DNA of 64,000 bases from Plasmodiophora brassicae (Eukaryota): NCBI GenBank assembly GCA_036867785.1, contig CP145427.1:434001-498000 (forward strand). Reading direction: 5' to 3'. The notes under the pieces are model-generated. The model made no database searches, was not told the origin of the DNA, and saw only the letters and a list, made by a program, of their open reading frames with translations. Both the position numbers and the translations under genes were made by a program. Shown one piece after another: positions 1 to 64,000 of the stretch; position 1 is the first letter of the stretch; each line of letters opens with the position of its first letter.

Positions 1-383
1 CGACAGACGCCCGGGTCCCTCTGCCCGGACAGGCACCGAAGCAGTTCGTGGGCGTGGCAGCGCTCCAGGACGGGGTCGCCGGCGAACGCGATGACCCGCC
101 GGCAGGCGCCCGAGTCGCCCGCGTCGGCCAGCAGGCGCAGCTGGTGCCGGACGAGGTCGACGTGCCGCCCGGCCTTCAGGTCGCGGTTATGCACCGACCA
201 TCGCAGCAGGTGCTCGGGGCCGCGCCCGAACAGCACGTCGCCCAGCAGGCGCAGCGTCGACAGCGTCGGCGCCGGCGCGAACTCGCGCACCCGGCACGCC
301 TGCTCGAACAGGACGTGGTCCGGCATCGTCGGCGCGGCCCGGCGCACGCCGGCCACCCACTGGCGCTGCACGAACACCTCCAT
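1..383 (-). CDS. Hypothetical protein, 5' part (runs off the window start)
   Basis: Open minus-strand frame from ATG at 383 (MEVFVQRQWVAGVRRAAPTMPDHVLFEQAC...) with strong GC3 codon bias and no stop before position 1. Confidence 0.55.
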   Translation of the reverse strand, partial: MEVFVQRQWVAGVRRAAPTMPDHVLFEQACRVREFAPAPTLSTLRLLGDVLFGRGPEHLLRWSVHNRDLKAGRHVDLVRHQLRLLADAGDSGACRRVIAFAGDPVLERCHAHELLRCLSGQRDPGVC

Positions 384-688
384 CGGACCCCGCCCGCCCG
401 CCCCAGTCAGCGCTGCAAATACGGCGTCGTCCCGCCAAAAACAAAAATGACGCGGTCGGGCCCGGCACTGCACATTCGTCGGCACTTGGCCGGCGCACGC
501 TCCCGGTGTGCAGTTCTGCGCCGGGCCGACTGGGGACCTGTTACGCGGTTTCTTCCGCACAGTCTGCCCGGCGCAGAACTGCACACCGGGAGCGTGTTAC
601 ATTAGCCGGGCGCGGGGGATCGCCAGTGGGTACACACCCACCCACCCACCCAGCATCCCCGGTTCGACCCGCGAACGAACGTGTGCCG

Positions 689-2258
689 ATGAAGGGGGTG
701 GCGTGCTGCGCCGTGGCGGCATGGGCGATGGCGGCGGGTTACCAGGTGGCGCACGGCTGCTTCGTTGCTGGTGGCGGCGGCGACGGGGACGTGATGTGCG
801 CCACGCTGCGCAACGTCGCGTGCGGGCGATGGCGGGCCGGCAATACGAGCGTGGCCGTTGGGCGCGTTCCGACTGCGAACGAGGTGCTCCTGATCCCGAA
901 TCTGGGCGGAGCGTCGCTGTCGTCGCATGTGGCGACGTGCAGCGAGCTCGGTAGGGCGATGGCCGTTGGCGGACGTCGACCGCAGCCTCAGACCGCAACG
1001 CACTGGACAGGGTGCCTGGGCATCATTGTGGCCGACACTGGCGTCGACCTTGACGTTCCGGGGCGGCTGCTGGACCAGTACTGGGAGATCGTCCCGCCGC
1101 CGCACGCTGTCGTCGCCAGTGTCCCCGTCGTCGAGGTCACTCGCCGCGTCTGGCTGCAGCTGGCGACGAAGGACGGCGGCGTCGTGACGTGGACGGGGAC
1201 CCGGTCCACAGCCTGGCACGACGTGGCGGCGTCGCGGCCGATGACGCTGTTCGGCATGCTGGCCGTGTGCTGGAGCGCGTTCAACGTCGCGCTCTGCGGC
1301 GTGAAGCTGAACGGCGTCCTGCGCGGCGCCAAGAAGCGCGGGTCAGCGCCGCTCTCCGCCCAGGTCGTCCTGGCCTGCGTCACGCTGTCGAGCGTCCTGC
1401 AGGGCGTCCACAGCGCCAACACGTACGCGGCGAATGGCACGGTCCGTTCGTCGTGCAGGTCGCTCGTCAGCCGGCGATCGATGAACGTTCGCTGTTGTGG
1501 CAGTGGGTGCCCGCCGAGGCGTCCGGCGTGCTGCTGTTCGCCCCGCTGTCGCTGCTGGACCTGGCGCTGGTCGTCATGGCGGTCAGCTGGCGCCGCGCCA
1601 TGACCTGGGGCTCGTGGCTGCCGGCGCCCGCCGAGGCGTCCCTGCAGGGCCTGATGCTGTTCGCCGCGGTGGCCTACGCGATCGCCGACGGGACCGCCGC
1701 CGTCGCCTGCGCCGTCACGTACGCGTCGTGCGCGACGCCGTCCCGCGCCCGGATCGGCGTCATGCAGGGCGCCCAGGCGGTGACAACGGCGGCCGTCGTC
1801 GCGAACGCCTGCGAGATGCTGTGGCGCCTTCAGCACCGGGGCGGCGCCGTGTAAGACCCGACCGCTGCGTTGTACGCGCGCCTCCCCCCTCTGACGACCG
1901 TTGTGCACGCCCCAGGCCCATGGCCGAGCGGGAACGGGCGCAGGCGCGCCTGCGCAACCGGGTCGTCCTGGGCATCGCCTGCCAGGTGCTCCTGCTCGGC
2001 GCCCTGACCCTGCTGGGGGCGACGCGGCGCGCGCCCACGTTCCAGATCGCCGCGGGCGCCGTCACGCTCGGAACGCTCGTCACGTGCACGACGCTGGCCC
2101 TGCACTTCCGCCGCGGCGGCGCCATCGTCGGGCACTGGCGCGCCAGCGTCGTCGTCACCGACATCGTCCAGCGCCTGCGCCGCCTGTCGGTCGTCGTCAG
2201 CCCGGGCGAGACGCGCCTGCACGACCCCGCCGACGCCGACCCGCCCCCGGTCCAGTAA
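689..2258 (+). CDS. Multi-exon multi-pass membrane protein with N-terminal hydrophobic signal
   Basis: MKGVACCAVAAWAMAAG start; several hydrophobic helices spread over ORFs 506..1603, 1189..1854 and 1497..2258, which need splicing to join; exon limits uncertain. Confidence 0.5.
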
Positions 2259-2353
2259 CTAACACGAACACACAGCGGCCGCACGCCACCTGTACTGGGT
2301 GTGCTAACGTAGTACGCGTCTGGGCGTTCAGGCGGGGCGGGTGGCGTCCGGAA

Positions 2354-3079
2354 ATGGCCGCCCGGCGCCCGCCGCGGTGCACAGCGGATATCGCGAACGC
2401 GCCGGTGCCCAATCGACAAGACCGGAGGGGGGCAGCGCGGGCGATGCTGGGTGGGTCGACGGCCGCGCCCGTGATCAGGAACCCGACGAAGGAGGGCTGG
2501 CTGGAGAAGCAGAGTCGGTGTGCTGTGCTGGTCGATCCCGGTTGGACGCGCGCTGACGCGTCGTCGTCGCACGCACGCACACACACACAGGTCGGATCCT
2601 GCGCGTCTGGAAGAAACGGTGGGTCGTCCTGGAGAACTCCAAGTTGTACACGTTCCGGAACGAGAAGGAGTATGCGAACCCGACCGAGGTCATCGACCTG
2701 AGCGTGTTCTCGTCCGTCAAGGTGGGGGCGTCGGCCGGCCGCGCGCCGCTGGGTGATGACCGCTAACGCATTGTCAGAGCTCGGAGGACGTCACGCGGCG
2801 GCCGCACTCGTTCGACGTCTACTCCAATGAGTACGGGTTCTCGTTGTGCGCCCCGTCGGCGAACGACAAAGAAGGTACGACGTTGGCACGTGCGCGCCTG
2901 TCGTCGTCATGGGATGGGGGGACCTGACCAGTGTTACCCACAGCCTGGATCCGCGCCATCGGTACACGACCCGGTCGGTGCGTTGCGCGTCGTCTAACGG
3001 GTTCGGGCGCACAGGTCGCGATATTGTCATGGCGCGCACGAACCAGTGGCAGGATGACGTCGACGCGTATGGCGAATAG
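2354..3079 (+). CDS. Pleckstrin-homology (PH) domain protein, 5 exons
   Basis: Spliced translation KEGWLEKQS/RILRVWKKRWVVLENSKLYTF...IDL...HSFDVYS...LCAPSANDKE/AWIRAI matches the PH consensus; GT-AG introns visible. Confidence 0.9.
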
Positions 3080-3262
3080 CAGTCATGGACACGGGCAACG
3101 CGTAGGCAGGATCTTCACCATCATCCGACGACGGCGACGACGATAAAGTATATATACCACGACGGTACGGACGAGCAACAACGTTGACGCTCTAGCAAGG
3201 CGTCGCAAAGACGGCGTAGACAAACAACAACAGCGTTTAACGAATTATCGCTCAGCGTCCGC

Positions 3263-4638
3263 CTAGATACGCTGGTAATGGGCCGGGTCGGAGACGGCCA
3301 GCTGGGCCTCGCGGCGTCGTTTGCGCGCGCCCAGGAACGACGACACTGCCCAGATTGCGAGGCCGCTGACAACGCCGCCCATGATGGCCCCGCCGACGAA
3401 CAGCGTCGTCCGCGACGCTTTCCCAATCTCGTCCTCGATCTCCCGGCCAACGTCGCCGTTGGCGCTGCGAACGCCCAGGCGGCGCACGCCATGCCGCCGG
3501 TCATCATCAGCATGTTCGAACACGTCGTCCGGTTGGTCCATGCACTGGGGCGACAGTTCCTTGCGGTGCTTCCACAGGCAGGCCACGAACGCGCGCTTCG
3601 TCGTCGCGTCCTGCAACCCAACGTCACGTCAGCGAGCGGACGTGACGTTTGTCGACGACACGCGTTGGGACCGGGCAGAATTTCAGGACGTCGTCCGCAC
3701 AGTGGAACGCAGGGCACTTGTCGACGACCGCCTTGCACTTGTCGGACAGCTTCGCCTCGTGGTGCACCAGGCACGACATGGTCTGCGCGACGCCCTTGCT
3801 GTCCTGGCAGAAGCGCTTGGCGTCCGCCTTGCAGGCCGAGTGGCAGCCGGCGCCGTGTTCGTCGCCAGCTTGGCCCTGGGCCACGAGTCAGCGCGTCGGC
3901 GACCGGTAACGTGGCAACGGGCAGACCAGGGTGCACGACGAGGACGACAGTTCCGCCCTGTGCTCGTAGATGCACTTCATGAAGTCGTGCTCGTTGTCGA
4001 CGTGCGGGCAGAACTTGGACGCGTCCTGCGCACAGGGGAACGCCGGGCACTTCCGAACGGCGGCGCCGCATGCGTCGCTCACCTGGTCGCGCTTCTCGAA
4101 CAGGCACGACATGATGGCCGGCAGGCCCGTTTCGGCGCCGCACAAGTCCAGGCGGTCCCGGTGGCACACGTGGCGCGCGTCGTCGAAGTTCGTCCGCTGG
4201 TACCGGGAGCCGGTGCACTCACCCGACAGCGTGCTGGCCTTTGTGCACCACGTACGTGTGATCAGTGGGGCGCGCGCCTTGCCAATCGTCGACCTAGGGT
4301 CGTCCCCGTCCTACCTTGCGGTTGAGCCACATGCACGACAGGACCTGGTCGTGCTTCTTGACGTCCGGGCAGAGGCGCATGGCGTCGCGGCTGCACCGGT
4401 AGGCGGGGCACGCCTTGACCGAGGCGCGGCAGGCGGGTTCCAGCTCGTCCTCGTGGTCATGGATGCAGTCGAGCACGGGGACCAGGCGGTGGACGTGCCC
4501 GCACAACCGGTCCCGGTCGTGCCGGCATGCCGCGTGCATCTTCATAAAATCGCCGCTCCCCCCGTCATCGGCGAGCGCGTCCGCGACAACGCCGAGCACC
4601 ACCAGCAGCAGCAGCAGCACGAGGACAGCCGTTCGCAT
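3263..4638 (-). CDS. Type I membrane protein with signal peptide, repeated Cys-rich (GLG1-like) modules, C-terminal TM and short tail
   Basis: MRTAVLVLLLLLVVLGVVADA signal; about 6 copies of C-x2-D-x3-C...CL-x2-H-x3-LS-x2-C; TM LFVGGAIMGGVVSGLAIWAVSSFLG; tail RKRRR...YQRI*. Confidence 0.75.
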
Positions 4639-4834
4639 ATTGGCCCAGGCGCAGGTTACTCGAAATGAAGCGCGCACGACCTACGCACCTGTTCCAACGA
4701 GCGTCCGAGCCATACGCGGCCCGGGTTCACCCGATTTCCGAGCCGCGGCCAGGGACCCCCCCTTTGTGTGTGCATTAATAGGACGTCGCATTGCGCGGGT
4801 CGGGTCGGGCCAAGTCCGTGGCCGCACTAAAAAT

Positions 4835-5145
4835 ATGTCGCGGCGTCGTTCGCGATCGCGATCGCCGCACGCCATCCGCTGGGTGCCGGACGATGGCCGG
4901 GACGACGGGCGGGAGCGCCCGTCGGCGCCCGCACCCGCGTCGTTCCTCGAGAGGTGTGTGTGTGCGCATCGCGCGCGCTTGCTGCCGCTGTTCCCGTGCG
5001 CTGACCGCCCCATGTCGCAGTCGGGCGCGGGAGCGCGCCGCTGTCAAGCTGCACCCGCTCGATATCTGGGAGCGATCGCCGTCGCCGCCGCCGCCCCCGA
5101 CCCCACGCCGATCGCCGAAACGCCACCGCCGCCGTTCCGCATCCC

Positions 5146-5176
<31 letters not shown>

Positions 5177-5711
5177 GCGGTCGGATCGCAGTCGTGATGC
5201 GCGGCGGGCGCGGAAAGCGGCGCGTCGCGAAGCGAAACGCCTCAAGAAGGAGGCCAGGCGCCTGAGGAGGAAGGCGAAGAAGGAGGAGGCGGGGACGACG
5301 AGGGCGCCGCCGGACGCTGGCAACGCCGACGAGTTCGGGCCGGCGCCGGCGCCGAAATTGTCGGGCACCATGTCGGAGCGCGAGTACGGCGGCGCGTTGC
5401 TGCCCGGCGAAGGGTCGGCGATCGCCAGCTACGTGCAGGCCGGGCAGCGCATACCGCGGCGCGGTGAGGTCGGCCTGACGTCGACCGAGATCGAGCGGTA
5501 CGAGACGCTCGGCTACGTCATGAGCGGGTCGCGGCACCATCGCATGAACGAGGTGCGCATGCGCAAGGAGGCCCAGGTGTACAGCGCCGAGGCGAAGCGC
5601 GCCATGGCCCTGGTCAACGCCGAGGAGAGCAAGCGCAAGGAGGCGAAGCTGATCGCCGACCTGCGCCAGTACCTGGACGACCAGCGGAAACCGACCGCGG
5701 GCGGCAACTAA
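4835..5711 (+). CDS. NKAP: NF-kappaB-activating protein-like splicing factor (NKAP, DUF926 C-terminus)
   Basis: RS-rich N-terminus, one intron, conserved YGGALLPGEGSAIASYVQAGQRIPRRGEVGLTS...GYVMSGSRH..MN..R.RKE.QVYSAE. Confidence 0.93.
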
Positions 5712-5785
5712 ACGGGCCCCTGCGATATAACCACCACGAGATATTTACTGCTGCCGGTTGGGGCAGGCGATCTCCCATGCACACG

Positions 5786-8407
5786 ATGCCAGCGCCGGCG
5801 GCGGGCGTCGGCGCTCTTCACCCATCGGTAAACGCGGGAGGCGCGCCCCACTGTGTTCGTTCGCGGCTGGGTGGCTGAACGCGCGCCGACAGGCGGGCAC
5901 GTTCGCCGGCGCGTCACGCCTGCTGCGGCACCTGGCGGGCACCGACGCCGCCAGCAGGACGGAGGGCATCTTCCAGAGCAGTGCCCCGCGGGACCTCGTC
6001 GCCAAGGTCGTTGATGGCGTGCAGGCGGGTCGCGGTACGTTCGCGAACGGGTTCCGACCCCCGTCGCGTGTCCGCTGAGACGGTGTGGGCACGCAGGCGT
6101 CGACCTTGGCAGGTTCGACGTGCACGTCGTCGCCGGCGCGCTGAAGCGCGTCCTGCAGGAGCTTCCCGCCGCCGTCATCTCGTGCCCGTCGACCCTGATA
6201 CAGATCCAGCGTATGGGGGCGGAGGACGGCGCGTATCGTCGCGCGATGGCTGACGGTGGTGCTCCCCCTTCCTCTGACAGGGACGTCGCCGAGCGCGGAC
6301 GCGTTCCGGGCGGCGCTGCTGGCGATGCCGACCGAGAATTACGAGTTCCTGTCGGAGCTGATGGCCCTGCTGGAGGCGGTCGTCGCGCACGGCCGCCTGT
6401 CGAAGATGACGCCCTCGTCGCTGGCGTACGTGTTCGGCCCGACGTTGATCCGGCCGCGGCCGGACTCAACGTCGACGCTGCTCGACGACCTGAAGGTCGT
6501 CAACCAGATCGTCCTGTTCCTGATCACGCATCGTGCCGCGATCTTTGACGGGCGCGGCCGGCCGGACGACCGCCGCCCGTCGCTGATCGAACAGGGCCGG
6601 CAGGTCGTCCTGGGCGACGCCACGCCGAAACGATGGTCCCGGTCGAGCCAGACGCGCGAGAAGCACTTCAAGAAGGTGACGACCCGCGCAGTGCCGCCGC
6701 CAGCTGCCGACGTCGCCCCGCGACGACGACGACCACCGCCACCGATCGACGACGACGACGACGACGACGACTGCCCGCCTGATTTCTCGCCGCCGAGCAC
6801 GCCGTCTGCTCCCGCTGACGTCGTCATCACGCGAGTCAGAACAGGTACGGCCTGCCGTGTCCGTCGCCAGGTCGCGATCGTCGTGCTGATGACGCCCTGC
6901 AGTCGGGCATCGTTCGCCGTCCCCGACGGCCACGGTCGTGACCGGTCGTCTTCAGACGCACGTCAGCGTGTCGGACGCGCCGCCAGCCGAACCGCCGCCG
7001 GAGCCGCCCCGGCCATCGTCGTCGTCGTGGTGGGACGACGCCGACCGCCTGCGCCAGCAGGCCGCCGCCCACAGCAGCACGACGCCGCTGAGCACGGACG
7101 ACATTGACGAGGTCGCTGCCGACGACGACCGCCGCACGCCGCCGGCCCCGATCTCGTCGACGTCGTCGTCCGTCGAGTCGGACGCCGGCGACGCGCGCCC
7201 CACGATGCGACCGTCGTCCGCGTCGAACCAGCGCCCGCGGCTGTCGTTGCCGGCGACGGCGCCCGACCAGCGGTCGCCTTCGTCCGTGCTGTCGATCTCG
7301 TCGGTCAGCTCGGCGTCGTCGCCGCGCGTGGACGCGGCCGGCGCCGGCGTCGTCGTCGTCGGGCAACCGGTCCGGAAGCGCAGGAGCCCGACCGGGAAGT
7401 GGGTCGCCCGGCAGCGGGACGCGATCCAGGAGGCTCTTCGCCAGCAGCAGCAGCGCGTCGTCGCCGCCCGGCCGCTGTCGATCCGGCCGCCGCCGCTCGT
7501 CCAGCGCCTACAGCTGTTCGACCCGATGGGCGCCAGGAAGGTGGCGGCGCGCACCGGCCAACCGCCTCCCGTCGCCGCCCGACCCCTGCCGTCGTCGTCG
7601 TCCTCGTCAGACGACGATCGGCGGCCGCCGGCGACGAGGCGATCGCAGTTCTCCCCGCCCGTCGCGTCGTCGTCGTCGCAGCCGGTCGTGCAACGCGGGC
7701 AATGGCACGTGGCCGCCGCCAGGGAGACGGCCGAGAGCGACCCCGTCCGTCACGACTACCTGGCGAGCATCGTCGCGCGCCTCGAAGGCGGGCCCGCCTC
7801 GCAGACGAGTTCCATGCGGCCGGACCACGACAACGCGACGCTGGACGCGTCGTCGGATTCGTCATGGGACGACGCCGCCGACGTCGTCGTTGTTGCCCAG
7901 CGCCCGTCGTCGTCGTCGTCCGCCGCAGCGACGCCGACGATCGCCAGTCGCCCGTCCCCGACCGTGAGCAGGTTGTCGCCGACGCGCATCGTCCAGGTCG
8001 GGAACCAGCTGGGCATGCTGCGCGTGCCGTCGCCCGCCGTGGACAACGCGTCCAGGGGCAAGGCGCTGCGAACGCAGCACTCCAACTCGCAGCCGACGGT
8101 GGCGCTGTCGTCCGGCTTCTACCGCATCCAGCGCGTGCGACGAAAGAAGATCGCCGGGCACGACAGCAACATGCCCGACGTCGACCTGTCGTCGTTGTCG
8201 GACGACAGCAACGATGACGATGACGATGCAAGTGTCGACCGTCGCGTCGTCCACGATTTCACGGTGAAGATCGGCGACGGCGCCCGGAAGCGGCATCACG
8301 CGTCGGCGCCCGTCGTGCCGGTGGCGTCAGCGCCCAAGCAGATGGGGCTGAGGCCGTTCGCGACCGACCTGGGACCAGAGGCGCCCACCTCGGCCGCCAA
8401 CCGATAA
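5786..8407 (+). CDS. RhoGAP-like domain protein with long disordered Ser/Pro-rich C-terminus
   Basis: Spliced motifs TEGIFQ, DVHVVAGALKRVLQELP, NYEFLSELMALL, KMTPSSLAYVFGPTLIRP; long last exon 6938..8407. Confidence 0.8.
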
Positions 8408-8474
8408 AATACCGACCCGGGGCGGGGGCACACGATGACGTGTCTGGTGCGATGGAAGGGGGAGGGGGCGCGCG

Positions 8475-9543
8475 TCAATGCGACGCCTCCAGCAGTTTCA
8501 TTCGGCGACGCGTGAAGTAGTGATGCCTCGTCGGTGCGGCGGGCGGGGCGGCCGCGCTCCCGAAGAACGACGTGATCGTCCGCTTCCTGTTCTCCTTCTG
8601 CCCATTGCCGTCGTCGTCGTCGTCGTCGTCGGGCCTGACGCCATGAGAGATCAGCCAGCGGCGAACGCGCCCGTCGTGAAACATACCACGCGACCGAGAC
8701 GCATCGCTGCTCGAGGATCGTCTTGGTCGTCTGCCAGCTGAACCGGACCAGGTCGGGGAACCCGAACACCTGTACAGCGGGGCGCGCACACGTTAGTCGT
8801 GCAGGTGGGCGCGGGGTGCCGCCATCACCCGTCCCCACCCGATCGCAGTGGTCCACGAGCCATTGCTTCGTGGCCGGGTCCGACGGGTACCCGCTGCCGA
8901 ACGCGCGACTGAACGGCAACGCGTCGCCGGCACCCTCCTCCTTGAACGACCACTCGCTGAGCAGGCGGTCGCGCGCCGTCTACAGAACACGTTCAGCAGC
9001 GGCAGTGCACATCGTCGTACGTCGTCGTCGCCGCCCGACCTTGGCGCAGATCGAGGCCGCCGACACGATCGGGAACAGGCTGTCGGCCTTCTTCCGCACG
9101 ACGCACTTGGCCTGGGGGAACAGCGCCGACAGCTTCCGCTCGTACTTGTCGGGGTCGCCGACCGTGTCGACGTAGATCTCGGCGACGGCGACGCCGGACG
9201 CCATGATGCGGCGCACGAGGCCGACGGCGCTGTCGTGCGAGATCAGGTTCAGGTTGTACTTGCGCCGGCGCAGCATCATGGCCGAGATCGTCGCCGCCGG
9301 GATCGCGTCCAGCTCGTACCGCAGGAACGCGCAGGCGTCGATCGCCGCCAGCAGGCGCTCCCGGTCGTCGGCGGTCAGCGTCTTCGAGTCGGCGACGCCG
9401 AGGTCGGCCAGCTGCGCCTGCCGGTCCACCGGGCAGTACGCGGCCCCGTACACGAGCGGGCCCAGCACGGGACCGCGCCCGGCCTCATCGATGCCGACCG
9501 CGTATCCCGCGGGCGACCCAGACGACGACGACGACGACGCCAT
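8475..9543 (-). CDS. RNASEH2A: Ribonuclease H2 catalytic subunit A
   Basis: GIDEAGRGPVLGPLVYG, DSK, YVDTVG, KADSLFPIVSAASICAKV, GSGYPSDPATK, FGFPDLVRFSWQT; 3 introns. Confidence 0.96.
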
Positions 9544-9752
9544 CTCCGCCAAAATGGGCGCCGATTCGCCACCATCCGATCGGTCGGGGGCGTCAAGGGT
9601 GGCGCGCGTTATAACGGGTGCGCTCGTCACGTCGGTTAGACGCAACGGGAGGAACGAAACTAGGAGTCTTTGCTGTCTAAAGTAACGTTCCTGACGTTCA
9701 CGCGAGGTCACAGACGCGTACGCTGCTCGGCAGCGACGCCAGCAGGATCTCG

Positions 9753-10530
9753 TTAACAGCGGTTCCACGCGTAGAACCAGCCAGGAATCGAACGACGGCC
9801 ATGGACTGATCGGCCGTCGTGTGGCGGATCGGGATCGGCGACAGGTGTACCGCAGGCGCCGTCCACTGTAGAGTTCGGAATCAACATGATCAGGACTGCC
9901 AGCTCCCGAAACGTTTGGTAGACGCGAAAGTTGCCATTGCGACGGCGTTCATTGACCTGAACGTTGAATCTAGACCCAATAAACTTGGCGCGTATCATGC
10001 CCACTTCAAGTCTCTCCGGATAAATCAGGTAGACTTTGTCCTCGACGAGGTCGTCATGGTGCCGAAGGACGAGTACCGGAATGGAGTGTTTCGTCGCTGC
10101 TGATGCTGTCATCCGACGAAATGGGTGGAGCAACTTGTCCCGGTACGGAGGAAGAAGGCAACGGGTTGGGAACCAAATCCGAGAAGTCGACCATCGTCAT
10201 TTGGACCTTATCCATGGCCCCAAGCTAACCTGCACGCCTCTTAAGTCGTCGCAGCGGATCCCCGGAAAGAGTGTCTCGCCGGCCGTGTGGGCAGGACCTG
10301 CGCCTCCATGAGCTAGGCAGGGTATTGGACAGACTGGCGCGCGCGGCAAACGTCGTCGTCGTTGCCGTGCCCGACAAGAAGCAGGGAAATCCCGTTACTC
10401 GAAGGAAGCAACTGGAACGATACCGCAGTTTCGAATAGCTTCGCAATGTGGAGAAGAACACGATGTGGGATATTGAGTAGCCCGTGGACGCTCAGCTGCG
10501 GAAACGGATCATCGTAACTCGTGTCGACTG
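9753..10530 (-). pseudogene. Decayed, deletion-ridden paralog of the chymotrypsin-fold Cys-protease gene at 45963..48364
   Basis: Fragments in collinear order: LFETAVSFQLL..SLLLVG, TLFPGIRC..VSLGPWIR, STVDGACGTPV; stops and frameshifts between them. Confidence 0.65.
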
Positions 10531-10880
10531 ATGATGACCCAGTCCAAAACGTGGCCGATCTGCTCCCTGTGGATGCGCGTCCTGGTTCACCAGTCGACAC
10601 GAGTTACGATGATCCGTTTCCTCAGCTGAGCGTCCACGGGCTACTCAATATCCCAGATCGTGTTCTTCAGCACATTTCGAAGCTATTCGAAACCGCGGTA
10701 TCGTTCCAGTTGCTTCCGTCGAGTAACGGGATTTCCCTGCTTCTTGTCGGGCACGACAGCGACGACGACGTTTGCCGCCCACACGGCCGGCGATACACTC
10801 TTTCCGGGGATCCGTTGCGACGACTTAAGAGGCGTGCAGGTTAGCTTGGGGCCATGGATAAGAGCCAGTGACGATGGTCG
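10188..10880. repeat. Long inverted repeat (arms about 10188-10530 and 10591-10880, 60-bp loop)
   Basis: e.g. aaacggatcatcgtaactcgtgtcgactg versus cagtcgacacgagttacgatgatccgttt; arms align throughout with scattered mismatches and about 50 bp extra in the left arm. Confidence 0.92.
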
Positions 10881-10929
10881 CAGATCGCGTTCTTCTCCAC
10901 GATCAGGCAAGCTGATGCAACAGGCGCTT

Positions 10930-11310
10930 TGACCGGGTCTATCGGGGTACCGAGCATGAAATTCAGCAATAGCTTTTAGTCTAGCCCCCAGTCCCATGGA
11001 GGTTGCCCGCGGGTTCCCTGGTGCGGTCGGACGAGGAGTATCCTTCCCAGTCTATGAGGTACCGCAGCCGCCCCGACAGGTATCGGGAATGAAGGATCGA
11101 AAAATGAACATGGACGCTGGTCATCATTTTCCAATACAATAGGCGGTGGTGGCGGCTGGAGGCGACGTCGCGCACGGAAGGACATTAATACGGTTCCAGT
11201 TGTGACACATGGACCACGTTATGTAGACGCGAGGTAGGAGGCAGTTTCACTTCGTAGGCGACAGGGTTAACGGTGCGAACAACTTGGAAGGCATGACTGA
11301 TCGTGACATG
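10930..11310 (-). mobile_element. Degenerate Ty3/gypsy chromovirus pol 3' end (integrase C-terminal region + chromodomain)
   Basis: FQVVRTVNPVAYEVKLPPTSRLHNVVHVSQLEPY*...ILHSR..GRLRYLIDWEGYSSSDRTREPAGNL...IAEFHARYPDRP, with internal stops. Confidence 0.85.
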
Positions 11311-11411
11311 TTGACGGGCTAACAGCAGTCGTCGCCGTTCCGCCCGCCTCGTTCCGTCTCTGTCTGCCCGTCCCGCCTGCCGTCCCTGTCTGCCAACTGG
11401 CCGTATTCGCG

Positions 11412-11740
11412 ATGTCAACCCGCGAGGACCAGATCGCCGCGCTGTCCCAGCATGTCCGGGACGTCACGCTCACTATCAACGACATCCTTCACCAGCTGAA
11501 AGCAATGCAGTCTGTCGTGGCCGACGGGGTCGAAGATGTCGTGGGGACAGCGATAAATCGAGCGCTAGCCCGAAGAGTCGACGCTGTCGAACGAGCCGTC
11601 GGCGACACCCCGACACATCGTCGACCACCCGATCCACTTGCCCCGATTTACCGGGCGTATCCGCAACTGTTCCACCAATTCACGTGACTTTCTGAAATGC
11701 CGCTGCAGGTTCCGATCGTCGTTGGCGACCTGACTCCCGC
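11412..11740 (+). mobile_element. Probable gag N-terminal remnant of an LTR retrotransposon
   Basis: Coiled-coil-like MSTREDQIAALSQHVRDVTLTINDILHQLK followed, after a frameshift, by IHLPRFTG...SRDFL, which resembles the gag P-x-F-x-G...FL motif. Confidence 0.45.
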
Positions 11741-11988
11741 CGGCGGCGCGCACAGCGCGCCCTTCTGAACTCGCTGGAAGGCCCGGCGTTGGAAGTCTAT
11801 TTCGGGCTGCCTGACGACGCGTGTCGGGTCGCCGACGACGGAACCTGCAGCGTCCTCTTGACAGGCCTTGCAGAAAGTCACGTGAATTGGGGGAACAGAC
11901 GTCGCGGATACGCCCCGTAAATCGGGGCAAGTGGATCGGGTGGTCGACGATGTGCCGGGGTGTCGCCGACGGCTCGTTCGACAGCGTC
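11581..11988. repeat. Inverted repeat (arms about 11581-11735 and 11822-11988, loop about 85 bp)
   Basis: acgctgtcgaacgagccgtcggcgacaccc...cacgtgactttctg...gctgcaggttccg is mirrored as reverse complement in 11822-11988. Confidence 0.9.
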
Positions 11989-12286
11989 TTGTCGGGCGCG
12001 AGAAGGACGTGGACGTCAAGGAGCAAACGGCGGCGCAAGAGGTCATGAGCCGAGCTCCGGTGGGCCGAGGGAACGCGGCGCCAGAAGCCACGGCCAGGGC
12101 TCGGCTGGAGGCAGAGATCGCGGGCCTGAAGGAGGAGCTGCGGGCGGCGGGCGCCAGGGCCCAGACCGCAGCGATGCACGGGCCGGCGGTACGCGTGCGG
12201 TATGCAGCAGCGGCGAGCTGGCAAGCGGGACGGGCGAGGCGCCGGTGCGCGATCGAGGGGACGGCGAGCGCCTCCGGGCCGGGTTA

Positions 12287-14068
12287 GAGCATCCCCAACC
12301 CGTAGCTATTTCCCTAGCTATAGTCAAAATTTAGCTAGAAAACAGCCCCACCCGGGCTAGCTATCGCTACTACCTCTGTTTCACAAAAAGACGGTGATTC
12401 TCCGTTTTACGCAGTTTCAAAAAAAGACGGTGATTTGTGGTTGAAGGCACGCCAACGCAGGCCCAAGGTAGAAATGACTTGGTACTGAGTGGCGAACATA
12501 CTAATGCTGATCGGGTGAGCATTACCGAATAAAATTGCTTCACGAGTTGTAGTTATCATTGTTGAATGATCTTCTGCGCGAACTCGATGACGTGGGCAGG
12601 TCAAGACGTCAGTAAGCTTGCCTTCACGACGGAGCTTGGACTTGCCGATGTGCGGCGCCTTGTATCGGTTCGATCCAGCTACCCGCATTGTTCAATCATT
12701 GACATCTGCAGCGACAGGAAAATGTCGGTTAGAGTCTCGCAGCCGAGGCTCCCGAACGACTGCACCGTCGCCGCGATGAGCTCACCAATGTTGCGCTGCT
12801 CCAGCTGATGCTTCAGGTACTCAACTACCATGCGTCGTTGGTCATCAGAGAGATTGGGCTTTCCTCTCAACGACGCATCTGCGTGGCAACCACCGCGGTC
12901 AGTGTGTGCGTCTGTTCTAGGGATGGAGAGAATCGCTTTATGGGGCTGGCTGTCATGAAGATCATGACCATTGGCTCCGCTATGAACTTGTTCGCCCATC
13001 GCAGCTACCATAAGTCGCTCTTTGCGACACACGAGAAAGCGACGCAATTCGGGCCCAAATTTTGGGCCACGCAGAGCACCTTCAAAATTTAGAACTGCGC
13101 GGCTGTATTGCTCTTCTCAAAGTCTTACAGAGCATATGCTTCAATACCGTAAATATCCAAGAATGGCCTTAATCTTTCGATGTTTCACAAATCACCGTCT
13201 TTTTGTGAAACAGAGGTAGTATATTTTTTGACTTGCCTCGCCATTTCGGCGCGAAATAGCTAGGCAAGCAAATCTCTAGCCACGGAGTTGCGCACATTTT
13301 GTCTGACTGGGAGATCGTGGGGACGGCCTCGTGGTTCCTGTTGATCGAGGGAACCATGGGCGATATGAGGCGAAGAACGGTCGTACAGGCTCGGAGTGGG
13401 CCGGAAAGGAGGGCATGTCGTCGGTGCGTGCCTATGTTGTCATTTCCCATGATCCTGGTGTAAGAAACGGGCAGAAATCAAACGAACGTATTAGCTACAA
13501 GCGTCAGCACACCCGTACGCGATGATTCGCATGGCTGCTACAACTTTCTGCCGAGTTATACCTGGAAGCCCGCCGGTGAATGAGTGGTTCTTTTCTGAAA
13601 CCATGGATCTTGTCCAAGGTCCCCGTCCATGGTCTCGCGAACAAACGTTTCTACGGAAGCGCCGCCTGAACATACAGATCAGAGGTGTTCGTTGTACATC
13701 GCACCTGCAGCAAATTATTCGCGGATGTTTCCTTCCGTACCGTATTCAGAGTTTCGTTCAGCATTGGGCCTGCGACAGTGTCTGGACCCACCAGATACGG
13801 GTTTCTGCTTCTTCTTGCTCGTGTGGTGTCGCCAGGCTAGCTCGAGAAACTGGATATTCGCCTCAGAAGCCTCTTCGAACGACGCCAGTGCTGTCATTGA
13901 AACGGAATCGAGGATTACATCCGACGACAAGCGCAATGGGCAGGAAATGCTGGCACAGTAAAGTAGCTATGGCTATCACCGGATGGGGATTGGGAAAATA
14001 GCGATCGCCAAAATTGCCGCAAAACGGACATTTTAGCTATGGCTATGGCTAGCCGGGTGGAGATGCTC
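12287..14068 (-). mobile_element. Non-autonomous PIF/Harbinger element
   Basis: TIRs GAGCATCCCCAACCCG / CGGGTGGAGATGCTC; TTA on both sides (12284-86, 14069-71); related subterminal repeats; internal transposase N-terminal relic GGSRHCRRPNAER...MFRRRFR. Confidence 0.88.
12370..13219 (-). mobile_element. Internally deleted Tc1/mariner (DD39D, Stowaway-type ends) nested in the PIF element
   Basis: Perfect about 30-bp TIR CTACCTCTGTTTCACAAAAAGACGGTGATT; TA duplication (12368-69, 13220-21); transposase relics NLSDDQRRMVVEYL and IGELIAATVQSF..TLTDIFLSLQ..GSNRYKAPHIGKSKLRREGKL. Confidence 0.9.
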
Positions 14069-14071
14069 TTA

Positions 14072-14454
14072 GGCATCTCCAACGCTAGGGGCTATTCTAT
14101 TGCTATCGCGGCCTCCGGAAGTAAAAATAGCCCCGCTTAGAAACTCCGGACACATTGCTACCCACCGCGGCAGCTGTCAAACGCTATCGCTATCCAATGG
14201 ATCCTCGTGATAAACGACTGCCAGCCAATGCCGCCCCCGAGCCGGCCCCCCACCTCTAATTTGGGAGCCACCATGCGGGGCGCAAATCGGCTTAGAACTC
14301 CGTAGCGACGGACCTCCAATCCTTGCTATTTCGGACGAAATAGCAAGGATCGCGGACATTCTATCCTATCTATAGCAATTTGGTCCGCGGTGGGAGGGAT
14401 AGAAACGTTCTATCAAGGTTAGAAATAGCAATAGCAACCGCGTTGGAGATGCCC
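14072..14454. mobile_element. Tourist-like MITE (PIF/Harbinger), 383 bp
   Basis: TIRs GGCATCTCCAACGC / GCGTTGGAGATGCCC, flanked by TTA (14069-71, 14455-57), no convincing coding sequence. Confidence 0.88.
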
Positions 14455-14840
14455 TTACCCGTCAAGAAGCTGATCGATGACCTCAAGGAGTGCGCGGAGG
14501 ATCCGTGGAAAGATCGCGAGGCAGGTACGTGAAGACCCGGCTGATCAACGGAGCCATATTGTCGCTGGTCCGACGCCTGGACGCGAGTCGGGAGGACGTG
14601 GGGAACTATGTGCTGTCCAGATGCATGCACCCTGCCGTGCGGGCGCGCGTCGGGGCGTCGACGTGGCTGACGTCATTGCAGATTGACAAACAATGGGAAG
14701 AACGAAAGTCGCGTCGACGTGCTGCAATCAGGGGTGGTGATCCCCTGGCGACTGGCGGTGATCAAGAAAGTATTTATTCCCACAAATGTTTATGGTGCAT
14801 GACTACAGTGAGGGAGACCAAATTAGTCTACGAACGAACC

Positions 14841-15709
14841 TTAGTTGTGTCCCGACGTCGCTGCTGATATCGATATTGCTGTCAGGCGAAACATCATCCG
14901 ACGAAATCGGTGAAGCAACGTGTCCCGGTGCGGAGGAAGGAGGCCATGGGTGGGAACCAATCCGAGGCGTCGACCATGGTCATTCGACCTTATCCATGGA
15001 CCCAAGATAACCTGCACGTCTCCGATTAGGCCTTCACATGAGCGGATCCCCGGAATCAGTGTCTCGTCCGTGTGGACAGGACCTGCGCCTCCGACGTGAG
15101 TTGGACGACGTCGGCGTTGGCAAGGTCGCGCCCTCGCCCGGCTGTTCGGAACGTGACTATATGATGCACAACAGTAGCTCCTGCAATAACCACAGGGTAT
15201 TGGGTAGACTGGCGCGCGCGGCAAACGTCGTCGTCGCTGCCGTGCCCGACAAGAAGCAGGGAAATCCCGTTCCTCGAAGGAAGCAACTGGAACGATACCG
15301 CGGTTTTGAACAGCTTCGCAATGTGATCCAGAACACGATCTGGGATATCGAGTAGGCCGTGGACGCTCAGCTGAGGGAACGGATCATCGCAACTCGTGTC
15401 GCCCGATGAGCCAGGACGCGCATCGCCCTCGGACGCTTCTCTAGTGTGAGGCGGGGACCCGATCACGATGGCGTACGGGATCAGACCGCCGATGCTATCC
15501 ATGCAGACCGCCGCATCGATTTCATCATAGGACGTGTAACCGGCGAGCAGGTATGGCGGGTGCGAGCAGATGGTACGCGCGTTCGGCAACCAGACCTGGT
15601 GGACGAGCGCCGAATCCAACGCCGTGAAGCGGACGCGATAGTCCCGCCCGAACAGCGGCGCGCCAGCGAACTTTGCAACTTCCATGACCACCCTGTCGTT
15701 CACCGACAT
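14841..15709 (-). pseudogene. Second decayed paralog of the chymotrypsin-fold protease family (frameshifted, 3'-truncated)
   Basis: IPDRVLDHIAKLFKTAVSFQLL..SLLLVG..YPVVIAG, then in another frame LIPGIRSC..VILGPWIR..LGLVPTHGLL; about 14920-15410 is a nucleotide-level repeat of about 10140-10525. Confidence 0.7.
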
Positions 15710-16639
15710 TCTTCCGATTGGTAAGGCCGCGGTCCGCCGAGCCGTACCGGCCGCCGGGCGCGGCGCTCTGAAAACCGCCCGAAATCGCCCACCCTCAAGG
15801 TGGCCGGATCACTCGCCACCACCCCAGGCCGGGTCTGGGCCCTGAACCGACACCGTGCCCTGGTCAGTGCCCACGTGTCGGGCTCGGTCGTGCAACGAAA
15901 CGCTGGCGCGGCTCAAGGCGCCGCAGAGCTCCGGTGCGAAGGCCGGTCGACGTCGAGGGTCTGTACGAGGAGTCCAACCGAGACGCTGGGCAACAGGATG
16001 ACCCGGGGTAACGTCGGCGGCAATACGTCGGCGGCGACCAGCAGGTCACCTGATCCGAGTTGCCCTCCAGGTGGACGCTTATGTCCAGCAGCGACGCGAA
16101 GCGCTAGCCATGTGCAGCGGGTGGATTCTGGACTACGACCCCCATGTCGTTCGTCAGCCGGTGGCCGGGCGTCCACTGCACGCGGCCACATTGACTGGCA
16201 TGGTCTGCAGAGTTCGCGTTCCGTACCGGAGGAACCGGCGCCAGCCTGGACGAGCCACTCACTCGCCGGGTCCGAAAACGTGCCGGTTTCGGCGACCGTG
16301 GTTGGAGGAATGAAGCGTGATGTTCAGAATGAATTGACAGAGTGAGTAAATGACGCCATATGATCAATGACGTAATGATCCATAACAATGGGTTCAACAG
16401 GACAGGAAGAGTGCGGGAAGTGGCGGACCACTCGGACTCCGTGACACCGTGAAGGAGTCTGATCGCAGTCCGCACGGAGTTCGACGCCGGGTCTCCCGGA
16501 GTGCACTCGAATCCGAATGCCTACCTCGGCGGCAGCGTCTCAGGTGCGAATTGGGATCTGTCCCTTGTCCTCGTTTACCTCATTGCTGTCGGCGTTTCAG
16601 TTGCTCGCGGAATGCAGACTCATGAAGGGTGCCTGCCAT

Positions 16640-16930
16640 GATGGCGGATAATCGAATCGTTAACTCTGGTGGCGACGATGGGACGGCAACTGGCTTGGCT
16701 GATACACTCATATCGAGTGTGTCGAAATTTATTCCCCATGCATGAATCCGCGCACCGGGAGCGTCTAACTGGTATGGCCTTCGATGGCCAGTACATTCGT
16801 GACGGTGTTCCTGCAGTTATTCGTGACATCGTTCAGATGACACGATGTCACGAACAACTGCAGGAACACCGTCACGAATGTACTGGCCATCGAAGGCCAT
16901 ACCAGTTAGACGCTCCCGATACTCGGATTC
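16640..16930 (+). mobile_element. Possible hAT-like transposase relic
   Basis: Frameshifted DGTATGLADTLISSVSKF...RLTGMAFDGQY resembles the region around the second catalytic Asp of hAT transposases; no TIRs found. Confidence 0.3.
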
Positions 16931-17511
16931 ATGGGGAATAAAAGGCATCCAGACCGCGTTCGTCATGAGTGCGCCTGCGGTTGGAGCCAATCCCGTTTGG
17001 TGCTAGCTGAATCTGGAGCGGGAAGCGGGTGGCTCCAGGTCCCCAGGACGCACACGCGACGTTCGCTGACCTGTTTGGACAATCGCGTCGATCGTGCCGT
17101 CATTGTTCAGGTGCCGGGAGAGGACGTAAGGTCTCCTGCGGTCGACTGGCAACAAGCAAGTGCTCGGCCGAGGCATGATATCGCGTCTGTTGAACGGTAT
17201 CCGGCGGATCGCATCCCCATGCCGGCAAGACGCGCGTCCTGTCACGTGCAGGCATACACTGTCTGGCGACGGCGACGTTTACGCGTCATCATATCAGCCC
17301 TGTGATCGTCGCTCGCCAGGCGATCCTGCTTATGTACCCCCTGCCATCGACCATGGGCGCGAAGCTGGGACAGCGGCGCGACTCTCCGTGCCAACCGTTC
17401 TGTCCGGTATACAGGTCCAGCGAGGCACCACCAGCCAGCCGGTCAGGAGCTCCAATTCTGTGCATTCTCATTACAAAGGACGGCGCTTGCTCATTCCTGG
17501 TGTTTGCTGCG

Positions 17512-17708
17512 TGTGCTAACGCCGCCGCTGCCCACTACGGGGGCGGTCGGTCGCAAGAGTCGGCGCCTGGTGATATAACGAACTGATGTATTTGGACAGG
17601 ATCGTCACAGCAAGGGCCGCTGCGGGGTCGAGTACGGTCATGATCATGTGACCGGGTGGCAGCAGCATCTGAGCAGCATCATCTGAGTACTGGTACTCTG
17701 GATGAACA
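17512..17708 (-). repeat. 3' LTR
   Basis: Identical by eye to 22651..22847. Confidence 0.96.
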
Positions 17709-17717
17709 CTCCCCGTG

Positions 17718-20700
17718 TTAGAAATCTGCTAACAGTCGTGAGCAGAGCGGGTCTCCTTCGGCTTGTCGTTCGAGGAAGGCCCTGACGATATCAGGAACAT
17801 CGGCCGCCATGACCGAGTAAGGTTCCCATGAATTGTCGGTGGCATCGAATCCGATCCAGTTGATCAGTAGTTCAGTGTCACCTGACGTAGAGTTGACTCG
17901 AATGTCCTCGACTGCGTTGACTTGGTAAGCCACGCCGGTGAGCGCGATGTTGTGCTTCAGGGAAGAGGTGACATTCAAGTGCGCATCTGCATAGAACATT
18001 AAGCGCTGGGCGTGTACATCTGAGATACGATCAGTCAAGAGATCTCGAACTCGATACACCCAGTCGTTGCTGGTGTCGATAATCTGGGCAGGTCCAGTCC
18101 AGTTGTACTCGGACTTGGAGTGCTTGCCATGGTTGGCCACGAGAACATAGTCGCCCGTCGTGAAGTTGATCTCGCGAACATTGCGTCGGCGACGCCGGGC
18201 GCGTTGCTTGAGATCACGTAGATGGGTGCGTGTACGTGCCACTGCTTTGTGCATGTCCTCGAGAGAATCGATAAGTTCCGTCGTCATTTCCTTTAGACGG
18301 TCAGGGGTCAACGGTACGTCGATAACCGCGTCGATGCGTTTGTTGAAGATAATCGAGATAGGTGTCGAGGGTGGCAAACCCGTAAACATCGTGACAGGCG
18401 CGTAGCCCACACTTGATCGAACAGTGTGATTTACCGTCATGTTGATCAGCGGAAGGACATACGGCCAATCCTGGAATGGAAGATTTAGCTCGGAGAGGAG
18501 GGACTTCAGCAGAAAGAGAAGCCGCTTGTTGACAACCTCAACCGTGCCGTTCGCCCAAGGTGTGTAGGCAGTTGTGAAATGATGGTTGCAGTGTAACCGG
18601 CTATTAAGCTCGGCGATAACCGCGTTTTTGAAGTGTGTGCCGCGGTCAGAGACATGTTGGAAAACAATGCCGAAACGTTTGAACCAATCCAGAAGAGATT
18701 CGGCGACAACGCTGTGATCCGCGAATTGACAAGGAATTAACTCGACGAATGCCGTGGCGTCGTCCTTCAGAACCAGAACATAACGAAGTTGATGAGAATC
18801 GCCTGGACGAGGTTTGGATAAGAACAGAAAGTCATAGTGGATGACCTTATTGGGCTTGTCCGCATGCATAGCCGTGCCAAAAGGTCGGGGAATCATCGAA
18901 TCTTTGTTGCGTAGGCAGTGTAAGCATTTGTCCACAAATGCACGAACAAAGGAATCCAGATCAGGCCACCAGAAGAGTTGTGCGATGCTCGAAATAGTCG
19001 ATGCAGCAGGTTGATGACCAGACAGTCCCATATGTGAAATCACTGCGATGCGTAGCTGCAGTGCATGTGATGGTACCCAGAGTTGATTGTCTGGAGTACG
19101 CCAGCCAGATTCCGGGCTAAGGTGGAGAGACATGTCCCCTTCGAGTTGGAGAATATCGGAAACGGCAGATAGGTCGTGTTGGCGAATGTAGTCGGTCTGA
19201 GCGTTACTAATCTCGTCGACAGACGGCCAGATAAACTCATCGGTCATCTTGTAATCGTCGAAGTCAAGATTAATTGCCATATGACGAATAGAACGGAACG
19301 ATGGAGGGGAAAATGAGGAGAGTGGTTGCAGGGCGACGCCCCACCGCGTGGCGAGGTCGGCCCAAACGTTGTCCTCCCCAGCAATGTGCTCAATGTGAAA
19401 ATCTAGGTCGATAATCTGAAGTCGCCAGCGCTCCAAGCGATCGCCGGTCGTCCGACTAATTCGTGCAACCGAGGCTGGGTTCAGAATGAAAACCAAATTA
19501 CGGTGGTCTGTGAAGATTCGAAGTGCCAGCTTTGACATAGAGATGAAGTGTCTGAGGCGATAGCAGCCTTCAATGATGGCGTAGGCCTCCTTCTCAATGG
19601 TCGCCCACTTCAATTGAGAACCACGGAATGTCCCCGAGATGAACGACAAAGGTTCGTGGTGTTGCTCACCGTACGGGAGATCAATATCTTCCGGAGGGAT
19701 CTGCGACAGGAAAACAGACCAGAAACGGTCACTCGCATCCGGAAAGAGACACATGATCCATTCGTCCTTGGGGTGCGCCAGCGTCATGGCCTCCGATAGT
19801 CGATGCTTCAGAGAATTGAAACTGGTGAGATGGTCAGTGGTCCAGCCGATGTCGGCTAAACGAACTCGACGTAGGTGTGATTTCTTCAGACTGCTGACAG
19901 AACGAGAAGCGGACAGAAGTAGATCCTGTAGCGGATGAACATGTGCCGCGAATTGAGGGATAACAGAACGGACCCAATTGAGGCCCGAGAGGAACTGTTG
20001 GAGATCAGCAGCCGTGATAGGAGTTGATAGATCGTGCAAGGCGTTGAGATACGAGCGATCGAACGACACTCCATCAGCGGATATAACGCGACCGCACCAT
20101 GTCACTGAAGTGAGATATAACTGGCAGCGATCAGGGTTGAGTTTAACTCCAAACTCGTCGAAAGCGTTGAGAAGAGATTCGAGTGTGTCCATGTAGGCTC
20201 CGAATCCAGATACGTAGCCGAGGATATCGTCGATCCAGAGTAGGGCGCAGATATATAGAAGTTTCCCCAACACCTGTTGCATTCCCGCCTGGAACGCAAA
20301 CACGCAATCAGCGATTCCCTGGATGATGCGCCTGGGTGTAAACGTGGCGATGTGCGTCATGAACGAGCAGGCCTCCTGCGAATCAGGGTGCAACGGAAAT
20401 TGCCAATAGCCTTTAAAGGCATCGAACAGCATGAAGATGGTCGCGGAACGTAGGTAGGTCAGGATGATGTCGATGTGAGGCATCGGCCATGCAATGCGTT
20501 CGGTCTGTTTGTTGACGGCTTCATTGATGTCGACGGTCAGCCGATGGCCGCGAACCTCCGTGTCCTTCTTGTCGACGACCAGACACGGCGACGCGTACCT
20601 GCTGTGCGGATTGCGGTACACAAAATCGTTTTCCGCCAAGGTTCCTACGTGATCATCCATGAATTTTTGATGTTCGAGGGTATACCTTCGTGTTCGGCAA

Positions 20701-22607
20701 CGAACAGGACGAGCATCTGCTTTGAAGTGTAGTTTCAGTGGACTTACTTTCGCAGGTGGATCACGGCCAAGCTTCGTTCGCCATATGTCTTTGTGTCGAT
20801 TGACAGTTGTGCGTAGACGCGGGACTTGATCGTTAGGGAAACCGGAGTCAGTTGCACGTTGTATCATCCGGTCTATTGCCCTGTCCACGTCTGTATCGGA
20901 GTGTTCTCCGATTTCGACATCATAGTCGTCACCCGGATCATTGGTGTCCAATTGGGGCTCATGATCGCGAGTTGTTCCACTTACCTCCGGGTGTCTTACC
21001 GCTCTCATCGTGATCCCTTGACCACCTGGGGCGTGACGTTCCGGGGTCGGATCCGCTTCGATGATGATAGGACCATTTGCCTCGATTAACATCTCCTTCA
21101 GTTGTGTAGCTGGATTGATACCCAACGCGTCCAGTTCCGGGGCTCCTAAAAGGACAATGTCATCAGATAGGTCTTCGCGACATACGTTGATTTCCCGCCC
21201 GCGTAGATGTGCAGGTTTGCCATGCGAAGGTGGGACAATGGTGATGTCCACGATCGCTGTGGCGACAATTGTTGTCGTAGCCCCGATCGTTGCAAGTTTC
21301 GCCTCCGTTGGATGGTCGAACACTTTGACTGGGACATGCTGGATGGCTTGAATCCGTAGCAGTTGCGATTGCGAAATGACGGTCTTCGTCGCACCACTAT
21401 CGGCTTCGAATGGAAGGTCGAGCGAGTTCTGGAAGCGAAGTCTCATAGGGGACGGTGTTGACGGCGACGGCGGGCCCATGCGCTTTGCCGTGTCTGCGTT
21501 GCCCTTACTCTCCTCCTTCTCTTTGCGCTCTTTCTGGAACTTTTCAATGGCAGCTTTGCGTTCTCCTTGAGTTGCCTTCGGGCACACTTGGACCCAGTGC
21601 TGCTCCTTGCAGATTAGGCAACCTGCCTTTGGAGGATCCTTACCTTCGAAACGTTTTCGGATGTGCTCGGGGATGTCCCTCGATTCGTCTTTCGTTTGCG
21701 ATGTGGACGATTGAGCTGTCTTCAGTCCGATCGGATTTGTCGGATGCTTGCCGCCATTCCTATTCGGAGCAACAACGTCCTTACCTTTCTTACCTGCAGG
21801 TGGGGACATGGTCTGCGCTGGAGACTTCTTCTTCTCAGCTTGCAGCCGGAAGTGTTTGTCCTGCTCTTTGGCAAGACGGTCGACGAGGTCGAAGAATTTG
21901 AGCTCGTCCTTCTCAGCGTCCCTGCACCCTCCGAACTCGATCGCGCGTTCGACTAGAACCGCAAGGTCAGTGGGACGGATACCTCCGCGTAATACCTTGA
22001 TCTTGCGCTTGGTTCCTTTCGTTCCTTTGGCGTATGTGTCTTGTAGCCCATAGTCGTCGATTAGCTCATCGAACTTGGCGAAGAAAGACGTGACACGTTC
22101 CTCAATACTCTTGATTGACAGGTTCATGACCACTGTCTTCGTGAGAAGCGCCTTGATGTCTGTCGAACTCTCGACATCAGCCTCCCTGCGTTGGACTGAC
22201 CTCAAGTAGCTCATGATGTCGCCATCCGTGATCGTGCTGGCGGGTTGACGTAGGCGATATTTCGACATCCCTCTGAGGACGTCCTCGGTAATGCATGACT
22301 TCACCGTTGGCGGATGAATATCCTCCTTGTAGATCAGTCGGCGCTCGTTAACGATCTCGACGTGTTTCCTATATTTCTTGAGGAAATCGTTAATTCCGTC
22401 CTTGGCCGTAAGGCTCAGGGTACGTAGGATGGGCGGTTTCAAAGGCATAAAGATCGGGCTCTTACCGTGCAGGTTTGTTGACTGAAGCCCTCGATCGATT
22501 TCGTCATCTGTCGACGATTCATGCTCCTTGGCCTCGGCGTCGGAGTTGGTCCTGGCGTCGTCCTCCATCTGTAGACGAACGGGCGCTCTGCGGCCACCTC
22601 CTGCCAT
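17718..22607 (-). CDS. Single-ORF gag-pol polyprotein, 1629 aa (gag, Zn knuckle, protease, RT, RNase H, integrase, chromodomain)
   Basis: CLICKEQHWVQVC; ADSGAT; FDAFKGYWQ; WIDD; PDAS...EKEAYAI...TDHRNL; H..H..CLHC; HYDF/SDRGTHF/GTVE; LLINWIGFDATDNSWEP. Confidence 0.96.
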   Translation of the reverse strand: MAGGGRRAPVRLQMEDDARTNSDAEAKEHESSTDDEIDRGLQSTNLHGKSPIFMPLKPPILRTLSLTAKDGINDFLKKYRKHVEIVNERRLIYKEDIHPPTVKSCITEDVLRGMSKYRLRQPASTITDGDIMSYLRSVQRREADVESSTDIKALLTKTVVMNLSIKSIEERVTSFFAKFDELIDDYGLQDTYAKGTKGTKRKIKVLRGGIRPTDLAVLVERAIEFGGCRDAEKDELKFFDLVDRLAKEQDKHFRLQAEKKKSPAQTMSPPAGKKGKDVVAPNRNGGKHPTNPIGLKTAQSSTSQTKDESRDIPEHIRKRFEGKDPPKAGCLICKEQHWVQVCPKATQGERKAAIEKFQKERKEKEESKGNADTAKRMGPPSPSTPSPMRLRFQNSLDLPFEADSGATKTVISQSQLLRIQAIQHVPVKVFDHPTEAKLATIGATTTIVATAIVDITIVPPSHGKPAHLRGREINVCREDLSDDIVLLGAPELDALGINPATQLKEMLIEANGPIIIEADPTPERHAPGGQGITMRAVRHPEVSGTTRDHEPQLDTNDPGDDYDVEIGEHSDTDVDRAIDRMIQRATDSGFPNDQVPRLRTTVNRHKDIWRTKLGRDPPAKVSPLKLHFKADARPVRCRTRRYTLEHQKFMDDHVGTLAENDFVYRNPHSRYASPCLVVDKKDTEVRGHRLTVDINEAVNKQTERIAWPMPHIDIILTYLRSATIFMLFDAFKGYWQFPLHPDSQEACSFMTHIATFTPRRIIQGIADCVFAFQAGMQQVLGKLLYICALLWIDDILGYVSGFGAYMDTLESLLNAFDEFGVKLNPDRCQLYLTSVTWCGRVISADGVSFDRSYLNALHDLSTPITAADLQQFLSGLNWVRSVIPQFAAHVHPLQDLLLSASRSVSSLKKSHLRRVRLADIGWTTDHLTSFNSLKHRLSEAMTLAHPKDEWIMCLFPDASDRFWSVFLSQIPPEDIDLPYGEQHHEPLSFISGTFRGSQLKWATIEKEAYAIIEGCYRLRHFISMSKLALRIFTDHRNLVFILNPASVARISRTTGDRLERWRLQIIDLDFHIEHIAGEDNVWADLATRWGVALQPLSSFSPPSFRSIRHMAINLDFDDYKMTDEFIWPSVDEISNAQTDYIRQHDLSAVSDILQLEGDMSLHLSPESGWRTPDNQLWVPSHALQLRIAVISHMGLSGHQPAASTISSIAQLFWWPDLDSFVRAFVDKCLHCLRNKDSMIPRPFGTAMHADKPNKVIHYDFLFLSKPRPGDSHQLRYVLVLKDDATAFVELIPCQFADHSVVAESLLDWFKRFGIVFQHVSDRGTHFKNAVIAELNSRLHCNHHFTTAYTPWANGTVEVVNKRLLFLLKSLLSELNLPFQDWPYVLPLINMTVNHTVRSSVGYAPVTMFTGLPPSTPISIIFNKRIDAVIDVPLTPDRLKEMTTELIDSLEDMHKAVARTRTHLRDLKQRARRRRRNVREINFTTGDYVLVANHGKHSKSEYNWTGPAQIIDTSNDWVYRVRDLLTDRISDVHAQRLMFYADAHLNVTSSLKHNIALTGVAYQVNAVEDIRVNSTSGDTELLINWIGFDATDNSWEPYSVMAADVPDIVRAFLERQAEGDPLCSRLLADF

Positions 22608-22650
22608 TAAGTGAGTTCGTTTGCTTGGGGCTCTTTGCGCAAGAAGCTTC

Positions 22651-22847
22651 TGTGCTAACGCCGCCGCTGCCCACTACGGGGGCGGTCGGTCGCAAGAGTC
22701 GGCGCCTGGTGATATAACGAACTGATGTATTTGGACAGGATCGTCACAGCAAGGGCCGCTGCGGGGTCGAGTACGGTCATGATCATGTGACCGGGTGGCA
22801 GCAGCATCTGAGCAGCATCATCTGAGTACTGGTACTCTGGATGAACA
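22651..22847 (-). repeat. 5' LTR
   Basis: Identical by eye to 17512..17708. Confidence 0.96.
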
Positions 22848-23163
22848 CTGCGGCAACGTCCTCAGATGTACGCGCAGGGAGTCGTGGTGGCGGAACCCCA
22901 CCGGGATGATTTCGGCAATGTGGACAACACTGCAATGGGCGAACTGGGACACGATTGCAACCGTGTTTCTGGTTCCGCACTAGGGCACGTTCCCAGGGTG
23001 CCCTCCGGGATCCACCTGGACGTTGTCGCCTCAGCATCACGTATCTTCGTGGCCCGCCCGCGGGGGTTTTGCTGCGAACCGCGTGGTGGGCCCCTGTACC
23101 ATTCGATGCGGGCGACATCGCGACTGGAACGTTTTATTCTGCTGGGTAGGCTAGGGCCGGGGC

Positions 23164-23703
23164 TCAAGCGTCGTCGAGGGCGTCCACGCCGGCACCGGGC
23201 GGCCTGGAGGGCGGGTCGCGCGCCGGAGCGTCGCCCGGTTTCTGTGGGGGAGCCGCGCCCGGCAACGACATGGCGGTCAACGGGGTGCTGCTGGCCGGTG
23301 GCGCCGGGTGCCCCGGCGGCGTCGGGATCGCAGGCGAGGTCGGCGTCTTTACGATAATGATCGGCGGATCCGTGAACGGCAACTGCATTGATACCGGCGC
23401 CGGGGGCGAAGTTGGTGGTGGCGGCGGCGGCGGCGGCGGCGACGTTGGCGCGGAAGCGAGCGTGGCGGTTGGGAACGCGTTACTAGGTAGGGCAACCAGG
23501 GCGCAGATGTACCCGTACTGGTACCCAGGGGCCAACGACGGCAAGGGCGTTGGTGCTGGCGCCTGCGAGAGCCCTGGCGTGACACACGGGCACGGTGCGG
23601 TAGGTGCAGAGGCGCGCGGGTGCAGCGTGCCGGGCACCACTGGGTACCCGACGGACCCGGCGACGACCTGCAGGACCGCTCCCATGACGATGGCAATGCG
23701 CAT
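23164..23703 (-). CDS. Small secreted Pro-rich protein, 179 aa
   Basis: Signal peptide MRIAIVMGAVLQVVAG; poly-Pro tracts; intronless ORF. Confidence 0.65.
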   Translation of the reverse strand: MRIAIVMGAVLQVVAGSVGYPVVPGTLHPRASAPTAPCPCVTPGLSQAPAPTPLPSLAPGYQYGYICALVALPSNAFPTATLASAPTSPPPPPPPPPTSPPAPVSMQLPFTDPPIIIVKTPTSPAIPTPPGHPAPPASSTPLTAMSLPGAAPPQKPGDAPARDPPSRPPGAGVDALDDA

Positions 23704-23843
23704 CGGGGATCGTCAGTGAGCGGAACGGCCCGGAACCGGGTTAACGACGGGCGGCTCGGCCGATCTCCGACCCGCGCTCGTGTCCACAACACGGTCTGCA
23801 TAAGTTACGAGGCAACGTTGTTAGTACAGGTGAGGCGCCTTCT

Positions 23844-24782
23844 CTAGGACTGGTCGTAATCGTCGAGGTCGTCGAGCGAGTTCTCGTCGTAGATGTCGCT
23901 TCCGACGCCGTCGTCGTCGCTCTCTGTGTCTTCCTCCGGGTACGACATGTTCGGGTTGTTGGACGCGTTCGAGTCCTCATCGTCCCAGTTGGCCTCCTCG
24001 TCGGTGTCGGCCTCGAAGATTAGCGGCTCCGCGTCGTCGTCGATGCTGATGAGCGCACTAGGCGAAGATCACCGATTACGATTGGACAGCACGTGCAGAG
24101 CGCGACATCCCCGACCTGTTGTTGATCTGCGCAGCGGAAGCCGCGCCTTCGCAGACGAACACGTCCCAAACAAATTCATCGGCGTCCTTCTGCGACCCAC
24201 CGGTCAGATCACATCGACCAACAGCGTCGACCATCGCTTACGACGTCACCGATATCAGCGCGGTACTTCTCCATCAGTCGCTCGTAGTTTGTCGAGCCAG
24301 ACCGACCTGGCGCCAGCGGGTCCACATCGATATACCGGAAATGCGCACTGGCATCATACCGGCCGTTCGAATCCTGCATTGACCAACGTAAGACGGCCAT
24401 CTGTACAGAAACCCAATGGGCACTACTACCCGAAGGCGCTCCTGAAACGATGCGTCGAGCAATTGCTCGTTGTTACATGTTTCGATCCGTCGAAACACTG
24501 CTCCCCATGGTCAGAATTGCTCGGGAACGACGCACACATTTGACTGACGTTTGGCACTTGAACTGGGATCGCTTGCGACGACGAGGCCGGTGAATCGGCT
24601 TGAAAGTGACGCCGTGGTAGCCCGTTTAGCGGACGGTGCATTGACAACTGACGTAAACCGTCAAGAACATTGCAGAGGAAGTACTACAGAATATTCCACC
24701 AAATACCTAGATCGTCTACGGGTAAGCATAATCGCGGCCGTTTGACGCGGACGACGACGATCGGTGCCTGGCCACCAGACAT
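23844..24782 (-). CDS. IWR1: IWR1/SLC7A6OS-like RNA polymerase II nuclear import factor, multi-exon
   Basis: N-terminal VVVRVKRPR..PVDDL and C-terminal DDEDSNASNNPNMSYPEE followed by an acidic tail. Confidence 0.75.
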
Positions 24783-25413
24783 TCACCGGATGAAATCACG
24801 CGGCAATGCGGCCAGTCGTTGCGGAGTCCGCTTCGGAGTCCGTGACGCAGAGCAGGGCATTACCGTCACGCCATACAACTGGGAACACTTACACGACGGA
24901 CAACAGGGAGCACGTCGAAACCGGCAGTAAAGTGCCGATGGAAGTGCAGGAGAGTGCTCGGAAAGTGTCGACTCCATAGTTGGCCGATCAGCACTGGGCG
25001 TGCACTAATGCAGCAGTTAACGCCCGTACTGTCGCGATAGTGCGTCGCAGAAGCCTTCAGGCCGGCAGTCTTGTACGGTTTGGGTTTCGTCGCGAGCACG
25101 AAGCGTAAAATGGTGTTACTACAATGCTCCGCACGGTCCTTCCTCTCTGACGAGACGGACCACAATATACGTTGACGTCGACGTCCCGGCGTCGGTTGCG
25201 ACTCATTCACTCGCTGGATTGTCCATGAAGGCAACCGCTGAGCCATCTTCCAGCTATTGTTCCTTTTTGAGAGACAACAACGAAAACTAAGCAACCGCCG
25301 TTATACAATCGATCTGATGGTGCGACTAAGTAGGATAGTATACCGGGGGTATTACGTTCGCGTTAGTACTAGATCGATCGACCCGTCCTCTCCATTGACG
25401 TTGGGCGTCACAC

Positions 25414-26235
25414 ATGGCGTCTGGCGCGCCGTCCGATGCATCGCCGACGACGTCATCAGCGCCGACGGTCTTCTACGAAAAGCTGTACAAGCTCGTCGTC
25501 GTTGGCGACAGCGGGGTTGGCAAGACCAACATCATAAATCGCTTCTGCAGGGGCAAGTTCGTCCACGAGGAGAAGTCGACTATCGGTGCGCACTTCCCAC
25601 GCCTAACACGATTCCTGCATGGTTCTAACGAGCACAGGTGTGGAGTTCGCTACAAAGATTCTGGACATGGACGATGGTCGCCGCGTCAAGGCGCAGATCT
25701 GGGATACTGCCGGCCAGGAGCGGTAAGCGCGACCTCCAGCTGCGAATTCAAAATCGTCTTCAGCTTGCACTGCACAGGTACCGCGCCATTACGAGCGCCT
25801 ACTACCGGGGGTCACTGGGCGCCTTGCTCGTCTTCAGCATCACTGATCGTGAATCGTTCAAGAACGTCCCGCGCTGGCTGAAAGAGCTTCGGGACCATAC
25901 CGGACCTGAGCTTGTGGTAATCCTGGTTGGTACCAAAGCGGACCTGACCGCTGGACGGGTTGTTACCCGCGATGAAGCTCTGGCGCTGAAGTTCCCGTAC
26001 TTCGAGGTCAGCGCGAAATCAGGCGACAACGTCACCGAAGCCGTCACCCGCCTTGTCAAAGACGTGCACGCAATCCACCATTCCCGAAGCGGGACGGGGA
26101 CATCCCCGGGCGGAAAGGTTCGCGTAAGCAAGCAACATCGACCTTGTCGCCAGCGACACCATGTCCTAAACATCCCTGTAGGTGCATATACAGGATCCCC
26201 ATGCCGCGAGCGCTTCCCGCTCCCGCTGCTGTTGA
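25414..26235 (+). CDS. Rab11-like small GTPase (divergent), 4 exons
   Basis: [50 protein letters not shown]-terminal CC* prenylation site. Confidence 0.92.
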
Positions 26236-26368
26236 CATACGGGCAGACCAGAATCCGCTTTCCGCTGAAAGACACGATAAGCGCACCAGCAAGAATACTT
26301 GTGTTTTATACAGAACAGCAGAAGTTCTCACACGTTCAAGTCCTTGCCGACCAATGGGCAATATCAGT

Positions 26369-29300
26369 TTAACCGAAACAAACCCCGCTCGTTCGATGGC
26401 AACGCCATTCCCAGGGGAAAGTGACTCGGTACCGTAAAAACTGCCTGAGGTCGTCATACCGCCACCAGATCACATCGCGAACGTCGGCGTACCGATGAGC
26501 GCACGAGTCGGAAAGCTTGTACCAAATCAGACATGATGCCAAGATGGCGAGGGCTGCGCCAACAGCGACCACGACATAGACGACCGGTGCGACCGGCACT
26601 ACGATCGCCCATGTCGACGTCCTTTCAGAACCCTTGCAACCAGCGGCCATGCGACCTCGGCTAGAAGGAGCTTTAGCCATGTAACGGGAAACGGCCGCCG
26701 TCGAAGCAGCACCAGCCAGCATCGACATCGCGCGACGTATTCGTGTTGATCGCCATAACGACGCCCAACTGAACGACGATGTTTTCGTTGGCACTGGCAT
26801 CGATCGCCGGGAAATGAGGTCGGGCCGCACTGCCGCTGTTAATGCAAGGCTGGCGACCAGTAACGACGCTTTCGTCAGTGCTGGAACACCCGTAGGTACA
26901 GAGACCGTCGGCATTGGAGCTCCCTCCCCAATCGGTTCCAGCAAAGCCGCAAGTGCCGACTTGCACACATCGTCTCGGGCGATGTCGTATGGCGTAAGCC
27001 CATGCTGGTCCAGGGCAGAGACATTCCCGCCGTGCCGTGCGAGTTCCTGGATGACACGATCACGACCGTTCAGGGCGGCATAATGCAAGGGCGTGCGACC
27101 GTCCCGGTCCAGAGCGTTCACGTCGGCCCCGCACTGGAACAACCTTGCAATGAAACGGTGCCGACCGTGGATGGCGGCCACATGGACCGCTGTACGCCCT
27201 TTCAGATCGGCTTCGTTAATGGCGACGTCGTGCGCCATGAGTAAGTCCAGGACGCCCGGTAGGGTCCCGGACAAGGTGGCGACATGAAGCGCCGTTCGAC
27301 CTTTGTCATTCTTCAGGTTGGCAGGGAGACCATTGGACAGCAGGAAGGCGACGTCGGCCGTCACGTTCCGGCACAGGCGATACGCTTGCACGACGAGATG
27401 AAGAACGGAGTCGCCCTCCCAGTTCAGACGCCCTGGGTAGATACGCCGGTGCTTCTTCAACAGGTGCCAGAACATGCCATGATCGCCGGATGACGCTGCC
27501 GCCATCCAGGCAATCGACTCAGGCATGCGTTCTGGTGTCGTTACCGTGAGTTTCGACGATCTGTCAGAAGACGTCCCCCCAGAACTTCGTATTGTTTCTA
27601 CTGCCTCTTGCCGCGATCGTGCAACGGCAATGTCCAGCGGCGTCAATCCGTCCCAGGTCTGCACGTTGATGGCGTCTTTCATGATACAAGTCATGGCGGG
27701 CAGATTGCGACTTCCAGAATCCGCCAGGGTGTGCATTGGTGTCCAGCTCGGGTTGGCGGCGGCACTCGTGAACTTGAACCGTAACGGGTACAACTGCCTA
27801 ACAACGGCAACATCGCCCCGCATGATAGCGTCATGTAATTCCTGCTCTGGATCAACAGGCACGGTCAAGACATCGTCGATCATGTCCTGGATCTGCCGAT
27901 CGCCTAGTGCTGTTAATGACTGCAGGTCCATTGCGATGACGCGCCATCCGTGTCGCATGAGGCACCGGTATTTGAACCTGTGGACAGCACGAGGGACACC
28001 TAACCTCGCGCTATACTTCGCTTCGCTCTTGGACAGGATCACAACGTTCGCGGAACAGGTCACGTACGCAGAAGGCACAAGGAGACCCGTCCATGGGCAC
28101 CGGTAGTTTGAGCGCAGGCCAGTGGACAGGTTTCGTTGAGGAACGGAAGACGGAAGCTCGTCCGCGTCAGCAGTGAACACTTCCGCGCAGCGAGCGAAGA
28201 TACGAAGCAAGGAAGGGCATTGCACGGCAATCTTGGCGAAGTCAGAATTGGTCAACGAGATTTTCCACAGGTGCAGGAACGTCATCGTCTCCTTCAGCTT
28301 GTGGTCCAGGACGGTGTCGTTCAGGAAAAGAGGAAGGAGGCGCTCGACAACGATGGCCGAAACGGCCTTCGGCTTGTCGATCAATGCAAACACGTACAGA
28401 ATCCTGGCAATCGTGTGCACGTTCAGGTCGGCGACCTTATCGATGACGGCGGCCGTGAACGTCTCCAGAAGGTTTGTCGCAGGAACGTCCTCTTCCGTCA
28501 TCACCTGCAGCGCAGCAACAACGTCGTCGACGTTGGCAATTATGTCAAAGGACGGCCCGCTGTAACTTGCAACGACCCGCAGAACATCGTTACTTGTCGG
28601 GTGAACATGCGTCGCGTACGTCGGGACAATAAGCGCAAGATGGCTTGCGCTCATCTTGGGGATACGTTCGATCAAGGCAGGGGCGATTGCTTGCAGAATC
28701 GAGGTGCGGAACGCGGATAACGCGTACTCAGTGGCAAGGACAATGTGCACGACGTGCTCGACATTCCAGATTTCGTCCCGTCGTCTTACGATGGCGCGCG
28801 CGATACGACGTTTCATCGGGTACCGTATGTGCATGGGCGCCGAGCTGAACGCGATGGCAAGCTGCGCGAGCTCATCCGGCCGCCAGCGGGCGAGGGCACG
28901 GTTGGACACTTCGTCGAACAGGGCGGGATCGCATGCGAACCGGGTGCGACGAAACGCGAGCAGGAGACGGAGAATCAGCTTGGAATCAATAGAACGACGA
29001 CGTTTGATGGCTTCGGTTGCGATCTCCTTGAAAAGGGCAGAGACGGGTAGCGAGTTCAGCGAACGACCAGAAGCGGTCTGCGCGGCGATGTTTGGGAAAA
29101 CGAGCGACAGGTCGAACGTGGCCTTTCGGGCGATGAGCGGCATCACCGGATGACCGGCGCCTGCGCTGGCATACGCGAACGCGACTCGGACGAGGTCCTC
29201 GGATGACATCGACGACACGTTGCGACTCAGACGATACGCGGACGCGGCGAACATGTCGACAGGATCGACGTCAGAACGCGTTGCGAGGCGCTCCAGAACC

Positions 29301-29998
29301 GCCACCAGGTCAACGGTGGCGAACTCCGACGGTCGTCGGCTGATCTCGTCGACGACGTCCTTGACGAACACTGCGTCGTCGTGGTGCAGGTCGTGCCCGC
29401 ACACATCGACGACCCGGGAAAGCTCATCAGCGGTCAGCAGCGACAACCGGGATTGAACCTGTCGCGACAGGTGCCGAAATGCAGAGGGGAACGCGCTCGA
29501 CCCGTTGCCGTTGCGAGACTTGGCGAATGTGGTGAACAACGAAACGAGCATGGGGGCAGAGAACGTGTCGATGTGCGGGACGATGTTCGGTTCGACGACG
29601 GTGAGGAGGGTATGGAACGAGGAACCGCGCAGAGCGACGTACGTCAGGTCGCTGATGCTGGTGATCAGGGCGGCTTGATGGGGGACGGGCATGGTGGCGA
29701 CCCGGGCAACGGTGTCGTCGGCGACTGCATCCAAGAAGGCCATCAGCGACAGGTCGCCGGCATGCGAATGGAAATGCGCGCGGCACGCCGACAGAATGGC
29801 GACGAGCGCGTCCGGCGTCGACGTGGCGAGTCGCGCGCGGGCCCGGTGGAGCCAGGCGCGGCGCTCGATCACGCTCGACAACCCCGGCAATGCGGAGACG
29901 AGGTCGTCGTCGACCTGGTAGGCGGCGCTGCACATGACGCCGACCTGCATGCCGGCGGGGACCAGGACGACGAGGAGGATGAGGAGGACGGCGGCCAT
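26369..29998 (-). CDS. Signal peptide + OPR/FAST-like helical repeats + degenerate RAP + ankyrin repeats + C-terminal TM, intronless
   Basis: MAAVLLILLVVLVPAG; helical repeats (..MSSEDLVRVAFAYASAG..); RFKYRCLMRHGWRVIAM; ankyrins GRTALHVA, GRTAVHVAA, GRTPLHYAA; TM VVPVAPVVYVVVAVGAALAILASCLIWY. Confidence 0.8.
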   Translation of the reverse strand: MAAVLLILLVVLVPAGMQVGVMCSAAYQVDDDLVSALPGLSSVIERRAWLHRARARLATSTPDALVAILSACRAHFHSHAGDLSLMAFLDAVADDTVARVATMPVPHQAALITSISDLTYVALRGSSFHTLLTVVEPNIVPHIDTFSAPMLVSLFTTFAKSRNGNGSSAFPSAFRHLSRQVQSRLSLLTADELSRVVDVCGHDLHHDDAVFVKDVVDEISRRPSEFATVDLVAVLERLATRSDVDPVDMFAASAYRLSRNVSSMSSEDLVRVAFAYASAGAGHPVMPLIARKATFDLSLVFPNIAAQTASGRSLNSLPVSALFKEIATEAIKRRRSIDSKLILRLLLAFRRTRFACDPALFDEVSNRALARWRPDELAQLAIAFSSAPMHIRYPMKRRIARAIVRRRDEIWNVEHVVHIVLATEYALSAFRTSILQAIAPALIERIPKMSASHLALIVPTYATHVHPTSNDVLRVVASYSGPSFDIIANVDDVVAALQVMTEEDVPATNLLETFTAAVIDKVADLNVHTIARILYVFALIDKPKAVSAIVVERLLPLFLNDTVLDHKLKETMTFLHLWKISLTNSDFAKIAVQCPSLLRIFARCAEVFTADADELPSSVPQRNLSTGLRSNYRCPWTGLLVPSAYVTCSANVVILSKSEAKYSARLGVPRAVHRFKYRCLMRHGWRVIAMDLQSLTALGDRQIQDMIDDVLTVPVDPEQELHDAIMRGDVAVVRQLYPLRFKFTSAAANPSWTPMHTLADSGSRNLPAMTCIMKDAINVQTWDGLTPLDIAVARSRQEAVETIRSSGGTSSDRSSKLTVTTPERMPESIAWMAAASSGDHGMFWHLLKKHRRIYPGRLNWEGDSVLHLVVQAYRLCRNVTADVAFLLSNGLPANLKNDKGRTALHVATLSGTLPGVLDLLMAHDVAINEADLKGRTAVHVAAIHGRHRFIARLFQCGADVNALDRDGRTPLHYAALNGRDRVIQELARHGGNVSALDQHGLTPYDIARDDVCKSALAALLEPIGEGAPMPTVSVPTGVPALTKASLLVASLALTAAVRPDLISRRSMPVPTKTSSFSWASLWRSTRIRRAMSMLAGAASTAAVSRYMAKAPSSRGRMAAGCKGSERTSTWAIVVPVAPVVYVVVAVGAALAILASCLIWYKLSDSCAHRYADVRDVIWWRYDDLRQFLRYRVTFPWEWRCHRTSGVCFG

Positions 29999-30277
29999 TC
30001 GTGCGCACTGTCGTAGAGCGAAGCGGTTCGCCGCCGCACTATTTTCGCGGACTGCGTCTGGGTGCAGCTCGCGCCCACCGCCGGCGGACCGCACTTTTCA
30101 GATGCGTCCGTACCGGGGGACGACCTACGGTGTACGACAATCCCTGGAAATGGAGCTGGCTCGCGTCGCCGGGCAATTGTCCAATTTATTACGAAGGAAG
30201 TGATTGGGAGAGTGTGTGCTCCCTCTGGCCGGTTGAGCCGTTGCTTACTTACCAGCTCAAGTTGCGAAGATGGCGAA

Positions 30278-33200
30278 TCAGTTGGTCACAGGTGCCTTAT
30301 CGTTCTTGTCAGTGGAATTAGCTTGCCATTGCTCGTCGGTGTTGACGATATTCGTGAACAGGTGACTGGATGTGAGTTCCGCAAGCCTTTCTTCGGGCAC
30401 CAAGAGAAGCAACATTCGAGCCTGCTTGCATTCGCTGTCTAGGACGCCGATCAGCGGATATACGACGAAGAGGTACTGCGCGACCACCGCAACGATGAAC
30501 CCAACCAGCAGTAGAATCTGCGTCAAGAGATAGTCGGGAAGGATGGCGGCGACGGCGTTGCCGAACAGCTTAAGGCTCCGAAGGCCTACAGGGTCCAGGA
30601 ACGAGTTTTCGAATTCCAGTAAGTTAACCAAGTCCGCTTTGGCGAGATTCGACATCACATCTGTTTCGTTCGCAAGTAGCCATACGCCGGTACCAGCCGC
30701 GCTCTCCACTTGAACGTCGGCGTTGGCCGCCGGTAGCGTATTCGACAGGACATTCGCCAGCCCTTTCGATTGCCGTGCGTATTCCACGGTAGCGTGATAC
30801 AATCCACTGGTCATGACCCCGTTCCGGAATTGTTCGCATGTGACCTGTGTAGGACTAGCACCTTCCTGGAAATTGATGCATCCGTTAGTGAGGAGAATGT
30901 CGAGTTCATCGCTGACAGATTCGGGCTGTGTACCACCATACACATTGATCATCCCAACTGTACCCATGTTCCCATTACTGTACAGCAGTTGTGACGCCGA
31001 TGACTCCAACTGCGATATTGAGTTCAAGATCAGCGACTTCGTGATCAGGTTCGCGGCCACGTCGTCGTCGATGCCTTTGACCTTGGCTCCAGCAGCGTAC
31101 ATTTGCAGATACAAGGCAATATTGCCTGTCCGTCGATGGTTCGTGGCGCTCAGGCTCATCCATGCCGGAATATTAGTCATGGAATCATGCATGTTTGCAA
31201 GTTGCATATTGGCAGCAATAAAGTATACCATAGCGACCAGGACAATCGTTGCGGCGCGCAACGTCACCCGCGTCCCTCTGTCCCGCAGGAAACGCAGAAA
31301 TTGGTCCAGCAGCGTCCGCACCTCAAGTCTAAGTTGAGACTTCGATTTCCCATGACGCTGATCTGAAGTGGAAACCGCGCCCGGCTGCTTCACATCCATC
31401 GTGTCTTCGCCAGCTGTCACTTTCGAAGCAGGTGTGGCCACTGTTTGGAGGGCGCCACCAGTTCCGTCATCATATGCATCATCTCGAAGTTGGGACGGCC
31501 TGGCAACGGTCGTTGGCGGATCCTCACAGCGTTGATCGTTGACATTTTCTTGGTCGTCATCGTCGTCTGGCGGTTTCACGGTCAAGTCACCGCCAACGTC
31601 CTGTGAACGGCGCCGCTTGGTCTTGGAGCGGTGGTATCCTTTGGTTGTGTTGATGGCCATTAGGACACTGCGAGCAGCGATCCCATGGGTCGTCTCGAGA
31701 CGATCCAGAATACTATCGCGGATAGCGGCCGTCGACTCCTCCGGGAGGTTCATCAGGATCTGCATCGTTTCACGTTTTGATTCTTCGATAGTCTTGACTT
31801 TTGGGTACAGAGCAAGAACAGAGAGCGCGATCAAAACCAGGCATGCAATGCTGACAATGATCGTCATGGATACTGCCCGATGAAAATATGGTCAATGGAC
31901 AGGCGGAATCATTTGCGAACAGATTGGCATCTACCTGTTGAGGATAAAAAGTTCGTCAGTTTGGCAAATACGGCGTTCCTGCTTGCAGTGATCGCTCCGG
32001 GCAGAGACGATGATGTCGATCCCAGCGCGTTTGCTATTAACATAAATACAAGTGGGTTGGTCGACCGGAACTGAGATAGGTCGCTTTGAGTCAATTGATC
32101 CGCTGCCGACGTATACATCGTTACGGCATCAAACAACCCCATCTGCGTGATCATTGTCGACGTCCCGTCGGGGTCGGCTGTGTCGTGCAGTAGCAATCGC
32201 ACTTTGACCGCTGGGGTCTCATAGAATGGAACCACACCCTCACCGAATGAACTTCGTGCTGTCGTATTTCGTCATGGCGTCAGCATAAATGCGTTAATTC
32301 GTGGATTCGTTGTCGTTACCTTGGTAGAGCGCAAGATCGCTGCCGTGTAGGGTGGCCGCGGCTCCTGACATGCGTTGCCGTAGCCACGCCTGGACAGAGG
32401 TATCATTCGGGATGAGCCCGTTATTCATAAGCATGAGGTTGAAAGCACCGAACGCAGCCGTTGTTAGGTAGGATCGCCGTTCTGCCGAGACAATGGCCGT
32501 CTGCATAAAGTTGTTGTAGGTGGTTATGGATTGGTTTTGGGCGGCGAACCATGCGATCGATGCCACGACAACAATGGCGATAACACCGAGGTACATGTTC
32601 CGGAAAGATCGTAGGCTGGGGTCCAATGCAGAATTGTTTCGCAGTAGGGCACGGCGTAACGCCCGTGCTTGGTTGACGCTCGAATTTGCCTCCGACACAG
32701 ATGACGCCGAAGGAGGGCCCCCGTTGGTGTTCCGCCCTCGACCATGACCGGATCCCGTATTTGCATTACCCGCATCTTCCTTCTCCGACGCGTTCACACG
32801 ATCGATACAGGTCGTATTCGTCACGTCCGACATATCCTGAGACGCAGTAAACTGAACCTTGCGACTGCTTTGGCCAGAGGATCGCCGTCGAGAGCGACCT
32901 CCACTTGTCTGTTCCGGTGCGATAACGGCCAACGACGTCAGGTCACGTTCCGAATCCGACACTTCGCTGGCGCTGTCGACTGGCGGCGCAATAGAGACCC
33001 TGGGCGCTGAAAACGTCACTGAGTGGCTCGGTTCGTCGAATGTGCTGACGATGATGGCATCGACGGTTTCAGTGTGCACCTGGAACAAAGTGACGGCCAC
33101 ATTGATCCGTCCGGGATCGTCCAACGATACGCGATGCGACATTGCTGCCTCATGGGCTACGCCTGGGTCACGAAGGAACTCCTCCCTGTTGTCATCGTAA

Positions 33201-35548
33201 TCCTGGATCAGGTCGGTGATCTTCAGAGAGTTGGATGCCAAATCGTCGACTCCGACTTGGAAAAGGCTGAACGCCGCGGCTGACATTCCAAACACCAACC
33301 CAGTACCGCTATCAGCAATCACGATACTGGACGATGGAGATGACGTCGGCACGATGGACGCAAACATGACGAATGTGATGCCATCGTGAGAGAACGGGCG
33401 CAGAAATATAGTTCCTTGGAAAAGCTCGCCCTTGGCGTTCTTGCAGAACGCGTTAATCGGGCGCATAAACAGATCGGACTCGCCTGAGTCCAAGTACCTG
33501 GTTGCAACCGTCGGAAAGACGGTTGACCACGGCGGCAGGAGAAACTGATGCAAGTCACGGCCGACAACCCCGTCGCCGAGCAACGTCACAGCGGGGTCGT
33601 TGACAGTGACAACAGAGCCCATAGAAAAGTTATTGCTGGTGTCATCGGTGATGGAAATTGTTACAGTGGCCACCTGCTCATCCATGAAGTCATGCTGTGC
33701 ACCACCCTCCTGACGACGCAGGTTGACCGCCCGTTCCGCTTTGATCGACATGCGGTCCGCGAGGTCGGTATTGTTGATAACGGTATGTAAGAACCCGGCG
33801 TACATGTGCAGGGCCTTGGGGGAGTTCGGCGATCGACGCACGAGCGTCCGATATGCGGCCGATGCCCGGTTGGTCAGGAACCCAATGGCCTGCGTCAATC
33901 GCAGAACCCTGTTCATGTCTGCCTTCTTGTCAATCTCGATCCAGAACTGCACCATCGCCTGGCAGCACTTCATGTCCATCCGGCGAGCCTCTTGCAGGCC
34001 CCGCTCCAAGTTGACGTACTCAAGCGCGGCACGGCCTTGTCCCATGGTCCACGATTCCATGCACTCTTTCAGCTTGCGTACCTGACGGAACAGATAGAAC
34101 TTCTGGTCCACCGACAGTTCAAGTTTGTCTGCACGAAGCAGCACCTTCCGGGCCTGCAACGTCGCGTTTCTCACGCTCAGCAGAAATACCGACTCGAAGA
34201 TGTGCCTACACGTAAACAGGTCATTGTCCTGCCGATCTGCGTGGCATGCAACAGACAGTTAGTGGGACGTACAGTGCGACTGATTTCGGGAACCTCTCAT
34301 GGGCTTGCTCATATTTGGCGGCAATAGAATCGAGTTCACTGTCTGTTGCATTGCGCCAATCTGCAGGGCGACAGCAGAGCTCAACTTCGTAGACATTCGA
34401 ACATTTGGCGATGACGAGGCGGTCGAGGTGGGACCGGCGGGCCTTGACGGCCAGGATTATCAGTGGTACAACGAGCAGGGGCCCGCCGAAGAACAAGGTC
34501 ATAACGCTGACGGTCCCCGGGAGGATGACCCGAAGAAACGTGCTGCATAAAACCGCCCAGAACACCACTGACTGCGACACCGCATGCAACATATTCGATT
34601 TCATGTTGTAGAACGGCTGATACATCACCTCGAGATATGCGAGAGTGAACGCAGAGGCAAGGGTGAGCAGGGCCCAGCAGATACGGACAGCATCGGTTTG
34701 CGCGATCGGGGTCCACCATAGGTATTGGCTGAGCACTGTCAGGATTGTCTTCACTGCGAATCGCAGTTGGAAGATACGCGAATGCGATCGAGCCGACGTT
34801 GCCGTACTTGTTGGGTCCGATTCAAACATGGTTAGTGCGATGACAGCGCCGACGATGGCGATTACAGGCGCCAGGGCGAGCATTAGGACCGTAATGAAGG
34901 TGGCCGCCCAGCTCGGTAGATCTTGGAACGCGAAGTACCCCGTGAGAATCCCCAAGACAGGCACGTACATGAAGGTGACCAGCGCGCCGGCAAGGCTGCG
35001 GAACACGACAGCGATCCACATATACCGGGTGCTGCCAGCAACGCACGCGTATCCGAGATATGTGCCGATTGCCAACAGTATCGTCAGCAGTCCTGCGGAC
35101 AGGTAGTTGCCGATCTCGTTGGCTTTATAACCGAGGACCACCGGAAGCACTGTGAAATACAGCGCAAAGTCGAACCATGACTGGATGGGCTGTTCCAGTC
35201 CAAAGTTAAACGCGTCTGCGGGCGGCACCATTAACGCCATCTGCATCGGTAATTAGTTGGGCACGACGCGCGCTATTGTTCGTTGCTAGGACTTACCATT
35301 TGAAGCGCTTCGATAACTTCAACGACGACGTCGAAGGCGGCGGAATGCGCCGACGACTTGGACATGATGTACAGCAGGGCAATAAATCCGGCTTGACACG
35401 AGTTGAACCATGCCACAACTCGTTCCGCCCAGGACGACTTCTGGGTCCCATCTTGGCCGAGACTGAAATCCAGGTCATCGGCGATGGCCGCCTCCGACCC
35501 GAACGACTGCGCCGACGAACCCGCCGACGACAGCGAACGGAGACCCAT
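30278..35548 (-). CDS. Large PAS-domain multi-pass membrane protein (TmcB/TmcC-like), multi-exon
   Basis: N-terminal TM bundle (34221..35246), TPR-like segment (NSPKALHMYAGFL), PAS-like VVTVNDPAVTLLG..VGRDLHQFLLPPW, Ser-rich linker, further TMs, C-terminal RMLLLLVP. Confidence 0.8.
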
Positions 35549-36240
35549 GAGAGCCCCGCTTCAGCGGGTGTACACAGTGATCCCGTACTCCTCCTGGCCA
35601 TGATTACCTAGCCGGCACTGCTGTGCCGGTCAGCGAGAGCCTCGTGGTTCAGACTCTATGTGAGGGCAACTACCACATAGTACCACAACGTGGACGCGGG
35701 AAGGCCGATTGCGCCTATAACCTCGAGACGGGACGTCGACCCCATCAAACGAAGCGTAATTTAAATGGGGACGTCGGCGACGTTCAGCAGAATGCAGCGA
35801 TGAAGTTCGTTTTCCACTGCCATGGTTCCCGGCAGCGCTAGGCCGGTTTGAATGCGGCCGCAGTGACCAATGCGTTTGCAGTTAGGCCCGTCGGGGGAAC
35901 GGCAGGCGCCTTTAACGACCAAACCGCTTCATGACGTTGTCGGGCGCGACAAGCGCATCACAATGCGCTATGCCACACAGCGTCGCAGCCAGCGCCGTTC
36001 GTGCAGAATAGCGCGTCGAAGTTGGACAAGGGCAGGCGCAGGCGACCTTGCCTGCCATTGACGCGCCGCCGTCAACTGGCGCGCCTGGCACAATCTAAGC
36101 GGGCCTTACAACAAGTACTCAGGACGCCAGGCTGCAGGCGGACGAGGGCACCGCGGATCGGCCGGACGCCAATCATACCTACGACCCGCATCGTATCTGA
36201 CGAAACAGACGCGGGGGGTGGTTTCGTCCCGCGCGAAGCA

Positions 36241-37977
36241 TCATTTATGACGAGACCGGGCGGAACCGTGTCTGCGGTCCCAGAACTGGAACAGGGTCGC
36301 CTGCCGGACGGCAGCGTTCGGCGCCGTTGTCGCAGGGCTGGGGGCGGGCACAGGTGCGGCCTGTGCACGTGGATGCCGCTCGACACTGTCGTTGCGGTGG
36401 TATCGCCACAGCCTGATGTCACCGTCTGCGGGCAATCGTCAGGAAGCGCCCAGCCCGATGCGAGCGGGAGATGGCATACCGTCCGAGCAGGCCCCGATCA
36501 GGGCGAAATCATGGGGCGACCAGGCGACACCGTTGATGTCGCCTTGGAGTTCGGATCCCTCGATGTCCGCCGCGATGTGAGGCTGAAGGGAGTCGAACAG
36601 CAGGAGGCGGCCAGTGGCGGCACCCGACAGAATGTACCTGACAGCGTCGTCCTGGTCAGCGCCATCCGCCATTCGTCGCCACCAGAACCCACGGCCACCT
36701 TCCGCACGGCGAGAAACACGATTTAACGTAGAACGAGTTCTTCAGTTTCGCGCGCTCGTTGAAGAACGCGATCGGTTCCGTTAGCCCCTGAACGCCACCG
36801 TAAGCGTTCGTTCGAAACGAGGCGCGGCCCACAGACCTGCTCCCGGCAGTCGGCGAATACATTCAACAGGCCGCTGGTGTAACTGACCAGCAGCCGGGAC
36901 CGGCCCGTGAGCTCGTCGACAGCGAGGCTGGATACACCCGTATTCTGCAGCAGATCAGCGCGTTGCAGGGACGCGAATCGCAGAGCGGACGTACAGCGTT
37001 CATGGAATAGGTCGCGACGCAGTGCTCCGTTGCAAACTTCCTCAGGTCGAACAGCTTGATGGTGCCGTCGGACGCCCCGGCGGTGCACAGAATGTTGTCG
37101 TCAGCGACGAATTGCACCGCCGAGACGCACTGTGAAGCAGGCGATGGGAGCGAGCGTCGGGACCGGGTGCTTCGCTGGCCGGCACCATGGACGGAACTCA
37201 GCTTGGCGACTGGATGCAAATGTGAACCGGGCACATGGCTTAGCCTTCGGACATCCCTATGCGAACGAATTAGGTTGCCAGCGCGCACGCAGCACAATGT
37301 ATGGACGATGCACCAGATGAAGACGTTTCCGTCCCTGGACCCGCTTGCGAAGACTTTCGAGTTGGTCCTCTGGGCACTGACAGACTTCACGGACGCCTCG
37401 TGGCCACAGGCGACAATCTGCGCGCCCGTCTCTGATGTGCACATATCAAACGGACGTGCACGATTCTCGTTCGCAACGCGCGCTACCGATATTCGATACG
37501 CGGCAGGTGCGATCGCCGGACGCCGTCAGGAAGCAGGAGTCGTTGTCGATCCAGCACGACGCGAATATCGCGTTCTGATGCAGTTGCCTGCGATAGATCG
37601 TGGACCTCCGCTCGATGTTCGTATCAAGTACGGAGACGAATCCGTCTTCGTCGGCGACCATGCAATACTGCCGGCCATTGTTGACCTGCCGTCACCAACT
37701 AAGCGCGCTCGGTCGCGAGAGCGCCTTGCTCACGACACACCGACCGACCTGGTTAAACTGCACGACGTACGGGATGACGGGTTCGCCTTCGAGCCCGATC
37801 CCGTCGAACGAGAACGCATCGTCGGCCTCGCATCGATACGTCCCGCATCGCAGCACTACGCGCAGATCGTTGTCAGACGCGAACAGGGCGGCGACAGCCA
37901 CAGGTCTAACGGCTGAAAGGTGTGGTCGGGTGCCTGCGGGCGCCCAGTCGCTCCCGTTGCAGCAGGCCGGCCAGCAT
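36241..37977 (-). CDS. DTL: Denticleless/Cdt2-like WD40 substrate receptor (CRL4), multi-exon
   Basis: VADEDGFV, HQNAIF..W, TASGD, GHEASVKSV, FASGSRDGNVFIWD, AGASDGTIKLFDLRK, SFYVKSCFSP; C-terminal PIP-like QATLFQFW. Confidence 0.85.
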
Positions 37978-38233
37978 TCGATCGGGCAGCAACTGAACCC
38001 AACCGGCACTGTGAGCGAGCGGGGCCCGCCAAACGCCCAACCCGCTCAAAGTCCGCGGAAAGCGCGCCAAAACGTTAAACCCCTGCCGTCGCCCACGTCA
38101 CGAACTGCACCGACGGGGGTACGCCCCATCACAGCCGTGTCTGCAGCCGGCGACGGCCGCGAGTCCACATCACGGGCTGCAGCTGCGCAGTCACGAACTG
38201 CACGCGCAGTAGGGTTTCCCGAATGAGGGTGTG

Positions 38234-41200
38234 TCAGGGTGTAACATTGGCCAGGACGGGGCTGGGTTGTAGCCGGAAGAAGGAGCAGACCAGAGGGTGG
38301 ATCAGGGCGAAGTGGGAGAACTCCTCGTAGTCCAGCTGGCTGTCCGACGGCTGCGCATCGGTGAACACGTCGTCGACGAAGCGGGTGGCGGCGTCGCATG
38401 CCCCTTGCCGCCCGTTGTACGTCTCCTCCAGCATGGTCACCAGTCTGGTCATTTCATCCCTGAACGCGGCGCGCCGTTACGACCCCGCCTGGAGCAGGTT
38501 CTGTCGCCCAAATTTCGTACCTGGAGATGAGGTGGTCGTCGTTGGCGTCGGCGAACATGAAACAGAACTGCAGGCGGTCGTCCTGCGATCCTTTCAGGAG
38601 AATGTTGGCCGCGACGAGGAACTCGCCAAAGTCGACGTGCTTCGTTCCGTTGGTATCGATGACGATGAACAGCCGGTCCATGAGTCCCGACATCAGGCCG
38701 TGGTCCCGCCAGTTATCTTTGATCCTGCACACACACACCACCGCCATCATCAGACACGCCGTTCGCCGCATGCGTAACGTCGACACTCCCTCACTTGTCG
38801 AACACGGAAACGGCCAGGCTCTGCTGCAACCATCTGCTGTTCGGTATGGACGCGTGCAGCAGGATGTGCCACGGTGAGGGGGCCAGGAACGCCTTCCACA
38901 GCGCGTCGATCTCCTCCTCGCTGAACGAGTACTGTGATTCAAAGTTCAGCAGCGTCCCGGGGCGAATGCCCATGCTCTCTTGGACGACGGCCTTCTCGTG
39001 GAGCTCCCGCAAGGCGGTCAGCTCGGCGGTCAGGTCGCCGTGCCGGATCTCCTTGAGGAGGACGCTGACCGGCGGGATGTCCTTCGACATCCCGTGCAGG
39101 AAGTAGACGAGCAGTTCGCTATCGCTGTCGAGCGCCATGATCTGCGCCCTGCATGACCGGAAGATGCCGAGCGCGAACTGGAAGATCAGCTCGTCGCCGA
39201 CCATGAGGATGTTGTCCCACAGGATCAGCGTCTCCTCGAAACGCACAGGGGCCTCCATGAACAGACACAGGAACCACGACCTGTTGGACGGCATCATTGT
39301 CCCCGGATGGCAACGAGAACGCGCAACGGGCGTACACTGTGAACGTGTCCAGATTGACTCCATGCGAGGTCAGATGATCGTACAGTTGCGGTTCCTCGTA
39401 CGACAGCATGTCGCGAAGGACGCGCTGGTCGACAAGCAGGGCGCACATCGACTTGCAGTAGTACCCGACGCGGGTCTCGATCATGCAGGACAGGACCCAG
39501 AAGGCGTCCTCCTCGTCCAGGACGGTGAGCAGGGCCCCGCACAGGTTGTTCATGCTCTGACAGTACCCGACCGTCTCGCTGTTCCTCAGGCAGTACGCCG
39601 ACAGGACTCGTTCGAGCTTCGCCACGCCGTCCTCGGTCTTGAACAGGTCGGTATGGGGCAGCGTGCGTCGAATGTCCTTCCGGATCTCGACCTCGGCCGG
39701 CGACCCGTGCTCCTGGGCGATCTGCACCAGCAGGTCGTAGTACCCGGCGTTGTACCGTTGCCGCATCTGATCGCTCCCCGACAGAATGCGCCAGACCTGC
39801 CACGAATGGCGTAAGCGCACTGGCCGGTGACGAAACGCCCTGCACGTTACCTGCGCGCGATGCTCAGCGGGAACGCCCATGCTGACCAGCGGCTGAATGT
39901 TCGGGTGCGATCGCAGCTTGGCGACGTCGCCGGCGCATTCGTCGAGGAGCGTGTCCCAGTCGCGGCCGGGTTCGTCGACGACGCTGATGCTGCCCGTGCT
40001 GAAGCTGAATTTCGTCGACCCGCCCGACGTGGGCGACGCTGGCGAATCGGACACGATCGACTGCGATCGCGACTCGAACACGGTCGGTTGCTGCCGGTTG
40101 GGCGTCTCAGGCACGGAATCGTGGCTACGTAGCGCTGGGGATGCAGGCGGGGACATGGCCGGGGACAGCGCGCGGGACACGCGACGAACGCTGTCCACCT
40201 TCGGGCTGGACTGCGACGCGTCCAGCAGGAACCTGTCCGGATGCGTCAGCGGATACGACAAAGGTTGCCGACGTCGGTTGGTTCGTTACGGTTTCCTCGC
40301 TTGTGGGGAGAAGGACTCGGCGGTTGGCTGGGACTCTGGGGCGGTCGAGTCGAGGGCGGGCGACTCCAGCACCGTTTGCAGTTGCGCGCACGCTTGTATG
40401 AGCGAGGTGACGACCGACTCTTCACCGCTGTTCTTGGTAGGTTCGCTGGCCTGGAACTGGATCGACGCGCCACTCTACGACACGCACGTCGCGTCTATCA
40501 ACGCCGACGGGTTTGTCCATAGCGAGTTTACCTGTAGCGCCTTCAGGACGGGGGTCAGGACGGCTGGTGACAGCGCTCGACGAATGTTGCCACGACGATC
40601 GGCAGCGGCCATCCGGGCGAGAAGGACAATGAAGGTGGCGGCGGATGCAACCGTCAACGTCCCGTCCTGGCTCGTCGCGGTCTTCAACAGCTTGCTGATG
40701 GCCGCGGCACAATCCGGCCCTGGTGCAATCGGTGAGATCGCGCGCACACCACGATGGACACCCCCTGGCACGGTACCGAGGTGGACTAGCGACGTCTGCG
40801 AAGACGAGATGGCGGATAACAAGCTGGCGAAGGCGGCGGACGTCTCCGGGTCCGGGTGCGGTTTCCGATCGGTGAACAGGACGAGCGCCTTGGTCAGCAT
40901 CGGGATCGACCGGCGCGCCATCTCCGTATTGATCGACCGGTGATTGGTTGCCAACTGGGACAACAATCGCAGAGCAGCGGCTGTCTGACGTTAGATGACG
41001 TAACAGCAGGTACCACAAGGCGCGCGTGCGTACCGAACGCTGACCAGATTTCGCTGTTGGTGTCCGATGGCGCCAGCATGGCGAGCAGCGTTCCCAACAG
41101 GGTCTGAACGCGCACGACCACCTTCTCCGCCTCGATCTGCTCGATGGACAGAGGGACTATCAAGCGGCCTGGACGCGCATTCCTCAGAACGACACCCTCC

Positions 41201-43111
41201 ATGCGAGTGGCAGTATTCGTACCCAGGCACCATAACGCCTGTACGGTGCACTCGACATCCTCCTTCGTCGCCTGTGGCGGTCTGTCACGAACGATACAGG
41301 AAGCGCCGGTGATGCGACGTACGTTGACGTCGAAATCGAGCGTGGTGTACAGGACGTTGCGGAACTCGTGTAGGTTCTGGACAAGGTCCACATGGTCGGG
41401 GTTGCCGGCCAGTAGGCCGACGGCATGGTAAACGTGCTGAACGGCCTCGAGACGCAGTCGCTCTGCATGCGAGTCAGGTCGTCTAATTCGGATGGGACGA
41501 GGGATGGACACGCAGCGGGCCCGACCATGGTCGGGATGTCCCGGCGATATCAGGTCAGGCAAAGACGCGATTAGCATCGGGAACACCATCGTCCACGTTG
41601 TGTCCTGCTGTTCGAACGCAGGGTGCTTCCCAGCGATCGTGTCGAGCAGGCCAACAACCACCTGGAAACGGGTGTATCAGTGCTGCAGTGTCGTCGCTGG
41701 CCATGTCAGGCTCACCATGAGTATGGTGCGTTCGGTGCACAGCGCGACCAGTTGCGGAACGATCGAGTCGGCGCCGCACATCTCCTCGAACGTTTGATGG
41801 TCGCCCTCTATCGCCATGTTCGACAGGACCAGGACAGCGAGTTCCTTCTCGTGGACCCCGGTAATCTCGGTGAGCTTCCCCATCAGAATCCGCACCAGGC
41901 CATCACGTAGCAGCGTCTGCACGGCGGCTGCACTACACGCCAGGTTGCCTGTTAGGTTCGTTCGTCAGTGGGGGCCATTGGCAAACCAGCACAAATCGCG
42001 GCACCGAGTGTTCGGAGGGCGGCATGGACGAGGGACGTCTTCAGGGCGTGCTGCTCGAGGACTTGACCGAGGATGCGGCCGCCGCCAGCCGACACGATCT
42101 GCATGCGCGACGTCTCGCCGTCGGCGCACAGGTTCGTCAGGACGAACATGACGCTCTCCAGCAATCGGGCATCGCGCGAATGCATCGCCATGATGCGGAC
42201 GATGTCGTCGATGGCGCCAAGGTCGATCATCGTCTGCGGGACCCCGGCCGCCGTTAGCACCGCACGCACGAGACGAACGTGACGACCACCCGTGCCTGGC
42301 TGTTCGCATGGTTGGAGACGGCGAGGTTGGCGAGCGCATAGCAGCACTGATCGATCTGCTCCGAGTTGCTTCGCGCCCGGCGCAGGATGCGCAGGATGGC
42401 GTCGATGCCGCCGGCGGCGCCGATGGCGGCGCGCGCCTCCGGGTCGAACGACAGGTTCCCCAGCAGCAGCAGGCCGTCGTTCTGCAACGACGGGTCGCTC
42501 TCCAGCAGGTTCCCGCCGAGAAGGTCGACAACGGCCTTGGGCACCTGTAGAAAACAGGCCTAAGCGTGGTGCCGTGCGGCACAGCCCCGCGGAACACGCC
42601 GCACCTGACTGGCCACGGCAGCTTTCAGGAAGGCGTCGACGCTGGCGACGCGGTACAGAGCGCGGACGGCGTCCCTGGTGACGTTCGGCGACCTGGCCAG
42701 GTCGATGAGTATGTCGAGGCCCTTGTGGGTCAGCACGAACTGGTCCAGCGCCGTCTCGGTCGGCGACGGGTCGGGCAGCTTCGTGACGAAGCGCACGGCG
42801 ATGCGCAGCTGGTCGGACAGGTCGGCGCTGACGTCGTGCTGCTGCTGCGAGTCGACGGCGGCCCGCATGATCGTGACGCAGAGCAGGACGGCCTGGTCGA
42901 CGGGCAGCAGGCCCAGCTGCGTCTTCAGCGAGCTGTCCGCCAGGTCGATCGTCGTGTCCGCCATCGGCGACTTCATCGATTCGACCTGGTCGTCATCGTG
43001 GCCGATATCCTTCAGGGCCAGCGGCGCCGCCTTCTTGGTCGCTTCCGGTTTCGACGGCGTCGTGCCTGCGGCGCCGATCAGGCTGGACACGCGCGACATG
43101 AGCGCGGCCAT
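38234..43111 (-). CDS. ARM-repeat + TBC (RabGAP) + EF-hand protein, multi-exon
   Basis: ARM repeats (AIGAAGGIDAILRIL, CCYALANLA); TBC IRKDIRRT and GYCQSMNNL; EF-hands DTNGTKHVDFGEF, DANDDHLISRYE, LDYEEF. Confidence 0.85.
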
Positions 43112-43936
43112 TACGCCGCCCCCGAACCCGTCGTCGCAGATCGATACGCGCCCGACGATTCAAATCGTAAGATCACGTAATATCAGACAGATTCTGCCAC
43201 GATCATCCTCATATCTGCCCGGGGGACGACGCGTACCCGCACATCATCGGGGAACCTGCACGGCACCGGCGCACACGTACGGCACCGTCGGCACGGCAGC
43301 CCGCGCCCGCCTGACGGACATTTGGCGCGCCAGTCGCACATCCAGCAGTCGCTCAAGATTCGACCGAGTAGGGGCTGTAGAAGTGCCCATTGACGTATGG
43401 GAGGTTGCGAAACTGCATAGCCAGCCTTGTAAGTTGCGCGTCCCTTTTTTCGCGCCTGAAACTCTGCGAATAACGAGCGACAAAAGCTCGCCAAGACGAT
43501 GAATACATCGTTCTAAACGCCGGTAACCTTATGCAATGGGCAGTCTGCGATGCGCAACTGGGAGTTCTGATCCCACGTTCCTGACGTCGCTTGTATGTAT
43601 CCAGCCGCTACAGGATCTGTTTTACCTCGTTTGAGCTCGAAGGGTCTGGCACGAGTTCTAAACGCACGGCGCATTGTGTAGAATGGGGATCACCCGACTC
43701 CACGAGAGAAGCTGCGCGCAAACCAATTTCGACCGCATGCTGGGGCCCTTCGGTTGATAAAGCTTTTCGGGACGTGCTTCGCCGCGCGCTGTATATCAAA
43801 TTAACAGCTGGAAACTAAAACGTTCTGAACTAGTGCCGGTGAGACAAAGGACCCGAGGGGACAACGCCTCCAAAGTGCTGCATTAGTGCCCATTCATACG
43901 TTTGAAGGTTGTTCGGCAATTGCGGTATGTAAGTAT

Positions 43937-45515
43937 AAACAAGAGATATTCCGATCCACGAATGCTGCAGGTCTTAATTATGTATTGCAATGTTCGCACT
44001 GTCTGCCAATGGTTAGGCGTGCAGTGTCTGGGCTTGCCAATAGGTCTTATATTCTGCGATGGACGCCAGGCGAAACGTGGTTGTTGACATCTTTAATTTA
44101 CCGCCTTTCTGCACCGTCTCAGTCGGTTAGTCGACAGCTGAACGCGTCAATAGTGCATTAACCATCACACTCGAACAATCGCGACCACGTACGTGAGTCG
44201 CGCGTGACGCAGGATTAGGAGGGCGCGTGTCCACGCCTATCTCAAATTGTGCTGGCTGGGCAGCCACGCATGCTTTTCGCGGCCCTCATGTACAGAATTT
44301 CGGGGGCCTACTCTAGCGCCCGAGCCGGTCCTCCCAGCTCAGCTGGGGCTGAGCGGGTCCGGCCGCCGCGGCATTAGGTATTCATTTCGTCAGTGCAACG
44401 TCCGGGAGCGGGAACCATCATGCAATAGCCGATGCAGATGAAGGACATTGGGCTGTTCATCGCCAATCAGCCGCACATGGCACTGTCCGAGGAGTGACGC
44501 ATGCTCTGTTCTTGGTTCAGAGCGATGTATCTCAGGTACTGTTTCGCGCTGCTCGTGCGTCGGTCGTCTAATTTCACTACGGCGTTCGTTGACGGTGACG
44601 ACATCGATGCCTTCGAACCAGGCCGATGATGGACCTGTCCCAAAGACCGGTGGTAGCACCTCCGAGCTTGCTTTAACACTACAGTGACAGACGATCATTA
44701 TGTGCCTTCTTCACGTCCCAGTGTGCGCACATGTTCAATGTTTCGTTTGAGCAAACGTCCAGTCCTGCGCTGGTAGCCCGACCTTGTCAGGACCCTCGCG
44801 AAGGACTAAATTGTGGAGGGTCTGGAGGACTCGGCGCCTCCCGCTTGTCTTCGCGGTAAACACTGCCAGTAGTGAAATTAGACAACCGACGCACGAGCAG
44901 CGCGAATCAGTACCTGAGATACATCGCTCTGAACCAAGAACAGAGCATGCGTCGCTCCTCGGACAGTGCCACGTGCGGCTGACTAGCGACGAACTTCCCA
45001 ATGTCCTTCATCTGCACCGGCCGGCTGTTGCAAGATGGTTCCCGCTCCCGGACGTTGCAATGACGAAATGAATACCTAATGCCGCGGCGGCCGGACCCGC
45101 TCAGCCCCAGCTGAGCTGGGAGGACCGGCTCGGACGCTACAGTAGGCCCCCCGAATTCTGTACATGAGGGCCGTGAAAAGCGCGCGTGGCTCCAGAGGAG
45201 CACAGACGTCGCCCAGCCAGTAGAATCTGCGATAGGCGTGGGCACGCGCCCTCCTATCCCGCGTCACGTCTCACGGGTCGCGATTGTTCGAGTGTGTTGG
45301 TTAATGCACTGGTTGACGCCCTCACCTGCCGACTAACCGACTGAGACGGTGCAGAAAGGAAGTAAATACGCCATCAACCGCGTTTCGCCAGGCGTCCATC
45401 GCAGAATAAGACCTATTGTCATATCCAGACACTGCACGCCTAATCAATGGCAGACAGTGCAAGCATTGCAATACATAATTAAGACCTGCAGGATTTTGTG
45501 GAAAATCTCTTGTTT
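43937..45515. repeat. Long diverged inverted repeat (arms about 43937-44580 and 44869-45515, spacer about 290 bp)
   Basis: Arms of about 645 bp align as reverse complements end to end (e.g. ctcccagctcagctggggctgagcgggtccggccgccgcggcattaggtattcatttcgtca) with substitutions and small indels. Confidence 0.93.
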
Positions 45516-45962
45516 CCTCAGTAGCTGGTATTGTCGACCGCAGAGATGTCGGCGTCATGTTCCCTCGCGGGAGAACGCAAACAAACTTGCATCGATCCAC
45601 CATGCAGATGATCGCAAGGTACCAGGACAATGTTGTTCGGCTCAACGTCCTGAGCGGCGACCCACGTCGACTCGTTGACCAGGTCGAATCACGTCGCCTG
45701 GACGTGAAAAGCGCACTTAAGCCGCAACACGTATCTTCTGACCATCGTGCAACACTTTGGAATCTTCAATGACCACAGTCACAGAACTTAGCGGACCCGC
45801 GCGCCGACTGTAGACCGCTCCGAGTCGGACTCCGACGCACCATGGCGGAGATGCGCCCGAATTGAATTTTTGAGCCCGTCGAACTCGTTGCCCCAGCTTG
45901 CTCCGACTCGCTCCGGTCGGCCATAGCTGGAAAGCCGAGGCGTCGGTCTGTGCCTAGCGAGC

Positions 45963-48364
45963 ATGGCGGAATCGGGACCAGGCTCGGACGTGTCTTTCAG
46001 ACAACGATTTGATATGATCGCAAATCGTTGCGAGACCGCCGGCATCGTACGTTGCTTGTCTTGACGATCCTCAAGTGTGGTTACGAAATCTTACTCTTTA
46101 GATGGACGCTCCCGATGACGAAAGTGACGAGACCATGCGGTCGAATGCTATATTTGTTGACACAATGTTCACGCTCGCAAAAGATGTAATCAGCCTTCTC
46201 ATCGATCTGCTCGTGGAGTTTAGCTTTGATACTCCAAAGGATCAGACACTCTCGTTGGCTGGTTGGTACAGGGTTGGCTTTCTCCGCATTCTGTTGAAAC
46301 TCATATATCTGTTTGGACACAGGCGTGCTGCGCGAACTGCTAGCCACTGCAGTCACGTTTGATCGGGTGTTAATAATGAAATCGGGCGTACTGATAGAGG
46401 GTGCTGCTGCCTGGGATAGATTGAACCCAACGCGAAACGAGCGTAATAACATCATTACGTCTTGGGCGTTAGGCGCCAGACTTCATGTATGCCCAAATCG
46501 TCTCGAGATGACCATGAAGACGTCTTTAACATTTAGAGTGTAGCCGTTCGACGATGCGCTTCGTTTTATTGCTGAACCATTTCCGTGCCTCACGTTGCTG
46601 AAACACGCTCTGCTTCAGAACTCGCAAACGACGGACGTTCGTGATCGGGTGTTGGATGGCCTTGTAAAGATGATTTCCAGTCCTTTGTGTTGTCCTTTCC
46701 CCTTGTACGTGATGTTCCTGTCAACAGCTTTATAATGTCTGTGCACTTATACATTCAGCTGCAGGTCTGAACATGTGGAATCGTTTGCTGCATCCATTTT
46801 CTTGCTCGCCGCGTGCTTTTCCATAACTAATGTTCAGAAGCGTATTTATATTGACAGCATTATTAAGCCGGAAACGCTTGCAACCCTTTTCATCGGTGCT
46901 GATGATTTCCTCACCAAGCTACTTCGGCGTGCTGTTGGACCTTTCATTACCGACGACTTCCCCGAGTACCGCGATGTTGTCGACGCTGCGCGCTCTTCTA
47001 TTGAAAGTCGTCATTTTCTTAAGTTGGCGTCGAAACATGGCGCGTTGGCCAAGCACTATGTTGACCGAGGCTTAACTATCGCGCTCAGCATTGAGCTGGA
47101 ACCTTGGATGTGCGAGGCGTTACCCTTTGAAGCCGGCCTGAGTGGAGGTCTTCTGATTCCATTACCCCCGTACCTGCTCGAGCTGTTCGAGAAACCTGGC
47201 GTTTGCCGTCGCGCGCATGTTCTTGTCTGCGGTTTATTGCATATTGGTCTTGTAGCAGGACCTCCTGGAAAGCGTGGCCCCCTTCTCCCTGATCCTCGCG
47301 AAGGCTGTCGCATTGTTTCTGGAGTGCTGAGCGATGAGGACATTTACGCCGCATCAGAGGCATTTCCTACCGCTGTCTCGTTTTCGTTGCTGGCAACCGC
47401 TTTATCGGACTTACTGCTTGTCGACTTCGGGACCGCCAAAGCTCTCAATGTTGCTCTGACGAAGCCAATGCCGTTGCGTTTTGCTGGCCTGCACATACTA
47501 CCTGTTGCGTTCTGTAGCAGGCTAGCGGCTGGCAAGTTTCCCCTACCTGCGGAAGCGAGGCATCGGGATGACTGGGCACACAACCTAACCCCAGGACAGA
47601 TGATGTGTTCTCCTGATGTGTCCGGTACCGTGCTGTGCACAGGCGTTCTTGTAGAACTTCCCGACAAAGAGGTGGTGATGGTCGGCGCGACCCATGGGTT
47701 CTTCAAGCACCAGGATCTCCTGGACCTTGGTTGCAAGTGCTTGCCACTCCAGCTATCATCGATGCATCAGAACCGACTCAACGGCACCGAGGTCTACCAC
47801 CGAGACAGGCAGGAGTTCATCGGCAACCTGCTTCGCATTGTTGACGATATTACCTGCGTCAAATCCTCAGAGGATTGCTATGAATTGAATAAGTTTGACT
47901 GGTGCTTTATCCGGGTCGACAAAGCCGTGGAAGAGAGGTTTTCGAACGCAATCCATGGCATTCAACTACGTCGCCTTGGATCGATCGAGCACCTGAAGTA
48001 CCCGCCGGCGCGCAACGTCAATTTCGAAACGCCGTACCGGCTTTACGTTGACAAAGAGTTTTTACCAAGCGTCGGGTTTCGGAAGATCACCTTCTTGTTC
48101 CGGCAGGTTTTCAGGTCCAAGCGAGGCAAAGGAGGTATCCTCAAGAGGGCCGTATTTCAGATGGACGACAACGACGGCGCGGACCATGCCGATAGCGACG
48201 GTGCGTGCAACTCGCCCATCTTCGACATTCAAGGGACTGTCTTTGGCAAGGTCCGGGGCATCATGGACAAGCCCCGTATGTTCGCCATCACGCCCATGCC
48301 GCCAGAAATGGAGCGCGCGCGTATCGTTGTACCGCCGGTGTTCGCAGGTCAGCACGTCAGCTAA
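45963..48364 (+). CDS. Spliced gene for a protein with a C-terminal chymotrypsin-fold domain and putative His/Asp/Cys triad
   Basis: Four short upstream exons (first intron 46047-46101 in phase) lead into ORF 46775..48364; VGATHGFF (His 47693), FDWCFIRV (Asp 47897), DGACNSPIFD..GTVFG (Cys 48206). Confidence 0.7.
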
Positions 48365-49108
48365 AACAGCTAGCTCCTGGTAGCTCAGTGTGGGGCTTCG
48401 CCCCCTTCGCGCATTCATAGCAATACACACCTGACCTCTATACTCTATGTCGTGAATCCGTTTCGTGCACGTAGGTATGTTACATCATCCACTGGACCGA
48501 ATCTAGATGCGTTCGAGGAGTGTTAATGCGTGCATCGTGAAGATATCGGGTAGCGCTACTGTTTGCACCCCAAGCATGTATCTTCAACGCAAACGTGTAC
48601 AGAGTTTAATGGTGGCCATGGTGTCCGTGATGGCCGCCGTGATGCATGTGGTGCCCATGATGTCCGCCGTGCTGCGTTGACAACCAGCGCACCGATCAGA
48701 CATCAGCAGGGCGCAAACCGCTCACAGAAACACCTACATGACCGTGATGGCCCATCGCCGTCACCGACCCGATCATCGCCACGACGACCAGGGCAATCAG
48801 CGCCCCGGCCCGCTTCACAATCGACATGCTGCGCGCGGTCCCCGATTCTTATGAACGCAGGCGCCCCGAGATCCAGGGTACGATATTTAGAATGAACCAC
48901 CCGACGCGCAACGTCGTCGCACGCACTGTGCAGCTCGTGACTCAACGCAGCGACGTGTCGCCCCCCGTCCAGTGGCGCAGTTCCGTGTTGCGGCGTGACG
49001 GCGTGAACAGCACGTCGTGGGGGCGCGGTGGGGGCGTTACAGCGAGCGCGTGTCGATCGACTAAAAATAACCGGGGCGGTCGGGCGCGCCTTGGATGGTG
49101 ATTGGCGG

Positions 49109-50719
49109 ATGGGCGGATTCGGGGCGCTCGGCGATGACGACCGCACCTGGGGCGTACACCACTGGGTCATCGGCGTCGTCCTCGCCTGCCTCGCGTCCGT
49201 CATCTCCAACCTGGGCATCAACCTGCAGAAGCTGTCGCACATGCGGCGGGCGCGCGGCCGGGCGCCCGTGCCCCTGTCGTCGCCGACGGCGCCGACGACC
49301 GCCTCGGCGCTGTCCGATATCAACCAGACCAAGTACTACCTGCAGCCGCTGTGGGTCTCCGGCATCACCCTCGTTATTCTCGGCGCCATTGCCGACTTCT
49401 TCGCGCTGGCGTTCGCTCCCCAGGTACGAGCCGCATTGCGTCCACACCGATCCCGTCGTGAAGATCGTTGCGCACAGGTTGTCATTGCCCCGCTCGGGTC
49501 AGTGACGCTCATCGCGAACGTGTTCTTTGCGCCGCTACTGCTGGAAGAGACGATCAATCGCAGAGGTAGCCGCGGTCGCTACGCTGACGTCTTCCCCTGT
49601 CGCTGAACGGCAAACGCACAGAGGTCCTCGCCGTATCGATCATCATCATCGGGTCTGTCATCAGCGTCTGGTTTGCATCCCATGATGACAAGCTGTTCGG
49701 TCTGGACGAACTGTTCGAGCTGTACGTACCCCGGCCAACATCGTGTGGATCACGCGCGTCATGATCCCCTTGCCATAGGTACACGAAGCCGAGGTTCCTT
49801 ATATTCGCGGTCCTCATCATGGGCATCATCTGCGTCATGCTGTCGGCCCTCGAGCATTACGACCGGCTACGCGCCGACGCCGTCACGTCGCAGAAAGCGT
49901 CGCATGCTCAACTGGCGAGCCTCCTCGACGACGGTCCGCTCAGGTTGCGTCGCCGTCCAGCACGATCCGCGCTGATCCATATGGGCAGGTCACGTGCACT
50001 CGGACGCGGACCTGGCCCCCCAGTTGACGCCGGCCATGATCTTCTACCAGACCAGGGCCGTCAAGATCCACCGGTTCCTGTACCCCGCGCTGTCAGGCAT
50101 CATCGGTGCGCAGAACGTCCTGTTCGCCAAGTGGGTGCGCGCGCCTACCCGATCGCCTGGCCAGCGTCGCGGCTGACACACACGTTTGATCAGGTGCACC
50201 GCTGAGCTTCTGTACGGCAGCATGGCGGGCGGGAAGCTGCTGTTCGTCCACCTGCCGACCTACATGGTGATCGCCGCACTGGGCATCACCATATTCTTCC
50301 AGATCAAGTACCTGAACGACGGCCTGTACCTGTTCGAGGCGTCGTACGTCGTGCCCGTGTTCCAGACGTTCTGGTGTCTGGGGTCGGTCGCATCCGGGCT
50401 CGTCTTTTTCGGCGAGTACCAGCACATGCAGGCCGGGCAGATGTCCATGTTCTTCCTTGGCATTGGCGTCACTGTCTCTGGTCTGATGCTGCTGTCGAAG
50501 CGGGAGGTTCGCGACCAGATCGAGGACTGGAGGCCGTCCCCGCGTCCCAGACGGCCTGCTCGACGACAGTCGGTGCACGTCGAGCTGGGCGGGGACCCCG
50601 ATGGTCACCATCCCCGGCTGAAGCCTGCCGCTCTGTCCGAGATCAGCATGCGAACCGATACGTACTCGGATACGGAGCCGTCCCCTAGGTCGTATCTTCT
50701 GACGGCCAACCATCGATAA
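49109..50719 (+). CDS. NIPA-family magnesium transporter, multi-exon
   Basis: IGVVLACLASVISNLGINLQKLSH, YYLQPLWVSG, DFFALAFAPQ..IAPLGSVTL, QIKYLNDGLYLFEASYVVPVFQ..SGLVFFGE. Confidence 0.92.
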
Positions 50720-51121
50720 ACCCACATGAGACTATAAATAGTATAATCCAGAGATATGTTTCCCCTGTTTACACCTGCCGGGGAATAGCGAACACGTTGT
50801 CGTCGAGGGCACCACCCTTTGCAGACGACAACTGCGGGGTGGATCGCGTGACGGGACCGGGGATCGTCGCCAGCTCGGCGGCAGGCCGTGGCAGCCCGCG
50901 GTGCGCGCGGAGGGGGCGACGTCGGCTGCGCCGGAAGGCCACGGACTGCGCGGCAACACAGACTGCTCCTGACTGACGGCGTCCGCCCCGCGGCCGTTCG
51001 CCCGTCCGTCCGGGGTCCGGCGTTCCGTCCGCCCGTCCGTCCGCAGTCCGGCCACCATCCGTCCGTCATCTCTGATCAGGACGCCCGCATCGACCTGCGC
51101 CTAGCCGCTGGGGCCACCTCT

Positions 51122-53048
51122 ATGCAGGATGCACGCCCGACCGGTGCTGCCGGTGGGCCCGCTGCAGCGTGCGCCGCCGCCGTCAGCCTGTCGACCGCCG
51201 GGCGCGAGCGCAGCAGCGCGCCCGGCGGCCACCCCGTCACGCTGCTCATGCACCGGGCGACGACCGTCGGCAAGGCGGCCGGCGGCGACGGCGTCGTCGC
51301 CGGGGGCAGCGCGGGGAGCAGCCCGGCGAGCTCGCCCGCCCCGTCGCCGCACGACGATGCCAACCGGCGCGTCTCCGTCGCCTGCAACGAGTGCGTGCGC
51401 GCCAAGATGAGATGCAGTAACGAGGTCGCACGCGGCGTCTCGCCGTTCAGCGCGCGCGCGCCCCACCCTGTTCGCTGACGTGTGTGTGTTTGCGTGTGTT
51501 GCAGCGCCCGTGCTCCCGGTGCGTCCGCCGGTGCTGCGAGCACCTGTGCGTGGATCGCCCGTCGCGCACCGTGCCGAACGCGCCGACGCCCGCCGTCGTC
51601 ATCTCGACGGCGACGGTGCGGTCCGGCAAGCGCCAGCGGGTCGCGACGCGCACGGCGTGCCGGTCGTGCGTGCAGGAGCGCGCCGCCTGCGACCGCGAGG
51701 TACGTAAACGCGACGGCGAGGGGGGCGCGCACCCCCTCCGCGCGGCGACAAACTGCGTGACTGCTGACGCGCGCTATTTTTGTCGCAGAGGCCGTGCGGC
51801 CGCTGTCGGGCCCGGGGCGCACCTCAGGAATGCTGCGACCGGCTGCCGGGCGACCTGCAGACTGAATCCGACCGCCTGCTCCGAGGGGATATGCCCGGCG
51901 GCGGCGGCGGCGACGACGCGCGCCCGACCGACACCGACTCGGACGACGACGTGACGGCGTCGACGATGTCGGCGCCGCCCGTCCACCACGGGTTCTATCA
52001 GGCGGCGCCGCCGAACGCGCCACCGCCATCATCCACGACCGCCAGCACGGGCGTGTTGGCGTCCGGCGGCGGGCACCCGCCGATCGCGATCGGCAACCCG
52101 GGCGGGCAACCGCGACAGGTACCAGCGTGGTCGTGCGCCTCCGACGACGTCCTCTGCCTGACCTCGGGGCGTTCGTGTCGACAGCATCACGGGCGGTCCG
52201 CGTCGACGACGTCCTTCATGCCGTACCTGGACGGGCGCGCCGCCGGCCGCAAGACGCCGCTGCCGCGTAACAAGACGCCTTACATGGCCAGGACGCCGTC
52301 CGTGTTCCCCGTCCAGCTCATGTCGCACTGGCGGTTCGCCTACAAGCGGTACTCGCCGGCGATGACGGCGTCGCTGCTGCTGTCGCCCGGGCGCCTGTCC
52401 GCCTTCCTGTCCATGTCGATGGAGGTGCTGTCGGGCGGCGAGATCCGCGACATGCGCATGGAGATGATCGTCCACGCCATGCAGGAGGCCGGCCCGCTGC
52501 AGGCGGAGCTCTGCTGGCTGTGCGCCTCGCCCTACACGCTGCTCCCGATGGAGTTCCGCTGCATCGCCCTGTACCAGGACGCGCAGTCGGCGCCCGCCGG
52601 CGCCTGCGAACCGTTCCTGACGATCGGCGACGACGATATCCTCCGGATCGCGTTCTGGGAGTCGCCGGTTGCCGTCCTGCGCCTCGGCTTCGACACGCTG
52701 GTCGACAAGGTCCAGGTGTCGTTGTCGTTGAACGCGGAGGCGCAGAAGATGCTCGGGTACGCCAGCCACGTCGAGCTGGACGGGATCCGCTACGAGTTCC
52801 AGCAGAAGGCGACGACGATCCCGCACCGCGTGCCCTTCTTCTGGCGCCTGTTCTCGCAGCGCTCCCTGTACATTCTCGGGTGCGCCCAGCTCGAGCGCAT
52901 GTTCCGCGCCCTGACGCAGATGCGGGTCGACGTCGAGCTCGTCGCCAGCACCGGCCTGCACATCGCCAGCCGCACGTACTGGAAGTACCGGACCAACAGC
53001 GACGGCACGATCCGCGACATCCTCATCGCCGTGAAGCGCATGGCCTAG
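51122..53048 (+). CDS. Transcription factor with two Zn(II)2Cys6 clusters and a PAS-like C-terminus
   Basis: ACNECVRAKMRCSNE/RPCSRCVRRCCEHLC and ACRSCVQERAACDRE/RPCGRCRARGAPQEC, each split by an intron at the same position; SLNAEAQKMLGY. Confidence 0.8.
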
Positions 53049-53169
53049 CGGGCGGCCCGCGCATGGGCGTCCACATCATAATCCCCGACCTTCTACTATA
53101 TAGTACAATAGCAACGGATCTATTTGAACACAGTGGACGGGCGGGTGGGGACCGAGATCGACCGCCAGG

Positions 53170-54198
53170 TCACCACGACGCCCCGGCAAGGTAGCCGATC
53201 ACAGTGCCGGTGACCAGGGACAGGACGACGGCGCCGAGGACGCTGGACGACATCCAGGGCGACGCCTGCGCGTTGTGCAGCGCGACAGCGGGCGGGACGC
53301 CCTTGACGACGGCGCGGCACCCGGCGAGCTCGTTTCCGTCGTGCACGTAGTACTGGGCGAACAGGTCGTTCTGGACCCACAGCAGCTTGTTGAACGCGAC
53401 GATCAGGTCCCGGGTGGCCGACGGGTCCAGCGGCAGGTTGGAGATCTCGGCGATCAGCACGCTTTCGACAAAGGTCAGCAGCGCGTTGATGTGGATGTAC
53501 TCGATGCGGTTCGCCGTCTTCTTGAACTTGTTCGGCGTGTGGATCTGTTTCCAGGGACGGCGCCGGTGATCAGCAGACGTACGTCAGGCGATGCGACGGG
53601 GACGACGTACCACGGCGACCCAGTCCAGGTACTTCAGCATCGACTCGTTATAGTCGGCCGTGACGACCTTGACGAGGTACTTTGACAGCATGTCCTTGCG
53701 GAACCTGATCTGCTCGCTGCAAGATCGCACAGACGTCACCAATATGACGATGCGCGCCGGGCAGCCCGCCTGCACACACCTGTCCATGGAGAGATCGTTG
53801 CCGGCCAGGATGGTGCGCCCTTTGTACCCCTCCATGCGGGTCGCGAAGATGTCCCTCGTGATATCGAACGAGAACAGTTTGTCGTACACTGCAGGCGCAC
53901 GCAATCGTGAGTGTGCAAACGAACTCAGGCGACGATTTCGGACCGGACCTGCATCGACCAGCTTGGGGACCAGCGGCCCTAGATGCGGGGCCGCATCCCG
54001 GATCGCTTTCTGATCGGCGTCGCCGAACTCGACGAACCTGCAGACGTAGCTGTACCGGTAGGCCAGGTCGGTGTACAACCTGTCGCGTTCGACCCGCTCG
54101 AGCGCATCCGTGTGCCCCTCCGCCCCCGCCTTCCACGCCGCCGGACGCGTGTCGCCCTTCTTCGTCGCCGTCGCCGTCGTCGTCGTCGTGTTCGTCAT
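53170..54198 (-). CDS. Protoglobin-type (globin-sensor) protein with C-terminal TM anchor, 4 exons
   Basis: LYTDLAYRYSYVCRFVEF, VYDKLFSFDIT, FRKDMLSKYL, YLDWVA/QIHT..IEYIHINALL, AFNKLLWVQNDLFAQYY; hydrophobic tail VLGAVVLSLVTGTVIGYLAG. Confidence 0.88.
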
Positions 54199-54824
54199 AC
54201 TCGTAACAGGGCGTTGATATGGATGTACTCGATACGGTTCGCGTTCTGCTTGAATTTGTTCGGCGTGTGGATCTGCGTTGCCACGCGGGCATGATTAAAA
54301 CGGGCCGCACGTGCGGAGTGACAGTGTGAGACGTACGACAGCGACCCAGTCGAGGTACTTCAGCATGGACTCGTTATAGTCGGAAGAGACGAGCTTGACC
54401 AGGTACTTTGAAAGCATGTCCTTGCGGAACTTGATTTGCTCACTACCAGCGGGGAGTGTCAGATACGGCGGTGGCGCGTCAATCGAGCGGCGCTCAAACC
54501 TGTCCATGGAGAGGTCGTTGCCGGACAGGACGGCCCGCCCAGTGAACCCTTCCATTCGTGCAGCGAAAGCTGCCTTCGTGATGTCGAACGTGAACAACTT
54601 GTCATAGACTAGGCGACGCTGAGACTTGGGCGTCGGCGGTCGTCGCACAGGACGTCGCAACCGTTACCTGCGTTGACCAGCGTGGGCACCAGAGGCCCCA
54701 GGTGCGGCGCCGCGTCCCGAATCGCTTTCTGGTCCTCGGCGCCGAACTCGACGAACTCGCAGACGTACGAAAACCGGTACGCCAGGTCTGTGTACAATCG
54801 ATCGCGATCGACATGCTCCGGCAT
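54195..54824 (-). CDS. 3'-truncated tandem duplicate of the sensor globin (or first module of a fused gene)
   Basis: Same three intron positions and near-identical protein up to IHINALL, then RV*; the TGA overlaps the ATG of the next copy. Confidence 0.7.
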
Positions 54825-55115
54825 CTCGCGGTCAACCTACAGGCTGCTTCTGAACAGGCAGTCAACGACGAGCCTGACGTCGAGTTGATCAAATACCGAC
54901 CCGATCCAATAACCTTGATCAGTGATCACGTGACCCGCCGCACTGAGTACTGGTGGAACCCGCTGGACCTCCGCGTTACGCTACACAATCGACATGTCTC
55001 GACCGGTGCGAACCCTGGCCATGCCATACCCTGCAACAGTTGAGGAATACACATCGTGAGATCCGCGACGAGGTGGGACACATGGGATGCACGAACCAAC
55101 GTAAGGGGGCGGTCT

Positions 55116-57428
55116 CTATTCGCCGCATGAGCAATGGCCATCTTGGAAAAAGTGGTACCGCTGCAGGTCACGAAGATGAATATCACGCCGGAGCACCGCC
55201 GACGCACGCTTCACGATGGCATGGCGGTCGGCGGCCAAGACCGTGTTCTTCGTCAACCGGACCACATCACCGACAGGCACAGTCATATGAGCATACGCGA
55301 CTGCAATGACCTCGCTCTGCTTTGCTCCGAACTGATCGGCGGCATCGTGCGGCCAGTCTTCGCGTAGGCGTTCTGCTAGATCACCGTGACACTCCTGCAA
55401 TGCCAGATCCGATCGAAGACACGTATCGTCGCAGACGAAATGCAGGGACCGATCCGACAGCTGTACCGATGTTCGCCAAGCATGACGGCCAGCGTCCGGG
55501 TTGGACAACGGTTGGGCAACGCTTTCCGAAGTCGCTAGATCGATGGGCTTGCAGTCGGGATCGCTGAGGTTGCTTGCTTGCCACGTGGAATTGGGCCGGA
55601 TGTTCCATTTGTCGGCGAATTCCGCTACGATCACGCTGGCCCGAGCCAGGTTGCCAGCGTTGGCGCATGCTGCCAACAAGGCGTGCAGCGACGCCTCCGT
55701 TGGTACCAGGCCGGCCTCCTTGATCTGGTCGTACACGTCGACAGCACGCGGCAGCATTCCATGCAGGGCATACGCTGAAATCATGGCGTTGAACACAGGT
55801 ACAGGCGGCACAGACGCCAGACAGCGACCATTGAATAGTTGCTGAGCGGAACGAACGGATCCGCATTCGGCGTACGCCACGGTCAGAGCGGCGATGACCG
55901 CGTCGACGTTCATAGACGGGCGCGTCCGACAGTACTGATGCAGCGTTTCGATTCGGGACAAATTCGAACAGCGACCGTACGCGAACACAAACGCGCTGAC
56001 CACGTACGCATTGCCAAAGTAGTTATTCCTGGTAGCCTCCTCATGAACCGCGTCGACCGAACAGACGTCAGCACAGCGACCGAACGCCGTCGCGAATGCC
56101 CGCACCAGAAAATCGCTTCCCAGGGCGGAGTTGTTGTTCTCCAATACGAACCGGTGCAGGGCCCGCACGGCCTCCAGGTCGCTCAGTCGCCCAAATGACG
56201 ACACGAACGAGCAGAATGCGGTGCTGTCTTTCCAGTAATGGTGATCTTGAGCGATCGCATGCAGACTGTCCAACGCAGAGGCACGCGAAGGGCAACGCCC
56301 ATACGCAGACGCTAGCGAGCTGACGATCCGGGGCCGGTCCAGTAAGGCGTTGTCGCGCGCATACTCGTGCAAGAAGTCCAAGGCGGATACACACGAGTAC
56401 CTGCTCGAGGTCGTGATCAGCGTGATCAGCACAGCGTCGAGGACGTTGCAGTCGGGGCGACCCGCCATGGCCTTAAACAGGTCCAACGCCTGCTCGACGC
56501 GGCCGGCTCGGGCGAGACCGATGACGACTAACGACAGCATGTGGACGGTCGGGCGCATCCCGTCCGCATCATCCAGACGCCCTAATGTCTGCAGCGCGTA
56601 CTCGAACCGATTCTGGGCGACCAGCGCCCTGATCAGGTTGCAGTACGTTTGCGGACACCACTGATGCTGGAAGCGCAGGCCATGGTCCAGCAGGCGTTCA
56701 GCCGTGTCCGCGCACCCCGATTCAGCACAGCAGGCCGCGAAGATGGACGACAGCCGCCGCGTCAGCTCCACGTTGTTGTCCAGGGCGTCGCCGACGAGGA
56801 ACAACGCCGAGCCGGGTCGGCCGGCCAGGCGACAGATGTGCGCAACGCCAAAGATGACGTTGTTGGAACGCGGCCCATGTGCCGGATAGCGTTGGAGGAC
56901 TTCGTCGGCCAGCGGCGGGCTGACAGATTGGCATGCGCCAAGGAACGTGCAGAACAGCGTATCGCAGACGCGCACGCCCGCAGCAACGGCCGCGTCCAAC
57001 ACGAGAGGAGCTTTCGATGGGGATAGGCGCCGGCAGGTCGACATCATGGTCTGGTAGAACCGGACGATCTCCGTGTCGCGATACAGCGCCGCCTGCACGG
57101 TTTCGAAGATCGCCCAGGCGCGGTCCGGGTCGCCCTCCTGACGCAGCGCCGATATGGCCAGCGCGATCGTCGGGCGCTCCCGGAACGCGTCGAACACGGG
57201 CGCCGCCGCGGGCGATCGCGCCGCCGTCGGGTCGCCATGTCGCGCCGGCCATACCCGGTGCCACAGGCGCAGCGCGTCGCTCGGCGCACCCGTACGCGTG
57301 TCAGCGGCCGCCGTGCACAGGCCAGCGCGTCGGCAACATGCGGCTGACACCCGGCGACGCATCCGAACGCCCCACAGCAGCCCAAAATGCCGAATGGGCG
57401 AGGCGAGCCCTCTCATCGCCCCCGCCAT
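55116..57428 (-). CDS. PPR protein with degenerate DYW-like C-terminal domain; Arg-rich N-terminus suggests organelle targeting
   Basis: PPR motifs (TYCNLIRALV, VFNAMISAYALHG, SLHALLAACANAG); terminus QSEVIAVAYA..VRLTKNTVLAADRH..K..S..RDIHLRD..RYHFFQDGHCSCGE*; start codon uncertain (57362/57416/57428). Confidence 0.85.
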   Translation of the reverse strand: MAGAMRGLASPIRHFGLLWGVRMRRRVSAACCRRAGLCTAAADTRTGAPSDALRLWHRVWPARHGDPTAARSPAAAPVFDAFRERPTIALAISALRQEGDPDRAWAIFETVQAALYRDTEIVRFYQTMMSTCRRLSPSKAPLVLDAAVAAGVRVCDTLFCTFLGACQSVSPPLADEVLQRYPAHGPRSNNVIFGVAHICRLAGRPGSALFLVGDALDNNVELTRRLSSIFAACCAESGCADTAERLLDHGLRFQHQWCPQTYCNLIRALVAQNRFEYALQTLGRLDDADGMRPTVHMLSLVVIGLARAGRVEQALDLFKAMAGRPDCNVLDAVLITLITTSSRYSCVSALDFLHEYARDNALLDRPRIVSSLASAYGRCPSRASALDSLHAIAQDHHYWKDSTAFCSFVSSFGRLSDLEAVRALHRFVLENNNSALGSDFLVRAFATAFGRCADVCSVDAVHEEATRNNYFGNAYVVSAFVFAYGRCSNLSRIETLHQYCRTRPSMNVDAVIAALTVAYAECGSVRSAQQLFNGRCLASVPPVPVFNAMISAYALHGMLPRAVDVYDQIKEAGLVPTEASLHALLAACANAGNLARASVIVAEFADKWNIRPNSTWQASNLSDPDCKPIDLATSESVAQPLSNPDAGRHAWRTSVQLSDRSLHFVCDDTCLRSDLALQECHGDLAERLREDWPHDAADQFGAKQSEVIAVAYAHMTVPVGDVVRLTKNTVLAADRHAIVKRASAVLRRDIHLRDLQRYHFFQDGHCSCGE

Positions 57429-57800
57429 CCCGTGCGCGACAGTCGTGAGCTGCATGCACACTGTGCGCCCCGTCGGGGACGCGTCCCAAAATAGTGCACG
57501 ACACACGAAGGTGCCGCATTGTATTTTTCGTATCGCGTTCCATCCGGTAGACTTGCGCCTGTTAACGACAGGTACACAACGCCTACGGTACGTTTGATCG
57601 CCGGTCGTTCGTACAGTGCGCGCTGGGTTGCCCCGAGGACCAATGCGGAGGCGGCCGCCGTCGACCGCGCTGACGCTCAACCTGGTCGGCCTTGCCGACG
57701 ACCATGCGAAGGCGCCGGCGCCTGACAGTGCCGCCCTGCGTCGACGTACATGATACCCATCGCGCGCCGGCTGCCGTGAACTGAACGTTGACGTGCAGGG

Positions 57801-59609
57801 ATGCGCGACTACGAGGCCGTGATCGACGCGCAACGCCAGCAGATGGCCCGCCTCGCTCTGCGGTTGCATAACGTCGAGTGCCAGCTGAACCAGGCGCCTC
57901 CGGCGTCGTCGGCGCCAGACGTCGCGGTACCGTCGACGAGCCCATCTCCAGAGCCGATCGACACGACGGCGTCGCCGGTGCCGTCATCCCGTCAGAGGAT
58001 GGCCCAGGAGCTACAGGAGCAGAAGACCCTGAACCGGAACCTGGAACGGCGCCTGCAGACGCTGACAGACGCGCTGATGGCGGCCAGGCCGGCGCATACC
58101 AGCCGGGAACGATCCACGCGAAGCCCGACCGGGCGACGATGGCTGTCGGGGCCGGGCAGGCAGGCGGGCGGCGACTCGGCCACTGCTCGAGAGCAGGTGG
58201 GGCCGACCGAGGTGGGCGATGACGACTGCGTCCACCAACGTATCCTATAGATGACTGGGGCTATCATGCCTGCCGACCTCTGCACCCTGATCGTGTCGAT
58301 GTCATCCCGGCCGGACGTGCGCCACGTGCTTCGCGAGGTATGCCGCATCCTGCCACACCTGGTGTGCTGCTCGAAGGCGATCGTGTACGTCATCGACCAG
58401 AACACGTCGCGACTGACGTCGCTGGCGTCGAACTTCCTCCGGCCGGACGCCGTCCTGCAGGTGGCCATCGGGCGGGGCATCACAGGGCACGCGGCGACGG
58501 CAACGGAGTCCATGCGCGTCATCAACGCCGCCCGCGACAAACTGTACGACGTCGACGCCGACGGCCACTGCCGGGCCATGATCTGCACGCCCATTCGCGA
58601 TCCGTACGCGCAGCGCACGATCGGCGTGATCCAGCTAGCCGACAAGGTGCTCCGCGTGTGAAACGTCGCGCAGTGTGTTCGTAACCGCCGTGTGTGTGTG
58701 TGTCCGTGCAGCTGTCCAGTACGGCGTTTTTCACGCGGGCGGATCAGGCCCTGGTGGAGATCACGGCGGCGTTCGTCGCGCTGCGCCTGTGCAACGATGC
58801 GCTGGCGCAGCGCGCACTGACCGACCGCAACAAGCTGAAGGGCATGTTCGCTACCGCCGAGTCGCTCATGTCCCTGAACGACATGGGCGGCGTCGTCGAG
58901 CAGCTGGCCGCCAAGATCAACGACTACTGCCGGGCGGACTACACGGTCATCATGGCCGTCGATAGGGACCAGCAGGAGATGAGCGCCGTCGGGCAGTGCG
59001 TCCGCGAGCACATGACGCTGCGCATCCCGGCCGCGTACACCGTCGATCGGCAGGACGGCAGCGATCCCGGTAGGCGCGTTCCAATGGTTGGACGGCCACC
59101 AGGTCTAATGCGTTGCCGTGGGCCAGACGCGCAGAGGGTATCGTTATGCAGGGCAACGTCGATGGCGGCAGCGGCAATCGGCACGAATCAGCGCTTTGTG
59201 GTCGACGACGCGTCATCGGATGCGCGATTCAAACCAACGTTCGACGAGTACCTGGCCGACGTGAAGACGTTCGGCCCGACGCTGTCCCTGCTGATTCACC
59301 CGGTCGTCCATGCCGTCCGCGAGCGCGTCGTCGGGCTGATCGTCGTCGGGTGCACACGAAGTCACGCGTTCTCGACCGATACGGTATAACCGATGGCTAC
59401 GCGGGTGGTGCTCGACAATGTTAACGATATCGGTGCAGAACGATGGCGTTGTGGACTACCACGAGCTCGTTTGCCACACCGTCATGCGATTACAGGCGTC
59501 CCGGTCGAAGACGTACGCCCTAAGGACAAACCTGGGCGTCCTCGACGACCTGGTTGAGCGCATCACGTTTCAACAGGGCGCGCACCCCAGCACAACGTTT
59601 GATCAATGA
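57801..59609 (+). CDS. Coiled-coil + tandem GAF domain protein, multi-exon
   Basis: IGRGITGHAATATESMRVINA..MICTPIRD..IGVIQLADK..FTRADQAL; second GAF VVDDASSDARFKPTFD..SLLIHPV..VVGLI. Confidence 0.8.
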
Positions 59610-59655
59610 ATTGGCCGACGCGATTGGACGCGAACTGTATGTATTGCTTGTGCCA

Positions 59656-59889
59656 TCAGAGCGTCGGGTGGTGTGGGTGCTTGCAGCGCATGTGATGGTC
59701 CTTGGTGAGAATGCCGAACAGCTTGTCGGCATCCGCTTGCGTCTCGAAGGCCAGCGTCAGGTGGCCGTCGTGCACGGCGCTGGGCGACGCGGGCGGCATG
59801 TTCTCCATGTCCAGCACGTCGTTGACCTTCTGGACATCGCGCGCGATGTCGTCAACGACCACGAGGATTCGGTGGCTACGGTGCACCAT
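59656..59889 (-). CDS. Small 77-aa hypothetical protein
   Basis: ATG-to-stop ORF with GC3-biased codons and globular-looking composition. Confidence 0.45.
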   Translation of the reverse strand: MVHRSHRILVVVDDIARDVQKVNDVLDMENMPPASPSAVHDGHLTLAFETQADADKLFGILTKDHHMRCKHPHHPTL

Positions 59890-60009
59890 GGGCCTGCCGC
59901 TGTGAATTCAGTTCTGGCCCCTGGCGATGGCCCGCGGCTTGCGTGACTCCAGCAATGCGGACTCGTGCCAGCCACGTGGCACGTCACACCGTCGCCCACC
60001 AGCGCCGGC

Positions 60010-60620
60010 GTAGCCGTCGTTGGAGATGGCGTTCTCGTATTGCGCCTGCAACGTCGGGATCTGACACGCACAGAATGGCCTACCAGATGCGACGCCAGAG
60101 ATAACGCGTCAAATGGTTCAGGTTTCCTGGCGGGTTGTTTTCCGCTGACCCCTCACTATGTAGTGTCTCTGTCCGTTGAGCGGGTTCGAGAATCCGGGCG
60201 AAATGCGCTTCAAGCCGCGTTGGCATCAAAAGCGACGGTTTACACTTGGAGCCACTCCTTCCTTCTGCGGGGAGGCGCTGCCAGATCGATCCGCCAAGGA
60301 GATGACCGACCTGCAATTTGGCAACTGAACGAGCAAGGTCGGCGAACAAGGGCCACGGCGACCTACCGAGGTATTGCAGCACAACCTCGCCACACAATGC
60401 CGCCACCAGTAACGCTAGTTGAACTCCCGTGCCAGCGGACGGACGGACCCCGGTAACAAGGAAGGCGGTTCAACGAGAACTTAATGAGGCGCCTCACCAC
60501 GTGCGGAATCGCTACACTCTGTCCATACCACCGGAATCCGCCCCGCCGCCCCTGGAGCATCGCGCAGAGCTACGGGCGACGTCCTAGCCGACATTCTAAC
60601 GGGGACCCGCTTTGCGGTCT
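60010..60620 (+). pseudogene. Decayed paralog of the secreted ankyrin-like gene at 61477
   Basis: SGRNALQAALASKATVY versus TGRNALHVALTSLETVY; ADILTGTRF versus ADVLTGTRF; interrupted frames. Confidence 0.6.
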
Positions 60621-61063
60621 TTCAGAGATGTTGGTCTAGCCGTGCTGAATTGGGAATGATTCGTCTTACCGAGAATGATTTGGTGTGGGCACACCATTTT
60701 CAAGACAAACGTCCCGTTTGTAGAAGGATGCATCACTCCACTCCACAGAATGTTACGACCACACCGAACTATCGTTCGACGGCCGAGCCAGCACACATCG
60801 TTGTGTGACACGATCAGGCGCATACCCGCCTCTTCGGACAAGCACCACCGCCCGATCGTACGCCCGCGGGGACTCCACAGTATAAGTCTGCTCTTCGTCG
60901 GCAATACACTGCAGTGGCGTACATCTGCAGATGCCTATTTATACCGTGGGAGACGTCGTTGACACGGGCGCCGCGCGCGTTTCGACACGTCTATTAAGGC
61001 TAAGTGACCATGGTGACTGGTGTCTGGCGGGGTCCTGCTGGGGTTGCGTTGCCGCTTGTGGTT

Positions 61064-61323
61064 TTATTGTACTGGTAGCACAGCATCTGTTATTGTACTG
61101 GTAGCACAGCAGCTGTTATTGTACTGGTAGCACAGCAGCTGTTATTGTACTGGTAGCACAGCAGCTGTTATTGTACTGGTAGCACAGCAGCTGTTATTGT
61201 ACTGGTAGCACAGCAGCTGTTATTGTACTGGTAGCACAGCAGCTGTTATTGTACTGGTAGCACAGCAGCTGTTATTGTACTGGTAGCACAGCAGCTGTTA
61301 TTGTACTGGTAGCACAGCAGCTG
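61064..61323. repeat. Minisatellite, 10 x 26 bp (TTATTGTACTGGTAGCACAGCAGCTG)
   Basis: 260 bp of head-to-tail copies; only copy 1 differs (CAGCATCTG). Confidence 0.97.
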
Positions 61324-61476
61324 TACCGCCGGCGCCAGCTGTCCCGGCACCGACTGTTCCGGCTCTACCGCTGACGCCGCAAATAGACGCATGCACTTGC
61401 GCAGTTTTCCGGATCGGGACAACCAATCGCTTTCCACTGGCCAACATTGGTCACTCTTTATCGGACTGCTGTTGCT

Positions 61477-62585
61477 GATGATGGCGTCGACGTCTACTGT
61501 CCTTCTAGTCGGTGCTGTCTTGTGCATGTCGGTACTGCCAGCGGCGACGACGCCGGCAGGATTCAGTCCAACGCGGGTGCCGCCGACGGTGCTGCCGCAC
61601 GAACAGACGACATGCCAGATGTTCCTAGCCGCCGTCCGCGCGCCGCCGCCAACCGCGCCGTGGTCCGCGATCCATGCCATGCTGGAGACGGTGCCGTCAT
61701 TGGCGAACTGCCGGGACCATGCAACAGGTCGAAACGCGCTGCACGTTGCGCTGACATCGCTAGAGACAGTGTACAATAGGAACCACCGCATCCGTCTGGA
61801 CGTCGTCAAGACGCTCCTATATCACTGGGTCGACCCGACATCCGTCGACCCGCTATCACAACGTTCCGTCGGGGAGCTGGTCGACATACTGTTTGGCCAT
61901 AGGACGGACAAGCTCGGCGACCTGCTCAAGGCTTGCCCACTGGCGCGCCAGCGACGTACATGTGGCGCAACCTCGTCAAACATCGCCGCCACCGGCGACG
62001 CCCGTTGAACCTCCTCTGCCGGCGCCGCCGACGGACTGGTTCATCGCGCCCCTGCGTGGTTGGCCTGCTGCCCCCAAGGAAGACGGCCAACGACAGGTCG
62101 AAGCGCAACCTCCTCAAACAATGCTGCCACCGGCGATACCCGTTGAACCTCCCCTGTCGGCACCGCTGACGGACGGGTTCGACGCGCCCCTGCGTGGTTG
62201 GCCTGCCGCCAGCAAGGAAGACGGCCAACGGGAGCTCGACGCACAACCTCGTCAAACAATGCTGCCACCGGCGATACCCGTTGAACCTCCCCTGCCGGCA
62301 CTGCTGACGGACGGGTTCAACGCGCCCCTGTATCGTTGGCCTGACGCCACCAAGGAAGACGGTCAACGACAACTCGACGAGGCGCTACAGCACTCGAGGG
62401 ATCGCCCCGCTCTGCCGAGTCCACGGAGAGCGCCACTGGGAGCCGCCGACGTCCTAACCGGGACCCGCTTCCGGCACTGGTGTCGCACCCGCCTCCCATC
62501 ACCGCCCGTCCGCCGCGACGTCGCCGCCGTCCAACCCGTACCTCACGGCCGCCCTGCTAAACGCCTCCGGCTCTTCTACGCCTGA
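61477..62585 (+). CDS. Secreted ankyrin-like protein with 3 x 46-aa Pro-rich repeats and basic tail; frameshifted near 61955-61964
   Basis: Signal peptide MMASTSTVLLVGAVLCMSVLPA; TGRNALHVAL..DVVKTLL..VDP; repeats lie in a different frame ending in PAKRLRLFYA*. Confidence 0.65.
61965..62378 (+). repeat. Coding tandem repeat, 3 x 138 bp
   Basis: Units start at 61965, 62103 and 62241 (AQP.QT..PPA.PVEPPL....TD.F.APL..WP...KEDGQR). Confidence 0.9.
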
Positions 62586-62862
62586 TTCGGCTGCGTTGAA
62601 GAGTAAAGGCACAGGTGGCCGTGTCGATCTATTCGGCACGTTTATTGCGAATATCAATACAGTGTTTGCGACGTAAAGTATAATCAGCAGCATGTTTTTG
62701 GCGGGCTTCTGCGGTCAGGGTGTGCGTCTTGTGACTTTGTCGTGTTTTTTTTTTCGGTCGTTGGGGGTGGACTCAGGCGGCGGCTGTCTCGGTCGCTGCT
62801 GCGAAGCCCGGAGGCAGACCGTGGCGTCCGCGACCCCCAGACACACCACACCACGCGTGACG

Positions 62863-64000
62863 ATGTCGACGTCCAGCACGCCAGCGCCGACGACGACGCC
62901 GGGTCGCCGGCGCCTGCCGTTCGCCGCGGTGCGCGTCACGCCGTCGGCGTCGACGCCCGGCGACCGGTTCATCCCGCCGGTGTCCGCCCTGCAGGAGCTC
63001 CACACGAACACGCCGCAACCGGACCAGGCGGGGGGCAGCGTCCCCGACAGCGCCGCCAGCGACGCCGACCAGAGGCAACTGAACGCGTGCCTGTATGATA
63101 CGCGCGTGGCTGAACCGGTGGGGTGTTGTGCCCAGGGCAGGTTCAAGCAGCAGCTGGCGGACGAGCTGGACAGCAAGGCGGGGCGGGTCCTGTCGTTCCG
63201 GCAGAAGGCGCCGGCGCCCCCGGTCGACTACCAGAATTCGCTGCGCGTCCTGTACACCCAGAATCGGTACGCGTCGACGAACGGCGGGCCGTCGTCGGGC
63301 AACGCGCAGCCGGTCGCACGACGCCACCGCTTCGTGTCGTCGTCCGCTGAGCGCGTCCTGGACGCCCCCGACCTGCTGGACGACTACTACGTGAACCTGC
63401 TGGACTGGTCCGGCAAGGACGCCCTGGCGGTCGGCCTGGGGTCCTCGCTCTACCTGTGGGATGCGGCCACCGGCGGCATCGATCTGCTGATGGAGACGAC
63501 GGCGACGGACCACATCACGGCCGTGGCCTGGATGCAGGGCGGGACGCACATCGCCGTCGGGACGGACAGCAAGGAGGTCCAGCTCTGGGACGTTCAGGCC
63601 CGGAAGAAGGTTCGCGCCATGCGGGGGCACGCCGGCCGCGTGTCCGCCCTCGCCTGGAACCGGCACATCCTGTCCAGCGGGTCTCGCGACTCCCTGATCC
63701 ACAACCACGACGTTCGTGTCAGTGCACACCTGCAGTCGCAGTTCAGAGGTCGGTCTTCGTCGTCGTCGACGTCCGCGCTGGGACGATGGACCCCCTGGCG
63801 TTCGCTGAACGCGCGCGTGCTGGTAGGCCATCAGCTGGAGGTGTGCGGCCTGAGATGGAGTCCAGATGGCGGGCAGCTGGCCAGCGGCGGCAACGACAAC
63901 CTGCTGCACGTCTGGGAGTTGGCGGCCGGCGAGCAGCCACGCCTGGCGCTGACCGACCACACGGCAGCAGTGAAGGCGCTGGCCTGGTCGCCGCATACGC
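62863..64000 (+). CDS. CDC20: APC/C co-activator CDC20 (fizzy), partial
   Basis: C-box-like DRFIP, RVLSFRQKAP, ERVLDAPDLLDDYYVNLLDWS, GH..EVCGLRWS.DG.QLASGGNDN, HTAAVKALAWSP. Confidence 0.92.
   Translation, partial: MSTSSTPAPTTTPGRRRLPFAAVRVTPSASTPGDRFIPPVSALQELHTNTPQPDQAGGSVPDSAASDADQRQLNACLYDTRVAEPVGCCAQGRFKQQLADELDSKAGRVLSFRQKAPAPPVDYQNSLRVLYTQNRYASTNGGPSSGNAQPVARRHRFVSSSAERVLDAPDLLDDYYVNLLDWSGKDALAVGLGSSLYLWDAATGGIDLLMETTATDHITAVAWMQGGTHIAVGTDSKEVQLWDVQARKKVRAMRGHAGRVSALAWNRHILSSGSRDSLIHNHDVRVSAHLQSQFRGRSSSSSTSALGRWTPWRSLNARVLVGHQLEVCGLRWSPDGGQLASGGNDNLLHVWELAAGEQPRLALTDHTAAVKALAWSPHT

What the first reader, a model, noticed from the sequence alone, without database searches (positions are those of the whole stretch)
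45963..48364. Cellular chymotrypsin-fold protease with a Cys nucleophile (3C/NIa-like), part of a multi-copy family
Seen: motifs VGATHGFF, FDWCFIRV and DSDGACNSPIFD..GTVFG occur in the order and spacing of a chymotrypsin-fold triad, but Cys sits where GDSGxP has Ser. The decayed paralog at about 9840-9870 reads STVDGACGTPV, so the Cys is a family trait and not a one-off. Known: clan PA Cys proteases (picornaviral 3C, potyviral NIa with TKDGQCGSP) are typically viral. Inference: an intron-containing eukaryotic gene family of 3C-like proteases fused to an unknown N-terminal region, undergoing birth-and-death in repeat-rich DNA (one intact and two decayed loci in 64 kb). It could be a conflict, effector or cell-death protease.
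Basis: partly seen in the sequence, partly recalled or inferred. Interest (0 to 1): 0.78.

Follow-up and report, generated by a model that had tools for sequence, protein, structure and literature searches.

The report
Clubroot-pathogen trypsin-like protease with cysteine
A transcribed, spliced gene of the clubroot pathogen Plasmodiophora brassicae probably encodes an intracellular trypsin-fold protease. It has a cysteine where such cellular enzymes normally have serine, and it belongs to a small family found so far only in this organism.

Summary
Window 45963-48364(+) is a real five-exon gene, identical to Plasmodiophora brassicae PBRA_008544 (722 aa). Spliced contigs from three runs carry all four GT..AG introns.

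There are three full-length paralogs, all from P. brassicae. The window also holds two broken, diverged copies, one reading DGACGTPVAD.

Cys671, in G-x-C-x-S-P-x-F-D-x-x-G-x-V-x-G, and Asp568 are invariant in 4 of 4 paralogs. His524 fits trypsin-like spacing better but is missing in two. Only His535 is invariant.

Evidence for the fold is indirect:
- The ESM Atlas model of this protein matches bacterial trypsin-like peptidases (TM 0.75 over 261 residues) and plant NAL1.
- A profile-profile match to prokaryotic NAL1-like proteases is weak (P 0.035; 1 of 157 shuffles reached it).
- Both of my AlphaFold2 runs failed (pLDDT 33-36).
- Pfam, NCBIfam and PDB sequence searches found nothing.

No kinship to viral 3C/NIa proteases was detected. 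The nearest relatives are cellular Trypsin_2/NAL1/Ssy5-type enzymes.

Best reading (about 0.5): an intracellular regulatory endoprotease of clan PA that uses Cys as nucleophile. This would be a new variant of a known kind, and activity is untested.

The parts
45829..48447 (+). Transcript as seen in assembled contigs. The 5' end lies at or before 45829. The 3' end is at 48447, followed by a poly-A tail.
   Evidence: the X2 contig spans 45829-47197 with four joints, and another X2 contig ends at 48447 with an 8-A loose end.
45963..46046 (+). CDS exon 1 (Met1 onward)
46102..46261 (+). CDS exon 2. Intron 1 is 46047-46101 (GT..AG).
46323..46486 (+). CDS exon 3. Intron 2 is 46262-46322 (GT..AG, read with the cut +1).
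46544..46704 (+). CDS exon 4. Intron 3 is 46487-46543 (GT..AG).
46765..48364 (+). CDS exon 5, including the stop codon. Intron 4 is 46705-46764 (GT..AG). It holds the whole protease-like region.
47315..47518 (+). Residues 374-441, starting near the conserved 'AFPTAVSFSLL' strand. It may be a small alpha/beta module ahead of the protease domain, or part of that domain. Confidence is low.
   Evidence: AF2 run 2 gives helix-strand-strand-helix-strand here at pLDDT 45-56. VIA matches are KH-like and alpha-lytic-prodomain-like at Z 4-5.7, which is within noise. The Atlas structural alignment to trypsin-like peptidases starts at 374-384.
47603..48328 (+). Trypsin-like (clan PA-like) domain core, residues about 470-711
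47693..47695 (+). Present in 3 of 4 paralogs and Tyr in P0010. It may instead lie in the 'GxGxxh' strand.
47765..47767 (+). His524 (SSMHQNRL). It aligns with the invariant TNxH His of NAL1-like proteases. Spacing is His524-Asp568-Cys671 = 44/103. Present in 2 of 4 paralogs (Gln in P0008, Arg in P0010).
47798..47800 (+). His535 (VYHR), invariant in 4 of 4 paralogs. It aligns with the 'YHP' His that 115 of 120 NAL1-like proteins keep.
47897..47899 (+). Asp568 (FDWCFIRV), invariant in 4 of 4. It aligns with the invariant Asp of 'VDCAFV' in NAL1-like proteases.
48206..48208 (+). Cys671 (codon TGC) in G-A-C-N-S-P-I-F-D-I-Q-G-T-V-F-G, the proposed nucleophile. Invariant in 4 of 4.
14892..15715 (-). 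Broken, diverged paralog fragment B. It covers family positions about 268-529 in two reading frames. No Cys block was detected downstream.
9756..10603 (-). Broken, diverged paralog fragment A, with in-frame stops and frame changes. It includes 'DGACGTPVAD' at 9834-9863 and lies just upstream of an RNase HII gene.
10518..10841 (+). Inverted duplicate of part of fragment A. The arms 10188-10880 match themselves in reverse at 77.6% over 750 columns.

Best explanation
PBRA_008544 is an expressed intracellular protein of Plasmodiophora brassicae. Its C-terminal third (about residues 470-711, possibly from about 375) adopts a trypsin/chymotrypsin (clan PA) double-barrel fold in which the nucleophile is Cys671 instead of Ser.

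The proposed mechanism is that of the fold. Cys671 sits in the 'GxCxSP' nucleophile elbow, whose backbone forms the oxyanion hole. Asp568 sits in the 'FD-x-x-F-I' strand. A general-base His, either His524 or His500, sits across the cleft between the barrels.

The layout is a long N-terminal non-catalytic region followed by a C-terminal PA domain, with no signal peptide. This resembles the cellular NAL1 and Ssy5/S64 group, which are site-specific regulatory endoproteases. The most likely role is therefore limited, regulated cleavage of intracellular targets, possibly including itself, rather than bulk digestion.

Shown: the gene, its splicing, the family, the motif conservation, and the predicted-structure similarity.

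Inferred: the fold itself, catalytic competence, the identity of the His, and the regulatory role.
For: 1. The gene is real and transcribed. Four GT..AG joints appear in contigs of 3 of 3 RNA-like runs and 0 of 1 DNA-like run, and there is a poly-A end. The CDS equals the annotated P0006.

2. The strongest conservation falls on the expected catalytic blocks (A1). Between P0006 and the 24%-identical P0010, the invariant residues are:
- G669, C671, S673, P674, F676, D677, G680, V682, G684
- N565, F567, D568, I572
- Y534, H535

3. ESM Atlas feature search of the 253-aa C-terminus. The top hits score 0.96 and are Trypsin, Trypsin_2 and Nal1_C clusters. 10 of the ten best hits with a family share a family or clan with the best of them. 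The tool notes that a third of shuffled proteins also reach ten of ten, and about 1 in 100 shuffled proteins reach a first-hit score of 0.95.

4. The Atlas holds its own model of the full protein (pTM 0.50, pLDDT 0.54). Its structure search gives:
- TM 0.75 (261 aligned, query 384-711) to a bacterial trypsin-like peptidase cluster
- TM 0.69 (275 aligned, 374-711) to a second such cluster
- TM 0.56 to a plant NAL1 cluster (321 aligned, 276-717)
- TM 0.56-0.58 to Ascomycota clusters spanning 102-719

5. hhalign of the family against 120 prokaryotic NAL1-like proteins gives one local hit of 80 columns, score 24.5, P 0.035.
- It pairs SSMH-QNRLNGTEVYH with TNKH-VAIEAGQKLYH. The spacing is identical and H, G, Y, H match.
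- It pairs FDWCFIRV with VDCAFVEL.
- 1 of 157 column-shuffled queries reached that score.

6. Triad spacing is 44/103 with His524. For comparison it is 48/92 in bacterial NAL1-like P0012, 57/94 in rice NAL1 (H234, D291, S385; passages of PMC12012508), and 45/93 in chymotrypsin (recalled).

7. None of the four paralogs has a hydrophobic N-terminal segment. The maximum 12-residue Kyte-Doolittle mean in the first 40 residues is 0.5-0.9.
Against: - No sequence search reaches significance outside the family. Pfam, NCBIfam, PADLOC and PHROGs give nothing relevant at E<=10.
- PDB sequence and profile searches give only irrelevant or no hits.
- An HMM of the NAL1-like set scores the four proteins below many of 2000 shuffled controls.
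- hhalign against E. coli DegP/DegQ/DegS/YdgD gives P 0.33-0.52.
- The NAL1 hhalign hit covers only the His-Asp stretch. The Cys block did not align with GDSGS, even when the C-terminal part was searched alone.
- Both AlphaFold2 runs failed, with mean pLDDT 32.9 and 35.6, so I never saw the three residues side by side.
- Foldseek on the poor model gives no hit at E<=0.001. Nal1 tops the list at E 0.30, but TM is only about 0.1.
- VIA-align gives only noise-level Z. Sobemovirus proteases score Z 4.0 and 3.5 over residues 124-354.
- The two Atlas searches are language-model predictions and count as one source.
- No candidate His at the canonical position is conserved in all four paralogs.
Confidence: 0.5

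Rival explanations
1. Pseudo-protease. The domain has the PA fold but is catalytically dead. It would serve as a binding or scaffolding module, with the conserved Cys block kept for structure or ligand binding.
For: No canonical His is conserved in all paralogs. His500 is Tyr in P0010. His524 is Gln in P0008 and Arg in P0010. Dead PA-fold homologues are common in eukaryotes (recalled general knowledge).
Against: Pseudo-proteases usually lose the nucleophile. Here Cys, the flanking G-x-C-x-S-P elbow and the Asp are the best-conserved residues across 24-41% identical paralogs. The window's own protein has all three candidate His residues.
Confidence: 0.2
2. Not a PA fold at all. It would be a lineage-specific domain of unknown fold whose short motifs mimic the trypsin pattern by chance, with the language-model predictions led astray by those motifs.
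For: All HMM and PDB sequence searches are blank. AF2 gave no confident model. The hhalign match is only P 0.035.
Against: TM 0.75 over 261 aligned residues to trypsin-like peptidase models is far more than a motif match. Three motif blocks occur in the right order with trypsin-like spacing. The shuffle control gave 1 of 157.
Confidence: 0.2
3. Domesticated viral protease. The domain would descend from a 3C/NIa-type cysteine protease of an RNA virus captured by the plasmodiophorid genome.
For: As far as I recall from MEROPS, Cys in the PA nucleophile position is otherwise known only from RNA-virus families.
Against: No Pfam viral peptidase family matches at E<=10. There is no relative in IMG/VR: 30 pattern matches and 0 confirmed. 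All Atlas neighbours are cellular Trypsin, Trypsin_2, NAL1 and S64 clusters. The gene has four spliceosomal introns in its N-terminal part and a long non-viral N-terminal region shared by three paralogs. No other viral genes flank it.
Confidence: 0.05
4. Host-delivered effector protease of the clubroot pathogen that cleaves plant targets.
For: The family is lineage-restricted and shows birth-and-death turnover, with broken copies in repeat-rich DNA. The organism is an intracellular plant parasite (for the organism; lifestyle from abstracts listed).
Against: No signal-peptide-like N-terminus in any of the 4 paralogs. None of the four locus tags, nor accession CEP01602, appears in the paper library. 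Supplementary effector tables were not searched.
Confidence: 0.1

Closest known systems
NAL1 (NARROW LEAF 1) of plants and prokaryotic NAL1-like proteins (Pfam NAL1_N PF25608 + Nal1_C PF25819)
   Same: - It is a cellular, intracellular PA-fold protease with a non-catalytic N-terminal part.
- There is predicted-structure similarity: TM 0.56 to a plant NAL1 cluster, with Nal1_C-bearing clusters among the feature and structure hits.
- There is a weak profile match over the His-Asp stretch, sharing 'G-x-x-(V/L)-Y-H' and '(F/V)-D-C-(C/A)-F'.
- His-Asp-nucleophile spacing is similar.
   Different: - The nucleophile is Cys, not Ser.
- The Pfam models do not match at E<=10.
- An HMM of 120 NAL1-like proteins sees nothing.
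- The N-terminal 370 residues are unrelated by sequence.
- NAL1's hexameric cage and ATP-binding domain (PMC12012508, passages) were not examined here.
Ssy5 / Peptidase S64 and fungal SltB-type signalling endoproteases
   Same: - Size is about 700 aa, with a large N-terminal region and a C-terminal chymotrypsin-like domain. This is recalled for Ssy5. SltB papers appeared only as a search listing.
- An Ascomycota cluster, 15% of whose members carry Peptidase_S64, is among the feature hits at 0.89. Ascomycota clusters of 478-546 aa align structurally over residues 102-719.
   Different: - These enzymes use a Ser nucleophile.
- There is no Pfam PF08192 match.
- Autoprocessing and transcription-factor cleavage are unproven for this protein.
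Viral 3C / 3C-like / NIa cysteine proteases (MEROPS clan PA, families C3, C4 and others)
   Same: Cys is the nucleophile in a chymotrypsin-type nucleophile elbow. G-x-C-G-S-P in paralog P0010 resembles the NIa motif.
   Different: - No detectable sequence relationship.
- This is a cellular spliced gene.
- It has a much longer Asp-to-Cys segment (91-103 residues) and a 470-residue N-terminal extension.
Trypsin_2 (PF13365) / HtrA-type bacterial serine proteases
   Same: - Best predicted-structure matches: TM 0.75 and 0.69, with the aligned part labelled Trypsin_2 below the naming bar.
- The motif logic is the same: G-x-G strand, T-x-x-H, D-h-A-h-h, and G-x-S/C-G-x-P...G-x-h-x-G.
   Different: - hhalign against E. 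coli DegP/DegQ/DegS/YdgD is not significant (P 0.33-0.52).
- There is no PDZ domain.
- The nucleophile is Cys.

Membership tests
Clan PA (chymotrypsin/trypsin fold) | Two six-stranded beta-barrels with the active site in the cleft between them | tested here: inconclusive
   AF2 failed twice, with pLDDT 32.9 and 35.6. Foldseek and VIA on that model gave only noise-level rows. The ESM Atlas's own model (pLDDT 0.54) matches trypsin-like peptidase models at TM 0.75 and 0.69. This is supportive, but it compares one prediction with another.
Clan PA (chymotrypsin/trypsin fold) | Catalytic residues in the order His, Asp, nucleophile | tested here: inconclusive
   Asp568 and Cys671 are invariant in 4 of 4 and in the right order. 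The candidate His residues differ: His500 in 3 of 4, His524 in 2 of 4, His535 in 4 of 4. Which one is catalytic is unresolved.
Clan PA (chymotrypsin/trypsin fold) | Nucleophile elbow G-x-S/C-G-x-P followed by a G-x-h-x-G hairpin | tested here: met
   G-x-C-(N/G)-S-P-x-F-D-x-x-G-x-V-x-G is present in 4 of 4 paralogs.
Viral 3C/NIa cysteine peptidases (Pfam Peptidase_C3, C4 and relatives) | Match to the family profile | tested here: not met
   hmmscan against Pfam-A at E<=10 returned no such family for P0001, P0006, P0011, P0008 or P0010.
Viral 3C/NIa cysteine peptidases (Pfam Peptidase_C3, C4 and relatives) | Encoded within a viral polyprotein or viral genome context | tested here: not met
   It is a spliced nuclear gene between cellular genes. 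No relative was found in IMG/VR.
NAL1 family (Pfam Nal1_C PF25819, with NAL1_N PF25608) | Match to the Pfam profiles | tested here: not met
   No hit at E<=10. My own HMM of 120 members gave no signal above shuffles.
NAL1 family (Pfam Nal1_C PF25819, with NAL1_N PF25608) | Profile-profile similarity over the protease domain | tested here: inconclusive
   hhalign P 0.035 over 80 columns, limited to the His-Asp stretch. 1 of 157 shuffles reached the score. The C-terminal half did not align.
NAL1 family (Pfam Nal1_C PF25819, with NAL1_N PF25608) | Ser nucleophile (rice S385) with H234 and D291 | tested here: not met
   Cys occupies the nucleophile position in 4 of 4 paralogs. The NAL1 triad is taken from passages of PMC12012508.
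NAL1 family (Pfam Nal1_C PF25819, with NAL1_N PF25608) | Hexameric cage required for activity | not tested
   No oligomer prediction was run.
Peptidase S64 (Ssy5) | Match to PF08192, and autoprocessing between the pro-domain and the catalytic domain | tested here: not met
   The profile match is not met. Autoprocessing cannot be tested with these tools. Only a 0.89 feature-score lead points to a cluster with 15% S64 members.

The most novel reading that the evidence does not exclude
This would be the first cellular (non-viral) family of clan PA proteases that uses cysteine as the catalytic nucleophile. It would be an intracellular, NAL1/Ssy5-style signalling endoprotease lineage that switched Ser to Cys. 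It has expanded and decayed within the clubroot pathogen and is so far undetectable in any other organism.
Probability: 0.4. Interest if true: 0.7.

Novelty: new variant of a known kind. Interest (0 to 1): 0.55.

Why it matters
As far as I recall from MEROPS, cysteine-nucleophile members of the chymotrypsin clan are catalogued only from RNA viruses. Two searches of the paper library turned up only virus papers and no description of a cellular one. I read passages of only two of those papers.

A cellular family would show that the Ser-to-Cys switch also happened outside viruses. It would also provide a natural system for studying nucleophile exchange in this fold.

For clubroot biology, it assigns a testable biochemical function to four 'hypothetical' proteins of an unculturable crop pathogen. 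A Cys-dependent, lineage-specific protease could also be probed selectively with cysteine-reactive chemistry.

The practical caveat is that the fold assignment rests on predicted models and weak profile similarity.

Tried and rejected
- AlphaFold2 on the 253-aa C-terminus with 4 paralogs: pLDDT 32.9. On residues 355-722: pLDDT 35.6. Neither is usable.
- Foldseek/PDB on the second model: no hit at E<=0.001. Nine of the listed rows are Nal1 chains, but TM is at most 0.13, so I do not count them.
- VIA-align wide: best Z 5.7, for KH-like folds over residues 20-87. Sobemovirus proteases reach Z 4.0 and 3.5. All are within the tool's stated noise.
- Pfam, NCBIfam, PADLOC and PHROGs: nothing relevant.
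- PDB sequence and profile searches: only CO dehydrogenase and other chance rows, or none.
- phmmer against 1.84 billion representatives: 3 hits, all from the family.
- Word-indexed searches: only the family.
- The search for related loci with the domain alignment: viral 30 pattern matches and 0 confirmed, metagenome 159 and 0, prokaryote genomes 66 and 0.
- hhalign against E. coli HtrA/YdgD: not significant.
- Greedy extension of the NAL1 hhalign hit, and separate N- and C-terminal sub-searches: no further support.
- NAL1-like HMM against the family: below shuffles.
- Sequencing-run search: no RNA holder is listed on record. The runs I laid are labelled 'RNA?' by guess. Their spliced contigs are what I use.
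- Earlier notes of this scan: nothing on this genome or sequence. Five notes mention Plasmodiophora only as a comparison organism.
- No whole genome is held for the window. Family size therefore rests on protein databases, and dN/dS between paralogs could not be computed.
- The source label 'FPL domain-containing protein' for one database copy was not reproduced by Pfam.
Full report
**What is at the coordinates**

The plus strand carries a 542-codon open frame at 46736-48364. It holds VGATHGFF, FDWCFIRV and DSDGACNSPIFD..GTVFG in that order. Four short upstream frames continue the same protein.

The only close database relatives are from Plasmodiophora brassicae. An exact cluster look-up shows that the window's product is CEP01602.1 / PBRA_008544, 722 aa (P0006). 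The window is therefore nuclear DNA of the clubroot pathogen.

Neighbouring genes are ordinary cellular genes and a retrotransposon:
- RNase HII
- a Ty3/gypsy element
- an ankyrin protein
- a RabGAP
- a NIPA transporter
- a PPR-DYW protein
- CDC20

**Gene model and expression**

I laid four runs on 45800-48500. Contigs of X1, X2 and X5 each skip the same four GT..AG introns. These runs are labelled 'RNA?' by guess and come from three studies. The introns are 46047-46101, 46262-46322, 46487-46543 and 46705-46764. The DNA-like run X15 is collinear with the genome. One X2 contig ends at 48447 in a run of A.

Joining the five exons gives 2169 nt, which translates exactly to P0006. The five-exon model is confirmed, and the gene is transcribed and polyadenylated.

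A database model of the closest paralog (P0002, 696 aa) lacks 17 residues that include the GATH motif. The other model of that gene (P0011, 713 aa) has them. In the window's own gene, the contigs run straight through this segment without a joint.

**The family**

An exhaustive phmmer scan of 1.84 billion representatives found 3 proteins at E<=0.001, all from this family. Two word-indexed searches found only the same proteins.

The full-length members and their identity to P0006:

| Protein | Locus tag | Length | Identity to P0006 | Note |
|---|---|---|---|---|
| P0006 | PBRA_008544 | 722 aa | - | the window's gene |
| P0011 | PBRA_009108 | 713 aa | 79% | same 746-kb contig |
| P0008 | PBRA_007570 | 716 aa | 41% | |
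| P0010 | PBRA_003511 | 670 aa | 24% | different, Cys/His-rich N-terminus; only the C-terminal 300 residues align well |

Scans of IMG/VR, JGI metagenomes and 185,579 prokaryote genomes with the domain's most conserved peptides confirmed no relative. None of the four locus tags, nor accession CEP01602, occurs in the paper library.

**Decayed copies in the window**

There is no DNA-level repeat of the gene. Two loci nevertheless encode recognisable, broken relatives.

Locus B, 14892-15715(-):
- It aligns to P0008 residues 387-451 and 471-529 in two different frames.
- E is 0.004 against the whole window and 1.4e-4 against the locus alone.
- The match includes 'GRRLGLVPTHGLLPP' against 'GHRLMVGATHGFFRP'.
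- It also aligns to P0006 residues 324-413, with 'PPYLL' and 'FKTAVSFQLLPS..LLLVGHG'.

Locus A, 9756-10603(-):
- It is 75-92% identical to B in DNA and is partly duplicated in inverted orientation at 10518-10841.
- It has in-frame stops and frame changes.

Single profile hits are marginal (E 0.02-0.8 among 1461 ORFs). The shared strand, the collinear order and the copy-to-copy identity make chance unlikely. The diverged copy keeps Cys at the nucleophile position.

**Is it a chymotrypsin-fold domain?**

Direct sequence evidence is absent:
- Pfam, NCBIfam, PADLOC and PHROGs gave nothing relevant at E<=10.
- PDB sequence and profile searches gave only chance rows or none.

My two AlphaFold2 runs used a four-sequence alignment and failed, with pLDDT 32.9 and 35.6. 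Searches with the second model are not interpretable:
- Foldseek's best row is Nal1 at E 0.30 and TM 0.11.
- VIA-align's best Z is 5.7, for an unrelated small alpha/beta fold. Sobemovirus proteases score Z 4.0 and 3.5.

The positive evidence comes from three places.

- Motif logic and conservation. The most conserved columns of the family are G669, C671, S673, P674, F676, D677, G680, V682 and G684. Next come N565, F567, D568 and I572, then Y534 and H535. This is the pattern expected of a nucleophile elbow with its following hairpin, and of the Asp strand.
- The ESM Atlas.
  - For the 253-residue C-terminus, the top feature hits (0.96) are Trypsin, Trypsin_2 and Nal1_C clusters, and all ten best family-bearing hits belong to one clan.
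  - The Atlas also holds its own model of the full protein (pTM 0.50, pLDDT 0.54).
  - That model aligns to bacterial trypsin-like peptidase models at TM 0.75 (261 residues, query 384-711) and 0.69 (275 residues).
  - It aligns to a plant NAL1 cluster at TM 0.56, and to Ascomycota clusters of unknown function at 0.56-0.58 over residues 102-719.
  - These are predictions compared with predictions.
- An independent test of the NAL1 lead.
  - I found a bacterial Nal1_C protein (1 of 401 Pseudomonadota genomes) and collected 120 relatives. All 120 carry PF25819, and 119 also carry PF25608.
  - I then ran hhalign against the family.
  - The single local hit has 80 columns, score 24.5 and P 0.035.
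  - It pairs 'MVGATHGFF' with 'MGTLGAFA'.
  - It pairs 'SSMH-QNRLNGTEVYH' with 'TNKH-VAIEAGQKLYH'.
  - It pairs 'SEDCY' with 'DEDWY'.
  - It pairs 'FDWCFIRV' with 'VDCAFVEV'.
  - In the NAL1-like set these template columns are nearly invariant: H153 120/120, H164 115/120, D201 120/120, C202 112/120.
  - Only 1 of 157 column-shuffled queries reached the real score. One shuffle raised an hhalign error.

Results against this reading:
- An HMM of the 120 proteins does not see the family above shuffles.
- The Cys block never aligned with GDSGS.
- E. coli HtrA-type proteases gave P 0.33-0.52.

I put the PA fold at roughly three in four.

**Which histidine?**

In the NAL1 alignment, GATHGFF corresponds to the 'GTLGAF' strand, not to the His strand.

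His524 aligns with the catalytic TNxH His. It gives a spacing of 44/103, against these comparisons:
- 48/92 in the bacterial NAL1-like protein P0012
- 57/94 in rice NAL1
- 45/93 in chymotrypsin (recalled)

But His524 is Gln in P0008 and Arg in P0010.

His535 is invariant and matches the conserved 'YHP' His of NAL1-like proteins. I take that residue to be non-catalytic there, but this is an assumption.

The window's protein has all three His residues. P0008 and P0010 may be inactive or may use another base. This remains open.

**How it most likely works**

No paralog has a signal-peptide-like N-terminus. About 370-470 N-terminal residues of unknown, probably helical, nature precede the domain. 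The nearest structural neighbours are NAL1 and S64/Ssy5-type enzymes.

According to the NAL1 paper passages and my recollection of Ssy5, those enzymes are intracellular, site-specific regulators that cleave transcription regulators. Ssy5 also processes itself.

My best reading (0.5) is an intracellular regulatory endoprotease with a Cys671 / Asp568 / His (524 or 500) triad.

The rivals are:
- a dead pseudo-protease (0.2)
- a non-PA fold with mimicking motifs (0.2)
- a secreted effector role (0.1, not exclusive of the fold)
- a captured viral 3C/NIa protease (0.05)

**Comparison and novelty**

It works like a clan PA protease. It passes none of the family-level membership tests for 3C/NIa, Nal1_C, S64 or Trypsin_2, so I do not file it in any of them.

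To my recollection of MEROPS, the Cys nucleophile in this fold is catalogued only for RNA viruses. Two literature searches returned only virus papers, and I read passages of two of them. Neither states this explicitly.

If the fold and activity hold, this is a new, lineage-restricted cellular family with a Ser-to-Cys switch, which would be a new variant of a known kind. Supplementary tables of P. brassicae effector and expression papers were not examined. They could list these genes.

Noticed in passing
window 17718-22673 (-): An uninterrupted 1651-codon frame of a Ty3/gypsy-type retrotransposon. It carries RT, RNase H, integrase zinc-binding and core domains and a C-terminal chromodomain, so it may be a recently active element.
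   Followed up: partly
window 55116-57983 (-): A 955-codon frame encoding PPR repeats with a C-terminal DYW-type deaminase domain (E 1.5e-16). This is the plant-type RNA-editing factor architecture, found here in a rhizarian parasite.
   Followed up: no
window 10188-10880: A near-palindromic repeat whose arms are 77.6% alike over 750 columns. It is built from the broken paralog fragment, and a related copy lies at 14894-15424.
   Followed up: partly
window 8980-9948 (-): An RNase HII gene (Pfam E 5.9e-41). Its upstream frame overlaps, in another frame, the ORF that carries the DGACGTPVAD remnant.
   Followed up: no
P0002 versus P0011 (paralog PBRA_009108, not in the window): Two public gene models of the closest paralog differ by exactly 17 residues (VVMVGATHALFKPQELQ). 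One model removes the GATH motif. In the window's gene the equivalent stretch is retained in all three RNA-like runs.
   Followed up: partly
P0010 residues 1-70 (paralog PBRA_003511, not in the window): The most divergent paralog replaces the family's N-terminus with a Cys/His-rich stretch. It gives faint Sina/TRAF zinc-finger hits (E 3-5), and one source labels it a C2H2-type domain.
   Followed up: no
window 47165-47619: Summed contig depth rises two- to four-fold here in all four runs, and the contigs break at 47197/47218 and 47414/47417. This may reflect words shared with the 79%-identical paralog.
   Followed up: no
window 26369-30097 (-) and 32294-34258 (-): A 1242-codon ankyrin-repeat frame and a frame with a TmcB-type TPR domain (E 2.1e-34) lie between the retrotransposon and the gene studied.
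   Followed up: no
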